From: a virus
Length of the DNA: 41,769 nucleotides
Virus record (IMG/VR): IMGVR_UViG_3300046513_000210
Coordinates: 1 to 41,769 of that record
Direction: 5' to 3' (one strand)
A model generated the notes under the pieces. It was not told the origin of the DNA. It made no database searches and saw only the letters and a program-made list of their open reading frames with translations. How positions within the stretch are numbered: the first letter of the stretch is position 1; each line of letters starts with the position of its first letter. The translations under genes were made by a program, and so were the position numbers. This document shows, piece after piece, positions 1 through 41,769 of the stretch.

Positions 1-127
1 CCGTGGATCTCGATCTGTTCTGCTGCGCCCATGCTTTCCTCCAGGCATAAAAAAACCGCCTCTCGGGCGGCCGTCGTGCTGCTGTCTGCTTACACCTTGT
101 CTTCGGCCATGATCGAGGCCGAGATGA
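1..127. repeat. Terminal direct repeat, identical to 41643-41769 (assembly overlap of a circular molecule)
   Basis: Both ends were compared base by base and are the same 127-mer. It carries the 5' end of the J gene and the 3' end of the I gene, so I and J are adjacent across the junction. Confidence 0.95.
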
Positions 128-683
128 TCATCCCGCCCCACCGGCGTTCGCCGATGCAGATCGGTACCGGATTGCCGCTGGCCGTTGTGTTTTTGGCACT
201 GCCGAAGGCGTAGGACGGTGAATTTTCAGGGGATGCGCTCTGTTTCAGGCCGGAGGCTTGAGGGCTGAGCATTTGAATCACGCCTCCCAAAACCAGTGAT
301 GCGCCCAGTGAGTGCCCCCAACCTTGCATACCAGGAACAAAAGACGCAGCTACGAAGATCACAGCACCTATGATCGTTTGAAGAAGACCAGCACGTTTGC
401 TGCCGCCGATGATTGGAACAATCCGCACCTCTTTGACTCCGCCTAAATCAAACTCACTTTGACCCACATTTTCCCCGTTCCGAAAGATAGCAAACCTCAT
501 TCCCAGCAGGTCTAATCGCCTGATTTCTTCTGCGAATCCCGGAACGGTAGCCCTCAGCGCGGCGAACACTTCCTTCACGCTCCCGCCATCCAAAAGCCGG
601 CGATGAACCCGCCCAAACTTCCTGACTAATGGGCCTGACAGCTTAATAGTTGTCATGGGTGTGTAATGAACTGCTGCGGACAT
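90..683 (-). CDS. I: Tail assembly protein I (lambda gpI family)
   Basis: ORF 90..701. IKLSGPLVRKFGR... aligns by eye with lambda gpI ICLYGDLQRFGR, and there is a hydrophobic Gly-rich middle. Start set at ATG 683, preceded by GGAGGGAAAGGC; ATG 656 is an alternative. Confidence 0.85.
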   Translation of the reverse strand: MSAAVHYTPMTTIKLSGPLVRKFGRVHRRLLDGGSVKEVFAALRATVPGFAEEIRRLDLLGMRFAIFRNGENVGQSEFDLGGVKEVRIVPIIGGSKRAGLLQTIIGAVIFVAASFVPGMQGWGHSLGASLVLGGVIQMLSPQASGLKQSASPENSPSYAFGSAKNTTASGNPVPICIGERRWGGMIISASIMAEDKV

Positions 684-700
684 GCCTTTCCCTCCGGGCA

Positions 701-725
701 ATAAAAAGCCGCCTATTAGGCGGCC
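701..725 (-). terminator. Intrinsic-terminator-like hairpin after the lipoprotein gene
   Basis: Minus strand reads GGCCGCC-TAATA-GGCGGC followed by TTTTTAT. Confidence 0.6.
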
Positions 726-743
726 TGTGTAAAGCTCTTTCTA

Positions 744-1088
744 TTAGAGGCAGCTCTTCACCGCCCCCTCAATGGCCGTGCGACCAATTCCTGGCATCCA
801 CGCCACGCGCTGATAAAAGGCCACAGAACTACCGTTTGCAGTTTTCTTTATCTCAAGCAATTCGTCAGTCATCTGCATCGCACCAATAACAATCCGATAA
901 CCGTTTTCAGTCTCCGACATGACTGCCTCAGAGCGAGCGTCCTGCCATTTCGGGAAAACACAGACTGCATATTCTTTCGGTGACTTCTTAGTGGTAGCCG
1001 TCGTGGTCGGTGTATTGCTCTTCAGGTCGGTTGGCGAAACGCACCCCGCCAACAGCACTACCGCCAACGCTCCTAGGATCAATTTCAT
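744..1088 (-). CDS. Small lipoprotein (moron-like insert between K and I)
   Basis: MKLILGALAVVLLAGC has a signal peptide plus an LLAGC lipobox. AAGGAG lies 7 nt upstream of ATG 1088. Lambda has no gene at this position. Confidence 0.8.
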   Translation of the reverse strand: MKLILGALAVVLLAGCVSPTDLKSNTPTTTATTKKSPKEYAVCVFPKWQDARSEAVMSETENGYRIVIGAMQMTDELLEIKKTANGSSVAFYQRVAWMPGIGRTAIEGAVKSCL

Positions 1089-1120
1089 GCAAGTCACTCC
1101 TTTGGAAATGACCAACGATA

Positions 1121-1876
1121 TCACCGCGCGCCCTTATGGCGCAGCACCAGCCGCGTACGATCAAGCCAAGGGCCGCCGAAAACAATCACCTCAGACGGAC
1201 GACCGTACAGATGGTGCAACAGGAAGGGCCCCGGGCCGAACGTCGCGGCTTCCTCGCCCGGCAATGCCGGATCAGCACCAAGAAAGATCCCGGCGTGGTT
1301 CGGGTAAACCGTGCGCCCCACTTCCATCACGATCATGTCACCGCGCTGCGGCTGGTCGACCCGATAGAAACCCGCTGCTTCGTAATTCGCCTCGTACAGA
1401 CTGGTGCTGTCCTTGCTCTCCCACCAACCATCGGCGCGCTTGAAAGCTTCGAACTCAAGCCCCCACTCGCGCTTGTACCAATCAGCGCAAACCTGCCAGC
1501 AGTCCCACGCGCCATGCACGAACGGGCGTTTCAGTAGCGAGACGTCACCAGTCGGGACGATGGTGCGCAGATCGCCCTCGGGCCAACTCAGGATATGCCA
1601 GGGCATGGCAGTGGCTTCGCACATGGCAAGATCGCGCGGTGACGGGCGGCTGGTGGCATCCGGATGTGAATGAACTATGCCGATTACTTCGCCGATATCC
1701 TCAGCCGCCGTGTACTGCTCTGGATCAATTCGAAATTCTTCTTTCGGCTCGGTCGAGATGTTGTTGCAGGGGAAGTACTGCTGCCTGCGCCCGATCGCCA
1801 GCAGAAGCCCGCAGCACTCCTTTGGATACTCTGCTGCGGCGTGTTCCTGGATCGCATTCAAGATGTGCTTTCGCAT
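1121..1876 (-). CDS. K: Tail tip assembly protein K (MPN/JAB plus NlpC/P60 domains)
   Basis: JAMM motif in IVHSHPDATSRPSPRD. NlpC/P60-type Cys (CWQVCADWY) and His (HAGIFLG). Position is between L and I. Confidence 0.9.
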   Translation of the reverse strand: MRKHILNAIQEHAAAEYPKECCGLLLAIGRRQQYFPCNNISTEPKEEFRIDPEQYTAAEDIGEVIGIVHSHPDATSRPSPRDLAMCEATAMPWHILSWPEGDLRTIVPTGDVSLLKRPFVHGAWDCWQVCADWYKREWGLEFEAFKRADGWWESKDSTSLYEANYEAAGFYRVDQPQRGDMIVMEVGRTVYPNHAGIFLGADPALPGEEAATFGPGPFLLHHLYGRPSEVIVFGGPWLDRTRLVLRHKGAR

Positions 1877-1877
1877 G

Positions 1878-2627
1878 TCAGCTCCTTGCGATCAGGGAAA
1901 CAGCCGGGAAGCCGCCGAACGGGAGCGGATTGCCTTCGCCGAAGCGCGGTATGCAGCCCTTGCCCAATGTGGCGTCGCACTGATCCAGTTCGGGGTTGTC
2001 AGTGACGACACCATCCTTTGTCACATATGGCCCGGTATAGCCGCAGCTCGGCCCGCGGTAGCCGCCGGTGAGACACCAGTGACACAAGGTCGTTGCCTGC
2101 CGGCCGATGGATTCGTTACCAACATCGCCCGGGCTGGCCAACTCCCAGCTGACATTTTCTCCGTCCTCATTCGTTTTCTGGTCGATGTACCAGACTTCAA
2201 TCGTTTCTTGGGTTGGGTCGGCCGTAGGGTTGCCGGCGGGGAAGTTAACCGCGTCAAGGTACGTGCCCAGCGTGTGCCGCATCGTCAACTTGAACTCGAG
2301 CAAATCGGCGAAGGCCAAGCAAAGCGCAGTGATACGGCCATTGACGTTGCCAACGGAAAGCGTCGGCCGCACCGCCGTACCGTCGCCGTTCGCTTCGATG
2401 CCATCAATCTGCATCGGCCAGGCGCCGTACCCATTGCCCTGCCAGTAAATCGCTTTGGCCGGAAGCTGGTCGGCATCGGCGCCAGCGGCGATGAGCTCGG
2501 CCGGTGTGTGCGGAATCGAGTGCCCATGAAAGCGCAGCACGTCTGCACCGTAATCCGTGCCGTCCAATTCAAAGAGCAGCACTTCGCTGCCAGGCTCTAG
2601 CACCTGGATGTCACTGATCAGCGGCAT
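1878..2627 (-). CDS. L: Minor tail protein L (lambda gpL family)
   Basis: 249 aa with a C-terminal Cys cluster (CHWCLTGGYRGPSCGY...CDATLGKGC) typical of gpL. Synteny M-L-K. Confidence 0.9.
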   Translation of the reverse strand: MPLISDIQVLEPGSEVLLFELDGTDYGADVLRFHGHSIPHTPAELIAAGADADQLPAKAIYWQGNGYGAWPMQIDGIEANGDGTAVRPTLSVGNVNGRITALCLAFADLLEFKLTMRHTLGTYLDAVNFPAGNPTADPTQETIEVWYIDQKTNEDGENVSWELASPGDVGNESIGRQATTLCHWCLTGGYRGPSCGYTGPYVTKDGVVTDNPELDQCDATLGKGCIPRFGEGNPLPFGGFPAVSLIARS

Positions 2628-2636
2628 GATTGCCTC

Positions 2637-2975
2637 TTATGGAAGAAACGATTGTGTGAAGGTTGTCGCCAGCGTGAAGACGCCGGCGCCGTTCGGGGTA
2701 ATGGTTGGAGCGGTCGCCCGAAAGAAAGAAAGCTGACCGAGGGGTGGCGTCCAGAAGAACGACTTGTGCCCGGCATGACGATCAAGGAACGCCTTGATCT
2801 GCACCGCGACCGCCTCTTTCACGACGAAGGTCAGCGGCCAGGAGTCGACCCGGTTGTTCGGGCCGTCCCCCACCACCTGCTCATAACCGCTGCCGAATTT
2901 AGAGCTGCGGTTCCGATACTCCGGCGCGCTGGTGGGAGACACCAATGGGCACCAAGTGAAAGTCTCAACGGCCAT
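2637..2975 (-). CDS. M: Minor tail protein M (lambda gpM family)
   Basis: 112 aa. FGSGYEQ...FLDRHAGHKSFFWTPP parallels lambda gpM FGDGYSQ...FLEEHGGWKSFLWTPP. Confidence 0.9.
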   Translation of the reverse strand: MAVETFTWCPLVSPTSAPEYRNRSSKFGSGYEQVVGDGPNNRVDSWPLTFVVKEAVAVQIKAFLDRHAGHKSFFWTPPLGQLSFFRATAPTITPNGAGVFTLATTFTQSFLP

Positions 2976-5886
2976 TTACGAGCCTCCAGATTGATCCGCC
3001 GGGCTGGCTTTCTTTCGCGATTTCCTGCTGCGCGCCGCGGCGCGCGACGTCCGCATAAGCCTGACCAAGCGCCTGCGAATCCTGCGGAGTTGCACCAGAG
3101 TCCGCGCTTTGAATGGCGAACGATTGCTGGATAACCACACCAGGTGCGGACGCGGCCCCGCCGGATCCTGCAGATGAACCGACGAAACCGCCATCGGCAT
3201 AGCCTTTGCCGTTTTTGTTGAGATGTTCGAGGTAGCGCCGCATACCGGGCTGCTGAACCACTTCCTTCCGGATCACCACTTCGCCGCCGTGAACAACCCC
3301 TTTTGGCTCAAACTTCCCACCATCCCCGGTGTACCCACCATCGGAGAAGCCGTAGGCACTGGTGTAACCAGCGGCGGTGCTGCCGGCTGATGTTGGTGCC
3401 GCGCCCCCACCGCCGAATGCTGAGCCGATCGCACTACCCGCAACGCTGGCAAATACATTCGAAGCTGCCGACTGCAAGGCCATCTTGGCGATCATCTTCG
3501 CGAAGCTGGTCGCGACATCCTTGAAGGTCATGTCGGCGCCGAAGGCCCACTCGACAGCCGAATCTGTGAGGCCGTCGTACAGAGAGCTGAATGCCTGTCT
3601 CGTTTGGCTGGTCAGGTCTCGGGCGTTGTCGACGTAATTATTGAAAGCATCCGAAGCGCCATCGACCCAGCTTCCCTGGGCTTCGTCCTGACGGTTGTAA
3701 AAGTCCTGCTGCAACACCATCCGTTCGGCCAAGGCCTCCTTGAGCAAACCGGTTTCCTTGTCGTACAGCTCTTTAGTGATGTCGCCGGAGTTCATCTGTT
3801 TTTGCAGGTCAGCCATCTGCTGGTTGTAGTCCTGCTGAATGGCGATATCTTCGCGCAGCCGATCGCGGGCTTTGTCGCCCATGCCGGCGCCGGCCAGTTC
3901 CATATCGAATCCGGAACGGGTCGTGTCGTTGGCTGATTTCAAAGTTGCTGCGAAGGCTGCGGCTTTCGCTTCTTCCTCGTTGGCAACCTTAAGGCTTTGC
4001 AAGGCGTCGATCTCGGCGGCCAGTCCCTGCAAGCGCTTTTGCTGATCAGCATTCAGACCGGTCAGCTTGCCGGACGCAAGTTCGAACCTGAGCTTGTCAG
4101 TCTCGGTGGCCTTTTTCTGCGCAACCGCACTGGTGTCGATGAGCGCGATCTGCCGCTGGTAATCCGTTGCTGCGTCGTCGCCACGTTTCGCCAGCGCCTT
4201 TGCTTCAGTTTCTGCAGCCTTCGAGGCCTGCAAGGCTTCGGCGGCGTATTTTTTCTGAGCGTCGACTGCCGCTTCACTGGCATCCAAGGTTTTCGCCTTG
4301 GAAATCAACAAATCAGCCTCACCCTGCTTGAGGCCTGTTACCAGACCAGCGCCAATTCGCGCTGCCAGCTTGTCAGCGTTGGTCTTCTTGCCGGTGAGCA
4401 GGATCTGTTCATCGAGACCTTTCGCGAGTTCCTTAAACGCCTTCGACTGCTCGACGGAAACCGGAGATTCGATGATGCCGTTAAGCACCTTGATCTGGTT
4501 GCCATAGGCCTCAACCTTTTGGCGAGCCCCGTCAAGTTCAGCCTGTGCAGAAATCAGCGCTTCATTCCACTCTTGCTGACGGGAGTCATCAGGATGGTCA
4601 CGCAACAGTCGCTGGTATTGCGATACGGAGCTTTCCGCATCGATCGCGAGAAGCTGGGCATCCATCAAATCCTTGTTGATGTCCTGCAGCGCACCGGCGG
4701 CCTGATTCTTCGTGAACCCGTCAAACGACTGATTCAACAGGTCGACCTTCTGGCCGAGCGAAGTTGCTGATTCCTCTGCGTCGTCCCCGCTCATAGCGAA
4801 GTACGCCAGCGCGCTCGCCGCCAGCAGAGCGACCCCAACCGGGCCACCCAACAAAGCCATGGCAGCAGAGGCACCCCGAGCAGCTACGCCGACACCAACA
4901 AGTCCGGCAGCGGTTGCGGGAGCAACGCCAGCCATACGAGCCAGCGCCAACTGATAGCGCACCGCTTCCACCTGAGCCATTGCGAACGCCGCGCCGCTAG
5001 CAACTGCACCAGCAGCAAGGCGTGTGGCCAAGACTACCGCCAGCGCTGTCGCCGCCTGAGCGGTAAGGCCCAGTGCAGTTCGTGCCGCCGGAGAACCAAG
5101 CGCGGTGTTCACTGCCTCAATGGCAGAGCGCGCGCCGTCGAGACCGCCCTCGCCAGTCAGAAGTCCGGCAATGGTGTTGCGCAGCGCATCAAGCGAACCG
5201 CCAAACGTGTCGCGAGCAGCGGCTGCCGCACCGCCGTAGGACTCTTCGAGAGCTTTGAGGATGATGCCTTGGGCGCCCGCGATATCGCCGGTCGATTCCA
5301 TGGCTTCAGCCAGTTTCTTCTGATCTTCCGTGAACCTGAAACCCTGCTTACTCAGCGCGCCGAGTCCATCGGTTGGCACATCAAGTGCCCGTCCGATCGT
5401 CTCGGCGGCCTGTACAACACTCGTTCCGGTACGTGCCGCCATGTCTGACGCGGACTTCAATGCCCGAGTAAACTGGTCGCCGACGATGCCGGTGAATGCC
5501 AGAAGCGCGGTCTGCGCCTGGTTGATGTCGCCCCCAGAAAAGGTAGTCGCCTTTTCCATAGCGTCGGCCATGTCGTTCAACTGATCACGGCTGAACCCTG
5601 CGGCCTCTCCGGTGGACTTCAAGACAGCAGCCAACTGAGCCTGTTCTTTTTCTGCGTCGCGAGTTTCCGTGATGAAACTGGTCAGCACGGCGCCAGCGGA
5701 GAAACCAGCGACGGCGCCGGCGATCACCTCGCTAAGTGCGCTCCATGCCAACGAAGCGCCGTTGGCTGCCTCGGCAATTCCTTTGCCGGATTTGCGCGCC
5801 GAAGCTTCGGCCTTTTCGAGCGGAGCGGTGAAACCACCGATACGCGCGATGAGGTCGAGCGTCAGCGTGCCCAGTGTATTGGCCAT
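2965..5886 (-). CDS. Tail tape measure protein
   Basis: 973 aa, Ala/Gly-rich helical protein with hydrophobic central segments. Position is between G-T and M. Confidence 0.92.
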   Translation of the reverse strand: MANTLGTLTLDLIARIGGFTAPLEKAEASARKSGKGIAEAANGASLAWSALSEVIAGAVAGFSAGAVLTSFITETRDAEKEQAQLAAVLKSTGEAAGFSRDQLNDMADAMEKATTFSGGDINQAQTALLAFTGIVGDQFTRALKSASDMAARTGTSVVQAAETIGRALDVPTDGLGALSKQGFRFTEDQKKLAEAMESTGDIAGAQGIILKALEESYGGAAAAARDTFGGSLDALRNTIAGLLTGEGGLDGARSAIEAVNTALGSPAARTALGLTAQAATALAVVLATRLAAGAVASGAAFAMAQVEAVRYQLALARMAGVAPATAAGLVGVGVAARGASAAMALLGGPVGVALLAASALAYFAMSGDDAEESATSLGQKVDLLNQSFDGFTKNQAAGALQDINKDLMDAQLLAIDAESSVSQYQRLLRDHPDDSRQQEWNEALISAQAELDGARQKVEAYGNQIKVLNGIIESPVSVEQSKAFKELAKGLDEQILLTGKKTNADKLAARIGAGLVTGLKQGEADLLISKAKTLDASEAAVDAQKKYAAEALQASKAAETEAKALAKRGDDAATDYQRQIALIDTSAVAQKKATETDKLRFELASGKLTGLNADQQKRLQGLAAEIDALQSLKVANEEEAKAAAFAATLKSANDTTRSGFDMELAGAGMGDKARDRLREDIAIQQDYNQQMADLQKQMNSGDITKELYDKETGLLKEALAERMVLQQDFYNRQDEAQGSWVDGASDAFNNYVDNARDLTSQTRQAFSSLYDGLTDSAVEWAFGADMTFKDVATSFAKMIAKMALQSAASNVFASVAGSAIGSAFGGGGAAPTSAGSTAAGYTSAYGFSDGGYTGDGGKFEPKGVVHGGEVVIRKEVVQQPGMRRYLEHLNKNGKGYADGGFVGSSAGSGGAASAPGVVIQQSFAIQSADSGATPQDSQALGQAYADVARRGAQQEIAKESQPGGSIWRLVNGR

Positions 5887-5934
5887 TTAGGACTCCAAGT
5901 GACACACCCTTTCGGGCTTACGAAAGGATTTCGC

Positions 5935-6569
5935 TCAACCCCACGACTTGATCGCTTCCTCCAGTGTTACTGGACGTTCTGACTCGTGCGGCATGAAGTC
6001 CACAACGGTGTAACCACCATGCTGGGTGTGCGTGTTGGCGTAGAGGCTGGCCAGCATTGCCGTGCCATACTCGATCCGCGTACCGAAGTTGAGTGAGCCG
6101 CGCTTGGCGCGGTACCTCACCCAACTCCGGAACTCGGTGAGGCTCATGCGCTCTTGGGCTTCCGCGATCGTGGCGCCGATCGAGATTGCGATTTCGTGCC
6201 AGAGCTCGTCGGTGTCGGTGAGCTCTTCGTCTTTCCCAGCTGCGTTACCTCGCCAATTGCCGAGAGCAACGCTTTGGAAAGTTCGCTGTTCAGCTCGCCG
6301 CGCTCCGGATCAGCCTCGCCGGTGATGTCGCCCACCGTGAAAACCGGTACGCCTGCTTCGTCGCAGATGCACGCGGCAATGCGGCCCGCCGCGCCGTCTT
6401 GCTTGCCGAACGACGAAAGCACGTCGCTGACAGCAGACCGATAACCCAGAGGGCGAACGAAGACCGTCGCCTTCAGTTCGGTTCCGTTCTGGAACCAGAC
6501 GATTTCCTTTTCAACGGGACGGCCAGTAAACGCCCCGTTGTCCATCAGTGTTTTGATACTCAGCTGCAT
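5935..6569 (-). CDS. Tail assembly chaperone G-T fusion made by a -1 programmed frameshift
   Basis: Slipping at G GGA AAG (6237..6231) continues as GAC GAA GAG ... with no stop, and runs into the 70-aa ORF 5935..6147. The junction was translated by hand. Confidence 0.85.
6144..6569 (-). CDS. Tail assembly chaperone (gpG analogue)
   Basis: 141-aa ORF directly upstream of the tape measure. The sequence after LGK looks like out-of-frame filler. Confidence 0.85.
   Translation of the reverse strand: MQLSIKTLMDNGAFTGRPVEKEIVWFQNGTELKATVFVRPLGYRSAVSDVLSSFGKQDGAAGRIAACICDEAGVPVFTVGDITGEADPERGELNSELSKALLSAIGEVTQLGKTKSSPTPTSSGTKSQSRSAPRSRKPKSA
6231..6237 (-). promoter_or_regulatory. Slippery heptamer GGGAAAG in X XXY YYZ phase
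   Basis: The zero frame reads CTG GGA AAG. This is the same heptamer as the lambda G/G-T site. Confidence 0.85.
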
Positions 6570-6578
6570 AGCGGCGCC

Positions 6579-7313
6579 TTAAACGTTCGTGGTTTTGCGA
6601 ATCCAGGCAGAGCCGCCCGAACGCTGGATGGTTGCAGCCGTTGTTACGACGGCGTTCGCGGAGAAATCGAACGGAAAGTCGGAGACGTAGCCGTCGAACA
6701 CGTACCAAGTGCGGCCATTCGGAAGCACAAAGTCATCACTTTCGGAGAGATCCGCAGTGGCTGTTGCGCCAGTGCCAGCCCCGCCAGTGAGCGCGATGGT
6801 CGGATTCGAGGTGTAGCCGGAGCCAGGGTTGGTGATGTTGAATCCAGTCACAGAACCGCTGCTGATGGTCGCGGTGGCAGTAGCACCGGTGCCGCCGCCG
6901 CCAGTGATCGCCACGGTCGGCGCAGTCGTGTAGCCGGTGCCGCCAGCCGTGAGGCTGATTTCCGCCAGCGAGCCAGCGGCGGCAACGGTCGGCTCGATGC
7001 CGGTGCCATCCGACCAACCGACAGCCCAGTGGATGTTTTCGATGCTGTCGTCTTCTGACAGTTGATGAAGGCGAACGTGAGAGGCGTTGCGTGGATCAGC
7101 GTTCAGCGTCAAGGACGCCTGACCAGGCGTGCGGAGGCCGCGCATGTAGGTACGCACCTTGCCGCTGAGGCAGGTGGTTTCGATCTGGTCGGCAGGGTTG
7201 CCGCCGGGGCTGAACGCGGTAGCGCACTCAATCTCGAGGATTTCAAACACTGCTGGGTTCGCAGCCGATGGCACGAGCGCGTAGATCTGGGTTCCTTGGG
7301 AAAGGATCGACAT
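6579..7313 (-). CDS. Major tail (tube) protein with an internal Gly-rich repeat insertion
   Basis: Start ATG 7313 is preceded by GGAGAATGCC. Position is upstream of the chaperones. Residues ~108-190 form two copies of GxGYTxxPT(V/I)AxTGG(G/A)GTGATATA. Confidence 0.85.
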
Positions 7314-7334
7314 GGCATTCTCCAAATGTCGGGC

Positions 7335-7360
7335 ACAAAAAAGCCCGCACTCGGCGGGCT
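7335..7360 (-). terminator. Terminator-like hairpin just upstream of the major tail gene
   Basis: Minus strand reads AGCCCGC-CGAGT-GCGGGCT followed by TTTTTTG. Confidence 0.55.
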
Positions 7361-7377
7361 GGTTCAGGGGGTGTGGG

Positions 7378-7746
7378 TTATCGGCGGACGATCCAGTCCA
7401 CACTGAAGCTGTAGCGGTATCGGCCCGTTTCGGGGTCGCGGGTCTCTCCGTTGTAGTTGGAGACAGAAGCGGAAAGCTCCACGGCGTACTCCAGTGCTTG
7501 CCCAGCAGCGCGAGCCTCAGACGCTGTGGCAGCATAAACGTCTATCTGCAAGGCATGACTCTCCACATCGGGTCGGCCAGCCAGATAGTTATCCGGCGAA
7601 CCGTTGATGACTTGCCACACGCAATACGTCCCGACGGGTTTATCCGGCGCCAACCCGAAGAGATACAACCGTGTCGGATTCGAACCGAGCAACGCAGTGA
7701 CCGCAGGGTCGGCGGTAGCAACCTGAAAAATCGGTGGATATTTCAT
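7378..7746 (-). CDS. Tail terminator / tail completion protein (DUF3168-like)
   Basis: 122 aa. Synteny is between the gp10-like protein and the major tail protein. Confidence 0.75.
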
Positions 7747-8273
7747 TTTCCGGCCTTCTTGGCTGCACGCCTTATTGCGCGATCAATCGCCCTTTCGTAT
7801 TCGGAAATAAATGCGTCTGTGGCCGCTGCAATGTTCTCCGCAAGAGCGTTGCGCATGAATGGCTGCGCGGCCATTTTGGCGGTACCGAACTCAAGGAATC
7901 TCCAGTAGTAGGTATCGCCGCCGGGGTTACCAGAATCACCGCCAACCTCGTAGGTTCCGCCTGCGCGACCGCGCCTGGTGTGATAGTTGTTCTTCTGTTT
8001 GGCACCGCCCAATATCCCGACGCGAAAGCCGAGATCACCCCGCTGCTTGAACAATCTGCCATTCCAGCGCAGCGTTATGTTCTTTGCGATCTCTCTGCTG
8101 GTCTCAGGGTCGTTGAGACGCTCCGCACCTTGGCGAGCCGCACCAGCAACCAACTGGGCCGCTTTTCTGAGAGCGGCCCGGCCGCCCTTACGCCTCACGT
8201 CGTAGCTGACCGCATCGAGCTTACCCAAAAGCGAGTCCAGTCCCTCAAGCCTGAACTCAATATCTTCAGCCAT
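7743..8273 (-). CDS. HK97 gp10-family neck/tail-attachment protein
   Basis: The N-terminus MAEDIEFRLEGLDSLLGKLDAV... is typical of this family. ATGA-type overlaps with both neighbours. Confidence 0.8.
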   Translation of the reverse strand: MAEDIEFRLEGLDSLLGKLDAVSYDVRRKGGRAALRKAAQLVAGAARQGAERLNDPETSREIAKNITLRWNGRLFKQRGDLGFRVGILGGAKQKNNYHTRRGRAGGTYEVGGDSGNPGGDTYYWRFLEFGTAKMAAQPFMRNALAENIAAATDAFISEYERAIDRAIRRAAKKAGK

Positions 8274-8601
8274 CGTTGACCCCTTCGCTGCATGGCAACG
8301 TCAGATACTCGAGGCCGCTTTTGGGATCAGGCAGTACGCCCTCAATGTTGTATACCTTGCCTCGATGGATGATGCGCATCGTGGAGTTCACACCAGCACG
8401 GCTTCGAATACCGATACGCGCCGTGACCTCCGCTTGAGTATCTGCCGCCGAGATGAACTCACGCGCTGAAAGGGGCTCGACGCTGGCGGGCACCTTTATC
8501 CAGACATCGATCCAATCTTTGATCATTTCCCCTGAGACAGGATCCTGAGTAAAAACTGGTTTTTGGAAATCAATTCGTTGTCTAAGTTTGCCCGCCCTCA
8601 T
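8266..8601 (-). CDS. Head closure / head-tail adaptor protein
   Basis: MRAGKLRQRIDFQKP...RIIHRGKVYNIEGV matches the head-tail joining family pattern. ATGA overlap with the upstream gene at 8601. Confidence 0.8.
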   Translation of the reverse strand: MRAGKLRQRIDFQKPVFTQDPVSGEMIKDWIDVWIKVPASVEPLSAREFISAADTQAEVTARIGIRSRAGVNSTMRIIHRGKVYNIEGVLPDPKSGLEYLTLPCSEGVNDG

Positions 8602-9077
8602 CAAACACCCATCCCGACGCGATACGGCGTCAGCAGAGACTTGGAAGCCTGAGGCAACTCGGTGGCGATTGTGCCGGTGACCACCTCTTCGCGGTTGGCG
8701 AATAGATGTCCGAGTTTCAAGAGGCAGGCGGATTGAATGCTGGTGTTGATCACGATCCCGCGGGCGTCTCGCGTTGCGGCGTCCAAAGCTTCCTTGAAAG
8801 AAAACGTCGCATCGGACACCGCTTCGCACCGTAACAGGTGATCATCGGTCAGAGCAGCAGCGGCCAAGGCGGCGTCATATTTAATTCGAGCCGCGTTCCG
8901 CGCGACGGGCACTTGCAAGAGAGCAGCATCAAGGGAAGCCTGATCAACAAAGAATGAGCGCTGGAGATAGGCCATCGCCGCATCTTCGGCCCCATCCAGT
9001 TGCGACTGGACGAGATCCTGATCCTCCGGCTCAGCCAAAAGGTGCTTCATCGCCAATTCGATGCTGATCACGCTCAT
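8601..9077 (-). CDS. Head-tail connector (gp6-like) protein
   Basis: MSVISIELAMKHLLAEPEDQDLVQSQLDGAEDAAMAYL is typical of the gp6-like connector family. Confidence 0.8.
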   Translation of the reverse strand: MSVISIELAMKHLLAEPEDQDLVQSQLDGAEDAAMAYLQRSFFVDQASLDAALLQVPVARNAARIKYDAALAAAALTDDHLLRCEAVSDATFSFKEALDAATRDARGIVINTSIQSACLLKLGHLFANREEVVTGTIATELPQASKSLLTPYRVGMGV

Positions 9078-9079
9078 GA

Positions 9080-9325
9080 TTATTTAGCCTTGTTTTTCAG
9101 CTCGGGTTTCGGCTTTTGGTTGGCCTCTGGCGCGGCTTTGTTGTCCGCTTCCTTGGCCTGTTTGTTCTCGGGTTCGGCCGCCTGCTTCACGTCGTAGTCC
9201 TCAATCAAACCGTTCCGGTGAAGCTCCTTGGCGCGGAACTCATCGACGGCAATGGCCCGACCTTTCTTCACGTACTCATGACCGTTAAGAAAGCCCTTTT
9301 TAGTTGTCACTTCGATATCTGGCAT
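9080..9325 (-). CDS. Hypothetical protein with a Lys/Glu/Pro-rich tail
   Basis: Start taken at the internal ATG 9325 (MPDIEVTTKK...), because the longer ORF would overlap the capsid gene. Confidence 0.6.
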   Translation of the reverse strand: MPDIEVTTKKGFLNGHEYVKKGRAIAVDEFRAKELHRNGLIEDYDVKQAAEPENKQAKEADNKAAPEANQKPKPELKNKAK

Positions 9326-9374
9326 CAGCACACACGCCCGGTCACCCGGGCGCGCTCCTTGGATGATTGAGGAA

Positions 9375-10634
9375 TTAAGGCGTTGGGTCTTCGAACTCGC
9401 CGTGCACGAACGATTCAGGACGGTAAACCGCCAGAGCAAGGCGCTCTTCGGCGCGGATGGTGACCATGTTGGTGCGGAAGTTGTCGCCGTCTTCGGTCGA
9501 AACCTCGACAGCAGCGTCTTCGCGGTCGAACACTTGGGCAGCGATGTTCATTGCTCCGACCAGGAACTCGCCTTCAGGCACAGCGTTGCTGTCCACCACC
9601 GGCAGCTTCCAGAGACGCTGGACGCCGCCTTCTTGGACGTTGACCCAAATGTAGGAGCCGGTGCTGTCTTTGGTCAGCTCGATATCTGCCCAATCGACCG
9701 GGTTCAGCGCAATGGCCGATGCGCGGTATTCAGCGACCCGCACTTGCAGGATCGCGCGGCGCAGGGTGTCGATCTTGGTGTCGCCAGCCTTGCGCAGTGC
9801 TTCGTTGAAGGCGGTGGCTTGTGGGATCAGGCCCAGCAGGTTTTGCCCGGTGCCGTCACCAGCGAGGATCTGCTCTTCTTCTTTGTACTTCAGGCCGTAG
9901 ATTGCGCGGCCGTTGATGTAGCTCTGAAGCAATGGGATGTCAGAAAGAACCTGCTTCGAGGCTTTGAACCAGTGAGCGATGGTTTTGACAGTGGTGGTAA
10001 CCATGCCAAACGACAGATCGGACTGGGCCTTCATCGCGCCCTCGCCTGCCTGAGGCGCTGCCATGTTTTGGAAGCCGGTCTCTTGCACGAACTCGACCGC
10101 GTTGGAAGCGGTTCGGCCAGGCATGATCAGATCGCGGATCGTGAACTGACGCTCAGGATCAGTGATGATCCCTGCGACGCGAGTCGGCTGAATCCCCACA
10201 CCCACGCCACCAGTGCCAGTGGTCGCGCTGGTGATGTTGGTGACAGCCTTCAGATTCAAGCGGGCAATACCGCGACCTTTGGTGGTCAGAGCCTGGTAAT
10301 CGTCCGAATCCGACAGTTGTTCGCCGACGGACTTTTGCTCGCTCGGATCGTTCGCGGCGAAGCGACGTGCGAGCTTCTGCTCGATATCCTGGAAGCGATC
10401 CTGAAGGGCCAGACCATCCTTCACCAGACCATCCAGAATGGTTTTGGTCTCGGTCAGGATGGTGCCGTGTTCCTTGATTTCTTTGTTGGCTTTCTCAGCG
10501 AAAGCCTTGATTTCTTGGTCGCGCTGATCGAGCAGGTCATTGACTGCTTTCAGTTGGACTTTGTCGTCTGCATGTTCCTTGCGGTGCATCTGACGATCTT
10601 CGGCGCGAGCCTGGTTGCTCATGGCGTTATGCAT
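9375..10634 (-). CDS. Major capsid protein, HK97 fold, with an N-terminal delta (scaffold) domain
   Basis: 419 aa with a coiled-coil N-terminal ~100 aa. Follows the prohead protease. Confidence 0.92.
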   Translation of the reverse strand: MHNAMSNQARAEDRQMHRKEHADDKVQLKAVNDLLDQRDQEIKAFAEKANKEIKEHGTILTETKTILDGLVKDGLALQDRFQDIEQKLARRFAANDPSEQKSVGEQLSDSDDYQALTTKGRGIARLNLKAVTNITSATTGTGGVGVGIQPTRVAGIITDPERQFTIRDLIMPGRTASNAVEFVQETGFQNMAAPQAGEGAMKAQSDLSFGMVTTTVKTIAHWFKASKQVLSDIPLLQSYINGRAIYGLKYKEEEQILAGDGTGQNLLGLIPQATAFNEALRKAGDTKIDTLRRAILQVRVAEYRASAIALNPVDWADIELTKDSTGSYIWVNVQEGGVQRLWKLPVVDSNAVPEGEFLVGAMNIAAQVFDREDAAVEVSTEDGDNFRTNMVTIRAEERLALAVYRPESFVHGEFEDPTP

Positions 10635-10643
10635 GGTGAATCC

Positions 10644-11345
10644 TCAAAACGAAGGGAGGGACAGTGCTGGGCGCGACTTAAGCGCCTCGACCACTTCAAT
10701 TGCTGCCAAGTCGCCCGCGGACTCGCTCCGGAGCAGATGCTGCAGCCCGCGGTTGGCAATCACCGCGGACTGAGTTTTCGAGAAGCCTGCCTCGCGCAGG
10801 AGCAGCTCAAATTCAGGTAGTGAAGGCAGACCGCCATGGGCCAGCTTCGACTTGATAGTGTCTGTACGGGCTTCGTCGTTGGCCGGCACAGTCACGATGG
10901 AAATCTCGACCAGGTCGAGTTTGGTCAGGGTTCGGATCCGGGTCTTCTCGTCGAAGCTGGATTCACGGACGTAGTAGCCGATGGAGAGTCCGGTGATCGA
11001 TCTAGACTTCATGCCTCGCATGGCGATGCGCGCATACGGGGCATCAGCCAGCCAGAGTTCGCCATCCCCGAACAGACCTTTTGCGTCCTCTTTCAAGGTG
11101 TCCATCGACCACGATCCGATGGGCTCGGCAGTACGATGCTGCCAAAGAACCGGAAGCGAACGAGACTTCGCCTTCAAATCCGCGATGGACTCGAGAAACG
11201 CACCCGGGGCAACCACTTCGTTGTAGCTATCGATCACGCCGAACACGGAACCGTATCCAGAAAAAAGGCCGTCATCACTGACAGCCTTCACGTCGTAGTC
11301 GAATGAGCGGTACTTCACCGCCACCGATTGGTCTTTTCGGTTCAT
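10644..11345 (-). CDS. Prohead protease (HK97 family)
   Basis: GYGSVFGVIDSYNEVVAPGAF...LPVLWQHR motif pattern. Lies between portal and capsid. Confidence 0.9.
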   Translation of the reverse strand: MNRKDQSVAVKYRSFDYDVKAVSDDGLFSGYGSVFGVIDSYNEVVAPGAFLESIADLKAKSRSLPVLWQHRTAEPIGSWSMDTLKEDAKGLFGDGELWLADAPYARIAMRGMKSRSITGLSIGYYVRESSFDEKTRIRTLTKLDLVEISIVTVPANDEARTDTIKSKLAHGGLPSLPEFELLLREAGFSKTQSAVIANRGLQHLLRSESAGDLAAIEVVEALKSRPALSLPSF

Positions 11346-12679
11346 TCAGAATTACCTTTTGGCTTGTCGTTGAGCCAATCAATCAACGCTGAACGCGCCT
11401 GTTGGGCATCGCCGGCATCGCCGCCGAGTTTTTCGATTGGCAGCATGTTTGACTGAACTGTGAGCTGTGCAGCGTTGCCGCCTTTGGGTGCGAGGTTCTC
11501 TTTGATCCGGCACTCATCGCGGGTGTAGATACCGTTCTGGGTCATTGAGCTGTAAAAGGCTGCGCGCGCGGCGCTATCGGCACGAAGCAAGCCTTCCGGG
11601 TTGAACTTGGCGTAGAACCGGCGGCGCTCTTCGGGGCGCAACAATCTCCGATTAATGCTCTGCTCGATGCGCTTCATCCAGGGCAACAACGTGAAGCTCA
11701 GGAACCCAAGCATTTGCTGCTCCATGCCCGTGCCCCAGCTGGTGCTGTTCGACGTATGGCCGACCATCCAAGGCGGAACACGAAACCAACGGCAGATCTC
11801 TTCAACGTTGAAGGCTCGGGTTTGCAGCATTTGGGCATCCTCAGGCGTCATGGACACCTGCTGATATTTCATGCCAGCTTCCAGCACCATCGTCTTGCCG
11901 GTGTTCACCGCGCCGGCGAACTTGGCAGCCATGTCCTCGCGGATGTCCTCTCGCTGGGCTTTGTTGAGAATCTGGTCGGTGGACAGAACGCCGCCGAGCT
12001 TCATCCCATTGGCGAACATCTTGCTGGCTGACTCATCGGCAGCCATCGCAGCGCCGAATACATTGCGGCCCATGGCAAGCGGGCTCAAGCCGCACATGGG
12101 ATCGGTTCCAAACCCGCGCGTGTGCATCATCTGCTCATCAAGCAACGTGTGAGGCTTACCCTCGCTGTCGATGAACCGATATTCGATAGCGCCGCTGCTT
12201 GTGCGCCGGGGCGGTGAAACCGACTGCGGGAGAATGAACTCCAGCGAAGACAGGTCGCGCCCTACAAGATGAGGCTCATTGAAACTGTTGCCGCTGAGCA
12301 GCAAGCTGGCCACCACGCACTCCCAGAACTCAACAGGGGTTTGGTCGGCGTTCGGTTGCTGACTGATCACACGGTGGACGGGGTGCGAAGTGGCAACCTC
12401 CGGGACACCGTTTTTGTTTTCGTAGAGAGCGATCGGGAGGGTGGCAAGCGTTTCGGCGATGAGGCGTACGCAGGCCCACACCGTTGAAAGCTGAAGCGCT
12501 GTTTGCTGGCTAACCGTTTTGCCCGATGCGGAGTCGGTGCCGTAGAAACCATTCCAGAAGGCCGCGTCACCGAGACCGATACGCCGCCCGACCCAACCAA
12601 CCAGCGAAGACTTGACCAGCCCGGGCTCCGCCGATTTAAACAGCGCCTGCCGCAATACAGACTTGAGAGGTTTATTCAC
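11342..12679 (-). CDS. Portal protein (HK97 family)
   Basis: 445 aa with a GTG start. Synteny TerL-portal-protease. Confidence 0.9.
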   Translation of the reverse strand: MNKPLKSVLRQALFKSAEPGLVKSSLVGWVGRRIGLGDAAFWNGFYGTDSASGKTVSQQTALQLSTVWACVRLIAETLATLPIALYENKNGVPEVATSHPVHRVISQQPNADQTPVEFWECVVASLLLSGNSFNEPHLVGRDLSSLEFILPQSVSPPRRTSSGAIEYRFIDSEGKPHTLLDEQMMHTRGFGTDPMCGLSPLAMGRNVFGAAMAADESASKMFANGMKLGGVLSTDQILNKAQREDIREDMAAKFAGAVNTGKTMVLEAGMKYQQVSMTPEDAQMLQTRAFNVEEICRWFRVPPWMVGHTSNSTSWGTGMEQQMLGFLSFTLLPWMKRIEQSINRRLLRPEERRRFYAKFNPEGLLRADSAARAAFYSSMTQNGIYTRDECRIKENLAPKGGNAAQLTVQSNMLPIEKLGGDAGDAQQARSALIDWLNDKPKGNSE

Positions 12680-12836
12680 CGGTCAGCCCCTTGCGAATGA
12701 ATCCAGCGGCGGCCAAAAACGATGATGCGCCGGCGATAAGTGCCCATCCGAGACCGGCTAGGACAAACACGCCGGCGACAAACAGGCACAGCGCGGCCAC
12801 GGCCGCCACGATGAAGAGGATCAGGCCTGTATCCAT
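12672..12836 (-). CDS. 54-aa hydrophobic protein, predicted two transmembrane segments
   Basis: Hand translation gives MDTGLILFIVAAVAALCLFVAGVFVLAGLGWALIAGASSFLAAAGFIRKGLTGE. Its stop overlaps the portal GTG (GTGAATAA). It falls below the 60-aa cutoff of the ORF track. Confidence 0.5.
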   Translation of the reverse strand: MDTGLILFIVAAVAALCLFVAGVFVLAGLGWALIAGASSFLAAAGFIRKGLTGE

Positions 12837-12843
12837 GGGTGAG

Positions 12844-14571
12844 TTATCCAACGATGATAGGTTTTGAAAAGAAGTCGCTTATGTTGCCGCTGTTGTCATT
12901 GGCCAGAATCAGTGCACGGCCGATAGCCATGATCAACGCCACCGCGCCGTCGATCTTGTTGTCGTCACCCTGCTTGATGGGCCGCACGACATCGTCGTTA
13001 CCAGGCATGTTCTTGCCGATCACGTTGGCGATACACCAGGTCATGATCGGGTGACCATCGTGATGGAACCTGCCGGCGGTTATGGCCGCTTCGAGCTCCT
13101 TCATGGGATCGGACATGTTGGTGTAGTTCTGCGTGATCGTGATTGGGCTGAAGCCTTCGTCGTCGAGGTCGTGGCTTAGGCCAGTTGCACCGTGTGGGTC
13201 GATTGGGCATTCGCGAACCGGCGCCTGGTGATTGGCTTCTTTGGTGTCTTCGAAGATTTCGCGGTAATCGATTTCGGCACCGTCGGTTATGTCCAGGTGC
13301 TTTGAGTTGATCCATGCCTGGAACCGCTCGGACATGCGCTTGTTGTCGCTGTCGTAAGCGGTGTCATAGGGCACCCAGAACTTCGGCGCAACGCTGTAGT
13401 AGTGGGTCTTGCCATCTATGACTCGCCAGAACAACCGCGCCCGCGAGTTCATGTCCAGCTTGCGGGCCAAGTCGAAGCCTGCAATCCACTCTTGTCCCTC
13501 GAACTGCTCAAGCGAGAGCGTGGTGTCCTCGCAGGATCTCCAGTCTTCCATGTTAAAGAAGCCGGACTTTGCACTCACCCAGAGGTTGAGGTGCTTCGTT
13601 TTGAAGGTGTTCGCGAAACGCGCTGAGCGGATTGCCCTCGCCTGCTGGCTCTCCAGATACTCTTGGAACACCGAAACCCCGTGGTTGGGGTTGGCCTTGG
13701 CCAGCATCTTTGGATCAGTCCAGTCGTCCCCCTCGTCCAGCGTCCAGATCCAGCCGAACAGCTCTTCGTCAGGAACGGTACCGGCCAGCATCTCCACGAC
13801 TTGCCGGCGCTTGTCGTAGCAGGGGCCTTCGATATCGGCGCCGGCGGTGGTGATGATGAACATCAATGGCTGCCGTCTTGCACCCATACCGGTGAGCATG
13901 GTGTCGTACTGAGCTGATGTAGGGTGTTCGTGGTATTCGTCGACGATGGCGCAGCTCGGTGATGCGCCGTCGCCTGGGTTGCCAATCAGTGGTTCGAATC
14001 GGCTGAAGTCGGACGGGATATTCATGTTCGAGGCGTTGACCTCGATCCCAGCCGCCTGAATGAGCATCGGTGATTTACTAACCATCAGCTTGGCGGGGCG
14101 GAAAACTTCCCAAGCCTGTTTCTCCGTAGTGGCTCCCGCATATACCTCAGCGCCGAACTCACCGTCGGCAACAAACATGCTGATGCCCACACCGCCGGCG
14201 ACCACTGACTTTCCGTTTTTGCGTGGCACTTCCCAGTAGCTTTCACGGAATCGGCGGTGTCCGCCCTTCTTCTTCACCCAACCGAACGTCACGGCCAGGC
14301 CAAAAAGCTGCCATGGCTCCAGAGTTATCAGCTGACGCTTGAATGCCCACTCACCTTTGGTGTGCGGTAGCAACTGCATAAGCTTAAGCTTTTTCTCTGC
14401 CTTGGCCGGGTCAAACTTGAAACGAAACCCGCGCTTGCGACTGGCGGCAAGGTCGTCGAAGTGCCGCTGAATCGCTTGGTGAATGTAACGGCAGGCCGGC
14501 ACCTTTCCACGGAGCAATGACCGACCCCACGCCATTGCCTTGTCGACGTTGGGGTGGGCGGATTTGGTCAT
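12844..14571 (-). CDS. Terminase large subunit
   Basis: 575 aa. Walker-A-like VPRKNGKS, and DEYHEH / nuclease-region motifs. Confidence 0.92.
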
Positions 14572-15056
14572 CAGCTACTCAGAAGTTTGGCGAATTCGTT
14601 GGTTTCTTTCTCCTTATTGCCCCCAATCAAGCGTGTTCGACTGGCTGGATCGAGGCCGAGCATCGACCCGAAGGTCACCATCTGGCGCATCGTTTCGTTC
14701 GCAGCGGTGAGTGCGGGGTTTTTCATCGGCCCACCGGTGGCGCCGGTCACTACGATGCCGTGCGCCGCGATCGACTCCTGCGCCATACGCCAGTTGTCAT
14801 ACGCGCTGCAGAAAGCTTCGACGTTATGAAGGTCGGTGATCGCGACGACGTTTTCCCGCAGCAACTCGGGAACGATCATGTTCCACATGGTGGCGGCTCG
14901 TTGGCTAAACCATTCAGGCGGATCGATATTGGTGATCTTGGAAAACTGAGGCTCGGCCTTATTGAGGGCGCGTTTCCCCGGATTACCGGCCAGCTCTTTC
15001 TTGGCCGTCGGCTTGGGTTTGCGACCACGGCCGGCGACCGTGGCGGTGCCTCCCAT
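14571..15056 (-). CDS. Terminase small subunit (P27 family)
   Basis: The N-terminal [21 protein letters not shown] signature. One-nucleotide overlap with TerL. Confidence 0.88.
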
Positions 15057-15215
15057 CGCGCAACTCCTAGATTTTTAATTTCGCGGTCGTGCAAGAAGAC
15101 CTCAGGGCGCGGTCTAGAAGCCAAAACCCCTGAACTTTTGACCCTCCCCCTCCCCTAGGTGCGAATTCGTCTCATTTGAGCCGAATTTCACTGTTTTCGC
15201 GGGGATTTTCTGTTT
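15057..15215. other. Putative cos / packaging-initiation region
   Basis: 159-bp non-coding gap between HNH and TerS, the HK97 arrangement. Minus strand has GAAAACAG x2, CCGCGAAA x2, GAATTCG-like x2 and the G-tract CCTAGGGGAGGGGGAGGG. Confidence 0.45.
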
Positions 15216-15590
15216 TCAGCGCCGCGCGTTACCGAAACCGCCGTCTTCCGAGGCCGTCTTGGCCGAATGGCACGGCCCGCACAAGCTTTGCCAGTTGGTC
15301 TTGTCCCAGAACAGCGTCATGTCGTTCTTGTGAGGGATGATGTGGTCGACATCTGTTGCTACCACGACCAATCCGCGCTCGGTGCAGTGTCGGCACAATG
15401 GATGCTTGGCCAACCAGCCCGCGCGTGCCTGCTGCCACTTGTAGTTGTAGTGGCGTTTGGTGCTGCTCTCTCGTGGCTTGGCCCGGGCGGCACTCTTCAG
15501 CAGGTGCGCGTGGTCATCACAATACCGAGGGTTGCGCGTGAGCGCGTTGCATCCCTGGGCGTTGCATGGCTTCTGTGGCCTTAACGGCAT
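15216..15590 (-). CDS. HNH endonuclease (packaging-associated)
   Basis: DVDHIIPHKND...NWQSLCGPCHSAKT, plus CxxC pairs. Lies immediately upstream of the terminase genes. Confidence 0.9.
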   Translation of the reverse strand: MPLRPQKPCNAQGCNALTRNPRYCDDHAHLLKSAARAKPRESSTKRHYNYKWQQARAGWLAKHPLCRHCTERGLVVVATDVDHIIPHKNDMTLFWDKTNWQSLCGPCHSAKTASEDGGFGNARR

Positions 15591-15760
15591 GGCGAGCCAT
15601 CCATATAGGTCAGAGGCTGAGCATCAGGATCTTCAGGCTCATCCTCGGCCATCGCTTGGATCAGCAGGTCGAGCCTCTGGGCCACTTGGCTCATTGACTG
15701 AGCGGTGCTCTCTTGGGCGATCACCAGCCTTTCCAGTAACGAGATCAACGGATCGCTCAT
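15581..15760 (-). CDS. 59-aa acidic hypothetical protein
   Basis: Hand translation MSDPLISLLERLVIAQESTAQSMSQVAQRLDLLIQAMAEDEPEDPDAQPLTYMDGSPCR. Third-position GC is higher than in the competing 68-aa track ORF. Its 3' end overlaps the HNH start by 10 nt. Confidence 0.5.
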   Translation of the reverse strand: MSDPLISLLERLVIAQESTAQSMSQVAQRLDLLIQAMAEDEPEDPDAQPLTYMDGSPCR

Positions 15761-15848
15761 ACGCCACCTTGCTCCACTTCTTTATCCACTCACGCCGGGC
15801 GGCGCATCCAGTGCATGCCATCACTGACCTCCTGCCATCACGCAAGCG

Positions 15849-16187
15849 TTAAGGCGCTTGCCGCTCGACGGCTTCGTTGACCTTCTCCGCTGCCTTGCTC
15901 GCGGTATCGGCGGCATGGACTGCTGAGTTCGAGGCTTCCTGCACTTTCACCGCTGCATCCTGCGTCTTCTCGGCCAAGCTGTTGAGGCGAACGTCGCGCT
16001 TACCCAGTGCTGCGTCGTAGGCTGCGCGAACCTCGGCGAGCTGCTTCGTCTGCTCACTGCTGGCTGACCACACGCCAGCCTGGTAACCAAGGATCAGACC
16101 GCCTGCCAGCAGTAGCGCAGCGATCAACCATATCTCGGCCCGTCGCCACCAGCGACGAGCAATGAATTCCATAGCGCATCTGTCCAT
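15849..16187 (-). CDS. Membrane-anchored coiled-coil protein (predicted N-in, C-out)
   Basis: RRWWRR is followed by the TM segment IWLIAALLLAGGLILGY and then a helical Ala/Lys/Glu-rich region. ATGA overlap with the upstream gene. Confidence 0.75.
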   Translation of the reverse strand: MDRCAMEFIARRWWRRAEIWLIAALLLAGGLILGYQAGVWSASSEQTKQLAEVRAAYDAALGKRDVRLNSLAEKTQDAAVKVQEASNSAVHAADTASKAAEKVNEAVERQAP

Positions 16188-16558
16188 CAGCTGATGCCTC
16201 CCAGTTTGGTACGCAGGCGGGCGATTTCTTCGCTCTGCGAGGTAACCGTTGCGGTGAGCTGTGCGACCTGACTGGTGAGGGCTTCGATCTTCCCTTCCAT
16301 TCGCCCAACTGCTGCGGCGAGCTCGTTGCGCTCCTTGGCAAACTGGTCAGCCCGAGCTTCAGCCTCCTTTCGTGCGACACGCTCGGAGTCCAGCAGCTCA
16401 TTCAGCCGGCGAAGCGTGAAGATGTCGGCGTTATCCATCGCCCTGTCTGCAGCATCCTTCGAAAGGAATTTACGCAACCAAAGGAAGGCTGCCAGCAACA
16501 CGGTTCCGGTACCGCCCAGCCAAGTAGCCGTGCCCGGGCCGAGGTCAGTAGGATCCAT
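16187..16558 (-). CDS. Membrane-anchored coiled-coil protein (predicted N-out, C-in)
   Basis: Acidic N-terminus, TM segment WLGGTGTVLLAAFLWL, then RKFLSK and a heptad-like helix. GGAG RBS. It is the first gene after the late terminator. Confidence 0.75.
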   Translation of the reverse strand: MDPTDLGPGTATWLGGTGTVLLAAFLWLRKFLSKDAADRAMDNADIFTLRRLNELLDSERVARKEAEARADQFAKERNELAAAVGRMEGKIEALTSQVAQLTATVTSQSEEIARLRTKLGGIS

Positions 16559-16570
16559 CCGATACTCCAG

Positions 16571-16600
16571 AAACGAAAAAGCCCCGCACAGTGGCGGGGC
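16571..16600 (-). terminator. tR'-like intrinsic terminator downstream of the late promoter
   Basis: Minus strand reads GCCCCGC-CACTGT-GCGGGGC followed by TTTTTCGTTTC. Confidence 0.8.
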
Positions 16601-16651
16601 TCAGAATTATTAGTCGTCTCTCATAACGCGCAAGATCGACATGATGGGGCT

Positions 16652-16680
16652 AATTTATGATCATTCCGCCACTACGTCAA
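16652..16680 (-). promoter_or_regulatory. Late promoter (PR'-like): TTGACG, 17-bp spacer, TAAATT
   Basis: Hexamers and spacer were counted on the minus strand. The -35 overlaps the stop of the upstream gene. A terminator follows ~50 nt after the predicted start, giving a lambda 6S-RNA-like layout. Confidence 0.65.
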
Positions 16681-17240
16681 GCGACGTCTATGAAGATCTG
16701 TTCCCGGTCGAATATCTCAGTGGCGTGGATCACCGCGGCCTCTTCCAGTGACTCCAAGCGCTTGGCGATGCCGGTCTTCCAGCGACGACGGGTTGACTCT
16801 GGCTTACCTTCCACGTCCCAACTGTTCATGTCGTAGAACTCGGCAGGCAGCACGATCATGTCGGTGGAGCGCTTGCCCACCTGAACGCCTTTCAGCTTCG
16901 GTATGGCCCAGGCAGTCAGCGCCTTATAGATGAACACCTGAGGCGCCGGAGAAACCATGCGAGCGACAAGACGGCCAATGGCGCCGACCTTGTTGGCCTT
17001 ATGAGTCGAGTACTTCGCCACCAGCACATCCCACTGCGCAGCGTCGAGCTGACGGTGCAGCAGCGCGTACAGGCAGCAGTCATAGTCGAACTTGTCGCGC
17101 ACTGACAACGAACTGCCGGTACCGCCTTGGCGAAGGTCGGCATCAATCAGCTTTTGCCACGACTGCTTGGTGCTGTTGTCGATGTTGTCGGCGGCGAGCA
17201 CGCGCACCAGGGTACCCATCACGTCCTTATACATACCCAT
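16677..17240 (-). CDS. Hypothetical protein in the Q (late antiterminator) position
   Basis: 187 aa from ATG 17240. It is the last gene of the PR operon, directly upstream of the promoter-plus-terminator pair. No motif was recognised. Confidence 0.8.
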   Translation of the reverse strand: MGMYKDVMGTLVRVLAADNIDNSTKQSWQKLIDADLRQGGTGSSLSVRDKFDYDCCLYALLHRQLDAAQWDVLVAKYSTHKANKVGAIGRLVARMVSPAPQVFIYKALTAWAIPKLKGVQVGKRSTDMIVLPAEFYDMNSWDVEGKPESTRRRWKTGIAKRLESLEEAAVIHATEIFDREQIFIDVA

Positions 17241-17242
17241 GC

Positions 17243-17557
17243 TCAATCCCCTTTGTAAGACGAGCCACCAGGCCCGCGATGGTTGTTCTCTTGGTATTGA
17301 GCGACGACCCCGTCGACCTTTACCGGCAGCGCTGCAATGTGGCGCCCATGGCGGATCAGCATGCCGAGCTGAAAGATCAGGTCATCGACTGGCAACGGCT
17401 CAAGCGTTTCGGCTCGAACCAAGCCGGAGGCGTGGCAACCAATGCAGGCGAGTTGATAGAACACTCCCTTTATCAAGCCTTTGCCAGCACAGGACGGGCA
17501 ATCAGAGAGCGGGATCTGGCGGCGCACAAAGGCGGGGCCATGCTGCTTTTTATCCAT
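17243..17557 (-). CDS. Small protein with two DnaJ-type CxxCxGxG zinc-finger motifs
   Basis: CPSCAGKG and CIGCHASG. Start taken at MDKKQHG (ATG 17557), preceded by AGGCGAGG. Confidence 0.7.
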   Translation of the reverse strand: MDKKQHGPAFVRRQIPLSDCPSCAGKGLIKGVFYQLACIGCHASGLVRAETLEPLPVDDLIFQLGMLIRHGRHIAALPVKVDGVVAQYQENNHRGPGGSSYKGD

Positions 17558-17588
17558 TTTTAAACCTCGCCTTTTATGGTTTCGTGAT

Positions 17589-18854
17589 TTAGCTAGAAGC
17601 CGCGCCATTCAGGGCCTCGGCGGCATTCTGCGAATTTCCGTTTCTAGTCATGGTCGAGCGGTGAATCAGGCTGAAGCCTTTCCCGTCTAACCATTCGTGC
17701 CACTTGCTCAGGGCTTCGCGCTTGAGCAGTTCGGCGGATGTGTGGATGTAGGTCTGCACGTTGCGGGTCATCGTGTGGTTCACCAGCATCTCGCCGATGA
17801 GGAAGTCCACGCCGAGGTCAGTCCAACCGGTGCGGGCAACCTTGCGCAGGTCGTGACTTGTCCACTCACCCTGTCCCAACCGGGTGAATACGGCGCAGGC
17901 CTGGCTGTCACTGAGGCATCCACCGCCACGCGCAGGGAACACGAAAGCGCCCTTGTAGCCCTTCGCTGCCTGCCAATCTCGGTACCGTTCCAGCAGCGAG
18001 CAGACCTGATGCGTCAGTGGCAGTCGATGCTCGCAACGGGTCTTCGTGTTCTCTGCTGGGATGAACCACTCGCCCTGCTCACCCAGGGTCAGGTGCGACC
18101 ACCGAGCCATCCTTGATTCGCCAACGCGCGTGCCGTGACAGAGCATCATCAATGCCAGCATGCAGTCCTGCGGGTCACGGTCAAAGCCAACGGCCAGTTG
18201 CTCGATCACGTCCTCGAGCTGCACTGCGCGCAACCGGGATGGCTTCGGCTGGATTTTGGCCTTGGTGAAGTCGGTGAACTTGAAACCCGCGATTGGATTC
18301 AAGCTGATCATGCGCAGCTTCTCGGCCTGACGGAACGCCACCACCAGCACACCCCACATCAGGCGAACGTAGGACAGCGAGAACTCGGCCTGCATCGGCC
18401 ACATCAGTTGCTTGTCCAGGGTGAATCGGTCGACCTCCTCCACCAGCAGCTCACCAAGCCGTGGCTTCAAGTGGCAGGCAATGATTGACGTGTTGGTCGA
18501 CCGGCGCTTTGCCGACAAGCTTCGGTCAACGGCCTGACGCGCCGTAAACCAGTCGAGTAACTGGCCGACTGTCTGCAATGTACCCGCAGCGGCTGAGGCC
18601 TTCGGGTCGGCTGCCAAGCGCTCGCGGATCTTCGGCAGCGCATTGATCAATCCTTTCACGGGCAGCTCCGGGAAGCCGGCGATCTTCTCCCACTTCTTGC
18701 CAACCACCAGGTGCCACGTGCCACGATCGCGGTTTTTGTGGAACCGGAAATAAACGCCCGGATATCGCGCGTCCCGCATGTCACGGATGCCAGTGTTGGC
18801 CGATTGGCGACGGATTTCGGCATCCGAAAACGTGGTCAGCAGACTTTGGCTCAT
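17589..18854 (-). CDS. Tyrosine recombinase (P4-integrase-like), the second one in the genome
   Basis: Catalytic signature in order: HGTRVGE (R), ENTKTR (K), SHDLRKVAR (H-x-x-R), LVNH (H), QTYIH (Y). ATGA overlap with rusA. Confidence 0.85.
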   Translation of the reverse strand: MSQSLLTTFSDAEIRRQSANTGIRDMRDARYPGVYFRFHKNRDRGTWHLVVGKKWEKIAGFPELPVKGLINALPKIRERLAADPKASAAAGTLQTVGQLLDWFTARQAVDRSLSAKRRSTNTSIIACHLKPRLGELLVEEVDRFTLDKQLMWPMQAEFSLSYVRLMWGVLVVAFRQAEKLRMISLNPIAGFKFTDFTKAKIQPKPSRLRAVQLEDVIEQLAVGFDRDPQDCMLALMMLCHGTRVGESRMARWSHLTLGEQGEWFIPAENTKTRCEHRLPLTHQVCSLLERYRDWQAAKGYKGAFVFPARGGGCLSDSQACAVFTRLGQGEWTSHDLRKVARTGWTDLGVDFLIGEMLVNHTMTRNVQTYIHTSAELLKREALSKWHEWLDGKGFSLIHRSTMTRNGNSQNAAEALNGAASS

Positions 18855-19222
18855 TGCGTATTCGACTCCGGGTCGATCGGGTAGTCCCGGATATGCACGC
18901 GCACCAAACCACCCGGTACCGGCTCCCCAATGTTTATCGTTGTAACGAAGTTCTTATCGTCGATTCCTAACCCGTCAGCGATTCCGTCCCTGCCAGCTTT
19001 GAAGCGCGCCAGTAGGTTGTCATCGTCGTAGGAGCGGCGATTAGGCGGGCAGAACGTTACCCAGAAGTACTTCTTGCCACTGAGACGCGGCGCATCCAGC
19101 GCCAGCGCGACCAGTCCGCAGAGACGGCGATAAGCTTTCGCGTGCTTGTGTTTTTGTCGCCAGTGAACACGCGCATTCGGACTCAATTCCTTGGGCGGCC
19201 ACGGCAGCGTCATGTCGATCAT
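18851..19222 (-). CDS. rusA: Holliday junction resolvase RusA
   Basis: LPWPPKELSPNARVHW...YDDDNLLARFKAGRDGIADGLGIDDKNF matches the RusA family pattern. Confidence 0.88.
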   Translation of the reverse strand: MIDMTLPWPPKELSPNARVHWRQKHKHAKAYRRLCGLVALALDAPRLSGKKYFWVTFCPPNRRSYDDDNLLARFKAGRDGIADGLGIDDKNFVTTINIGEPVPGGLVRVHIRDYPIDPESNTQ

Positions 19223-19521
19223 GCAGCCCCCTTTACGGTGAGAATTCCGGCCCGGATCAGGCCTTCGTGAGTTTCAGCAATGGCGCGCGGCATGTCCTGC
19301 CAGTCGATGTCACCAGAGGAGCGGCCGTCGATGACGTCGTGACAGGCAGCACAGGCGTACACCGCCACTGTGTCGAAGCCCTTCATGCCCATGCCCTTCT
19401 GGCCGCACGGCAGATGCGCAAGAACGGTGGTTTCCGGGTTGTGATTGCAAATGCCCGGTATCCGGACGGTGCACTCTTGGCCGTTGGCCGAGGCGCGGAG
19501 TTTCTTTGAGGTCATTCGCAT
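19219..19521 (-). CDS. YbcO-like (DUF1364) putative nuclease
   Basis: GQECTVRIPGICNHNPETTVLAHL...ACAACHDVIDGR closely parallels E. coli DLP12 YbcO (GRECQVRIPGVCNGNPETSVLAHI...CSACHDEIDRR), recalled from memory. Confidence 0.85.
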   Translation of the reverse strand: MRMTSKKLRASANGQECTVRIPGICNHNPETTVLAHLPCGQKGMGMKGFDTVAVYACAACHDVIDGRSSGDIDWQDMPRAIAETHEGLIRAGILTVKGAA

Positions 19522-19721
19522 GCAGGCTTACCCGTGATGACATCGACGACTTCGTAGGTACCTGGCCACATCCACGCGCCGTAGCGCTTCGCCATCGCCG
19601 AATCAGCGAACAACGCCAGCGCATGATCCGGAGGTGAGCTCAAGTCGACCTTGAACGAGCAGCAAAACACCGCGAAACGGTAGGTATCGATCTCAGGGAC
19701 AGCCAGACGCCGATCAGCCAT
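19512..19721 (-). CDS. Hypothetical protein (69 aa from the internal ATG)
   Basis: MADRRLAVPEIDTYRF... Lies in the operon between the P-like and YbcO-like genes, with short overlaps on both sides. Confidence 0.6.
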   Translation of the reverse strand: MADRRLAVPEIDTYRFAVFCCSFKVDLSSPPDHALALFADSAMAKRYGAWMWPGTYEVVDVITGKPACE

Positions 19722-20397
19722 GCGAACCTCCAAGCGCACTGCGCAGTTTTGCCAAGGCATCCTTTCCGACTTCAGGTGTTACCTTCGCCGCGGCACGAGC
19801 TGGTAATGCCTTCGGCATAGCTTGCAGCGGGAGCCCTGACAGTAAGCGGCGAATGGTGATCGTGTAGTTGCGCTCAAACAGTTTCAGGCTTAGCGCGGTG
19901 TCGAGCTTGTTAAGGCTCTCAAAACCGCACTCTTTGGCCGTATGCCATACCGCGTCATGCGACCACTGTCCCTGCCCGGCCATGCTCGGATGAGCGTTGC
20001 GGCAGGCTTCCCGGTGCGCGGAGGCGATTGGCGGCAGGCCAAGCATTTCGGGAGTTGGTTTGCACCACTCGATGAACTGCCCCGGGCTTGGGATGAAGTC
20101 GCCCGACTGCTTGCGCACCTGCGCCATCCCGAAATCGATCTGCCCCTGAGTGCTGATTCCTTCTTCGAGAAATGCCTGGTACCACTGCCTCTTCGACGCT
20201 TGATAGGTCTCTTTGTCTGGCCACGCTTGGCGCCAAGCCGAACGGATAGATCGAAGCTCCCCGAACAGGTTGTTGATGGCGGACACCAAAGTGCTGCTGT
20301 CGTCGCTGACCGCCGGTGAAGCATCCTCGGCAGCTATGAATTCGCCTGACTGAGCTTTTTCCCACAAGCCGTTGGCAACCACGGAAACAGCCTTCAT
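19714..20397 (-). CDS. Replication protein, lambda P-like (helicase loader)
   Basis: ...KRQWYQAFLEEGI...GDFIPSPGQFIEWCKP resembles the Phage_lambda_P pattern. ATGA overlap with the O-like gene when started at ATG 20397. Confidence 0.7.
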   Translation of the reverse strand: MKAVSVVANGLWEKAQSGEFIAAEDASPAVSDDSSTLVSAINNLFGELRSIRSAWRQAWPDKETYQASKRQWYQAFLEEGISTQGQIDFGMAQVRKQSGDFIPSPGQFIEWCKPTPEMLGLPPIASAHREACRNAHPSMAGQGQWSHDAVWHTAKECGFESLNKLDTALSLKLFERNYTITIRRLLSGLPLQAMPKALPARAAAKVTPEVGKDALAKLRSALGGSHG

Positions 20398-21143
20398 GGT
20401 TTCACCCCGCTCTGCCATCCAGTGTCGTTGTCGTCGAAATCAGTAACGGGTGCATTCTTCGGCTTGAATTGAGCGACGTTGGTCGCCGCTGAGCGGGCCT
20501 TGTCGTTGCACACCCACTTGACCAGCATCTGCACCCACTCGGCCTGAGTGTTCACCTGCCCGCGGGGTTCATAGTGCGCGGTGAACGCGCGGCGCACTTC
20601 ATCGGTGAACATGGTGGGTGCCACGCCAGAATGGGTGGCATAGGTCTTCAGCAACTTGGCGTCAGGTTGCCAGTCGAGGGTCATTTCGCTCGGCATGCGA
20701 GGGTCTACTGGCTCATGCGCAGAGAGAGGTTCTTTATTCTTCTCTTTCTCTTCTTTAGGTAACGCTCCGCTAACGTTCGCAGCGTTACTTTTACCGTTAC
20801 TGGCTTTGTGATTTGCCACCCGCTTTGCGGTGAGAAGCCTGTTTTTAGCGGTCTTGCCGTTATGGCGCTCGAAGTGAGGAAGACTGATTACCCCGCCCTC
20901 CTCAATCATCCATGCGACAGACTTCATGTATTCACAGAAACCGGTAACGCCAACCAAGCGGTCGAGTAACTTTTTGCTAACGCTCGGAGCGTTACCATTC
21001 TCTGTTTGTTGATCGAACCACCCCCACACACGCATCAACTTGCCGACAACCGCATCCGGGTCGATATCAGCCAAGTCAGCGATCTGGCAGACCTCAGGCT
21101 TGTCCAGGGTGGTAAGTTCGAATTTGATCCAATCGCCGGCCAT
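20394..21143 (-). CDS. Replication organiser (O-like) with a DnaT-like C-terminal region
   Basis: MAGDWIKFELTTLDKPEV... N-domain, a low-complexity Lys/Glu linker that contains the iterons, and a C-terminal MTLDWQPD...AEWVQMLVKW region. Confidence 0.7.
   Translation of the reverse strand: MAGDWIKFELTTLDKPEVCQIADLADIDPDAVVGKLMRVWGWFDQQTENGNAPSVSKKLLDRLVGVTGFCEYMKSVAWMIEEGGVISLPHFERHNGKTAKNRLLTAKRVANHKASNGKSNAANVSGALPKEEKEKNKEPLSAHEPVDPRMPSEMTLDWQPDAKLLKTYATHSGVAPTMFTDEVRRAFTAHYEPRGQVNTQAEWVQMLVKWVCNDKARSAATNVAQFKPKNAPVTDFDDNDTGWQSGVKP
20731..20994. repeat. Putative origin: polypyrimidine AT-rich tract plus GTAACGCT/AGCGTTAC iterons inside the O-like gene
   Basis: ttctttattcttctctttctcttcttta at 20731-20758. 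TAACG-type repeats at 20759, 20769, 20781, 20793 and 20944. Perfect palindrome TAACGCTC-G-GAGCGTTA at 20978-20994. Confidence 0.5.
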
Positions 21144-21907
21144 TACACGCGCCCCTTCAACTGATACTGCGCCCACAGCCCGGCAACCCACTCGACGCCC
21201 TTTGGCGTAAACCGAGCCTGACTGAAAGCATGACCGTTAGATTCGCTAGTTCCGGTTTTCACTTCGAAACGCCCGGCAGCCTGATGATGCTGATAAGGGC
21301 TCAAAACGCCCCCGAGGTAGTACATCACCCGAGAATCGAGAAGCATTTGGCGGAATTGACGCTCGCTGGCATTCAGGAGCTTTGCGACTTGGCGAAAGCC
21401 CATCGAGCCTGATGCCTGAACGTAGTGATCGACGAATGCAGCCTTGGGGGCAGCAATAGCAAGCGCGTGCTGGGCTGCCTGCTGGAGTTCGAACTGTTCA
21501 GCCCAGGCTCGAGCGGCTGCGGCAGGATTTGAAAAATCAGGTAGCGAAGCGAGGACACGAGGCCCTTCCAGTTCCTTGAGCTTTTGCAAAACTGAGCGAC
21601 GAACTGCTTTCGACTCTCGCATGCCCACGAGCATGCATTGATCGAGGGTCAGGTCATAACTGGCCATGTCGACCCGGCTCTGGGGGTGTGCAACAAATTT
21701 GCACTCCCCCAACTCATCGCCGAGTTCGTCTTGAACTCGGATGATGAATTGGTCATTTCTGACTTTCGGCTCGCCAGCGTGAGCGCGCGCTTCGTTCACC
21801 ATATCGCGCAGATCGATGCTAGAAACAGTACGCGACACCGTTTCGGAACCATGAAAACGTGTCGCGACATTTACAGGTGTATTGCTGGGGTTGGGTGAAC
21901 TGTGCAT
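21143..21907 (-). CDS. Rha / KilA-C (ANT) family regulatory or antirepressor-like protein
   Basis: YDLTLDQCMLVGMRESKAVR (Rha-like) and C-terminal FVDHYVQASGSMGFRQVAKLL... (KilAC-like). GGAG RBS. Confidence 0.7.
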   Translation of the reverse strand: MHSSPNPSNTPVNVATRFHGSETVSRTVSSIDLRDMVNEARAHAGEPKVRNDQFIIRVQDELGDELGECKFVAHPQSRVDMASYDLTLDQCMLVGMRESKAVRRSVLQKLKELEGPRVLASLPDFSNPAAAARAWAEQFELQQAAQHALAIAAPKAAFVDHYVQASGSMGFRQVAKLLNASERQFRQMLLDSRVMYYLGGVLSPYQHHQAAGRFEVKTGTSESNGHAFSQARFTPKGVEWVAGLWAQYQLKGRV

Positions 21908-21937
21908 AATCAGCTCCAGAACGTTTTACCGCTGTTG

Positions 21938-21967
21938 AAAAAACCGACCTCGTACGTCGGTTTTTTT
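21938..21967. terminator. Bidirectional intrinsic terminator between cII-like and the Rha-like gene
   Basis: AAAAAACCGAC-ctcgtac-GTCGGTTTTTTT, with U-tracts available on both strands. Confidence 0.7.
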
Positions 21968-21978
21968 GTGTCTGTAAT

Positions 21979-22401
21979 TCAGGCAGCCTTGAGCGATTCA
22001 CGCAGGATTTGAAGCGCATCAATCGCCTCAAGAATTGCTTTTTCGCCTTGGGCTTTTTCGTGCTGGCTGATGTGGTTGTCCGCTGCGGCGTCGAAGATCA
22101 GACGGCCCACATCACCGCACTCGGCAGACAGGTGACCGAGCGCGACCATCAGCGGCTTAGCGGCCGGCTTTTCACGGGCGACCAAGTCAAAATCAAATTG
22201 GTCTGCCAGCGAAATAAGGGGACGCATGTCACCCGTGTGCAGCAAGATCCCGAACAGATGTTCGATTGTCAGATGGTGCGCAGCGTTGTCCGGATTGGAG
22301 CGCTGCAGCAGGCTCACGTGAGCCATGCACATCTTCCCCGCCAGTTCTTCTGCGCCAGCCTCTTTAACTGTGGCGTGCGTAGCTCTCAAAAAATCTTCCA
22401 T
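21979..22401 (-). CDS. cII-like regulatory protein (CP76-type; tentative)
   Basis: 140 aa from ATG 22401. It is the second gene of the PR operon after cro. Family assignment is from memory only. Confidence 0.55.
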   Translation of the reverse strand: MEDFLRATHATVKEAGAEELAGKMCMAHVSLLQRSNPDNAAHHLTIEHLFGILLHTGDMRPLISLADQFDFDLVAREKPAAKPLMVALGHLSAECGDVGRLIFDAAADNHISQHEKAQGEKAILEAIDALQILRESLKAA

Positions 22402-22476
22402 TCGTAAAACCTCAAACTTGTTTCCGTGGCGTTCAATTTGGTGTGATGAGAATCTGCGCAGCACGGGAGATCTGGC

Positions 22477-22686
22477 TTAAGCAGCCTTTGGAGACAGACT
22501 TGGGCGAAGGTCGATAGCCTTTATTTTTCCCATCGTGAGTCTTTCTGCACGTAGAGCTACCTCAGCCGAGCAGCCGTGAACGCCTCGAATCCAGCCGCTG
22601 ACTGAGCCTTGCTTGACCTTTAGGGCCTTGGCTGTTTTCGCCTGGGATCCGAAGTGAGCCACAAGCTTTTCAAATGTCGCGTTCAT
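22477..22686 (-). CDS. cro: Cro-like HTH repressor (YdaS/Cro family)
   Basis: 69 aa. FGSQAKTAKALKVKQGSVSGWIRG is an HTH. Divergent from cI across the operators. Confidence 0.85.
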   Translation of the reverse strand: MNATFEKLVAHFGSQAKTAKALKVKQGSVSGWIRGVHGCSAEVALRAERLTMGKIKAIDLRPSLSPKAA

Positions 22687-22702
22687 AAATATCGATCCGC
22701 AT

Positions 22703-22766
22703 AAAGGGATGCCTTTACTCTAAACAAAGGCATACCTTTTTGCAAACATAAAGGCTGACCTATAAA
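22703..22766. promoter_or_regulatory. OR region: three 14-bp operators with PR and PRM
   Basis: Operators: AAAGGGATGCCTTT (22703-16), AAAGGCATACCTTT (22726-39), AAAGGCTGACCTAT (22750-63). PR on the minus strand: TTGCAA (22745-40), 17 bp, TAGAGT (22722-17). PRM on the plus strand reuses the palindromic TTGCAA with TATAAA (22761-66) and a 15-bp spacer. Confidence 0.7.
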
Positions 22767-22775
22767 TTGTCTTGC

Positions 22776-23516
22776 ATGGAACTTAAAGACAGATTGAAAC
22801 AAGCTCGGAAAAACGCCGGCCTAACCCAGGCTCAGCTCGCGGAGCTGGCGGGCATTAAGCAGTCGTCGATTTCTGAAATTGAACGCGGCCTTTCGCGTAC
22901 CAGTGGGCACCTGGTGAAAATCGCTCAAATTTGCCAGGTCGATCCAATCTGGCTTGCAGAGGGATACGGAACGGTTCATGCCCGAATAAAGGACGGCTAC
23001 AGAGTTCAAAGTGAGCCAAATGCAGAATTGCTTGGTGATCTGTCTGTATGGGATCACGGCGACCCTCTGGATGAGGACGATTGTGAAGTGCCGTATTACG
23101 ACCAAGTTGAGTTTGCTGGCGGTGGCGGGATGACGGAAGTCATAGAAATTACAGATCGGAAACTCCGATTCAGTAACTCTACGCTCCGCTCTGCTGGTGT
23201 TGATTGCAAAAGCGCAGCATGTGCAAGGGTTCACGGCCGTAGCATGGAGAGATTAATTCTCCATGGAGCAGCAATCGGCTTTGACCGCTCCGACACGTCA
23301 ATTATTGACGGGGAGATCTACGCTTTTAACCATGGCGGAATGCTGCGAGTGAAGTACCTTTACCGTCTTCCGGCGGGCTCCGTAAGAATTCGGAGTGAAA
23401 ACACTGAGGATTATCCGGACGAGACCATGAGCGCAGATGAGTTCCGGGAAGAAGTAAAAATGCTCGGTCGTGTCTTCTGGTGGTCGACTGTTCGCAGGTC
23501 GCCTCGCAGAGCTTAA
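22776..23516 (+). CDS. cI: CI-type prophage repressor (XRE HTH plus S24 LexA-like autopeptidase)
   Basis: LTQAQLAELAGIKQSSISEIERG is an HTH. Ala-Gly site in EFAGGGG, Ser in HGRSM, Lys in LRVKYL. ATG 22776 lies ~10 nt after the PRM -10, so the mRNA is probably leaderless. Confidence 0.9.
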   Translation: MELKDRLKQARKNAGLTQAQLAELAGIKQSSISEIERGLSRTSGHLVKIAQICQVDPIWLAEGYGTVHARIKDGYRVQSEPNAELLGDLSVWDHGDPLDEDDCEVPYYDQVEFAGGGGMTEVIEITDRKLRFSNSTLRSAGVDCKSAACARVHGRSMERLILHGAAIGFDRSDTSIIDGEIYAFNHGGMLRVKYLYRLPAGSVRIRSENTEDYPDETMSADEFREEVKMLGRVFWWSTVRRSPRRA

Positions 23517-23534
23517 ATTAGCACTGCATCCCAA

Positions 23535-23560
23535 GCCCCTCTCTCGAGGGGCTTTTTTTT
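23535..23560 (+). terminator. Intrinsic terminator after cI
   Basis: GCCCCTC-tctc-GAGGGGC followed by TTTTTTTT. Confidence 0.85.
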
Positions 23561-23577
23561 GCCTACAACAAAATTAA

Positions 23578-23649
23578 AAAGGCATCCCAATACGAAAATG
23601 AAAATATAAAGGCATACCTGTTGACACAAAATAAAGGCAAGCCTATATT
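23578..23649 (+). promoter_or_regulatory. OL region with PL: TTGACA, 17-bp spacer, TATATT
   Basis: Operator copies: AAAGGCATCCCAAT (23578-91), AAAGGCATACCTGT (23608-21), AAAGGCAAGCCTAT (23633-46). The -35 is at 23621-26 and the -10 at 23644-49. Confidence 0.75.
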
Positions 23650-23686
23650 TTACTCAAGCCGATATGGCCAGCAGCGAAAGCCGCGC

Positions 23687-23729
23687 CGTTCTTTAACAAA
23701 CTGAAGACGAACCCTGATTGCGATCAGGG
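23687..23729 (+). promoter_or_regulatory. nutL-like site: boxA-like CGTTCTTTAACAA plus a boxB-like hairpin
   Basis: 23687-99 matches the rrn boxA consensus TGCTCTTTAACAA at 11 of 13 positions. Twelve nt downstream is CCCTGAT-TGCG-ATCAGGG (23712-29). Confidence 0.5.
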
Positions 23730-23859
23730 AACAACAACGCAACACGGCCTGCTTCCGTGCCCGGTAACTCGGCACGCAAGGTTCGCCGCTGATGGACATC
23801 ATCACTGAGCAGCCTTCTCGCGAGGGCTGCTTGGGATGACAACCGACAGGTAATCAACC

Positions 23860-24171
23860 ATGAAGCACTCAACAGCAATTGCTCTGCTCGAAATTCACGC
23901 ATCTAACTGCGAGAACAACGCGGTGATTCAAGAGCGCGAAGGTCAGTTCGAAGACGCGGCGAATTGCCGTAGCAACGCAGTCGACTACCGCGCGGCAATC
24001 GCAGAACTGCAGCCCGCTTCTGCACTGTCAGAAGCCTGGAGCGTGAAGATGCAGGCGACAGCGGAAGGAAAGTATGTCGCCACCGGCATCGGTCTCGGTT
24101 TGGGAGAAAGCAGCGGGCAATTTCTAGTCAGCGCCGATCGGTTTGCGACTGCTTCACCACAGGCCGAGTGA
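23860..24171 (+). CDS. 103-aa protein whose C-terminal third is homologous to an internal segment of the J tail-tip protein
   Basis: AWSVKMQATAEGKYVATGIGLGLGESSGQFLVSADRFA versus J MWSVKMQVTSNGQYVAAGIGLGIENTGAGLQSQFLVSADRFA. It is the first ORF after PL/nutL. The RBS is weak. Confidence 0.6.
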   Translation: MKHSTAIALLEIHASNCENNAVIQEREGQFEDAANCRSNAVDYRAAIAELQPASALSEAWSVKMQATAEGKYVATGIGLGLGESSGQFLVSADRFATASPQAE

Positions 24172-24393
24172 ACATCGCTTCTGCAACTTGGCGACAGGGT
24201 GCAGCGGGATGCGGAAGCCAACCCAGCAGACGCTGGACACCTGCAGGCAACACCAGAGACCGGCGAGCGCCCGCCAGAATGCCAACGGCGCGCATTGGAG
24301 GATGACCAACATGAAATAGACCAACGCTTCAACTTGGGTAGCGAAGAAAGCCTGCAGTATTCGCTCGAGACTCCATGAACAGGCAGCGGACAT
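24154..24393 (-). CDS. Possible 79-aa Cys/Trp-rich hydrophobic protein, convergent with the PL operon
   Basis: ORF 24154..24441. Hand count of third-codon positions over 24181-24240 gives 18/20 G or C, against 9/20 and 12/20 at the other two positions. No comparable plus-strand ORF exists. Hydrophobic stretch ALVYFMLVILQCAPLAFWRALAGLWCCL. Confidence 0.4.
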   Translation of the reverse strand: MSAACSWSLERILQAFFATQVEALVYFMLVILQCAPLAFWRALAGLWCCLQVSSVCWVGFRIPLHPVAKLQKRCSLGLW

Positions 24394-24542
24394 CTTGGTC
24401 GACGGTGTCACCGCGCACCAGCCGGGCAACCGGTAGGCCAACCCCTAGCGACGACACACCGATGATGATTCAACCCCAGGCTGTCGCCAGTAGCGAGCCT
24501 GGTGGGCTTCTCACGTAGGGAGGTCTTCGTGTGAAGCAAACG

Positions 24543-24572
24543 AAAAAGCCCGGGTGATCTCGGGCTTTTTTT
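24543..24572. terminator. Strong bidirectional intrinsic terminator (tL-like)
   Basis: AAAAAGCCCG-ggtgatct-CGGGCTTTTTTT. Confidence 0.8.
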
Positions 24573-24675
24573 CGCCTCGCCTTTATCCGTCAGCACTCTC
24601 CCCTGTGCCCAACGGCAACCAGCATGCGGCGCCGAGTGCTGACGAATACATGCAAGCCAATCCACGGAGTCAGCC

Positions 24676-24867
24676 ATGAGCGAGCAACGAGCGCCATTTC
24701 CACGTTCGGCAGATAACGCCGACCAAATGAATTTGCCAGAAGGAAAAACCTGCGGCGACTGCGTGCACTGCCGTCGCTGCACGGTGATGTTCGGGCACAT
24801 CCCGGAGGACGAATCCTGCGACTGGAGCCCGTCGCGCTTTCGTGAAGCTGTGCCAGCTACCGCATAA
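24676..24867 (+). CDS. 63-aa Cys-rich hypothetical protein
   Basis: GGAG lies 7 nt upstream. CGDCVHCRRC cluster plus a fifth Cys. Confidence 0.65.
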   Translation: MSEQRAPFPRSADNADQMNLPEGKTCGDCVHCRRCTVMFGHIPEDESCDWSPSRFREAVPATA

Positions 24868-24885
24868 CCCACCGAGGCATCTGCC

Positions 24886-25158
24886 ATGCATCCATCATTT
24901 CAAGAGCGCATCGACGAACTCGGTGTGCTGCTTCAGAAAACCCACGCCGCGCGCCTGGAGTTCTTCAAGCGCGTTGACCAGGTCATGCCACCGAAGAAGG
25001 TTCGCTTCCAAGTGTCCGGCGAGAGCGGCGGCATGTATCGGGTGATCGACCTGAGCAGCGGTAAGACTCGCGCCTTCCGAGAAACCTTCAAAGCTGCGTA
25101 TGACCTTGCCTTGCAGTTTGAAGAAAAAGCCAACCGCACTATGGGAGCGCAACCGTGA
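24886..25158 (+). CDS. Hypothetical protein (90 aa)
   Basis: Tightly packed in the operon. GTGA overlap with the next gene. Confidence 0.65.
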   Translation: MHPSFQERIDELGVLLQKTHAARLEFFKRVDQVMPPKKVRFQVSGESGGMYRVIDLSSGKTRAFRETFKAAYDLALQFEEKANRTMGAQP

Positions 25159-25460
25159 TCGGCGTGCCAATGCCCAACCCTCGGGACAGCATTATCGAAA
25201 GCCTGAATCAGCAGATGGATCAGTTCTTCGGCGCAGGCAAAACGGTCGAAGAAATTCCGGCCGGCGTCACCGGTGATCCGAAGCTGGCATCCACTCCGCA
25301 CCACGACCGCTTGCGCACCCAGCGGGACAAGCTCGCGCAGAAGCTGAAGATCATGGCCGAGTCCGGATCGTCGCTGAACAAAGCCGCTGAAACTGTTGGC
25401 ATCGGTTACAAGCGAGCTCGCCTCATTGCCAGTGAGAACGGGTTCAAGTTCAGTTCATGA
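25155..25460 (+). CDS. Hypothetical protein with a C-terminal HTH-like segment
   Basis: SLNKAAETVGIGYKRARLIASENG. Start is either GTG 25155 or ATG 25170. Confidence 0.65.
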   Translation: MIGVPMPNPRDSIIESLNQQMDQFFGAGKTVEEIPAGVTGDPKLASTPHHDRLRTQRDKLAQKLKIMAESGSSLNKAAETVGIGYKRARLIASENGFKFSS

Positions 25461-25541
25461 GGCGGATCAGCAGACAGGTGCAACAGCGCCGCAAACAGAC
25501 CTGGCTGGACTTGCCAGCCAGCGGAATTGAAGAGGTAGGCC

Positions 25542-25925
25542 ATGGCCGAAGAACAGGAACTGACGGCGGAAGAACCCCAGCCGACAGCGGAAGCCATCAA
25601 ACAGCGCAAGAAGCGCGAGAAGGCGGCAGCAAAGGACGCTGCATTGGGCGTCGAGAAGTTTACGGTTGAGGTGGCCGGGGTTTTCAAGCCTGATCTGAAG
25701 ACGGTGATGAAGGCCCACGGCTTCAACAACCAGCAGGAGATCCATCAGAACCTCATTCGAAACCTGATTGCCGCAGACTTCGAAACCCAGGCCAAGATGC
25801 TCAAGTGTGTCACGACACCTTTCGTTGTGACTGAAAAGGTGTCACGACAGTTACGGAGTGCCGGACTGCTGCAATTAGCCAAGCATCCCGGCGAACCCGA
25901 AGATGAAATAATCGAGCCCGTGTAG
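25542..25925 (+). CDS. Hypothetical protein (127 aa) with an acidic then basic N-terminus
   Basis: GAGGTAGGCC precedes the ATG. The translation looks protein-like. Confidence 0.65.
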   Translation: MAEEQELTAEEPQPTAEAIKQRKKREKAAAKDAALGVEKFTVEVAGVFKPDLKTVMKAHGFNNQQEIHQNLIRNLIAADFETQAKMLKCVTTPFVVTEKVSRQLRSAGLLQLAKHPGEPEDEIIEPV

Positions 25926-25930
25926 ACCGA

Positions 25931-26134
25931 TTACTTCAATTGCAGCTTCAGATGGGCCAGATAGTTAACGGCGTCTGTTTTTTGCTGGGTGCCAGGTGGG
26001 CCATCACTACCCATCAGCGCCGCATGGGCCTTTTGAAAAACTTTACTCGACACCAGATTCATTTCTGGCGTGTTCAACAAAGCAATCAATAGCTGTTCTA
26101 CAGCGTCAAGCTGGTTTTGGTTCGCCATCTGCAT
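25931..26134 (-). CDS. 67-aa hypothetical protein on the opposite strand, divergent from the methyltransferase genes
   Basis: AAGGAG RBS then ATGCAGATG. Only the last 67 codons of track ORF 25931..26776 lie outside the MTase gene. Locally lower GC. Confidence 0.6.
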   Translation of the reverse strand: MQMANQNQLDAVEQLLIALLNTPEMNLVSSKVFQKAHAALMGSDGPPGTQQKTDAVNYLAHLKLQLK

Positions 26135-26212
26135 CTCCTTGATCCGGCTCCATGCCGGGCCGAACACAAATACCCCACTTCTACGAATCACGCCAGCCGG
26201 CGAGGATCCCCT

Positions 26213-27496
26213 ATGCCACCTACTCACCAGATTCTGGTTGGTGACTGCATTGAAATGATGCGGACGCTGCCAGACAACAGCATCGACAGCGTGGTGACCG
26301 ATCCGCCCTACGGGATCCGATTCATGGGTAAGAGTTGGGACGGGGAAGACATCGAGGCGCGCGCCGCGTACCGCGCCAGTATGCCTTCGCATGCTTCGGC
26401 ATGCGGCCCGAATGGTGGCCACCGCTCGATCGCGGCGGAAGCCGGCAAGTATGATCTGACGCCCGCCGCCATGCGCGCTTTTCAAGCCTTCACGTTGGAA
26501 TGGGCAACCGAGTGCCTGCGTGTACTCAAACCGGGCGGACACCTGCTCTCGTTCGCAGCCGCCCGCACCTATCATCACATGGCGGTCGGCATCGAAATGG
26601 CCGGATTTGAAATTCGCGACCAGATCATGTGGGTGTTCGGCTCGGGCTTTCCCAAGTCCCACAATCTCAAGGGCGAGCATGAAGGCAAAGGCACTGCCCT
26701 GAAGCCTGCGCACGAACCAATCTGCATGGCGCGCAAGCCCTTCCCCGGTACCGTCGCGGACAATGTCGACCTGCACGGCACAGGCGCGCTAAACATCGAC
26801 GCTTGCCGTATCCACGGCGCCGATGCCCTTGCCACCGAGTACTCCCAAAAGCGAATGGCTCCAGGACACGTAGTCAACAACACGGGCGCTTGGAAACAGG
26901 AAGCCCAGTTCACCGGCACGTTGAAAGCTGGCCGCTGGCCCGCGAATCTGATTCACGATGGCAGCTCCGGGGTGGTGGCGATGTTCCCCACTGAAGCCGG
27001 TGCATCAGCGCGCGTTCGCGGCACCGAAACAAGCGCCGCAAGTGTCGGCCAGATTACTGGCCAGCGCGATCGAGTCGCTGGAGCTTTTTACGGAGACAGT
27101 GGCAGCGCTGCCCGGTTCTTCTACTGCGCTAAGACGAGCCGCACCGATCGGCATGAGGGTCTGATCAACCCCGGCGCACAGTTCAAGCAGAGCAACACTT
27201 TGCGCAAGGTCGAAATTACCGAAACAAAGGGCAATAACCATCCGACAGTGAAGCCCACCGATCTTATGGCCTACCTGCTGCGCCTAGTGACCCCGGCCGG
27301 CGGCGTAGTGCTAGATCCATTCATGGGTAGCGGCAGCACCGGCAAGGCTGCGATGCGCGAAGGCTTCCAGTTCATCGGCTGCGAGATAGACGAGCAGTAC
27401 GCGGCGATCGCCCGATCGCGAATCGAGCACGAAATCAACCGCCAGCAAGAACAGCAAGCCGAATCCGACCAGCTCGACCTTTTCGGCACCGCCTGA
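26213..27496 (+). CDS. DNA methyltransferase, N6-adenine/N4-cytosine beta class
   Basis: DPPYG (motif IV) near the N-terminus and FMGSGSTG (motif I) near the C-terminus. Also RWPANLIHD, RFFYCAK and HPTVKP signatures. GAGGA RBS. Confidence 0.9.
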   Translation: MPPTHQILVGDCIEMMRTLPDNSIDSVVTDPPYGIRFMGKSWDGEDIEARAAYRASMPSHASACGPNGGHRSIAAEAGKYDLTPAAMRAFQAFTLEWATECLRVLKPGGHLLSFAAARTYHHMAVGIEMAGFEIRDQIMWVFGSGFPKSHNLKGEHEGKGTALKPAHEPICMARKPFPGTVADNVDLHGTGALNIDACRIHGADALATEYSQKRMAPGHVVNNTGAWKQEAQFTGTLKAGRWPANLIHDGSSGVVAMFPTEAGASARVRGTETSAASVGQITGQRDRVAGAFYGDSGSAARFFYCAKTSRTDRHEGLINPGAQFKQSNTLRKVEITETKGNNHPTVKPTDLMAYLLRLVTPAGGVVLDPFMGSGSTGKAAMREGFQFIGCEIDEQYAAIARSRIEHEINRQQEQQAESDQLDLFGTA

Positions 27497-27549
27497 CCCA
27501 TCCACACCACTCCTAAATGAAACGCTGAATTTACCGGCGAGGATCCTCT

Positions 27550-29355
27550 ATGTCCGCACAACAGAAATTGCCTCAGTTCATCCATGGCCAGCCGAGCATG
27601 GGCCTGCCGTTCGAAAAGGAACTGGTGGTCGACCTGTTCGCCGGCGGCGGGGGCGCCAGCACCGGTATTGCCCGGGCATACCGGGAGCCGGACGTGGCGG
27701 TGAACCACAATCCAATCGCCTTGGCTGTGCATCGCGCCAACCACCCAACGACAGCGCACTACGTGGCTGACGTGTTCGAGGTTGACCCGCGGGAAGCCAC
27801 GGGCGGACAGCCGGTGGCGATCATTTGGGCATCACCGGATTGTCGTCACCACAGCAAGGCCAAGGGCGGCGCGCCGCGCGATCGAGGCGTTCGGGGGTTG
27901 GCCTGGGTGGTGATCCGCTGGCTGTTCGTAACGAAGTCGCGCCTGCTCTTCCTCGAAAACGTTGAAGAGTTCTGCGACTGGGGCCCGATCGACGACGACG
28001 GCCAGCCGATCAAGTCTGAACGCGGCCGCACCTTCAAAGCGTTCATTGCCGCGATCAGCACCGGCCTGCCCGCTGATCATCCGGACATGCAGGAGATCAT
28101 CGACGCGATCGGAGAGTTCGTTCCAGTGGAAGCTCTGGTGCGGGGGCTGGGCTATAACGCTGAGTGGCGGGAGCGAATCGCGGCGAACGCTGGCACCCCG
28201 ACCATCCGCAAGCGCCTTTATCTGGTGGCGCGCAGCGACGGCAAGCCGATCGTTTGGCCGGCGCCGAAGCGTCACAAGCGGCCAGCGGCGAAGCAGTTGC
28301 CATGGCGCTCCGCGGCCGAATGCATCGACTGGAGCAACCTCGGCCGCACGATCTTTCGTGAGAAGCCGATGGCCGAAAACACCATGCGCCGCGTGGCCAA
28401 GGGTTGCTGGCGTCATGTGCTCACCAGTGCGAAGCCTTTCATCGTGCCGATGCGCGGCACCTCATCGGCACACACCAGCACGCACGGCACCGACGAAGCG
28501 CTTTCAACGATCAGCGCGGGCGGCACTCACCACGCGCTGGTGCAGCCCGTTGCGGCGCCCTTCCTCACCGAATGCGCGAATGGATCAGCTCAGCGCAACT
28601 TCGACGTGCAGGAGCCGCTGCGTACGCAGGTCGCTCAAGTCAAAGGGGGTCACTTCGCGATGGCAGCAGCACACATGACCGCGTTCGGGCAAAACGCAGT
28701 GGGCGGCTCACCTGACGATCCAGCGCAGACGGTTATGGCCGGCGCTGCTCGGCACGGCATAGTCACAGCGTTTTTTGAACAGGCCAACGGCGGCTTTTAC
28801 AAAGGCGACGGCCGATCGGCCTACGATCCGATATCGACCATCTGCCAGTCTGGCGCAAATCAGCGCTTGGTGAGCGCTTACCTGGTGAAGTATTACGGCA
28901 ACGAGAAGGACGGTATCTCGCTCAATGAGCCGATGCACACGCTACCGACGAAAGATCGCGTTGCGGTCGTCGAGACGGTGCAGGTGCCCGACACGCTGAC
29001 CCCTGAGCAAATGGAAGGCGCCCGGCGCTGCGCCGCCTTCATGCACAAATACCTGCCGGAGCACTTCAAAGAACCGGCTGAGTTGGTGATGGTCGGCGGC
29101 TATGTGCTGATCGATATCACATTGCGCATGCTGCAACCGCCAGAGCTAAAGGCCGCTCAAGGCTTCGACAAGGACTACATCATCGATCGCGGTCTGTTCG
29201 TCGACCCGGTCACCGGCGCCGAGGAATGGCGCGACATCAAGAAGGTCGATCAGGTGCGGCTGATCGGCAACAGCGTCTGCCCAGACGAAGCTGAAGCATT
29301 GGTCGCCGCCAACGCCGCAGACATTATTGATCTTTATCAGCGGCTCGCCGCATAA
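27550..29355 (+). CDS. DNA (cytosine-5) methyltransferase
   Basis: DLFAGGGGAS (motif I), SPDCRHHS (motif IV Pro-Cys variant), LFLENV (motif VI), AQGF, GNSVCP (motif X). 601 aa. Confidence 0.9.
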   Translation: MSAQQKLPQFIHGQPSMGLPFEKELVVDLFAGGGGASTGIARAYREPDVAVNHNPIALAVHRANHPTTAHYVADVFEVDPREATGGQPVAIIWASPDCRHHSKAKGGAPRDRGVRGLAWVVIRWLFVTKSRLLFLENVEEFCDWGPIDDDGQPIKSERGRTFKAFIAAISTGLPADHPDMQEIIDAIGEFVPVEALVRGLGYNAEWRERIAANAGTPTIRKRLYLVARSDGKPIVWPAPKRHKRPAAKQLPWRSAAECIDWSNLGRTIFREKPMAENTMRRVAKGCWRHVLTSAKPFIVPMRGTSSAHTSTHGTDEALSTISAGGTHHALVQPVAAPFLTECANGSAQRNFDVQEPLRTQVAQVKGGHFAMAAAHMTAFGQNAVGGSPDDPAQTVMAGAARHGIVTAFFEQANGGFYKGDGRSAYDPISTICQSGANQRLVSAYLVKYYGNEKDGISLNEPMHTLPTKDRVAVVETVQVPDTLTPEQMEGARRCAAFMHKYLPEHFKEPAELVMVGGYVLIDITLRMLQPPELKAAQGFDKDYIIDRGLFVDPVTGAEEWRDIKKVDQVRLIGNSVCPDEAEALVAANAADIIDLYQRLAA

Positions 29356-29397
29356 ACCCTTCACCGCCCGGGCGCGCCCCGGCACAGGACGTCATCC

Positions 29398-29970
29398 ATG
29401 CTGAACATCTTCTGGCGAATCATCGCCAAGGTAATCGCGCGGCCGGCCATCGCCGAATGGCTGATCGCCCGCGCCAAGCTCACCCCGTACCAGCACATCA
29501 TGTCCGCCGACGGCACCGAGATGTACATGGGCCGCTGGTGGCTGTTCAACCCGTATAGCCGGGAGACGCACAAGCCGGCGCTGTGGTGGTGCCCGTGGTC
29601 ATTCCGCATTCACCACATCATGCGGCCAGATGAAGACAGGGATCTGCACGATCACCCGTGGAACGCACGCACGATCATTCTGAGCGGCTGGTACACGGAG
29701 GAACGTCTGGAGCCGGCAAGCACCGCCGACTGGCTCTCTGACCGGCCGACACTGCTCCTGCAGGATGACGAGATCTACAAGGTCACGATGCAGACCCGCA
29801 ACCCGGGCGACACCGCCAGACTCAACCACGGCGAATACCACCGCATCGACCAGGTATCCCCCGGCGGCGTCATCACTCTCTTCATCACCAGCAAGTGGCG
29901 CGGTGACTGGGGATTCCTCGTAAACGGCGTGAAGGTGCCTTGGCGCACTTACACCGGTACCGACAATTGA
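29398..29970 (+). CDS. Hypothetical protein with an H...HDHPW motif
   Basis: FRIHHIMRPDEDRDLHDHPWNARTIILSG. Distantly similar to the protein at 31082..31648. Confidence 0.75.
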   Translation: MLNIFWRIIAKVIARPAIAEWLIARAKLTPYQHIMSADGTEMYMGRWWLFNPYSRETHKPALWWCPWSFRIHHIMRPDEDRDLHDHPWNARTIILSGWYTEERLEPASTADWLSDRPTLLLQDDEIYKVTMQTRNPGDTARLNHGEYHRIDQVSPGGVITLFITSKWRGDWGFLVNGVKVPWRTYTGTDN

Positions 29971-29984
29971 CTGGAGACCGCGTG

Positions 29985-30416
29985 ATGAATACGCATTTCA
30001 ATGAGGCCATTGAGGCCGACGACGGCGGCTTTGTCGTGTGCAGGGGCTGCAAAGCTGAGGGTTCCTTCGCTGAACCACCCCGCGGCAAATGTCCAACTCC
30101 TTACAAGCCCGCCAGCGTTTTGCTCGAAGAGTCATTGGCGCGCGAGCAGGCCCTTCAGCAGCGTCTTAACGCAGCGGATCAGCGGCTTGACGAGCTTGGC
30201 ACTCAACTGGCCGAGAGCCGCATGATCACCCTGTCGGGCTGCGAGTTCAGCGAACACGAACTTATCCGTACAGCCGTTCGAATGGTGACCGGCACCAGCC
30301 GGCGCGGCACGCAGCGCTGGGTCGCGATGAAGGACGCTTTCTGCTGCGGATCCGGTGTCGCCCACGCGCTCTGCCGGCGGTTCGGGTACGACCCCGACGA
30401 AATGGTGAAACCGTGA
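29985..30416 (+). CDS. Hypothetical protein (143 aa)
   Basis: GGAG RBS. N-terminal CxxC, a central coiled coil, and a conserved-looking C-terminus GSGVAHALCRRFGYDPDE. Confidence 0.7.
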   Translation: MNTHFNEAIEADDGGFVVCRGCKAEGSFAEPPRGKCPTPYKPASVLLEESLAREQALQQRLNAADQRLDELGTQLAESRMITLSGCEFSEHELIRTAVRMVTGTSRRGTQRWVAMKDAFCCGSGVAHALCRRFGYDPDEMVKP

Positions 30417-30592
30417 AGCGTTTCATCCGCCGCAAGGCCGAAGCCTGGCTGATCCTGATGGCAGCGAAGATTCTCATCGGCCGCAACGTTCAACGCGCCC
30501 CGGTCGTTTCCCGCCGGGACAACAACGACATGTGGCGGATGGCCGAGCAGCTCGAAGACATCGCCCAGCGCATCAGCAGCAAATACCAGTAA
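30413..30592 (+). CDS. 59-aa hypothetical protein with one hydrophobic helix
   Basis: Hand translation VKRFIRRKAEAWLILMAAKILIGRNV... GTGA overlap with the upstream stop. Below the ORF-track cutoff. Confidence 0.5.
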   Translation: MKRFIRRKAEAWLILMAAKILIGRNVQRAPVVSRRDNNDMWRMAEQLEDIAQRISSKYQ

Positions 30593-30639
30593 CTCCCTCC
30601 CCCTTCAAAGTCAGCCGCTATAGCGGCAAGGACGAAGTC

Positions 30640-31008
30640 ATGCCTGAAGAAAGTGATTTGCCGTGGTCGGGCGAAGGGCCGCCACCCACCGGCACGGTTT
30701 GCGAAGTAGATGGATCCGCCGGCGACTCCGGGTTTGGTACATGCACCATCCTCTACTCATCGAGAAGCGTGGTGGTGTGGCAATACATCGAAAGTGATTT
30801 CGAAAACTGCTCGTATGTCGGTGAGCGCGAGTTCCGCCCGAATGGAGCAACCGCTGAGCAACACCGGCAGAACCTGGCGCGCGAGCTGTTCGAAACGATG
30901 ATCCCAGACGAAAACCAGCGCATGCCTTGGGATGCTCTCAACCAGCAGTTCAAGAACGATTTCCTTCGCGCTATTGACGCCGGGTACCGCAAACAGGTGC
31001 AGCCATGA
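30640..31008 (+). CDS. Hypothetical protein (122 aa)
   Basis: Internal ATG with an AGGA RBS. The upstream part of the track ORF overlaps the previous gene. Confidence 0.7.
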   Translation: MPEESDLPWSGEGPPPTGTVCEVDGSAGDSGFGTCTILYSSRSVVVWQYIESDFENCSYVGEREFRPNGATAEQHRQNLARELFETMIPDENQRMPWDALNQQFKNDFLRAIDAGYRKQVQP

Positions 31009-31081
31009 TCCTCTCCAGCATGGCCGGCTGCGCCCTCTTCTTCTGGCTTCCATTGGTACTGACCATAAAGGCGGTGATCGG

Positions 31082-31648
31082 ATGATTATCGATGACGTAA
31101 TGACGGACAAAATCACCCTGCATGGTCTCGGCTTTGTGCAGGTTCAATTGCAAGGTGAACAGCGCCTGCACGTCTGGCACCCTGAACTGCCGCGTCGAGC
31201 CTGCTTCGAGCACTCGTCGATCCACGATCACCGGTTCAACTTCACTTCGCGGGTGATCGTCGGCATTCAGTTCAACCATGAATTCGAACTCGTTTGCCAC
31301 GATGCCGGCGAATTCATGCTCTACCTGCATGAGGGAGCACGGACACCTGGTGGCGGCAGGCCATGGACACCAGACGGTCGCGCAGATCTAGTGCATGTCG
31401 GGACGCTCGGAATACCGGCCGGCAACGATTACAACACTCAGGCATATGCATACCACCGCACCACACCCGGCGGTGACGGCCGCGTAGCGACGATCATGGC
31501 CAAGCGAGGCGAGTACCCGGCCGGCGCTCATTCCACTTGCCGAGTCGGCATTCAGCCAGACACGGACTTCGACCGATTTCAGTGGTCACCAGCGCAGCTC
31601 TGGGAAATTGTGGCGGACGTGTTGCTCGGCCAGAAGGTGGCGCCATGA
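31082..31648 (+). CDS. Hypothetical protein with an H...HDH motif (paralogue-like of 29398..29970)
   Basis: RLHVWHPELPRRACFEHSSIHDHRFNFTSRVIVG. Confidence 0.75.
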   Translation: MIIDDVMTDKITLHGLGFVQVQLQGEQRLHVWHPELPRRACFEHSSIHDHRFNFTSRVIVGIQFNHEFELVCHDAGEFMLYLHEGARTPGGGRPWTPDGRADLVHVGTLGIPAGNDYNTQAYAYHRTTPGGDGRVATIMAKRGEYPAGAHSTCRVGIQPDTDFDRFQWSPAQLWEIVADVLLGQKVAP

Positions 31649-31989
31649 AGCTCACGGAGAAACAGCAGCTCGTTCTTGATGAGCTGCGCAAGATCGGGCG
31701 GGAAAACGCCCATCTCTATCGCGATACCCAGCCATACCTGCATCAGAAGGATTGCGAGAAGTTGGCACTTGGCGACCAAGCATGTGTGTTCGGCATGGGC
31801 GGCCTCACCTTTCAGGTTGGGCACCGCCTCGGAGTATCGGCACCTTCAGTGCTGAGCATCTTCAAGGCCCTTCGGCGAAAAGGTCTGGTGATTCGCGAAG
31901 AGAGCTATCCCGATTATCAGCGCCCACGCTACTGGTGGCCGGTTGGCCTGGCAGCCGAACTGCAGGCTGAACACCGGGTGAGGCCATGA
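31645..31989 (+). CDS. Hypothetical protein, winged-helix-like
   Basis: ATGA overlap with the upstream gene. SAPSVLSIFKALRRKGLV segment. Confidence 0.7.
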   Translation: MKLTEKQQLVLDELRKIGRENAHLYRDTQPYLHQKDCEKLALGDQACVFGMGGLTFQVGHRLGVSAPSVLSIFKALRRKGLVIREESYPDYQRPRYWWPVGLAAELQAEHRVRP

Positions 31990-32309
31990 CCGACAATGAG
32001 CTGTTACAGCTCTCAGCAAAGGCTATGGGATTCGATCTGGAGTACCGGCGCGGGAGCGATGCTTTCTACTACGACGATCCAGACTCAGGTCGAGAGCAAT
32101 GGCATCCGCTCAGCGATGATTGCCAGGCGATGCGCTTGGCGGTAGCCCTGCAGCTGAGCGTTACCTGGTTCACCAACCTTCATTACGTATCCGTTGACCG
32201 CCGGGGCGTCGGCGAGAACATCGGCTGGATCGATGACGAGAGCCGGGGTGGAGCACTTCGCCAAGCGATTACCGCCGTTGCAGCGAAAATCGGCAGCACC
32301 CTCCTTTAA
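31986..32309 (+). CDS. Hypothetical protein (107 aa)
   Basis: ELLQLSAKAMGF...WHPLSDDCQAMRLAVAL is a pattern common in prophage early regions. Confidence 0.7.
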   Translation: MTDNELLQLSAKAMGFDLEYRRGSDAFYYDDPDSGREQWHPLSDDCQAMRLAVALQLSVTWFTNLHYVSVDRRGVGENIGWIDDESRGGALRQAITAVAAKIGSTLL

Positions 32310-32360
32310 CCCCTCCCCCAACTCAACAGCCTGCCGGTGTACGGCGGGCGAGGAATTCGT

Positions 32361-32588
32361 ATGCCCGTGATCATGATCACAACCTCAGTCGCGACCGTTT
32401 TTGAAGTGCCTGACGGGGTCGACCTCTCGCAGGTTCGCCGATTAGCGTTATCAGAACTCGGCGATGACGAATGCGCCACCGACACCGTGGCCGTCCAGCA
32501 CGACAACGTCATGAGCCAGATCTATCTCGGAGCCGCCGATCGCAAAACGGTTTCCATCTCGCACAGCGTTGTCGACCCAACCGAATAA
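32361..32588 (+). CDS. Hypothetical protein (75 aa)
   Basis: GAGGA RBS before ATG 32361. Confidence 0.6.
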   Translation: MPVIMITTSVATVFEVPDGVDLSQVRRLALSELGDDECATDTVAVQHDNVMSQIYLGAADRKTVSISHSVVDPTE

Positions 32589-32625
32589 TCACCTTCTGCC
32601 GTCAAGCGCGGCATGGAGCATCATC

Positions 32626-32868
32626 ATGAGCAAAGTCACCCTGGATGAATGGGCGGCGGCCGAGTTCAAGACGCCGCCCAGCCCCAACACGCTCCGCAAA
32701 TGGGCGCGTGAAGGCCGGATCGCGCCGGCGCCGGTGAAGCACGGGCGGAGCTACTATGTAGAATCCCACGCCCATTATCAGGAACCTGACCAGCAGCCGA
32801 TCCGCATTGTCGGCGGCAGCCTGATCAGCAGAATAGAGAGAGCACGCAATGGCGCCCAGGCCGCGTAA
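32626..32868 (+). CDS. xis: Excisionase (lambda Xis family)
   Basis: VTLDEWAAAEFKTPPSPNTLRKWAREGRIAPAPVKHGRSYYV parallels lambda Xis LTLQEWNARQRRPRSLETVRRWVRECRIFPPPVKDGREYLF. Confidence 0.9.
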   Translation: MSKVTLDEWAAAEFKTPPSPNTLRKWAREGRIAPAPVKHGRSYYVESHAHYQEPDQQPIRIVGGSLISRIERARNGAQAA

Positions 32869-33952
32869 CACAGGGTCAAAGGATCTTCCCCCGAATCTCT
32901 ACCGCAAGACTGACGCCCGCAACGGCGTCACTTATTACACCTACCGCGACCCGATCAGTGGTCGCGTGTTTGGTCTGGGCAAAGACAAGGAGGCCGCCAT
33001 TCGCGAGGCCGTTGCCGCCAACCACGCAGACACCATCAAGCCAACACTGACCGAACGCATCAGCACCCCAGCGCCAGCACCGGGCAAGCTGTTCTCGCAA
33101 TGGCTTGATGAATACCGCGAGCTTTTCGCCGAGCGCAAGCTATCCGCTAGCAGCAACAAAAACGTTCGCATGCGGATCAACCGCCTAGAGATTGAATTCG
33201 GCTCAAAGAGAATCAAGGAAATCACAACGATGGATGTGGCCGATTACCTGACAGGTATGGCCAAAGAGGGGAAAGCGCAGATGGCCCGGGCGATGCGCTC
33301 GCTGTTGCGAGACGTATTCGCCGAAGCTCAGGCGAGAGGATGGGCGGACAGCAACCCGGTCGAAGTGACCAAAGCGGCGCGGGTGAACATCAAGCGCGAG
33401 CGGCTGACGCTGGAACTATGGAAGGCAATTTATGCGGAAGCGACGAAACCGTGGCTTCGCCGGGCGATGGAGTTAGCGGTGCTCACTGGCCAGCGCCGCG
33501 ATGATATCGCCTCGATCCTATTCAAGGACGTGCACGACGGCTTCGTACACGTCGTCCAGTCGAAGACTGGCGCGCGACTCCGGATCAGCACTGCACTTCG
33601 CCTGGAGTCAGTCGGGCTTGATCTCGCCACCGTCATCAAACAATGCCGCGATCGCGTTCTGTCACAACACCTGGTGCATCATGCGCAAGCGTCGGGCCGG
33701 GCGAAGGCTGGCCAGCCTGTCGTGCTGGACACACTCAGCTCGGCATTTGCCGAGGCCCGGGACAAAGCCGGCGTCAAGCTGGGGATAACTTTTGGCCGGC
33801 AACCGCCGAGCTTCCACGAACAGCGATCGCTCGCCGCGCGCCTCCACGAAGACGAAGGTCGCGATGCGCAGAAACTGCTCGGTCACCGTTCGGCCGCAAT
33901 GACCGACCTGTATCGAGACAGTCGAGGCGCTGAGTGGATCGACGTGGCATAA
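32849..33952 (+). CDS. int: Integrase (lambda Int family tyrosine recombinase)
   Basis: LPPNLYRK...YRDPISGRVFGLGKDK, LTGQRRDD, QSKTG, FHEQRSLAARL, LLGHRS and DLYRDSRGAEW all parallel lambda Int. Overlaps xis by 20 nt. Confidence 0.93.
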   Translation: MAPRPRNTGSKDLPPNLYRKTDARNGVTYYTYRDPISGRVFGLGKDKEAAIREAVAANHADTIKPTLTERISTPAPAPGKLFSQWLDEYRELFAERKLSASSNKNVRMRINRLEIEFGSKRIKEITTMDVADYLTGMAKEGKAQMARAMRSLLRDVFAEAQARGWADSNPVEVTKAARVNIKRERLTLELWKAIYAEATKPWLRRAMELAVLTGQRRDDIASILFKDVHDGFVHVVQSKTGARLRISTALRLESVGLDLATVIKQCRDRVLSQHLVHHAQASGRAKAGQPVVLDTLSSAFAEARDKAGVKLGITFGRQPPSFHEQRSLAARLHEDEGRDAQKLLGHRSAAMTDLYRDSRGAEWIDVA

Positions 33953-34270
33953 TCCACGGCTGAATTTTTGGGCGATATTGGGGAAGTTTTGGGGAGGATT
34001 TTATGCCCAATGAAATCAAGCACTTAAAGCTTTACGGCATCAAAGCCTGGGATGCCTCATAAGAATCGTTCAAGGCCTTTTAAATCAAGGCCTTGCCCCC
34101 CAAATCAGCACCGCAAAGCACCACATTTTGCGACTGTTCAGAACTCAATAAACATTGGCCCGAACGGTTGCGTTTTGGGGAAGAAATCTACAGAGACAAT
34201 CCCGCCCCCGGCGTCCTGCCGAACATAATGCAAATCAAAACCACAATGCTGTAGCTGTATGGATGACGCG
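33953..34270. other. attP region
   Basis: AT-richer non-coding DNA right after int. TTTGGGG-type repeats at 33964-74, 33977-86, 33987-97, 34172-83 and, inverted, at 34093-106. The palindrome AAGGCCTT occurs twice (within 34070-79 and 34085-94), separated by TTAAATC. Confidence 0.6.
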
Positions 34271-34272
34271 AC

Positions 34273-34491
34273 GTGAAACGACTTGAAGACCTTACGCTTC
34301 CCCAATCCCTCCAGAGCAAAATCTCCAGCCTCGTACGCAGGGTTGCGGATGCACAGGGTGATGTCGATATCCGCATGGCGGTCGAGCGCGCAGAAGGATT
34401 CGTGGAGGGGCTGGAAGCGGCGCGCTGTTTAACCGATGCCACTATTGAGGCTCTCTTCATCATCATAGAAAGCGTAGCTGAGCGTCATTGA
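34273..34491 (+). CDS. 72-aa acidic helical hypothetical protein next to attP
   Basis: GTG start. Convergent with Rz, with stops overlapping by 7 nt. Moderate third-position GC. The competing minus ORF 34188..34466 looks like junk. Confidence 0.45.
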   Translation: MKRLEDLTLPQSLQSKISSLVRRVADAQGDVDIRMAVERAEGFVEGLEAARCLTDATIEALFIIIESVAERH

Positions 34492-34991
34492 GCCAAGGCT
34501 TTCACATAAGCCTGGCACGCCTGCAGGGCAATCAATCCCCGGTCGCCTTTGTCGGTGATGGCGATAATTCGTTGAGCATGCGCCGGGTCAAGTCTGGCTC
34601 GTACGGCTGCATGATCCACGCCGCCGGCGCCGGTGGTGGCTGGCAGGTTGCAGCCCTCGGCAACGTCGGTTGCATCGAGGAGGACTGACAGCCGCACATC
34701 AGCAGTGGCAAGGCGATCGCGCAGGCGATCTTGATCATGTTGGGCATCGGCCATTTTCCTATAGTGGGCTTGTTCGCTGGTCGCCAGGCTTTGCTCGAGC
34801 GCGAGTCGCTTGTCCTGCTCGGCCTGTTGGGCCGCGGCCGCAGCCAGTGTCAGTTGGTTCAGGGTTTCGGAATGCAGCTTTTCCTGCTCGGCAAGTTGCC
34901 GACCGCAACGCCAATCCTGAAACTGCCAGGCGCTGCCGGCGCCCACCAATACCAGCGCCAGCGCGCCAACCGTTTTCCACGGCACGACCAT
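34485..34991 (-). CDS. Rz: i-spanin (Rz family)
   Basis: N-terminal TM segment TVGALALVLVGAGSAW, a coiled coil, and C-terminal LQACQAYVKAL typical of Rz. TGATG overlap with the endolysin. Confidence 0.88.
   Translation of the reverse strand: MVVPWKTVGALALVLVGAGSAWQFQDWRCGRQLAEQEKLHSETLNQLTLAAAAAQQAEQDKRLALEQSLATSEQAHYRKMADAQHDQDRLRDRLATADVRLSVLLDATDVAEGCNLPATTGAGGVDHAAVRARLDPAHAQRIIAITDKGDRGLIALQACQAYVKALAQ
34532..34747 (-). CDS. Rz1: o-spanin (Rz1 lipoprotein) embedded in Rz in another frame
   Basis: IKIACAIALPLLMCGC signal/lipobox followed by the Pro-rich ATCQPPPAPAAW. Lies entirely inside Rz. Confidence 0.8.
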   Translation of the reverse strand: MPNMIKIACAIALPLLMCGCQSSSMQPTLPRAATCQPPPAPAAWIMQPYEPDLTRRMLNELSPSPTKATGD

Positions 34992-35413
34992 CACGGCACA
35001 TCCTTGAAGAAGACGTGGCCACCCAAATTCAGGGTTTGCTTTGCCTTTAGCGACCAGGCCGGCGCCCTGATGCTGGACGCGTAATAGTGTGTCGCGCCGT
35101 TGGTGGGGTCTGACACCTTGCCGTCGACAACCTGGTCAGCAGCGATCCGGCATTGCGCCAGCTCGCGGAACGGGATCTGCTTAACGCCGATCAGGAACTG
35201 ATAGTTCGGGTCGGTCTTGTTCCAGCAACTGAACTGGTACGGCTTCTGGCAAACACCTGCGTAGCCCTCCCCCCACCACGAATTGGTCTTGCCATCGAAC
35301 ACGCGGTTGCGGATTGCCCAAGCCACGGCGATCTGTCCGGCAGTTCCTTCGCCGCGGGCTTCGCCCCACAACGTTCGCGCAAGGATGTCGCGATCCCTCT
35401 CGGTTACATTCAT
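34991..35413 (-). CDS. Endolysin, SleB-type cell-wall hydrolase (Hydrolase_2 family)
   Basis: ARTLWGEARGEG..GQIAVAWAIRNRV...VCQKPYQFSCWN. Start at MNVTERD (ATG 35413) with a GGAG RBS. No signal or SAR segment is visible. Confidence 0.85.
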   Translation of the reverse strand: MNVTERDRDILARTLWGEARGEGTAGQIAVAWAIRNRVFDGKTNSWWGEGYAGVCQKPYQFSCWNKTDPNYQFLIGVKQIPFRELAQCRIAADQVVDGKVSDPTNGATHYYASSIRAPAWSLKAKQTLNLGGHVFFKDVP

Positions 35414-35427
35414 CACTTTTCTCCAGA

Positions 35428-35454
35428 CAAAAAAATGCCCGCTCAATGGCGGGC
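35428..35454 (-). terminator. Intrinsic terminator immediately upstream of the endolysin gene
   Basis: Minus strand reads GCCCGC-CATTGA-GCGGGC followed by ATTTTTTTG. Confidence 0.7.
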
Positions 35455-35456
35455 TT

Positions 35457-35798
35457 CTATGATTGAGGTGGCTCAGGCCAATCCGGCGCTTCTGGCCAGC
35501 CGGGGCGATCCGGGGTCTTGCCCAGCGCGCTTCGGTACTTTTTCCAGACTTTCAGCCTGGCCAAGTCCTCCTCGGTGATTTCCTCGATATCGAAATCGTC
35601 CTGCAGCGGTTGGATGACGACGCCGGCGGCTTCCATGCGGGCAGACAGATCGCTTCTGTTCTCCCGATCCCTTTCGATCCGAGCGAGGTTGTCGACCAAC
35701 CATTGAGGTATCTGCTCGACAAACGTTTCGCCATCCACGACGCCCCGATCTTCGGTGTAAGGCGCCCATGACGTTTCAGTGATCACAAATCCATTCAT
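35457..35798 (-). CDS. Tail fibre assembly chaperone (Tfa family)
   Basis: The C-terminus LARLKVWKKYRSALGKTPDRPGWPEAPDWPEPP is typical of the Caudo_TAP family. Follows the fibre gene. Confidence 0.8.
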   Translation of the reverse strand: MNGFVITETSWAPYTEDRGVVDGETFVEQIPQWLVDNLARIERDRENRSDLSARMEAAGVVIQPLQDDFDIEEITEEDLARLKVWKKYRSALGKTPDRPGWPEAPDWPEPPQS

Positions 35799-35802
35799 AC
35801 CG

Positions 35803-36945
35803 TTATCGCTCCGCGCTGTAACCGAGGATGTCAAAATTCGCGCTACCACCTGTAGAGTTGAAATAGAACACAAAGCAAAGGTTTACGAGAGGCAGCCTGA
35901 GCACTTGCCGAGTCGAGCTATCTATTGCCCTGACCAGCATGTACTGAAACTCGTAGTCGGTGATCCAAAGCGTCGGCCCGCCAGTGCCTGCCGTTGCGTT
36001 GTGGCAGCTGACCAAAGCACTCTTGGCAATGGGCGGAACCACCGTAATCAAATAGACCGTGTACGGCGTGACTGAAGAGTTGCCGGCGACAATCCGATAC
36101 GGCGACGCGTTCAAGGTGTTGCGATACTCCATCATGTCGCCGTTTTGAACGGTTTTCAGAATGTTCCCACCGGGGCCGGTTCTTACTGAAAACAGAAAGC
36201 GTCGGCTCGGGTCACCCGACTTCTGCCGGGCTGTTCCGCCGGTGTACGCGTCAGCAATGACGGTACTAAGCTCCAGCGTCGGAGCTCCAGCATTGCTGTA
36301 GAGATACAGGTAATAGAAGGTGTCCGGCGAAAGGCTTCCGTTTGATATGTTGAGATTGAGGTAGTTCGAGACTTCGAGCGGGCGGCCGAGTGCCGGTATG
36401 TACGCTGCGCCCGGAGAGATGCTGATCTGCGTGCCGGAGATCCAGTTGAAGTTCAGCCCTTCGATGTAGCCCTTTGAGACGCCACCCTGCGCCGGAGTCA
36501 GCGCGGTGCTAAGCGCGGTCAGCGCAGTGATATCCGCATTGCTCCCGCTCTTCGCAGCACCCAAGCCTGCGCGGGCAGTCGCTTGATCATTTCCCCCTGT
36601 GCCGCCTTTTGCGACGGGCAGAAAGTCGTAGTTGCCCGTGGTGCCGAGCGCTGCCAGCTTCGCGCCGTACTGATTGACGAGCGAATTCAGCGCATCTGCT
36701 GAGTCTTTGACATAGCCCTGCATCGGCGCCAAGGCGTAGGTGCCGCCGGCAATGGTAGCGCCACGATAAGTTGGCGAAATCGACATGGCGGTGTCGCTGG
36801 CAATATTGGTCACCTCGTACCATCCACCGTCCGGGCCTCGAAACGCATCACCGACACGGCTGTTTGCGATGAATGCTGTGCCGGCACCGAGTACTGCATT
36901 GGAATTTTGGGTGACAGAAACCGTTCCCGATTTATACCAGGGCAT
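35803..36945 (-). CDS. Tail fibre protein
   Basis: MPWYKSGTVSVTQNSNAVLGAGTAF...FLPVAKGGTGGNDQATARAGLG is a conserved fibre N-terminus. 380 aa with a lower-GC C-terminal part. Confidence 0.85.
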   Translation of the reverse strand: MPWYKSGTVSVTQNSNAVLGAGTAFIANSRVGDAFRGPDGGWYEVTNIASDTAMSISPTYRGATIAGGTYALAPMQGYVKDSADALNSLVNQYGAKLAALGTTGNYDFLPVAKGGTGGNDQATARAGLGAAKSGSNADITALTALSTALTPAQGGVSKGYIEGLNFNWISGTQISISPGAAYIPALGRPLEVSNYLNLNISNGSLSPDTFYYLYLYSNAGAPTLELSTVIADAYTGGTARQKSGDPSRRFLFSVRTGPGGNILKTVQNGDMMEYRNTLNASPYRIVAGNSSVTPYTVYLITVVPPIAKSALVSCHNATAGTGGPTLWITDYEFQYMLVRAIDSSTRQVLRLPLVNLCFVFYFNSTGGSANFDILGYSAER

Positions 36946-36965
36946 GGCTATATCCTAAAAAGAGG

Positions 36966-37646
36966 TTAAACGGCTTGTTTGGCGAAAACGGCCGGCAGGA
37001 AGAATGCAGTCGGATTAGAGGCTGCGTTGGTGATGGCGTAGAGTTTTTTGTTGGGAAAATCCCACCAGCAGGCCAGGTTCCTTGGGATCGCGCTACCCGC
37101 GGTCATTGGCATGCCGAAGGTGTTTATCAGCATGAATTCGTTCTGCGGAAAATCGAAAGGAACCGAGTAGAAAACCCGAGTAAGGCCCTGATCGCCTGTG
37201 TCAGAGGTGACGTAAGTCCAACTCTGGAAAGCTCTCGTGAAGACTGCGTTTGGAGTGTCTGAATCGAAGAGTAACTTTCCGGCACCATCCCACAGACGCA
37301 TCCCATACATGGCAACTGGCTGCGCCGCAAAAGCAGCCACGAAGTAACGGCCGTTTGGCTGAGCGGTGTTGACGTTGTAAGCCCTGACGTAGAAGCCCGT
37401 CCAGTTACCAGCTGATCCGATGAGTTTCATCTGACACAGCCCGGCAATCGCATTAACTGTGTCAGGGCGCACAAACACCAGCGGCGGTTCCTGTGAAGTC
37501 ACCGGCCGAGCGAAATACGTGGTTGATCCGAGGCCACTTTCTTGAGTAGGAGCGAACCTGCCAGATGAGATAACCATCAATCGAGCATACTCAGAATCAA
37601 GCGTCACAACGCCGCTGTTGTTGGTGAACTGAAGTCCATAAGCCAT
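36966..37646 (-). CDS. Distal tail protein of unknown function (two copies of an MxYG[ML] module)
   Basis: Start at ATG 37646, preceded by GAGGTGGAG. N-terminus MAYGLQF..., with an internal MYGMRLWDGAGKLLFDSD repeat. Confidence 0.8.
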   Translation of the reverse strand: MAYGLQFTNNSGVVTLDSEYARLMVISSGRFAPTQESGLGSTTYFARPVTSQEPPLVFVRPDTVNAIAGLCQMKLIGSAGNWTGFYVRAYNVNTAQPNGRYFVAAFAAQPVAMYGMRLWDGAGKLLFDSDTPNAVFTRAFQSWTYVTSDTGDQGLTRVFYSVPFDFPQNEFMLINTFGMPMTAGSAIPRNLACWWDFPNKKLYAITNAASNPTAFFLPAVFAKQAV

Positions 37647-37969
37647 CAGCTCCACCTCATAACAATCAATCTCATCGTTCCTGATGAGGTGTAGCTTGCG
37701 GCAAAGGTTCGGGTGTGGTTATAAACACGCACTACACCATCGAGCATTTCAGTCTCGAACTGCATCTGGTCGCTGGCATAGGAACCGTTAGGGATCACAA
37801 ACGCCGTCCCATTTCCAGGGCCGACACCGGGCACTGCAAAATCCTGACTTCCCTTGGGCGCCTTCAATGGAAAAGTCACCAGCGTCGATAGCGCAGCCCG
37901 AATCGTAAATGAGTTTTCGTCGACCTGAAGCAAACTATCTGCGCCCCAGATCCGCATACCGTAAGCCAT
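37646..37969 (-). CDS. Distal tail protein of unknown function (one copy of the same module)
   Basis: MAYGMRIWGADSLLQVDENSF... Lies directly after J. Confidence 0.8.
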   Translation of the reverse strand: MAYGMRIWGADSLLQVDENSFTIRAALSTLVTFPLKAPKGSQDFAVPGVGPGNGTAFVIPNGSYASDQMQFETEMLDGVVRVYNHTRTFAASYTSSGTMRLIVMRWS

Positions 37970-37972
37970 TTA

Positions 37973-40900
37973 TCACCCCAAATAGCCGAGACGAACGCGC
38001 AATACATTGTTCGCGTCATAGACCGAAACGTTGAGAGAGTTGATCACCAGCCGCCCCTGACCAGGAACAATGCCGTTGATCTCCAGCGTGCCGTCCTTGT
38101 TGAGGATCCAGCCTTGTTGACCGGCGATGTAGTTGGTGGAGCTGATGTAGTTGCCAATCTTGGCGTTGGTGATTGCCCCGTCCATGATGAACGCCGAGTT
38201 CATAAACACCTGCCCGCCCTGCACCGCAAACGGAACCGAGATGGCACCGCCAGCGATAGTGTTCACGATGGCAAACCGATCAGCACTCACCAAGAACTGG
38301 CTTTGTAGTCCCGCTCCAGTATTTTCGATGCCCAAGCCAATACCGGCGGCGACATACTGGCCGTTCGAAGTGACCTGCATCTTCACTGACCACATCGTGG
38401 AAAGTTTGCCGGCGGTGTCTGCGTAAGCGGTCGAAGTCTGCTGGATAGCGGCGGTGTTCTGCTGAATCGCTGACCCGTTTTGCTGAATCGCCGAACCGTT
38501 CTGCCCGACCGACACAGTAAGCTGATCAATCTTGGTCGCCGTCGAGGACTGGTTGGTGACCACCACCTGTGTAAGCGATGAAACGTTGGCCGAGTTCTGC
38601 CCTACGCGCGCATCGAGAGTCTCGAGTCGTGTGGAGGTTGCGGACTGATTGGTAGCAACGACCTGCGTGAGCTCGCTTACATTGGCCGCGCTCTGGCCAA
38701 CCTGTGCATCCAGTGTCTCAACCTTCCGCGCCGACGCCTCAGTTTCAGTGGCGCGAACCTGCGATTCAGCGGCGATAGCAGCAGTACTGGCCCATGCTTT
38801 CAGTGCGCCAGCCAGATCCCCTTCCCCGTTATCGTCCCTCGCCGACGCACGCAGCGCTTCAGACGCCGTCGCTTGTGCGGTAACCACACCGTCGAGCTCA
38901 GTGATATCGATGGTGTTGAACGCGACCTGCTGCGCCAAACCGTTTGCCGTCTCGATAGACTGACCAACGTCCAGCCAGAAACCGGCGTCCGGCGGCGGCG
39001 TGTTGATTGGCACCTCGCTTTTGGCCTGGAAGATGCGGCCGTCCGCAATGACCATCTGATCTTTCTCATAGACCTGATCAGACTTGTATGCGGAAAGGCC
39101 ATCCAGCGCATCGATCTGTGCCTGTATCCCCGGGATTTTCTGAATTTCGTCCAGCAGATCTTTGCCGAGCTCCGTCTCTGTGATCTGGCCGGCAATCATG
39201 TCGAGGATGTCGCTCGCGCTCGAGCTTGATTGGCCTTGCACGCCAATCCCGATTGGATACCATGGGCCAATGTTGCCGATTTTGTCGACGATCCTCCCCC
39301 AGAAATAAAAGGTCACGCCTGCCGCAAGCCCGAGCATGGAAAAATCGCTCTGTGGGTATGCCAGGTCGGTCAGTTTGGTTGCAGCCTCGAGGCTGGTCGT
39401 AGGCCCGTACCAGATTTCCGTCCGCTGACTGTCTTCCGCTCCGGCGGGGAATCCCCATTTCAGATAGATGCCGAACAGCAGCGGCGTGGCTGTCAGATAA
39501 CTGAGAGCTGGTGGCAAGCCCTCCTTCCCCTTCAGATTCGTCAGGATCGAATTGCGCCAAGGCGACGTGATGTCGAAGGCACTCACTGCGCGAACCCGGG
39601 CCACATACGCGCCAGCGTAGATGCCAACCACATCAACGTTGGTCAAGCCTGTGCGCTGCACCTTGATCCAGTTGCCGCTGTCCTTGCGCCATTCGACGTC
39701 ATAGCCAACCGCGCCATCCACAGCGGGCCAACTGATCGTCATGGTGGCCACGGCCATTCCCTGAACAATCGACGATGTCGACGCGAGGGCTACGCTGGCC
39801 GGCGCCGGCACCACGGTGATTGGAATGACGCTGATTGGACGCTCTTCCAGCCGCGCGCCCGTGTCAATGTAGGCGAACTTGCTCGGCTCGAACTGCAGCG
39901 CGCTGATCTCGAAGTCGCCTTCGGTTGTGCGCTTGGTGCGCAGCACGCGATACAGCGGGATCGCAAGATCGTCAGCATCCAACGCCCATTGCAGCTGCGC
40001 GATCGGTGGTTCGCTGTAGGCGACAGTCACGGTCACGGCGCGGCCGTTGACGCTCAGCACGGTGCGACCTTCGGCGCGGCCGCCAGGCAGGTTGATGATC
40101 AGTCGATCACCGGCCTTGGCCTGGGTGTCGCGATCGAGCGTAATGACCCTGCCGGCCGCCTTCGAAATGCGGCCGCCGACTTCACGCCCCGCGAGAAGTG
40201 AATCGGCCACCGGGATGATATGCCCAGGCAACGGGATGACGCCTTCCATACCGGTTTTGAACGACACGGTGCGGTCTTGGTTGTTGCTGAGGATTGCCCA
40301 CTTTCCGCGCCGCTGCGCCTCGGACGCGCGCGTGCAGCCAATGGCGCTCAGCTCAGTCGGCCGATCACCATAGCGACGTTGCAGATCCAGATCGGCAAAC
40401 GGAATGACGTCGGTGTCGTAGTTGTTCGCGGGGTTGTCGTAGCTGACCAGAGCTCGGGTGTAACGGGTTTTCGCCGAGGCGCTGCCGTAGGAGAACTTAC
40501 CGTCGATGACGTTCGAGCGGGTGAAGACGTAATCGATGTCCTGCGCGCGTGGCATGTCGGCCTGCATCACCAACTGGCCTTGCGCCCAATACGTCATGCC
40601 TCGGTAGATCGCCGAGATATCGCGCAGCAGCGACCAGGCATCGGCCTTGCCTTGCAGGTTCATATCGCAAAGGAAACGCGGCTCGGTACCGCCAAGCCCG
40701 TTCGGCACCAACTGGTCGCAGTACTGCGCGATCCGGTACAGCTCCCACTTATCGACCATGAACGGCTTGATGCGCTTACCCAAACCGAATCGATCTTCGG
40801 TGCAAACGCCGTAGGTGATCCATGCGGGGTTATTCGTCCAGGCGGACTTCATCGATCCGTCCCACGTACCGGTATAGGTGCGCTGCACTGGATCATAGGT

Positions 40901-41674
40901 GCTCGGCACCATCCAGCGCCGTGCCTTGCACTTCACGGTCACGGCCGGGATGTTGGTGAACTGTTCGGCGTCGAACTCGATATAGAGCAGCGCGGTATTC
41001 GGGTACCGCAGCTTGGCGTCGATCACCTCGGTATAACCGGCCACCAGCATGGTGTCAGCGATCTTGTTGCTGTTCTGGTTCGGCGTCAGGCGGCGCACCC
41101 GGATCTGCCAACCCGTTGTTGCTTCGGGCAGGTCGATACGGCGGGAGCGCTCGTAGCGCGTGGTGGTCTTGCCGTCGACCGCGTCCACCAGCACCTGCTG
41201 ATAGGCGCCGCCATCGGTGGCCACGTCGATTGCGTACTCGATGCGGTACCCGCCGATGTTGCCTTCGTCGTCTGCCCGTTGCAGCGCCGGCCACGCCAAG
41301 CGCACCCGCACCGCCGACAATTGAATGTTGCTAATGGAGCGCACCCAAGCCGCGTCGCTGCGCAGTTCGATGTTCAGCGATGTCTCGTTCTCCACGGACG
41401 GAATGCCCGGGATGTAGGTTTGATCCACGGAGCCCGGGCGCCAGTCCCACTTCACATTGGGGAAGTTGTAGTTGCCGCTGGCATCGCGGATCGGCGTGTT
41501 GTCCAGATAGATGTCGTAGTCGGTCGGGATCCCGTCGAACTCACCCTCGCCCACCGCGATCAGCAGCTTTGCCAGGTTGGTCGAGCGCAGGCTGTCGCTG
41601 GCTTCGACCGGCGACTTCGGCTTGCTGCTGCCGCCCTTCTCACCGTGGATCTCGATCTGTTCTGCTGCGCCCAT
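37973..41674 (-). CDS. J: Host specificity / central tail fibre protein J
   Basis: 1233 aa, collinear by eye with lambda J: the N-terminal GGSSKPKSPVEA..LRST, YPNTALL, GGTEPRF and the MWSVK...GIGL...SQFLV...RFA motifs. It lacks a lambda-type C-terminal receptor domain. Confidence 0.93.
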   Translation of the reverse strand: MGAAEQIEIHGEKGGSSKPKSPVEASDSLRSTNLAKLLIAVGEGEFDGIPTDYDIYLDNTPIRDASGNYNFPNVKWDWRPGSVDQTYIPGIPSVENETSLNIELRSDAAWVRSISNIQLSAVRVRLAWPALQRADDEGNIGGYRIEYAIDVATDGGAYQQVLVDAVDGKTTTRYERSRRIDLPEATTGWQIRVRRLTPNQNSNKIADTMLVAGYTEVIDAKLRYPNTALLYIEFDAEQFTNIPAVTVKCKARRWMVPSTYDPVQRTYTGTWDGSMKSAWTNNPAWITYGVCTEDRFGLGKRIKPFMVDKWELYRIAQYCDQLVPNGLGGTEPRFLCDMNLQGKADAWSLLRDISAIYRGMTYWAQGQLVMQADMPRAQDIDYVFTRSNVIDGKFSYGSASAKTRYTRALVSYDNPANNYDTDVIPFADLDLQRRYGDRPTELSAIGCTRASEAQRRGKWAILSNNQDRTVSFKTGMEGVIPLPGHIIPVADSLLAGREVGGRISKAAGRVITLDRDTQAKAGDRLIINLPGGRAEGRTVLSVNGRAVTVTVAYSEPPIAQLQWALDADDLAIPLYRVLRTKRTTEGDFEISALQFEPSKFAYIDTGARLEERPISVIPITVVPAPASVALASTSSIVQGMAVATMTISWPAVDGAVGYDVEWRKDSGNWIKVQRTGLTNVDVVGIYAGAYVARVRAVSAFDITSPWRNSILTNLKGKEGLPPALSYLTATPLLFGIYLKWGFPAGAEDSQRTEIWYGPTTSLEAATKLTDLAYPQSDFSMLGLAAGVTFYFWGRIVDKIGNIGPWYPIGIGVQGQSSSSASDILDMIAGQITETELGKDLLDEIQKIPGIQAQIDALDGLSAYKSDQVYEKDQMVIADGRIFQAKSEVPINTPPPDAGFWLDVGQSIETANGLAQQVAFNTIDITELDGVVTAQATASEALRASARDDNGEGDLAGALKAWASTAAIAAESQVRATETEASARKVETLDAQVGQSAANVSELTQVVATNQSATSTRLETLDARVGQNSANVSSLTQVVVTNQSSTATKIDQLTVSVGQNGSAIQQNGSAIQQNTAAIQQTSTAYADTAGKLSTMWSVKMQVTSNGQYVAAGIGLGIENTGAGLQSQFLVSADRFAIVNTIAGGAISVPFAVQGGQVFMNSAFIMDGAITNAKIGNYISSTNYIAGQQGWILNKDGTLEINGIVPGQGRLVINSLNVSVYDANNVLRVRLGYLG

Positions 41675-41769
41675 GCTTTCCTCCAGGCATAAAAAAACCG
41701 CCTCTCGGGCGGCCGTCGTGCTGCTGTCTGCTTACACCTTGTCTTCGGCCATGATCGAGGCCGAGATGA
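41643..41769. repeat. Second copy of the 127-bp terminal overlap
   Basis: Identical to 1..127. Confidence 0.95.
41690..41713 (-). terminator. Terminator-like hairpin between I and J (also present as 48..71)
   Basis: Minus strand reads CCGCC-CGAGA-GGCGG followed by TTTTTTTAT, then GGAGGAAAGC and the J ATG. Confidence 0.55.

Follow-up and report, generated by a model that had tools for sequence, protein, structure and literature searches.

The 41,769-nucleotide stretch analysed here (IMG/VR record IMGVR_UViG_3300046513_000210, hereafter the window) is a lambdoid Pseudomonas phage which carries, at the distal end of its early-right (nin) operon and on the minus strand, a second tyrosine recombinase followed by a four-cysteine 104-aa protein and by a 187-aa protein (order from the ORF coordinates of the window). 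We lean towards reading these as adjacent, separately exchangeable phage cassettes, taken together with our readings of the first as an accessory recombinase, of the second as a small zinc-binding protein and of the third as a Q-like late regulator, because the identities of the three vary independently and the 104-aa and 187-aa genes occur without the recombinase. The 187-aa protein belongs to the D3 Orf84 family, which is probably a new family of Q-type antiterminators.

Locus layout and exchange of the three genes

The recombinase gene (421 aa, 17589-18854, minus strand) follows the gene of a rusA-like Holliday-junction resolvase (18851-19222, minus strand; phrog_34, E 2e-23), the stop codon of the latter overlapping the start codon of the former as ATGA. 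In most relatives the rusA-like position is held by a VRR-NUC nuclease (PF08774), NinG or DnaB instead. The genes of the 104-aa protein (ATG at 17557, end 17243, minus strand) and of the 187-aa protein (ATG at 17240, end 16677, minus strand) come next. The late operon opens with a 123-aa member of a holin-like family (16187-16558, minus strand; phrog_2658), continues with HNH, terS, terL and the head and tail genes and, in the circular assembly, runs across the circular junction to end in endolysin and Rz-like spanin genes (34485-35446). The first-pass annotation had described a separate lambda-type int/xis pair, and Pfam profiles recovered it at ~32.6-34.0 kb: the integration module (32569-33952, plus strand) consists of the excisionase Xis (32569-32868, plus strand; PF07825 Exc, E 4e-31) and the lambda-type integrase Int (32849-33952, plus strand; Arm-DNA-bind_1 E 3e-25, Phage_integrase E 9e-15).

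The 104-aa protein matches phrog_5085 (unknown function) with E 3e-35, and its homologues, which include those of VW-6S and PseuP_224 at 47-48% identity, begin at the same point. It is predicted to be a small zinc-binding protein, with its cysteines in the pattern C-x2-C-x14-C-x2-C and a conserved C-terminal tail (NNxRGxGGxxYxGD). An earlier description of it as DnaJ-type with two CxxCxGxG motifs held for the first motif, CPSCAGKG, but the second, CIGCHASG, is an imperfect CxxCxxxG, and the DnaJ_CXXCXGXG profile (PF00684) was not significant (E 0.078, 13.7 bits, cut-off 32.7); nor was the anti-TRAP profile (PF15777; 13.0 bits, cut-off 32). In LESphi3, MD8 and phi2 the 104-aa gene stands just upstream of Q and the recombinase is absent, and its habitual place is immediately before the late regulator, whether the recombinase is there or not.

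Tabulated across 160 loci and the phage records, the three genes largely do not co-occur as a set, and the undescribed three-gene module proposed at first was not supported: its members vary independently and occur apart, and the third gene alternates with Q82. In one locus (L008) the recombinase is 97% identical, the zinc protein 47%, and the third gene is of the Q82 type; in another (L014) the two values are 95% and 86%, and the third gene is of the 187-aa type. Variable insertions of 0.2-0.75 kb lie between the recombinase and the zinc protein at many loci, and the recombinase is paired with at least four late-regulator/promoter cassettes without co-varying with them. These observations make it very improbable that the three proteins form one late-control module, whether as a DNA-binding regulator or as an inversion or excision switch, in spite of the fixed order and tight gene spacing in the window, of the zinc protein directly following the recombinase in 76 of 80 species-genome loci (the best 80 of 230), and of one 187-aa homologue whose N-terminal piece resembles the zinc-protein tail. 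The zinc protein and the 187-aa protein, moreover, are each found without the recombinase; all six catalytic residues of the latter are strictly kept, which argues against a purely DNA-binding role, and no inverted repeats were found flanking the late promoter in the window. The suggestion that the recombinase might itself be a late regulator is disfavoured by the missing co-variation with late-promoter cassettes and by its replacement with a phosphatase in F10.

The second recombinase and its possible role

Judged by its sequence, the 421-aa protein is a complete, catalytically competent tyrosine recombinase. It matches PF00589 (E 7e-16, 58.9 bits, cut-off 27.1) and the phrog_1 integrase (E 4e-47), and comprises an unclassified N-terminal domain of ~90 aa, which matched no Pfam arm-binding family, a SAM-like core-binding domain (~94-192) and a catalytic domain (~205-385). 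The family profile matches the core-binding domains of PDB entries 2kkp (E 3e-5) and 2kj5 (E 1e-4) over residues 94-192, and in a profile search of the PDB the solved structures nearest by sequence are XerD and XerC. Its catalytic residues (R243, K271, H334, R337, H360, Y369) are unchanged in an alignment of nine syntenic homologues and the window's lambda-type Int, and R-K-H-R-H-Y is kept in 263 of 263 unique homologues (37-97% identity). The profile match, the invariant residues and the ATGA overlap bear out the first-pass call of a second, catalytically intact recombinase in the delayed-early operon. At 421 aa the protein is 5 aa shorter than its 426-aa relatives, a CAA codon of which is TAA in the window.

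The recombinase occupies the same place in 160 Pseudomonas prophage loci, with a junction nuclease or DnaB gene ahead of it and the late regulator behind it. These comprise 80 viral loci and 80 species-genome loci, the latter being the best 80 of 230 stretches with recombinase relatives found in a single-motif DNA scan of species-representative genomes, and nearly all of those 80 are Pseudomonas. In all 160 the gene is inside the prophage with conserved flanks on both sides, and in none is it at the edge. A canonical integrase separate from it is found in the window, VW-6S, Solano and XM1. The recombinase is highly conserved (83-97%) amid mosaic surroundings in phages of many Pseudomonas species, and it is an optional accessory gene, F10-type phages doing without it: the F10 slot holds a NinI-like phosphatase where Solano and Hali have the recombinase. 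The same clade occurs in Vibrio/Aliivibrio phages, some of which are of the plasmid type: they have partition genes, and apart from the recombinase no integrase is annotated in them. The full record listings of PARCL1pr and VPHZ6 contain ParA-type proteins and no other integrase, and the parts of the H905 and K303 records that were examined likewise show partition proteins and no further integrase annotation. The oyster-farm collection from which the K303-like phages seem to originate includes, according to a published study, a 36-kb circular Vibrio phage-plasmid of genus TG34 (PMC13230959).

Our reading is that this protein is an accessory recombinase, encoded in the early-right operon, that does not serve integration. 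It would be transcribed with the delayed-early genes and would not be the integrase of the phage and, since its position is fixed in both integrating and plasmid-type phages, its job would lie in the DNA metabolism of infection or lytic growth and not in chromosomal insertion. That the clade is, in some form, integrase-derived, no longer integrates the phage and acts in infection or lytic growth is a proposal that we make tentatively. As a functional prophage integrase the protein was considered and set aside, since an edge position next to attP is seen in none of the 160 loci, all of them internal, and the lambda-type int/xis pair fills that role.

A second integration specificity, one of the roles first suggested for the recombinase, is disfavoured by the same internal position and by its presence in plasmid-type phages with partition genes and without other annotated integrases. 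The corresponding alternative, a second integrase whose attP lies elsewhere in the genome or within coding sequence, for example at the conserved 3' end of the gene itself, has a number of features on its side: the full three-domain layout and intact active site, a C-terminal tail like that of P4 integrases, a conservation of 83-97% in mosaic surroundings as in integrases tied to a conserved attB, and its being the sole annotated recombinase in PARCL1pr and VPHZ6. We nevertheless consider it improbable: in all 160 prophage loci the gene is internal between the same neighbours, no sampled prophage is split beside it, the phages that have no other integrase carry ParA or ParM partition genes, and F10-type phages do without it. 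In the window, furthermore, no non-coding DNA adjoins the gene, in line with the first-pass view that there is no adjacent non-coding att site, and the search for tRNA-like or Rfam elements returned nothing beyond one chance-level 11-mer tRNA-like segment.

Searches for a recombination site were negative within their scope: no conserved non-coding 14-mer was found within 6 kb across 82 loci, and inverted repeats in the window are at chance level, none bracketing a plausible segment, so that an inversion switch, another of the roles suggested at first, is not supported. The site may hide in the constrained 3' end of the gene itself. Among 78 unique sequences, synonymous codon diversity drops from a gene mean of 0.35 to 0.05-0.17 in a block (17555-17800, minus strand) that spans the stop codon and ribosome-binding site up to the ATG of the next gene, and per-base conservation stays high until that ATG, of the 104-aa gene, and then collapses. 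This suppression of synonymous variation could also hide the site of a second integrase. The dip is weaker in a clade at 53-58% identity, and RNA folding of the block gave no signal (z -1.2 and -0.8).

With regard to mechanism, the recombinase might interconvert monomers and multimers of circular phage DNA in a site-specific manner, as Cre-lox does for P1, which would resolve plasmid-prophage dimers or make packageable multimers for a cos-type terminase. We regard this as the most likely specific mechanism, while holding it to be rather doubtful in itself; dimer or concatemer resolution, which had been listed among the roles, is a candidate. A plasmid prophage needs its resolvase in the lysogen, where the operon of the recombinase should be repressed, and this counts against a resolvase. 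Moreover, the conservation of the gene amid mosaicism could point to a conserved host target, against a role on phage DNA. The recombinase might then act in trans on non-phage DNA, at a conserved host site or in another mobile element, for instance during infection, when it could cut out or take up a satellite, a resident prophage or a defence island. Expression early in infection and on induction, the failure to find a site in cis, the status of the gene as an optional accessory and the strong conservation it shows among mosaic phages from many Pseudomonas species, which fits a conserved chromosomal target, would all be compatible with such action. It has little probability in our judgement, as the protein matches no known defence or anti-defence family and the same clade is found in Vibrio/Aliivibrio phages, in whose hosts a Pseudomonas target would not be expected.

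The 187-aa protein and its late-promoter cassette

The 187-aa protein (16677-17240, minus strand), a member of the D3 Orf84 / F10 gp058 family, matches phrog_3412 (unknown function) with E 1.5e-76. Neither it nor ten distant relatives had a Pfam or NCBIfam match, and its gene is the last before the late genes, which agrees with the first-pass call of an unclassified protein in the Q position. It is predicted to be all-helical (AlphaFold2 pLDDT 81.6), and Foldseek found no match for the model in the PDB (best E 1.3, TM 0.3, with no Q entries listed); an entry named Q in BFVD matches it weakly (E 1.2). The alternative foreseen at the outset, a known Q family acting alone, did not materialise. 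The protein has neither a sequence match nor a fold match to Q-lambda (PF03589), Q82 (PF06530) or Q21 (PF06323), and hhalign gave a probability of 0.3% against a Q82-type alignment. The UniProt entry for one homologue reads 'Phage antitermination protein Q', which is a name only. We found no experiment on the family in the literature searched.

The family occurs in 63 phage records, four of which are also among the top-listed recombinase matches, and is found without the recombinase in D3, F10, PMG1, JBD44 and about 55 other phage records. Q82-family Q genes (PF06530) alternate with it in the same slot across the 160 Pseudomonas loci. Of the 80 genome loci (best 80 of 230), 44 have the 187-aa type as third gene and 32 have a PF06530 Q there.

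Downstream of the 187-aa gene we found a compact promoter cassette. The late promoter (16652-16680, minus strand) consists of TTGACG, a 17-nt spacer (TAGTGGCGGAATGATCA) and TAAATT; it is near-consensus (9/12 consensus positions), and its -35 hexamer overlaps the stop codon of the gene. A conserved initial transcribed region follows (16603-16651, minus strand), beginning CCCATCATGTCGATCTTGCGCGTTATGAGAGACGAC, with a CATCAT hexamer near +1 that we infer to be a -10-like pause element. An intrinsic terminator (about 16570-16602, minus strand; its 9-bp stem has 7 G-C pairs and a T run follows) comes ~43-45 nt downstream of the inferred start site, leaving 12 nt to the first late gene. The pattern of promoter plus leader recurs next to family members in 61 of 68 unique leaders. 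The leader motif [CTA]AT[CA][ACT]TG[TC][CT] is present in 65/68, down to 33% protein identity, and a terminator-like GGGCTTT run in 67/68, at a median of 58 nt after the motif. The layout is thus that of a Q gene: the early-right operon ends with it, and a promoter, short leader and terminator intervene before the late genes.

Each Q type has its own promoter cassette, and the 187-aa gene is always accompanied by its own promoter, leader and terminator. Four classes of promoter spacer track the clades of the 187-aa protein, and between the proteins of classes A and B (85% identical) exactly four residues discriminate, clustered at 146, 149, 156 and 159. A protein-specific promoter element is therefore seen as co-variation of spacer and protein, not as binding. 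The spacer is a tandem heptamer in three subtypes, and the window's own subtype has no clear tandem repeat.

We infer that the 187-aa protein is a Q-like late antiterminator, in both binding and antitermination, and think this likely. As a late-gene switch working like lambda Q, it would bind an element that differs by subtype and lies in the promoter spacer directly after its own gene, and would load onto RNA polymerase held at the conserved sequence near +1; the polymerase would then read through the terminator and transcribe the roughly 24 kb of late genes beyond it. The D3 Orf84 family may thereby represent a fourth class of Q-type processive antiterminators, structurally unrelated to the others, that reads a tandem-heptamer spacer element.

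The lack of likeness to any Q family in sequence or fold also suits a different account, in which the protein activates the promoter or is the product of an unrelated nin gene, and some other factor, for instance an RNA element of the leader, brings about read-through. The conserved leader could act as RNA, in the manner of the put RNAs of phage HK022, and the late promoter already looks strong on its own with 9/12 consensus positions. This account appears unlikely, if less so than those rejected for the recombinase, since the gene and its cassette are always co-inherited, the slot is otherwise held by genuine Q82-family genes, and a near-consensus promoter with a terminator before the first late gene is the layout of antitermination and not of an activator. 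Furthermore, the spacer is not transcribed and yet co-varies with protein residues, which a mechanism based on RNA alone does not predict.

Implications and relation to known systems

A second 'integrase' gene in a prophage is usually written off as a leftover or taken to mark a nested element. The recombinase here is intact and its position fixed. Its distribution would imply selected, non-integrative site-specific recombination in temperate phage development. If true, this would be a function common to integrating lambdoid phages and to Pseudomonas and Vibrio phage-plasmids. For its part, the 187-aa family is present in the classic P. aeruginosa phages D3 and F10, and with a defined promoter, a leader of ~75 nt and four candidate specificity residues it is well suited to asking how an unrelated fold gives Q-like control of RNA polymerase. 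For annotation, a recombinase gene in the middle of an operon need not be called the integrase of the phage, and the Orf84 family could be labelled putative late regulator.

The region resembles the nin region of E. coli lambdoid phages. In DLP12 the order is ybcO-rusA-ylcG-quuD, and the window likewise has a YbcO nuclease (PF07102), RusA, a small protein and a late regulator in this order; in both, the region takes up optional accessory genes, of which the NinI-like phosphatase of F10 is one. The window differs in having a 1.3-kb recombinase gene between rusA and the small protein. We know of no such gene in E. coli nin regions, and found none described in the literature searched. The small protein itself is reminiscent of DnaJ and anti-TRAP in its size and in its first motif, CxxCxGxG, but the DnaJ zinc finger has eight cysteines against its four, and the weak anti-TRAP match of the VW-6S homologue (E 2e-4) is far below the curated cut-off.

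Like integrases of the P4 / CP4-57 type, the recombinase is built of three domains with an RKHRHY active site, and its tyrosine is followed by a C-terminal KRxALxxWHxWL tail; it matches NCBIfam PRK09692 of that family weakly (E 6e-12, 45 bits, cut-off 434). Unlike those integrases, it sits mid-operon and not beside an att site at the edge of an element, and it shares its genome with a separate integrase or with partition genes. Another comparison is with Cre-loxP of P1 and XerCD-dif, which resolve circular multimers: here too a phage carries a tyrosine recombinase that would serve something other than integration, with relatives in plasmid-type phages and with XerD and XerC as closest structures by sequence. 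Here the differences are that no lox- or dif-like site was found, that an extra N-terminal domain is present as in arm-binding integrases and not in simple resolvases such as Cre and XerD, and that the gene belongs to a repressed early operon.

Finally, the 187-aa gene resembles those of lambda Q, Q82 and Q21 in being the last of the early-right operon, with a near-consensus promoter at its stop codon, although the protein has no detectable relation to them in sequence or structure. The binding element of lambda Q lies in the spacer between -35 and -10. The 187-aa cassette has in common with lambda a protein-specific spacer element, a conserved sequence near +1, a leader ended by a terminator and a very long late operon; it departs from lambda, where the leader to tR' measures 194 nt, in a leader of about 75 nt, and from the known Q systems in a spacer element that is a tandem heptamer in three subtypes.

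Genome layout around the recombinase

Two points of moderate interest stand out in the window, the genome of a lambdoid Pseudomonas phage: an early-expressed recombinase with apparently no role in integration, and a regulator that probably represents a new Q-type family, the two being encoded close to one another near the end of the early-right operon. This operon lies on the minus strand and begins with genes for a CII-like protein and an antirepressor, followed by a replication initiator (20394-21191), a lambda-P-like helicase loader (19714-20418), a small ORF, a YbcO nuclease (19219-19521), RusA (18851-19222), a tyrosine recombinase of 421 aa (17589-18854), a four-cysteine protein of 104 aa, here called the zinc protein (17243-17557), and a 187-aa protein as its final gene (16677-17240). 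The first-pass annotation had reported a second, intact recombinase in the early operon; the ORF map and the profile matches confirmed its coordinates and its neighbours, and what was noticed is sound and no product of chance. On the same strand, a late promoter (TTGACG, 17-nt spacer, TAAATT; 16680-16652) lies 3' of the 187-aa gene, and an intrinsic terminator (16602-16579) separates it from the late genes, which run from holin-like, HNH, terS and terL to the head and tail genes.

The first and last 127 nt of the window (1-127 and 41643-41769) have the same sequence. The phage genome thus measures 41642 bp and either was assembled as a circle or is terminally redundant. Its late operon spans the circular junction and closes with the genes for the endolysin and an Rz-like spanin (34485-35446, minus strand). 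These lysis genes are found beside the attP/int region and do not adjoin the holin-like gene after the late promoter. The integration module, composed of a lambda-type Int with an arm-binding domain and an excisionase, occupies 32569-33952. A pL-like promoter (TTGACA-17-TATATT) lies at 23621-23649, and the first ORF after it (23860-24171, plus strand) encodes a 103-aa product similar to a C-terminal segment of the J-like tail protein (1233 aa), a likeness seen as about 100 nt of inverted DNA similarity (38271-38386) and as PHROG tail-fibre matches. Made early, this protein might act in receptor blocking or exclusion. Two genes for large DNA methyltransferases (459 and 601 aa; 26117-29355, plus strand) also lie in the early-left operon, and none of its ORFs that were scanned was recognisable as a Red, Erf or RecT-type recombinase.

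An intact recombinase at the end of the early-right operon

In profile searches the recombinase matched PF00589 well above threshold, and its family profile matched the catalytic domains of XerD and XerC in the PDB and, over residues 94-192, two integrase core-binding domains of the same database. R243, K271, H334, R337, H360 and Y369 all have counterparts in an alignment with the lambda-type Int of the window, and these six catalytic residues are invariant in 263 unique homologues of 37-97% identity. Judged from its sequence, the recombinase is an intact, normal three-domain enzyme. A protein retained only to bind DNA would be expected to lose some catalytic residues over such a range of identity, and the conservation of all six suggests that catalysis is under selection. 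The N-terminal ~90 residues matched no Pfam arm-binding family, and past the catalytic tyrosine the alignment shows a KRxALxxWHxWL tail, which we take to resemble that of P4-type integrases. The stop codon (17589-17591) comes five codons earlier than in the 426-aa relatives, because a CAA codon of the relatives is TAA here. A single-sequence PDB search with the recombinase returned nothing useful, a look-up of contigs by its exact sequence gave no record, and defence-system profiles matched neither it nor the zinc protein nor the 187-aa protein. Other assignments were considered and rejected: a protelomerase, given a length and an active site of the integrase type; an integron integrase; and a replication initiator, since cleavage by tyrosine recombinases yields a 5'-OH and no end that could serve as a primer.

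We compared the surroundings of the gene in 80 IMG/VR contigs (recombinase identity 83-97%) and in 80 species-representative genomes (53-97%), the latter being the best 80, nearly all Pseudomonas, of 230 matching stretches from a single-motif DNA scan of the genome set. The neighbours were identical in kind in all the contigs and genomes of both samples, with replication genes and then a junction nuclease (RusA, VRR-NUC (PF08774) or NinG) on the 5' side and, on the 3' side, the zinc protein (76 of the 80 genomes) followed by a late regulator; in none did the recombinase lie at the edge of the prophage. Among the close relatives is a prophage of P. koreensis DSM 16610, whose recombinase is 97% identical. 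The remoter members of the clade, with 36-46% identity, are likewise found where the early-right operon ends, in the P. aeruginosa phages Solano and Hali, Pseudomonas phage PARCL1pr, the Vibrio phages PE002A, VPHZ6, XM1 and K303, and Aliivibrio phage H905. A separate integrase is encoded elsewhere in the genomes of Solano, VW-6S and XM1. The full records of PARCL1pr and VPHZ6 have no further annotated integrase and contain ParA-type partition genes; for H905 and K303 the same is true of the portions of their records that were covered, with ParM and a partition-type protein in H905. K303-like phages appear to stem from the oyster-farm collection that yielded a 36-kb circular Vibrio phage-plasmid of genus TG34 (PMC13230959). 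The presence of the same enzyme, in the same operon position, in integrating and in plasmid phages argues that its job is not chromosomal insertion. We thus picture a widespread, early-expressed recombinase, predicted to be active and apparently not used for integration.

The gene also seems to be dispensable. In phage F10, which is otherwise Solano-like in this region, a small ORF and a NinI-like Ser/Thr phosphatase (locus L177, 3223-4217) occupy exactly the slot that holds the recombinase in Solano and Hali, and a 94-aa gene and a gene of the Orf84 family, to which the 187-aa protein belongs, follow the slot in all three phages. A slot of this kind without the recombinase points to an exchangeable accessory of the nin region, not essential to replication or to late control. 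The genome paper of PseuP_224 merely lists a "site-specific phage integrase" among the replication genes (PMC10305613), and a P. syringae study mutated a "second integrase" beside attR, which is not established as the same gene (PMC10107160). The literature search yielded no study of function for a mid-operon recombinase of lambdoid phages; this is weak evidence, as subscription journals lie mostly outside the coverage of the literature search.

Candidate sites and a tentative role

A search for repeat pairs that might be the sites of the recombinase, as the first-pass annotation had advised, gave only chance-level pairs across the whole window and no convincing inverted repeats. The best pair near the gene (17716-17738 and 13495-13517) was rejected, as its use would break terL and the recombinase itself. 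Searches of the window for tRNA, Rfam and T-arm motifs returned nothing except one chance-level 11-mer, and no non-coding 14-mer was common to 82 close loci within 6 kb, outside the recombinase gene; the 14-mers that these loci do share outside the gene reflect only coding conservation of the neighbours and terminators. The 3' end of the gene itself is unusually constrained. Over the final ~70 codons synonymous codon diversity drops to 0.05-0.17, against a mean of 0.35 for the gene, giving a low-variation block at 17555-17800 (minus strand). Per-base conservation persists past the stop codon and the ribosome-binding site as far as the start codon (ATG) of the following gene, beyond which it collapses. 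A weaker synonymous dip is seen in the clade of 53-58% identity, and RNA folding of the block, on either strand, was no better than in shuffled controls. This block could be a cis element, perhaps the recombinase's own site or an expression signal, or it could mark a module boundary at which homologous exchange is especially frequent. Directly 3' of the recombinase gene, four distant phages (loci L088, L087, L006 and L090) share the motif ATC(T/C)ATCAC(A/T)(A/G)(A/G)GGA, and in Aliivibrio phage H905 (L088, 6220-6380) a 37-nt stretch including this motif is repeated exactly about 90 nt downstream.

We tentatively propose, as the likeliest of mechanisms that each remain doubtful, that the recombinase interconverts monomeric and multimeric phage circles. 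Such site-specific exchange would favour packaging by a cos-type terminase or, in the plasmid-type relatives, serve to resolve dimers. We favour it because the early-left operon contains two methyltransferases and no recognisable Red, Erf or RecT. Against it stand the extra N-terminal domain, the location in a repressed operon and the failure of the searches to find a site.

The zinc protein and a probable Q-type regulator

The zinc protein belongs to phrog_5085, a family of unknown function, and has the cysteine pattern C-x2-C-x14-C-x2-C and a conserved C-terminal tail, NNxRGxGGxxYxGD. It had been described as a DnaJ-type protein with two CxxCxGxG motifs; one motif is exact and the second is not, and the matches to DnaJ and to anti-TRAP fall far below threshold. 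In the P. aeruginosa phages LESphi3, MD8, phi2 and TC7, none of which is among the recombinase matches listed, homologues of 34-37% identity occupy the position between a NinG or RusA gene and Q. Insertions of 0.2-0.75 kb often separate the recombinase from the zinc protein, which usually abuts the late regulator, and identity to the window's zinc protein (41-90%) tracks neither neighbour. It is best read as a separate small nin gene, and the proposal that the three genes form one module did not hold: they are neighbours in a region of shuffled accessory cassettes. In the homologue P0240, a 21-aa N-terminal extension (MKKSHRRGAGGSNDIGDSGEG) resembles the conserved tail of the zinc protein; it may reflect a read-through fusion, or else an artefact of start-site assignment.

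The 187-aa protein has 765 relatives in a 90%-clustered protein collection, all unnamed and none with a Pfam domain, and at 50% clustering its family has 111 representatives among 1.84 billion proteins. Members of the family are found in 63 phage records, among them D3 (orf84), F10 (gp058), PMG1 and JBD44, and in D3 and F10 the family's gene is again the final one before the lysis and late genes. Of the 80 species genomes, 44 carry a member of this family in the Q slot and 32 a Q of the Q82 family, with a PF06530 match above threshold. As first noted, the protein in the window's Q slot has no recognised family: it has no Pfam or NCBIfam match, comparison of its family with the Q82-type alignment by hhalign gave a probability of 0.3%, and a single-sequence PDB search with the family gave nothing useful. 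Structure prediction from a shallow alignment had low confidence, and the more diverse alignment that was needed yielded a confident model with pLDDT 81.6 and pTM 0.77. This model has no neighbour in the PDB (best match E 1.3) and weak ones in BFVD, the best an uncharacterised protein (E 0.004), with an entry named Q at E 1.2. In UniProt one homologue bears the name "Phage antitermination protein Q", as a label only, and the literature searched, with subscription journals mostly outside it and hence as weak evidence, held no functional account of the Orf84 family.

Every type of regulator in the slot has its own downstream cassette. Among 68 unique downstream sequences of the 187-aa family (33-100% protein identity), 61 contain TTGAC, a spacer of 15-18 nt, a -10 hexamer and the motif CCCATC(A/C)TGTC, and 67 have a terminator-like run, at a median of 58 nt beyond the motif. 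The promoter spacer varies by subfamily and carries a tandem heptamer in three of them (TGGCCGaCTGGCCG, GTGAGCGaCTGAGCG or ATGGCCGcATGGCCG), and protein clade predicts spacer class. For two classes, A (GTGGCGGAATGATC) and B (TGGCCGACTGGCCG), whose proteins are 85% identical, four residues discriminate fully (146, 149, 156 and 159), all at the start of a long C-terminal helix in the model. tRNA genes directly follow the late-promoter terminator in locus L085 (~4700-4800) and in phage D3 (L095, 5181-6005); a tRNA search found none in the window.

The cassette consists of a protein-specific spacer element between -35 and -10, a conserved -10-like hexamer near +1 and a short leader ending in a terminator, and 3' of it lies an operon of ~24 kb with the endolysin at its far end. 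On this anatomy we consider it reasonably probable that the 187-aa protein works like Q. Its family would then probably represent a new family of Q-type late regulators, with a defined cis site and a predicted specificity code. The arrangement of cassette and late operon is that of lambda Q, whereas the protein itself is not a member of any described Q family.

What the first reader, a model, noticed from the sequence alone, without database searches (positions are those of the whole stretch)
23860..24171. Early-operon ORF carrying a diverged copy of an internal J tail-tip motif
The first ORF after PL/nutL is the position of N in lambda. Its C-terminal ~40 aa align with J residues encoded at ~38260-38395: about 26 identities over ~38 aligned positions by hand. 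This includes the WSVKMQ, YVA.GIGLG and QFLVSADRFA blocks that lambda J also conserves. DNA identity is only roughly two thirds, so this is not a recent duplication or an assembly artefact. A cytoplasmic, early-expressed fragment of a tail-tip trimerisation or assembly motif could have several roles (inference). It could be a dominant-negative inhibitor of tail-tip assembly of co-infecting relatives, a timing device for self-assembly, or a decaying recombination scar.
Basis: partly seen in the sequence, partly recalled or inferred. Interest (0 to 1): 0.62.

Follow-up and report, generated by a model that had tools for sequence, protein, structure and literature searches.

The report
Tail-fibre fragment inside an early phage gene
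The first gene this Pseudomonas phage switches on is a small, conserved 53-residue protein with a 50-residue piece of the phage's tail-tip fibre protein spliced in frame near its end, and the evolutionary pattern suggests this rare add-on has been kept because it is useful, not as decaying debris.

Summary
ORF 23860..24171 (103 aa) matches the phage's own J protein (BLASTP E=5e-16) and Pfam Phage_Tail_Tip/DUF1983 (34 bits, cut-off 22).

New here: the ORF is a 53-aa helical-hairpin early protein, exactly 53 aa in about 50 related loci. It carries a precise in-frame 150-bp cassette (24013..24162) two codons before its stop. The cassette encodes the end of the helix bundle and the first three strands of J's central straight fibre (lambda J 860-907).

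Only three loci carry it at this site: this phage, one metagenome contig and Pseudomonas sp. PDM10. It is not a recent copy of J: nucleotide identity is 57% and synonymous sites are saturated.

The two sequenced alleles are 51% identical, yet their flanks are 85-96% identical to cassette-free alleles. They keep 16-17 of 20 J-invariant residues (pN 0.37, pS 0.84). This argues for purifying selection, assuming a single origin.

A second family member (Pseudomonas sp. MG-9) probably carries a different piece of the same J domain at the same gene end.

Function is unknown. I favour a self-association or J-docking module. A tolerated scar is less likely but is not excluded.

The parts
22767..23516 (+). 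cI-type repressor gene (context). It is followed by the leftward early operon on the + strand.
   Evidence: ORF list. The syntenic genes in relatives L001, L002 and L077 hit Peptidase_S24.
23533..23554 (+). Intrinsic terminator of the repressor transcript.
   Evidence: 9-bp stem followed by a T run.
23621..23649 (+). PL-like sigma-70 promoter, TTGACA-17-TATATT.
   Evidence: 11 of 12 consensus matches.
23650..23859 (+). Leader of about 210 nt with hairpins. The last ~45 nt, including the ribosome-binding region, are nearly identical in relatives.
   Evidence: Alignment with L001. BLASTN to 30+ loci starts at about 23791-23800.
23860..24171 (+). Chimeric immediate-early gene, 103 aa.
   Evidence: It is the only frame open through the cassette in both sequenced alleles.
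23860..24012 (+). Codons 1-51: body of the conserved 53-aa early protein family (helical hairpin, single TPR-like repeat, phrog_3376-like).
   Evidence: 66-80% identity to about 55 family loci, nearly all exactly 53 aa. omega 0.18 against L001. AlphaFold2 gives helices 2-26 and 30-50 with pLDDT about 95. TPR-repeat hits.
24013..24162 (+). 150-bp in-frame cassette (50 codons) that encodes the J tip-domain fragment: the end of the helix bundle plus the first three strands of the central straight fibre. It is flanked by CAG on both sides.
   Evidence: In relatives, homology runs to 24012 and resumes at 24160 with the two points adjacent. PF09327 positions 14-64. Lambda J 860-907. AlphaFold2 strands 56-66, 72-81 and 88-91.
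24163..24171 (+). Retained last two codons (Ala-Glu) and stop codon of the 53-aa gene.
   Evidence: Matches the ...LQAE* end of cassette-free relatives.
24173..24211 (+). Conserved element of about 40 nt at the gene boundary, directly after the stop codon. It is a possible recombination linker.
   Evidence: Found at +171 from the ATG in 9 relatives and at -52 (upstream of the gene) in 4 others. There is a single copy in the window.
24543..24575 (+). tL-like bidirectional terminator that closes the short immediate-early transcript.
   Evidence: 10-bp stem with T runs on both strands. The region is conserved in most relatives.
37973..41674 (-). J-type central tail fibre / tip attachment gene, 1233 aa.
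   Evidence: Pfam FNIII-A_GpJ, Phage-tail_3 and Phage_Tail_Tip; phrog_31.
38249..38419 (-). J codons 1086-1142, the segment homologous to the cassette.
   Evidence: BLASTP and tblastn. Codon alignment gives 57% nt identity, 30 of 53 aa identical, pS 0.76 and pN 0.32.

Best explanation
SHOWN: The ORF is a real gene and a chimera. Its body is a member of a conserved 53-aa helical-hairpin protein family. In Pseudomonas lambdoid (pro)phages this family is the first conserved gene after the PL-type promoter and lies before a terminator, so it is immediate-early. A 150-bp cassette sits in frame between codon 51 and the last two codons. The cassette encodes the junction between the alpha-helical bundle and the central straight fibre of a J-type tail tip protein, which is the first three beta-strands of PF09327. 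It is not copied from this phage's J in recent times. It is a rare allele, found in 3 of about 58 loci at the same codon with the same length.

INFERRED: The cassette is old and moves between phage backgrounds by homologous recombination in its flanks. If it arose once, it has been under purifying selection in place. Synonymous sites are saturated, yet the residues that never vary in J are kept.

MECHANISM (inferred, about 35-40% for the self-association or J-docking module overall; no single sub-reading exceeds about 35%): In J these strands exist only as one layer of an intertwined trimeric beta-prism. I therefore take the cassette to be a self-contained beta-layer that gives the small early protein a new association surface. 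Most likely it makes the protein self-associate as a trimer. Alternatively it lets the protein dock by strand complementation onto the homologous region of unassembled J chains. The activity of the 53-aa body is unknown. It is acidic and is not an N-type antiterminator.
For: (1) Chimera: homology with more than 30 relatives runs to 24012 and resumes at 24160, and the two points are adjacent in the relatives. 35 of 37 and then 16 of 18 further family loci encode proteins of exactly 53 aa.
(2) J origin: BLASTP E=5e-16. PF09327 at 34.3 bits. Lambda J residues 860-907, which lie at the AHS/CSF junction described in PMC11101478.
(3) Same site, same 150-bp length and the same loop length (4-5 residues shorter than in J) in window, L001 and PDM10.
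(4) Age: cassette against own J is 57% nt identical with pS 0.76. The window and L001 cassettes are 51% nt identical with pS 0.84, while the adjacent gene body has pS 0.47. Cassette GC3 is 0.56-0.60, like the gene body (0.61) and unlike J (0.75).
(5) Selection: pN 0.37 against pS 0.84, Fisher p=1e-7. Neutral simulation expects 15 of 53 identical residues to J and 30 are observed, P<5e-5. The cassettes keep 17/20 and 16/20 J-invariant residues but only 13/33 and 8/33 variable ones. There are no indels between the two alleles. Only the J frame is open in both. In the PDM10 allele, 7 of 52 cassette residues differ from L001 and none is a J-invariant core residue.
(6) Recombinational spread: the L001 gene body is 96% identical to the cassette-free L015. 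5 of the 7 mismatches lie in the 27 nt next to the cassette, Fisher p=6.5e-4.
(7) Fold: AlphaFold2 gives a confident helical hairpin followed by a beta-hairpin at pLDDT 76-81.
(8) Recurrence: the family member from Pseudomonas sp. MG-9 carries a different low-GC cassette at the same gene end. Its peptide matches the next block of the tip domain: hhalign E=3e-4, and its HMM score exceeds all 3000 shuffles.
(9) Immediate-early position.
Against: DNA is available for only two cassette alleles, and PDM10 is known as protein only. The selection argument assumes that the two alleles descend from one insertion. If they were captured independently, part of the pN<pS signal was earned inside the donor genes. 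A tree of the motif is unresolved: monophyly of the two cassettes is neither supported nor rejected (p-AU 0.30), and L001's cassette leans weakly toward the phrog_18217 proteins. The cassette evolves faster than the gene body. Between PDM10 and L001, 7 of 52 cassette residues differ against 2 of 51 in the body. The third strand and tail are poorly predicted (pLDDT 43-59). More than 90% of family members do without the cassette, so it is dispensable for the basic role. The MG-9 match is weak: Pfam itself is silent and hhalign probability is 40%.
Confidence: 0.6

Rival explanations
1. Tolerated recombination scar. An illegitimate join at a recombination-prone gene boundary happened to add a J fragment in frame. 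The activity lies entirely in the 53-aa body, and the tail is neutral or nearly neutral baggage that has not yet been lost.
For: The 3' end of this gene family is a hot spot for odd C-terminal tails: P0003 at 62 aa, P0017 at 80 aa, P0047 at 161 aa, P0055 at 94 aa and MG-9 at 79 aa. A mobile boundary element sits right after the stop codon. The cassette is rare, in 3 of about 58 loci. It changes faster than the body. An in-frame, correctly oriented insertion has a chance of about 1 in 6. The chance of staying free of stops under neutral change is about 0.17-0.19 per lineage.
Against: Synonymous sites are saturated, yet 16-17 of 20 J-invariant residues survive in each allele, against a neutral expectation of about 15 of 53 identities to J where 30 are observed, P<5e-5. 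There are no indels in 150 bp, while the neighbouring intergenic DNA has several. Only the J frame is open in both alleles. The cassette has persisted while its flanks were replaced by recombination.
Confidence: 0.2
2. The early-made J mimic co-assembles with J chains, either of co-infecting relatives or of the phage itself, and so blocks or delays tail-tip assembly. It would act as a dominant-negative inhibitor or a timing device.
For: The cassette is exactly the top layer of the trimeric straight fibre, preceded by a helix as in J. J proteins of Pseudomonas phages are almost invariant in this block, so one mimic could fit many of them. Two different pieces of the same domain appear to have been fused to this family.
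Against: The mimic would also fit the phage's own J, with 17 of 20 invariant residues shared. It is made from an immediate-early promoter long before J. There is no evidence of any interaction. Most relatives lack the cassette. A single beta-layer may be too small to compete with full-length J trimerisation.
Confidence: 0.12
3. Decoy against host immunity that senses or modifies the central tail fibre. An example is the ubiquitin-like Bil system, which conjugates to the central tail fibre. An early, abundant fragment would soak up such a system.
For: A defence that targets the central tail fibre exists (bioRxiv 10.1101/2023.09.04.556158). Immediate-early timing fits a counter-defence. Rare, patchy, recombining accessory alleles are typical of counter-defence genes.
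Against: This is purely an analogy. The part of the fibre that such systems recognise is not known from the text read. No defence system was linked to these hosts here.
Confidence: 0.05
4. Two or three independent captures of tip-domain fragments at one hot spot. In that case the conservation seen between alleles was inherited from the donor genes, either J or the small phrog_18217 tip-motif proteins, and does not reflect maintenance in place.
For: The cassettes are as far from each other (25/53 identical) as from J (24-30/53). L001's cassette groups weakly with phrog_18217 proteins. MG-9 shows that a second capture at this gene end did occur.
Against: The junction codon, the 150-bp net length and the loop length are identical in the alleles and were seen in no J or phrog_18217 protein examined. 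No donor-like gene with that loop length was found in viral or metagenome contigs. No J closer than about 68% over the core was found in 401 Pseudomonas genomes. L001 carries a short diverged flank next to the cassette, as expected if the cassette was imported from another fusion allele.
Confidence: 0.1

Closest known systems
Lambda gpJ central tail fibre: alpha-helical segment / central straight fibre junction (PF09327 Phage_Tail_Tip, formerly DUF1983; PDB 8iyk, 8xcj)
   Same: Cassette residues 57-100 align to lambda J 860-907 and to this phage's J 1086-1142. They share the W-x-V-K, G-I-G-L and Q-F-L-V-x-A-D/N-R blocks. The predicted fold is a beta-hairpin plus a third strand preceded by a helix.
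   Different: Only about one third of the domain is present (profile positions 14-64 of 139). The host protein is 103 aa, not about 1200 aa. It has no hub, FNIII or receptor-binding parts. It is encoded in the immediate-early operon, not the tail cluster. The loop is 4-5 residues shorter.
53-aa early protein family of Pseudomonas lambdoid prophages (weakly phrog_3376, function unknown)
   Same: Residues 1-51 are 66-80% identical. The ribosome-binding region and the position downstream of the repressor are the same, as are the last residues and the stop codon.
   Different: All but a handful of members are exactly 53 aa. This one carries a 50-residue insert.
Lambda N and HK022 Nun (occupants of the first PL gene slot)
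   Same: It is the first gene after PL, before a terminator, and is preceded by a long structured leader.
   Different: It has no arginine-rich motif and is net acidic. It gives no Pfam or PHROG match to N or Nun. Nothing here shows antitermination activity.
phrog_18217 small tip-motif proteins (P0032 at 296 aa, P0045 at 113 aa, P0008 at 134 aa)
   Same: They are the other non-J proteins of this phage group that carry the same WSVKMQ...GIGLG...QFLVSADRFA block with a shortened loop. They are also encoded outside the tail cluster: in L076 the gene lies between the Q antiterminator and the holins.
   Different: They have different partners, namely J-distal motifs and a coiled coil. The motif order is permuted. 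They sit in a late-operon position. Their loop is even shorter. They show no relation to the 53-aa family.
Mosaic module exchange and domain shuffling in tail-fibre genes of tailed phages
   Same: A short module with sharp boundaries sits next to a conserved boundary element and moves between backgrounds by recombination.
   Different: Here the recipient is a non-structural immediate-early gene, and the module appears to be retained under selection there.

Membership tests
PF09327 Phage_Tail_Tip (J central straight fibre domain) | Profile HMM score above Pfam's gathering cut-off | tested here: met
   34.3 bits against a cut-off of 22, E=2.4e-8. The L001 homologue scores 40.6 bits.
PF09327 Phage_Tail_Tip (J central straight fibre domain) | Complete domain (about 139 profile positions) | tested here: not met
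   Only positions 14-64 are matched. No continuation exists in any frame downstream.
J-type tip attachment / central tail fibre proteins | Large protein with hub and FNIII domains, encoded in the tail gene cluster | tested here: not met
   The protein is 103 aa and has no FNIII-A_GpJ or Phage-tail_3 domain. It lies between the repressor and a tL-like terminator.
J-type tip attachment / central tail fibre proteins | Assembly into an intertwined trimeric beta-prism | not testable with these tools
   Only monomer prediction was available. The monomer model shows a beta-hairpin at pLDDT 76-81.
53-aa early protein family (phrog_3376-like) | Sequence homology over the helical hairpin | tested here: met
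   66-80% identity over residues 1-51 to about 55 loci. phrog_3376 gives E=0.025 for this ORF and 1.7e-6 for a typical member.
53-aa early protein family (phrog_3376-like) | Position in the leftward early operon, downstream of the cI-type repressor | tested here: met
   The synteny is the same in L001, L002 and L077 and in the window.
53-aa early protein family (phrog_3376-like) | Length of 53 aa, ending ...ALQAE | tested here: not met
   The ORF is 103 aa because of the 150-bp insert. The final AE and the stop codon are retained.
Lambda N-type antiterminators | Arginine-rich RNA-binding motif and an N-family profile match | tested here: not met
   No N-family hit in Pfam or PHROGs. The sequence is acidic, with three Arg in the first 51 residues.
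Lambda N-type antiterminators | First gene between PL and a terminator | tested here: met
   Promoter at 23621-23649 and terminator at about 24543-24575.
Lambda N-type antiterminators | boxA/boxB nut site in the leader | not tested
   Rfam found nothing above threshold in 23400-24800. The hairpins in the leader were not analysed further.
Diversity-generating retroelement (template/variable repeat pair) | Near-identical repeat pair that differs mainly at template adenines | tested here: not met
   The cassette and the J segment are only 57% identical, with differences at all base types and codon positions.

The most novel reading that the evidence does not exclude
Pseudomonas lambdoid phages have repeatedly grafted single layers of the J central-fibre beta-prism onto an immediate-early protein. 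This would create an early-expressed 'fibre mimic' that acts on fibre-directed processes. It might poison tail-tip assembly of competing co-infecting or resident phages, or soak up a host defence that recognises or modifies the central tail fibre. That would be a new class of phage-phage or anti-defence weapon built from a structural-protein fragment.
Probability: 0.15. Interest if true: 0.8.

Novelty: new variant of a known kind. Interest (0 to 1): 0.55.

Why it matters
Phage genomes are known to be mosaics, and tail-fibre modules are known to shuffle among tail genes. A fragment of a virion protein captured by a non-structural gene, at the very first gene the phage expresses, and then kept under selection, is unusual. 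It gives a compact, testable case of a structural motif re-used as a new protein-protein interface. If the fragment targets J-type fibres or fibre-directed host immunity, it would point to an unrecognised kind of interference between phages, or between phage and host. The system is small: a 150-bp cassette whose natural cassette-free alleles serve as controls. One carrier, Pseudomonas sp. PDM10, is recorded in NCBI as an isolate-genome entry (WP_192407384.1). If the strain is available, the question could be tested directly.

Tried and rejected
1. Recent duplication or assembly artefact: rejected. Nucleotide identity to J is 57% and synonymous sites are saturated.
2. Frameshifted longer J pseudogene: rejected. 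There is no J similarity beyond the ORF in any frame.
3. Diversity-generating retroelement template/variable pair: rejected on identity.
4. Invertible-segment or recombination substrate with J: the two copies are inverted, but the best stretch is 78% over 50 nt, and an inversion of 14 kb would be nonsensical. Not pursued.
5. The whole 53-aa family derived from the J helix bundle: rejected. Profile-profile probability is 3%. The N-terminal similarity is compositional. The N-half instead resembles one TPR repeat.
6. Antisense ORF 23985..24332 as the real gene: rejected. That frame has stops in L001.
7. Search for a close donor: nothing above about 68% identity over the core in 401 Pseudomonas genomes. 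No tip motif with this loop length in viral or metagenome contigs.
8. Search for more fusions:
   - none among 1.84 billion representatives;
   - none in viral contigs;
   - none in metagenome contigs;
   - a region-restricted search found only the query;
   - the cluster look-up did find PDM10.
9. Apparent downstream extensions of tblastn matches in L056, L010 and L014 read through a stop into a different gene and are chance.
10. Foldseek against the PDB gave nothing significant.
11. Phage GenBank records hold no 53-aa family member.
12. Attachment of side fibres to the straight fibre was considered as a clue. In Ur-lambda they attach at a collar on the tube instead.
13. A motif tree did not resolve the origin.

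Full report
WHAT IS THERE. The window is a complete 41.8-kb viral record with terminal repeats. It is a Pseudomonas lambdoid phage.
- A cro-like gene lies at 22477..22686 on the minus strand.
- A cI-type repressor lies at 22767..23516 on the plus strand and is followed by a terminator at 23533-23554.
- A near-consensus promoter, TTGACA-17-TATATT, lies at 23621-23649. It is followed by a 210-nt leader and then the ORF 23860..24171.
- About 370 nt further on there is a bidirectional terminator at about 24543-24575.
The ORF is therefore the only conserved gene on the unextended leftward early transcript, which is the slot N occupies in lambda. The product is acidic, has no arginine-rich motif and gives no N-family match.

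CHECK OF THE OBSERVATION. BLASTP of the 103-aa product against the phage's J protein (37973..41674, minus strand, 1233 aa) gives E=5e-16. In the core there are 28 identities over ORF residues 60-96. Pfam Phage_Tail_Tip (PF09327, formerly DUF1983) matches residues 54-100 at 34.3 bits against a cut-off of 22, covering profile positions 14-64 of 139. Several PHROG tail-fibre families match the same stretch. Solved lambda J chains align at residues 860-907 with the same conserved blocks. According to the lambda tail-LamB structure paper (PMC11101478), that is the end of the alpha-helical segment (841-861) and the top of the central straight fibre, a trimeric mixed beta-sheet prism. The J similarity stops at the ORF's end in all frames.

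THE ORF IS A CHIMERA. Homologues of similar size fall into two kinds. One is a 103-aa protein from a JGI metagenome contig (L001) with the same architecture. The others are many short proteins that match only residues 1-51.

Scans of viral, genome and metagenome contigs gave about 55 loci. In almost all of them the gene encodes exactly 53 aa of the type MKHATAIAQLEIHASNCENNAAIQEREGQFEDAANNRTNAADYRQAIEALQAE. These genes sit in the same position, downstream of the repressor.

DNA comparison shows homology to more than 30 relatives running up to 24012 and resuming at 24160, and these two points are adjacent in the relatives. The window therefore carries a clean 150-bp, 50-codon, in-frame insertion (24013..24162) between Gln51 and the final Ala-Glu-stop, with CAG on both sides.

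The 53-aa body is a confident helical hairpin: AlphaFold2 gives helices 2-26 and 30-50 at pLDDT about 95. It resembles a single TPR repeat and weakly matches phrog_3376, whose function is unknown. A profile-profile test does not support derivation of this body from the J helix bundle, with probability 3%.

HOW COMMON AND HOW OLD IS THE CASSETTE. Three loci carry it: the window, L001 and Pseudomonas sp. PDM10 (WP_192407384.1, from the 90% cluster of the L001 protein). No further fusion was found in any of these searches:
- 1.84 billion representative proteins;
- 401 Pseudomonas species genomes;
- pattern scans of viral and metagenome contigs.

The window and L001 cassettes have the same junction codon, the same length, and a loop shorter than that of J by the same 4-5 residues. 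That loop length was seen in no J or other tip-motif protein examined. Yet the two cassettes are only 51% identical in DNA (pS 0.84), while the flanks on both sides are 85-90% identical.

The gene body of L001 is 96% identical to a cassette-free allele (L015). Five of the seven mismatches lie in the 27 nt next to the cassette (Fisher p=6.5e-4). The window shows the same local excess of differences. I read this as an old allele that carries a short private flank and is moved between backgrounds by homologous recombination. Cassette GC3 (0.56-0.60) matches the early gene (0.61), not J (0.75). No J closer than about 68% over the core was found.

SELECTION. Between the two cassettes pN is 0.37 against pS 0.84 (Fisher p=1e-7). 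Against J the figures are similar. A neutral simulation with the observed number of nucleotide changes expects about 15 of 53 residues identical to J. 30 are observed, which none of 20,000 runs reached. The cassettes keep 17/20 and 16/20 of the residues that are at least 90% conserved in a panel of 37 J proteins, but only 13/33 and 8/33 of the variable ones. There is no indel between the alleles, whereas the adjoining non-coding DNA has several. Only the J reading frame is open in both alleles.

The PDM10 allele differs from L001 at 7 of 52 cassette residues. All seven lie in the linker, the loops or the tail, outside the J-invariant core. That is a faster rate than in the body, which differs at 2 of 51 residues.

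The caveat is that the argument for selection in place assumes a single origin. A tree of the 57-column motif is unresolved. Monophyly of the two cassettes is not rejected (p-AU 0.30), and L001 leans weakly toward the phrog_18217 proteins.

A SECOND FUSION. The family member from Pseudomonas sp. MG-9 (79 aa, locus L077, same synteny) has a different cassette of about 100 bp. Its GC is 43%, against 57-62% in the flanks, and it replaces the gene end after codon 47. Its peptide PVFLIDGEQVFINGALL aligns to the next conserved block of the tip domain, PFAVQGGQVFMNSAFI.
- hhalign gives E=3e-4 with probability 40%.
- Its score against a tip-domain HMM (9.3 bits) exceeds all 3000 composition-matched shuffles, whose maximum is 7.0.
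- Its best tblastn hits among all loci are J block-2 segments.
- Pfam itself does not detect it.
I found this by eye among about six odd C-terminal tails, so I rate it as probable, not proven. If it is real, two different layers of the same fibre domain have been joined independently to this early protein.

INTERPRETATION. Shown: a real immediate-early gene, a clean in-frame cassette of J-tip origin, rarity and great age of the cassette, and a conservation pattern that mirrors J. Inferred: maintenance by selection, and a folded beta-unit. In J these strands exist only as a layer of an intertwined trimer. The most economical mechanism is therefore a new association surface, either self-trimerisation of the early protein or docking onto homologous J chains. 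I give the selected-chimera reading about 0.6-0.7 overall. No single functional sub-reading gets more than about 0.35. Rivals, each with its own test, are:
- a tolerated scar at a recombination hot spot (0.2);
- independent captures (0.1);
- a decoy for fibre-directed host defence such as the Bil system (0.05).

LIMITS. No multimer prediction was available. DNA was obtained for only two of the three cassette carriers.

Noticed in passing
L076:4638-5042 (ENA metagenome scaffold); proteins P0008, P0032, P0045, P0057, P0060: The phrog_18217 family consists of small proteins of 113-296 aa that carry the same tip-domain blocks in permuted order (J-distal motif, then block 2, then block 1 with a very short loop, then a coiled coil). 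In L076 the gene lies between the Q antiterminator and the holin genes, not in the tail cluster. Their function is unknown. They are a possible donor of the cassette.
   Followed up: partly
window 24173-24251: A conserved element of about 40 nt lies directly after the stop codon. It recurs at +171 from the ATG in 9 relatives, at -52 (upstream of the same gene) in 4 others, and upstream of the GerE-type gene in L001 and L015. The adjoining 38 bp (24208-24245) are 100% and 97% identical in the otherwise unrelated Pseudomonas phages Aurca01 and Cruim01. It looks like a gene-boundary or linker element that promotes module exchange.
   Followed up: partly
L077:8141-8250 (Pseudomonas sp. MG-9, WP_215502523.1): A low-GC (43%) cassette replaces the 3' end of the 53-aa gene after codon 47. 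It adds a 32-residue tail that probably derives from the second block of the J tip domain.
   Followed up: yes
window 23809-23830 and L001:5958-5980: A hairpin lies just upstream of the ribosome-binding region. Its sequence differs between the two phages while pairing is kept (GCAGCC...GGCTGC in the window, GCACC...GGGTGC in L001). The ~40 nt after it are identical. It may be a conserved regulatory RNA structure in the PL leader.
   Followed up: no
L033, L034, L037 (viral and genome contigs): In these relatives the 53-aa gene is broken: frameshifted or truncated to 46 aa and 28 aa in L033 and L037, and lacking the usual ATG start and out of frame after about 29 codons in L034. The family is therefore not indispensable in every prophage.
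   Followed up: no
proteins P0047 (161 aa), P0055 (94 aa), P0017 (80 aa), P0003 (62 aa): These family members have other unrelated C-terminal tails. P0047 has a hydrophobic, lipobox-like segment (LLMLSGC) after the hairpin. The C-terminus of this family is a recurrent site of add-ons.
   Followed up: no
L001:5567-5950, L077:7623-7928: Some relatives have a GerE/LuxR-type regulator gene between the repressor and the 53-aa gene. The window lacks it.
   Followed up: no
window 23985-24332 (minus strand): A 115-aa antisense ORF runs through the cassette. It is open only in the window and has stops in L001, so it is probably spurious.
   Followed up: yes
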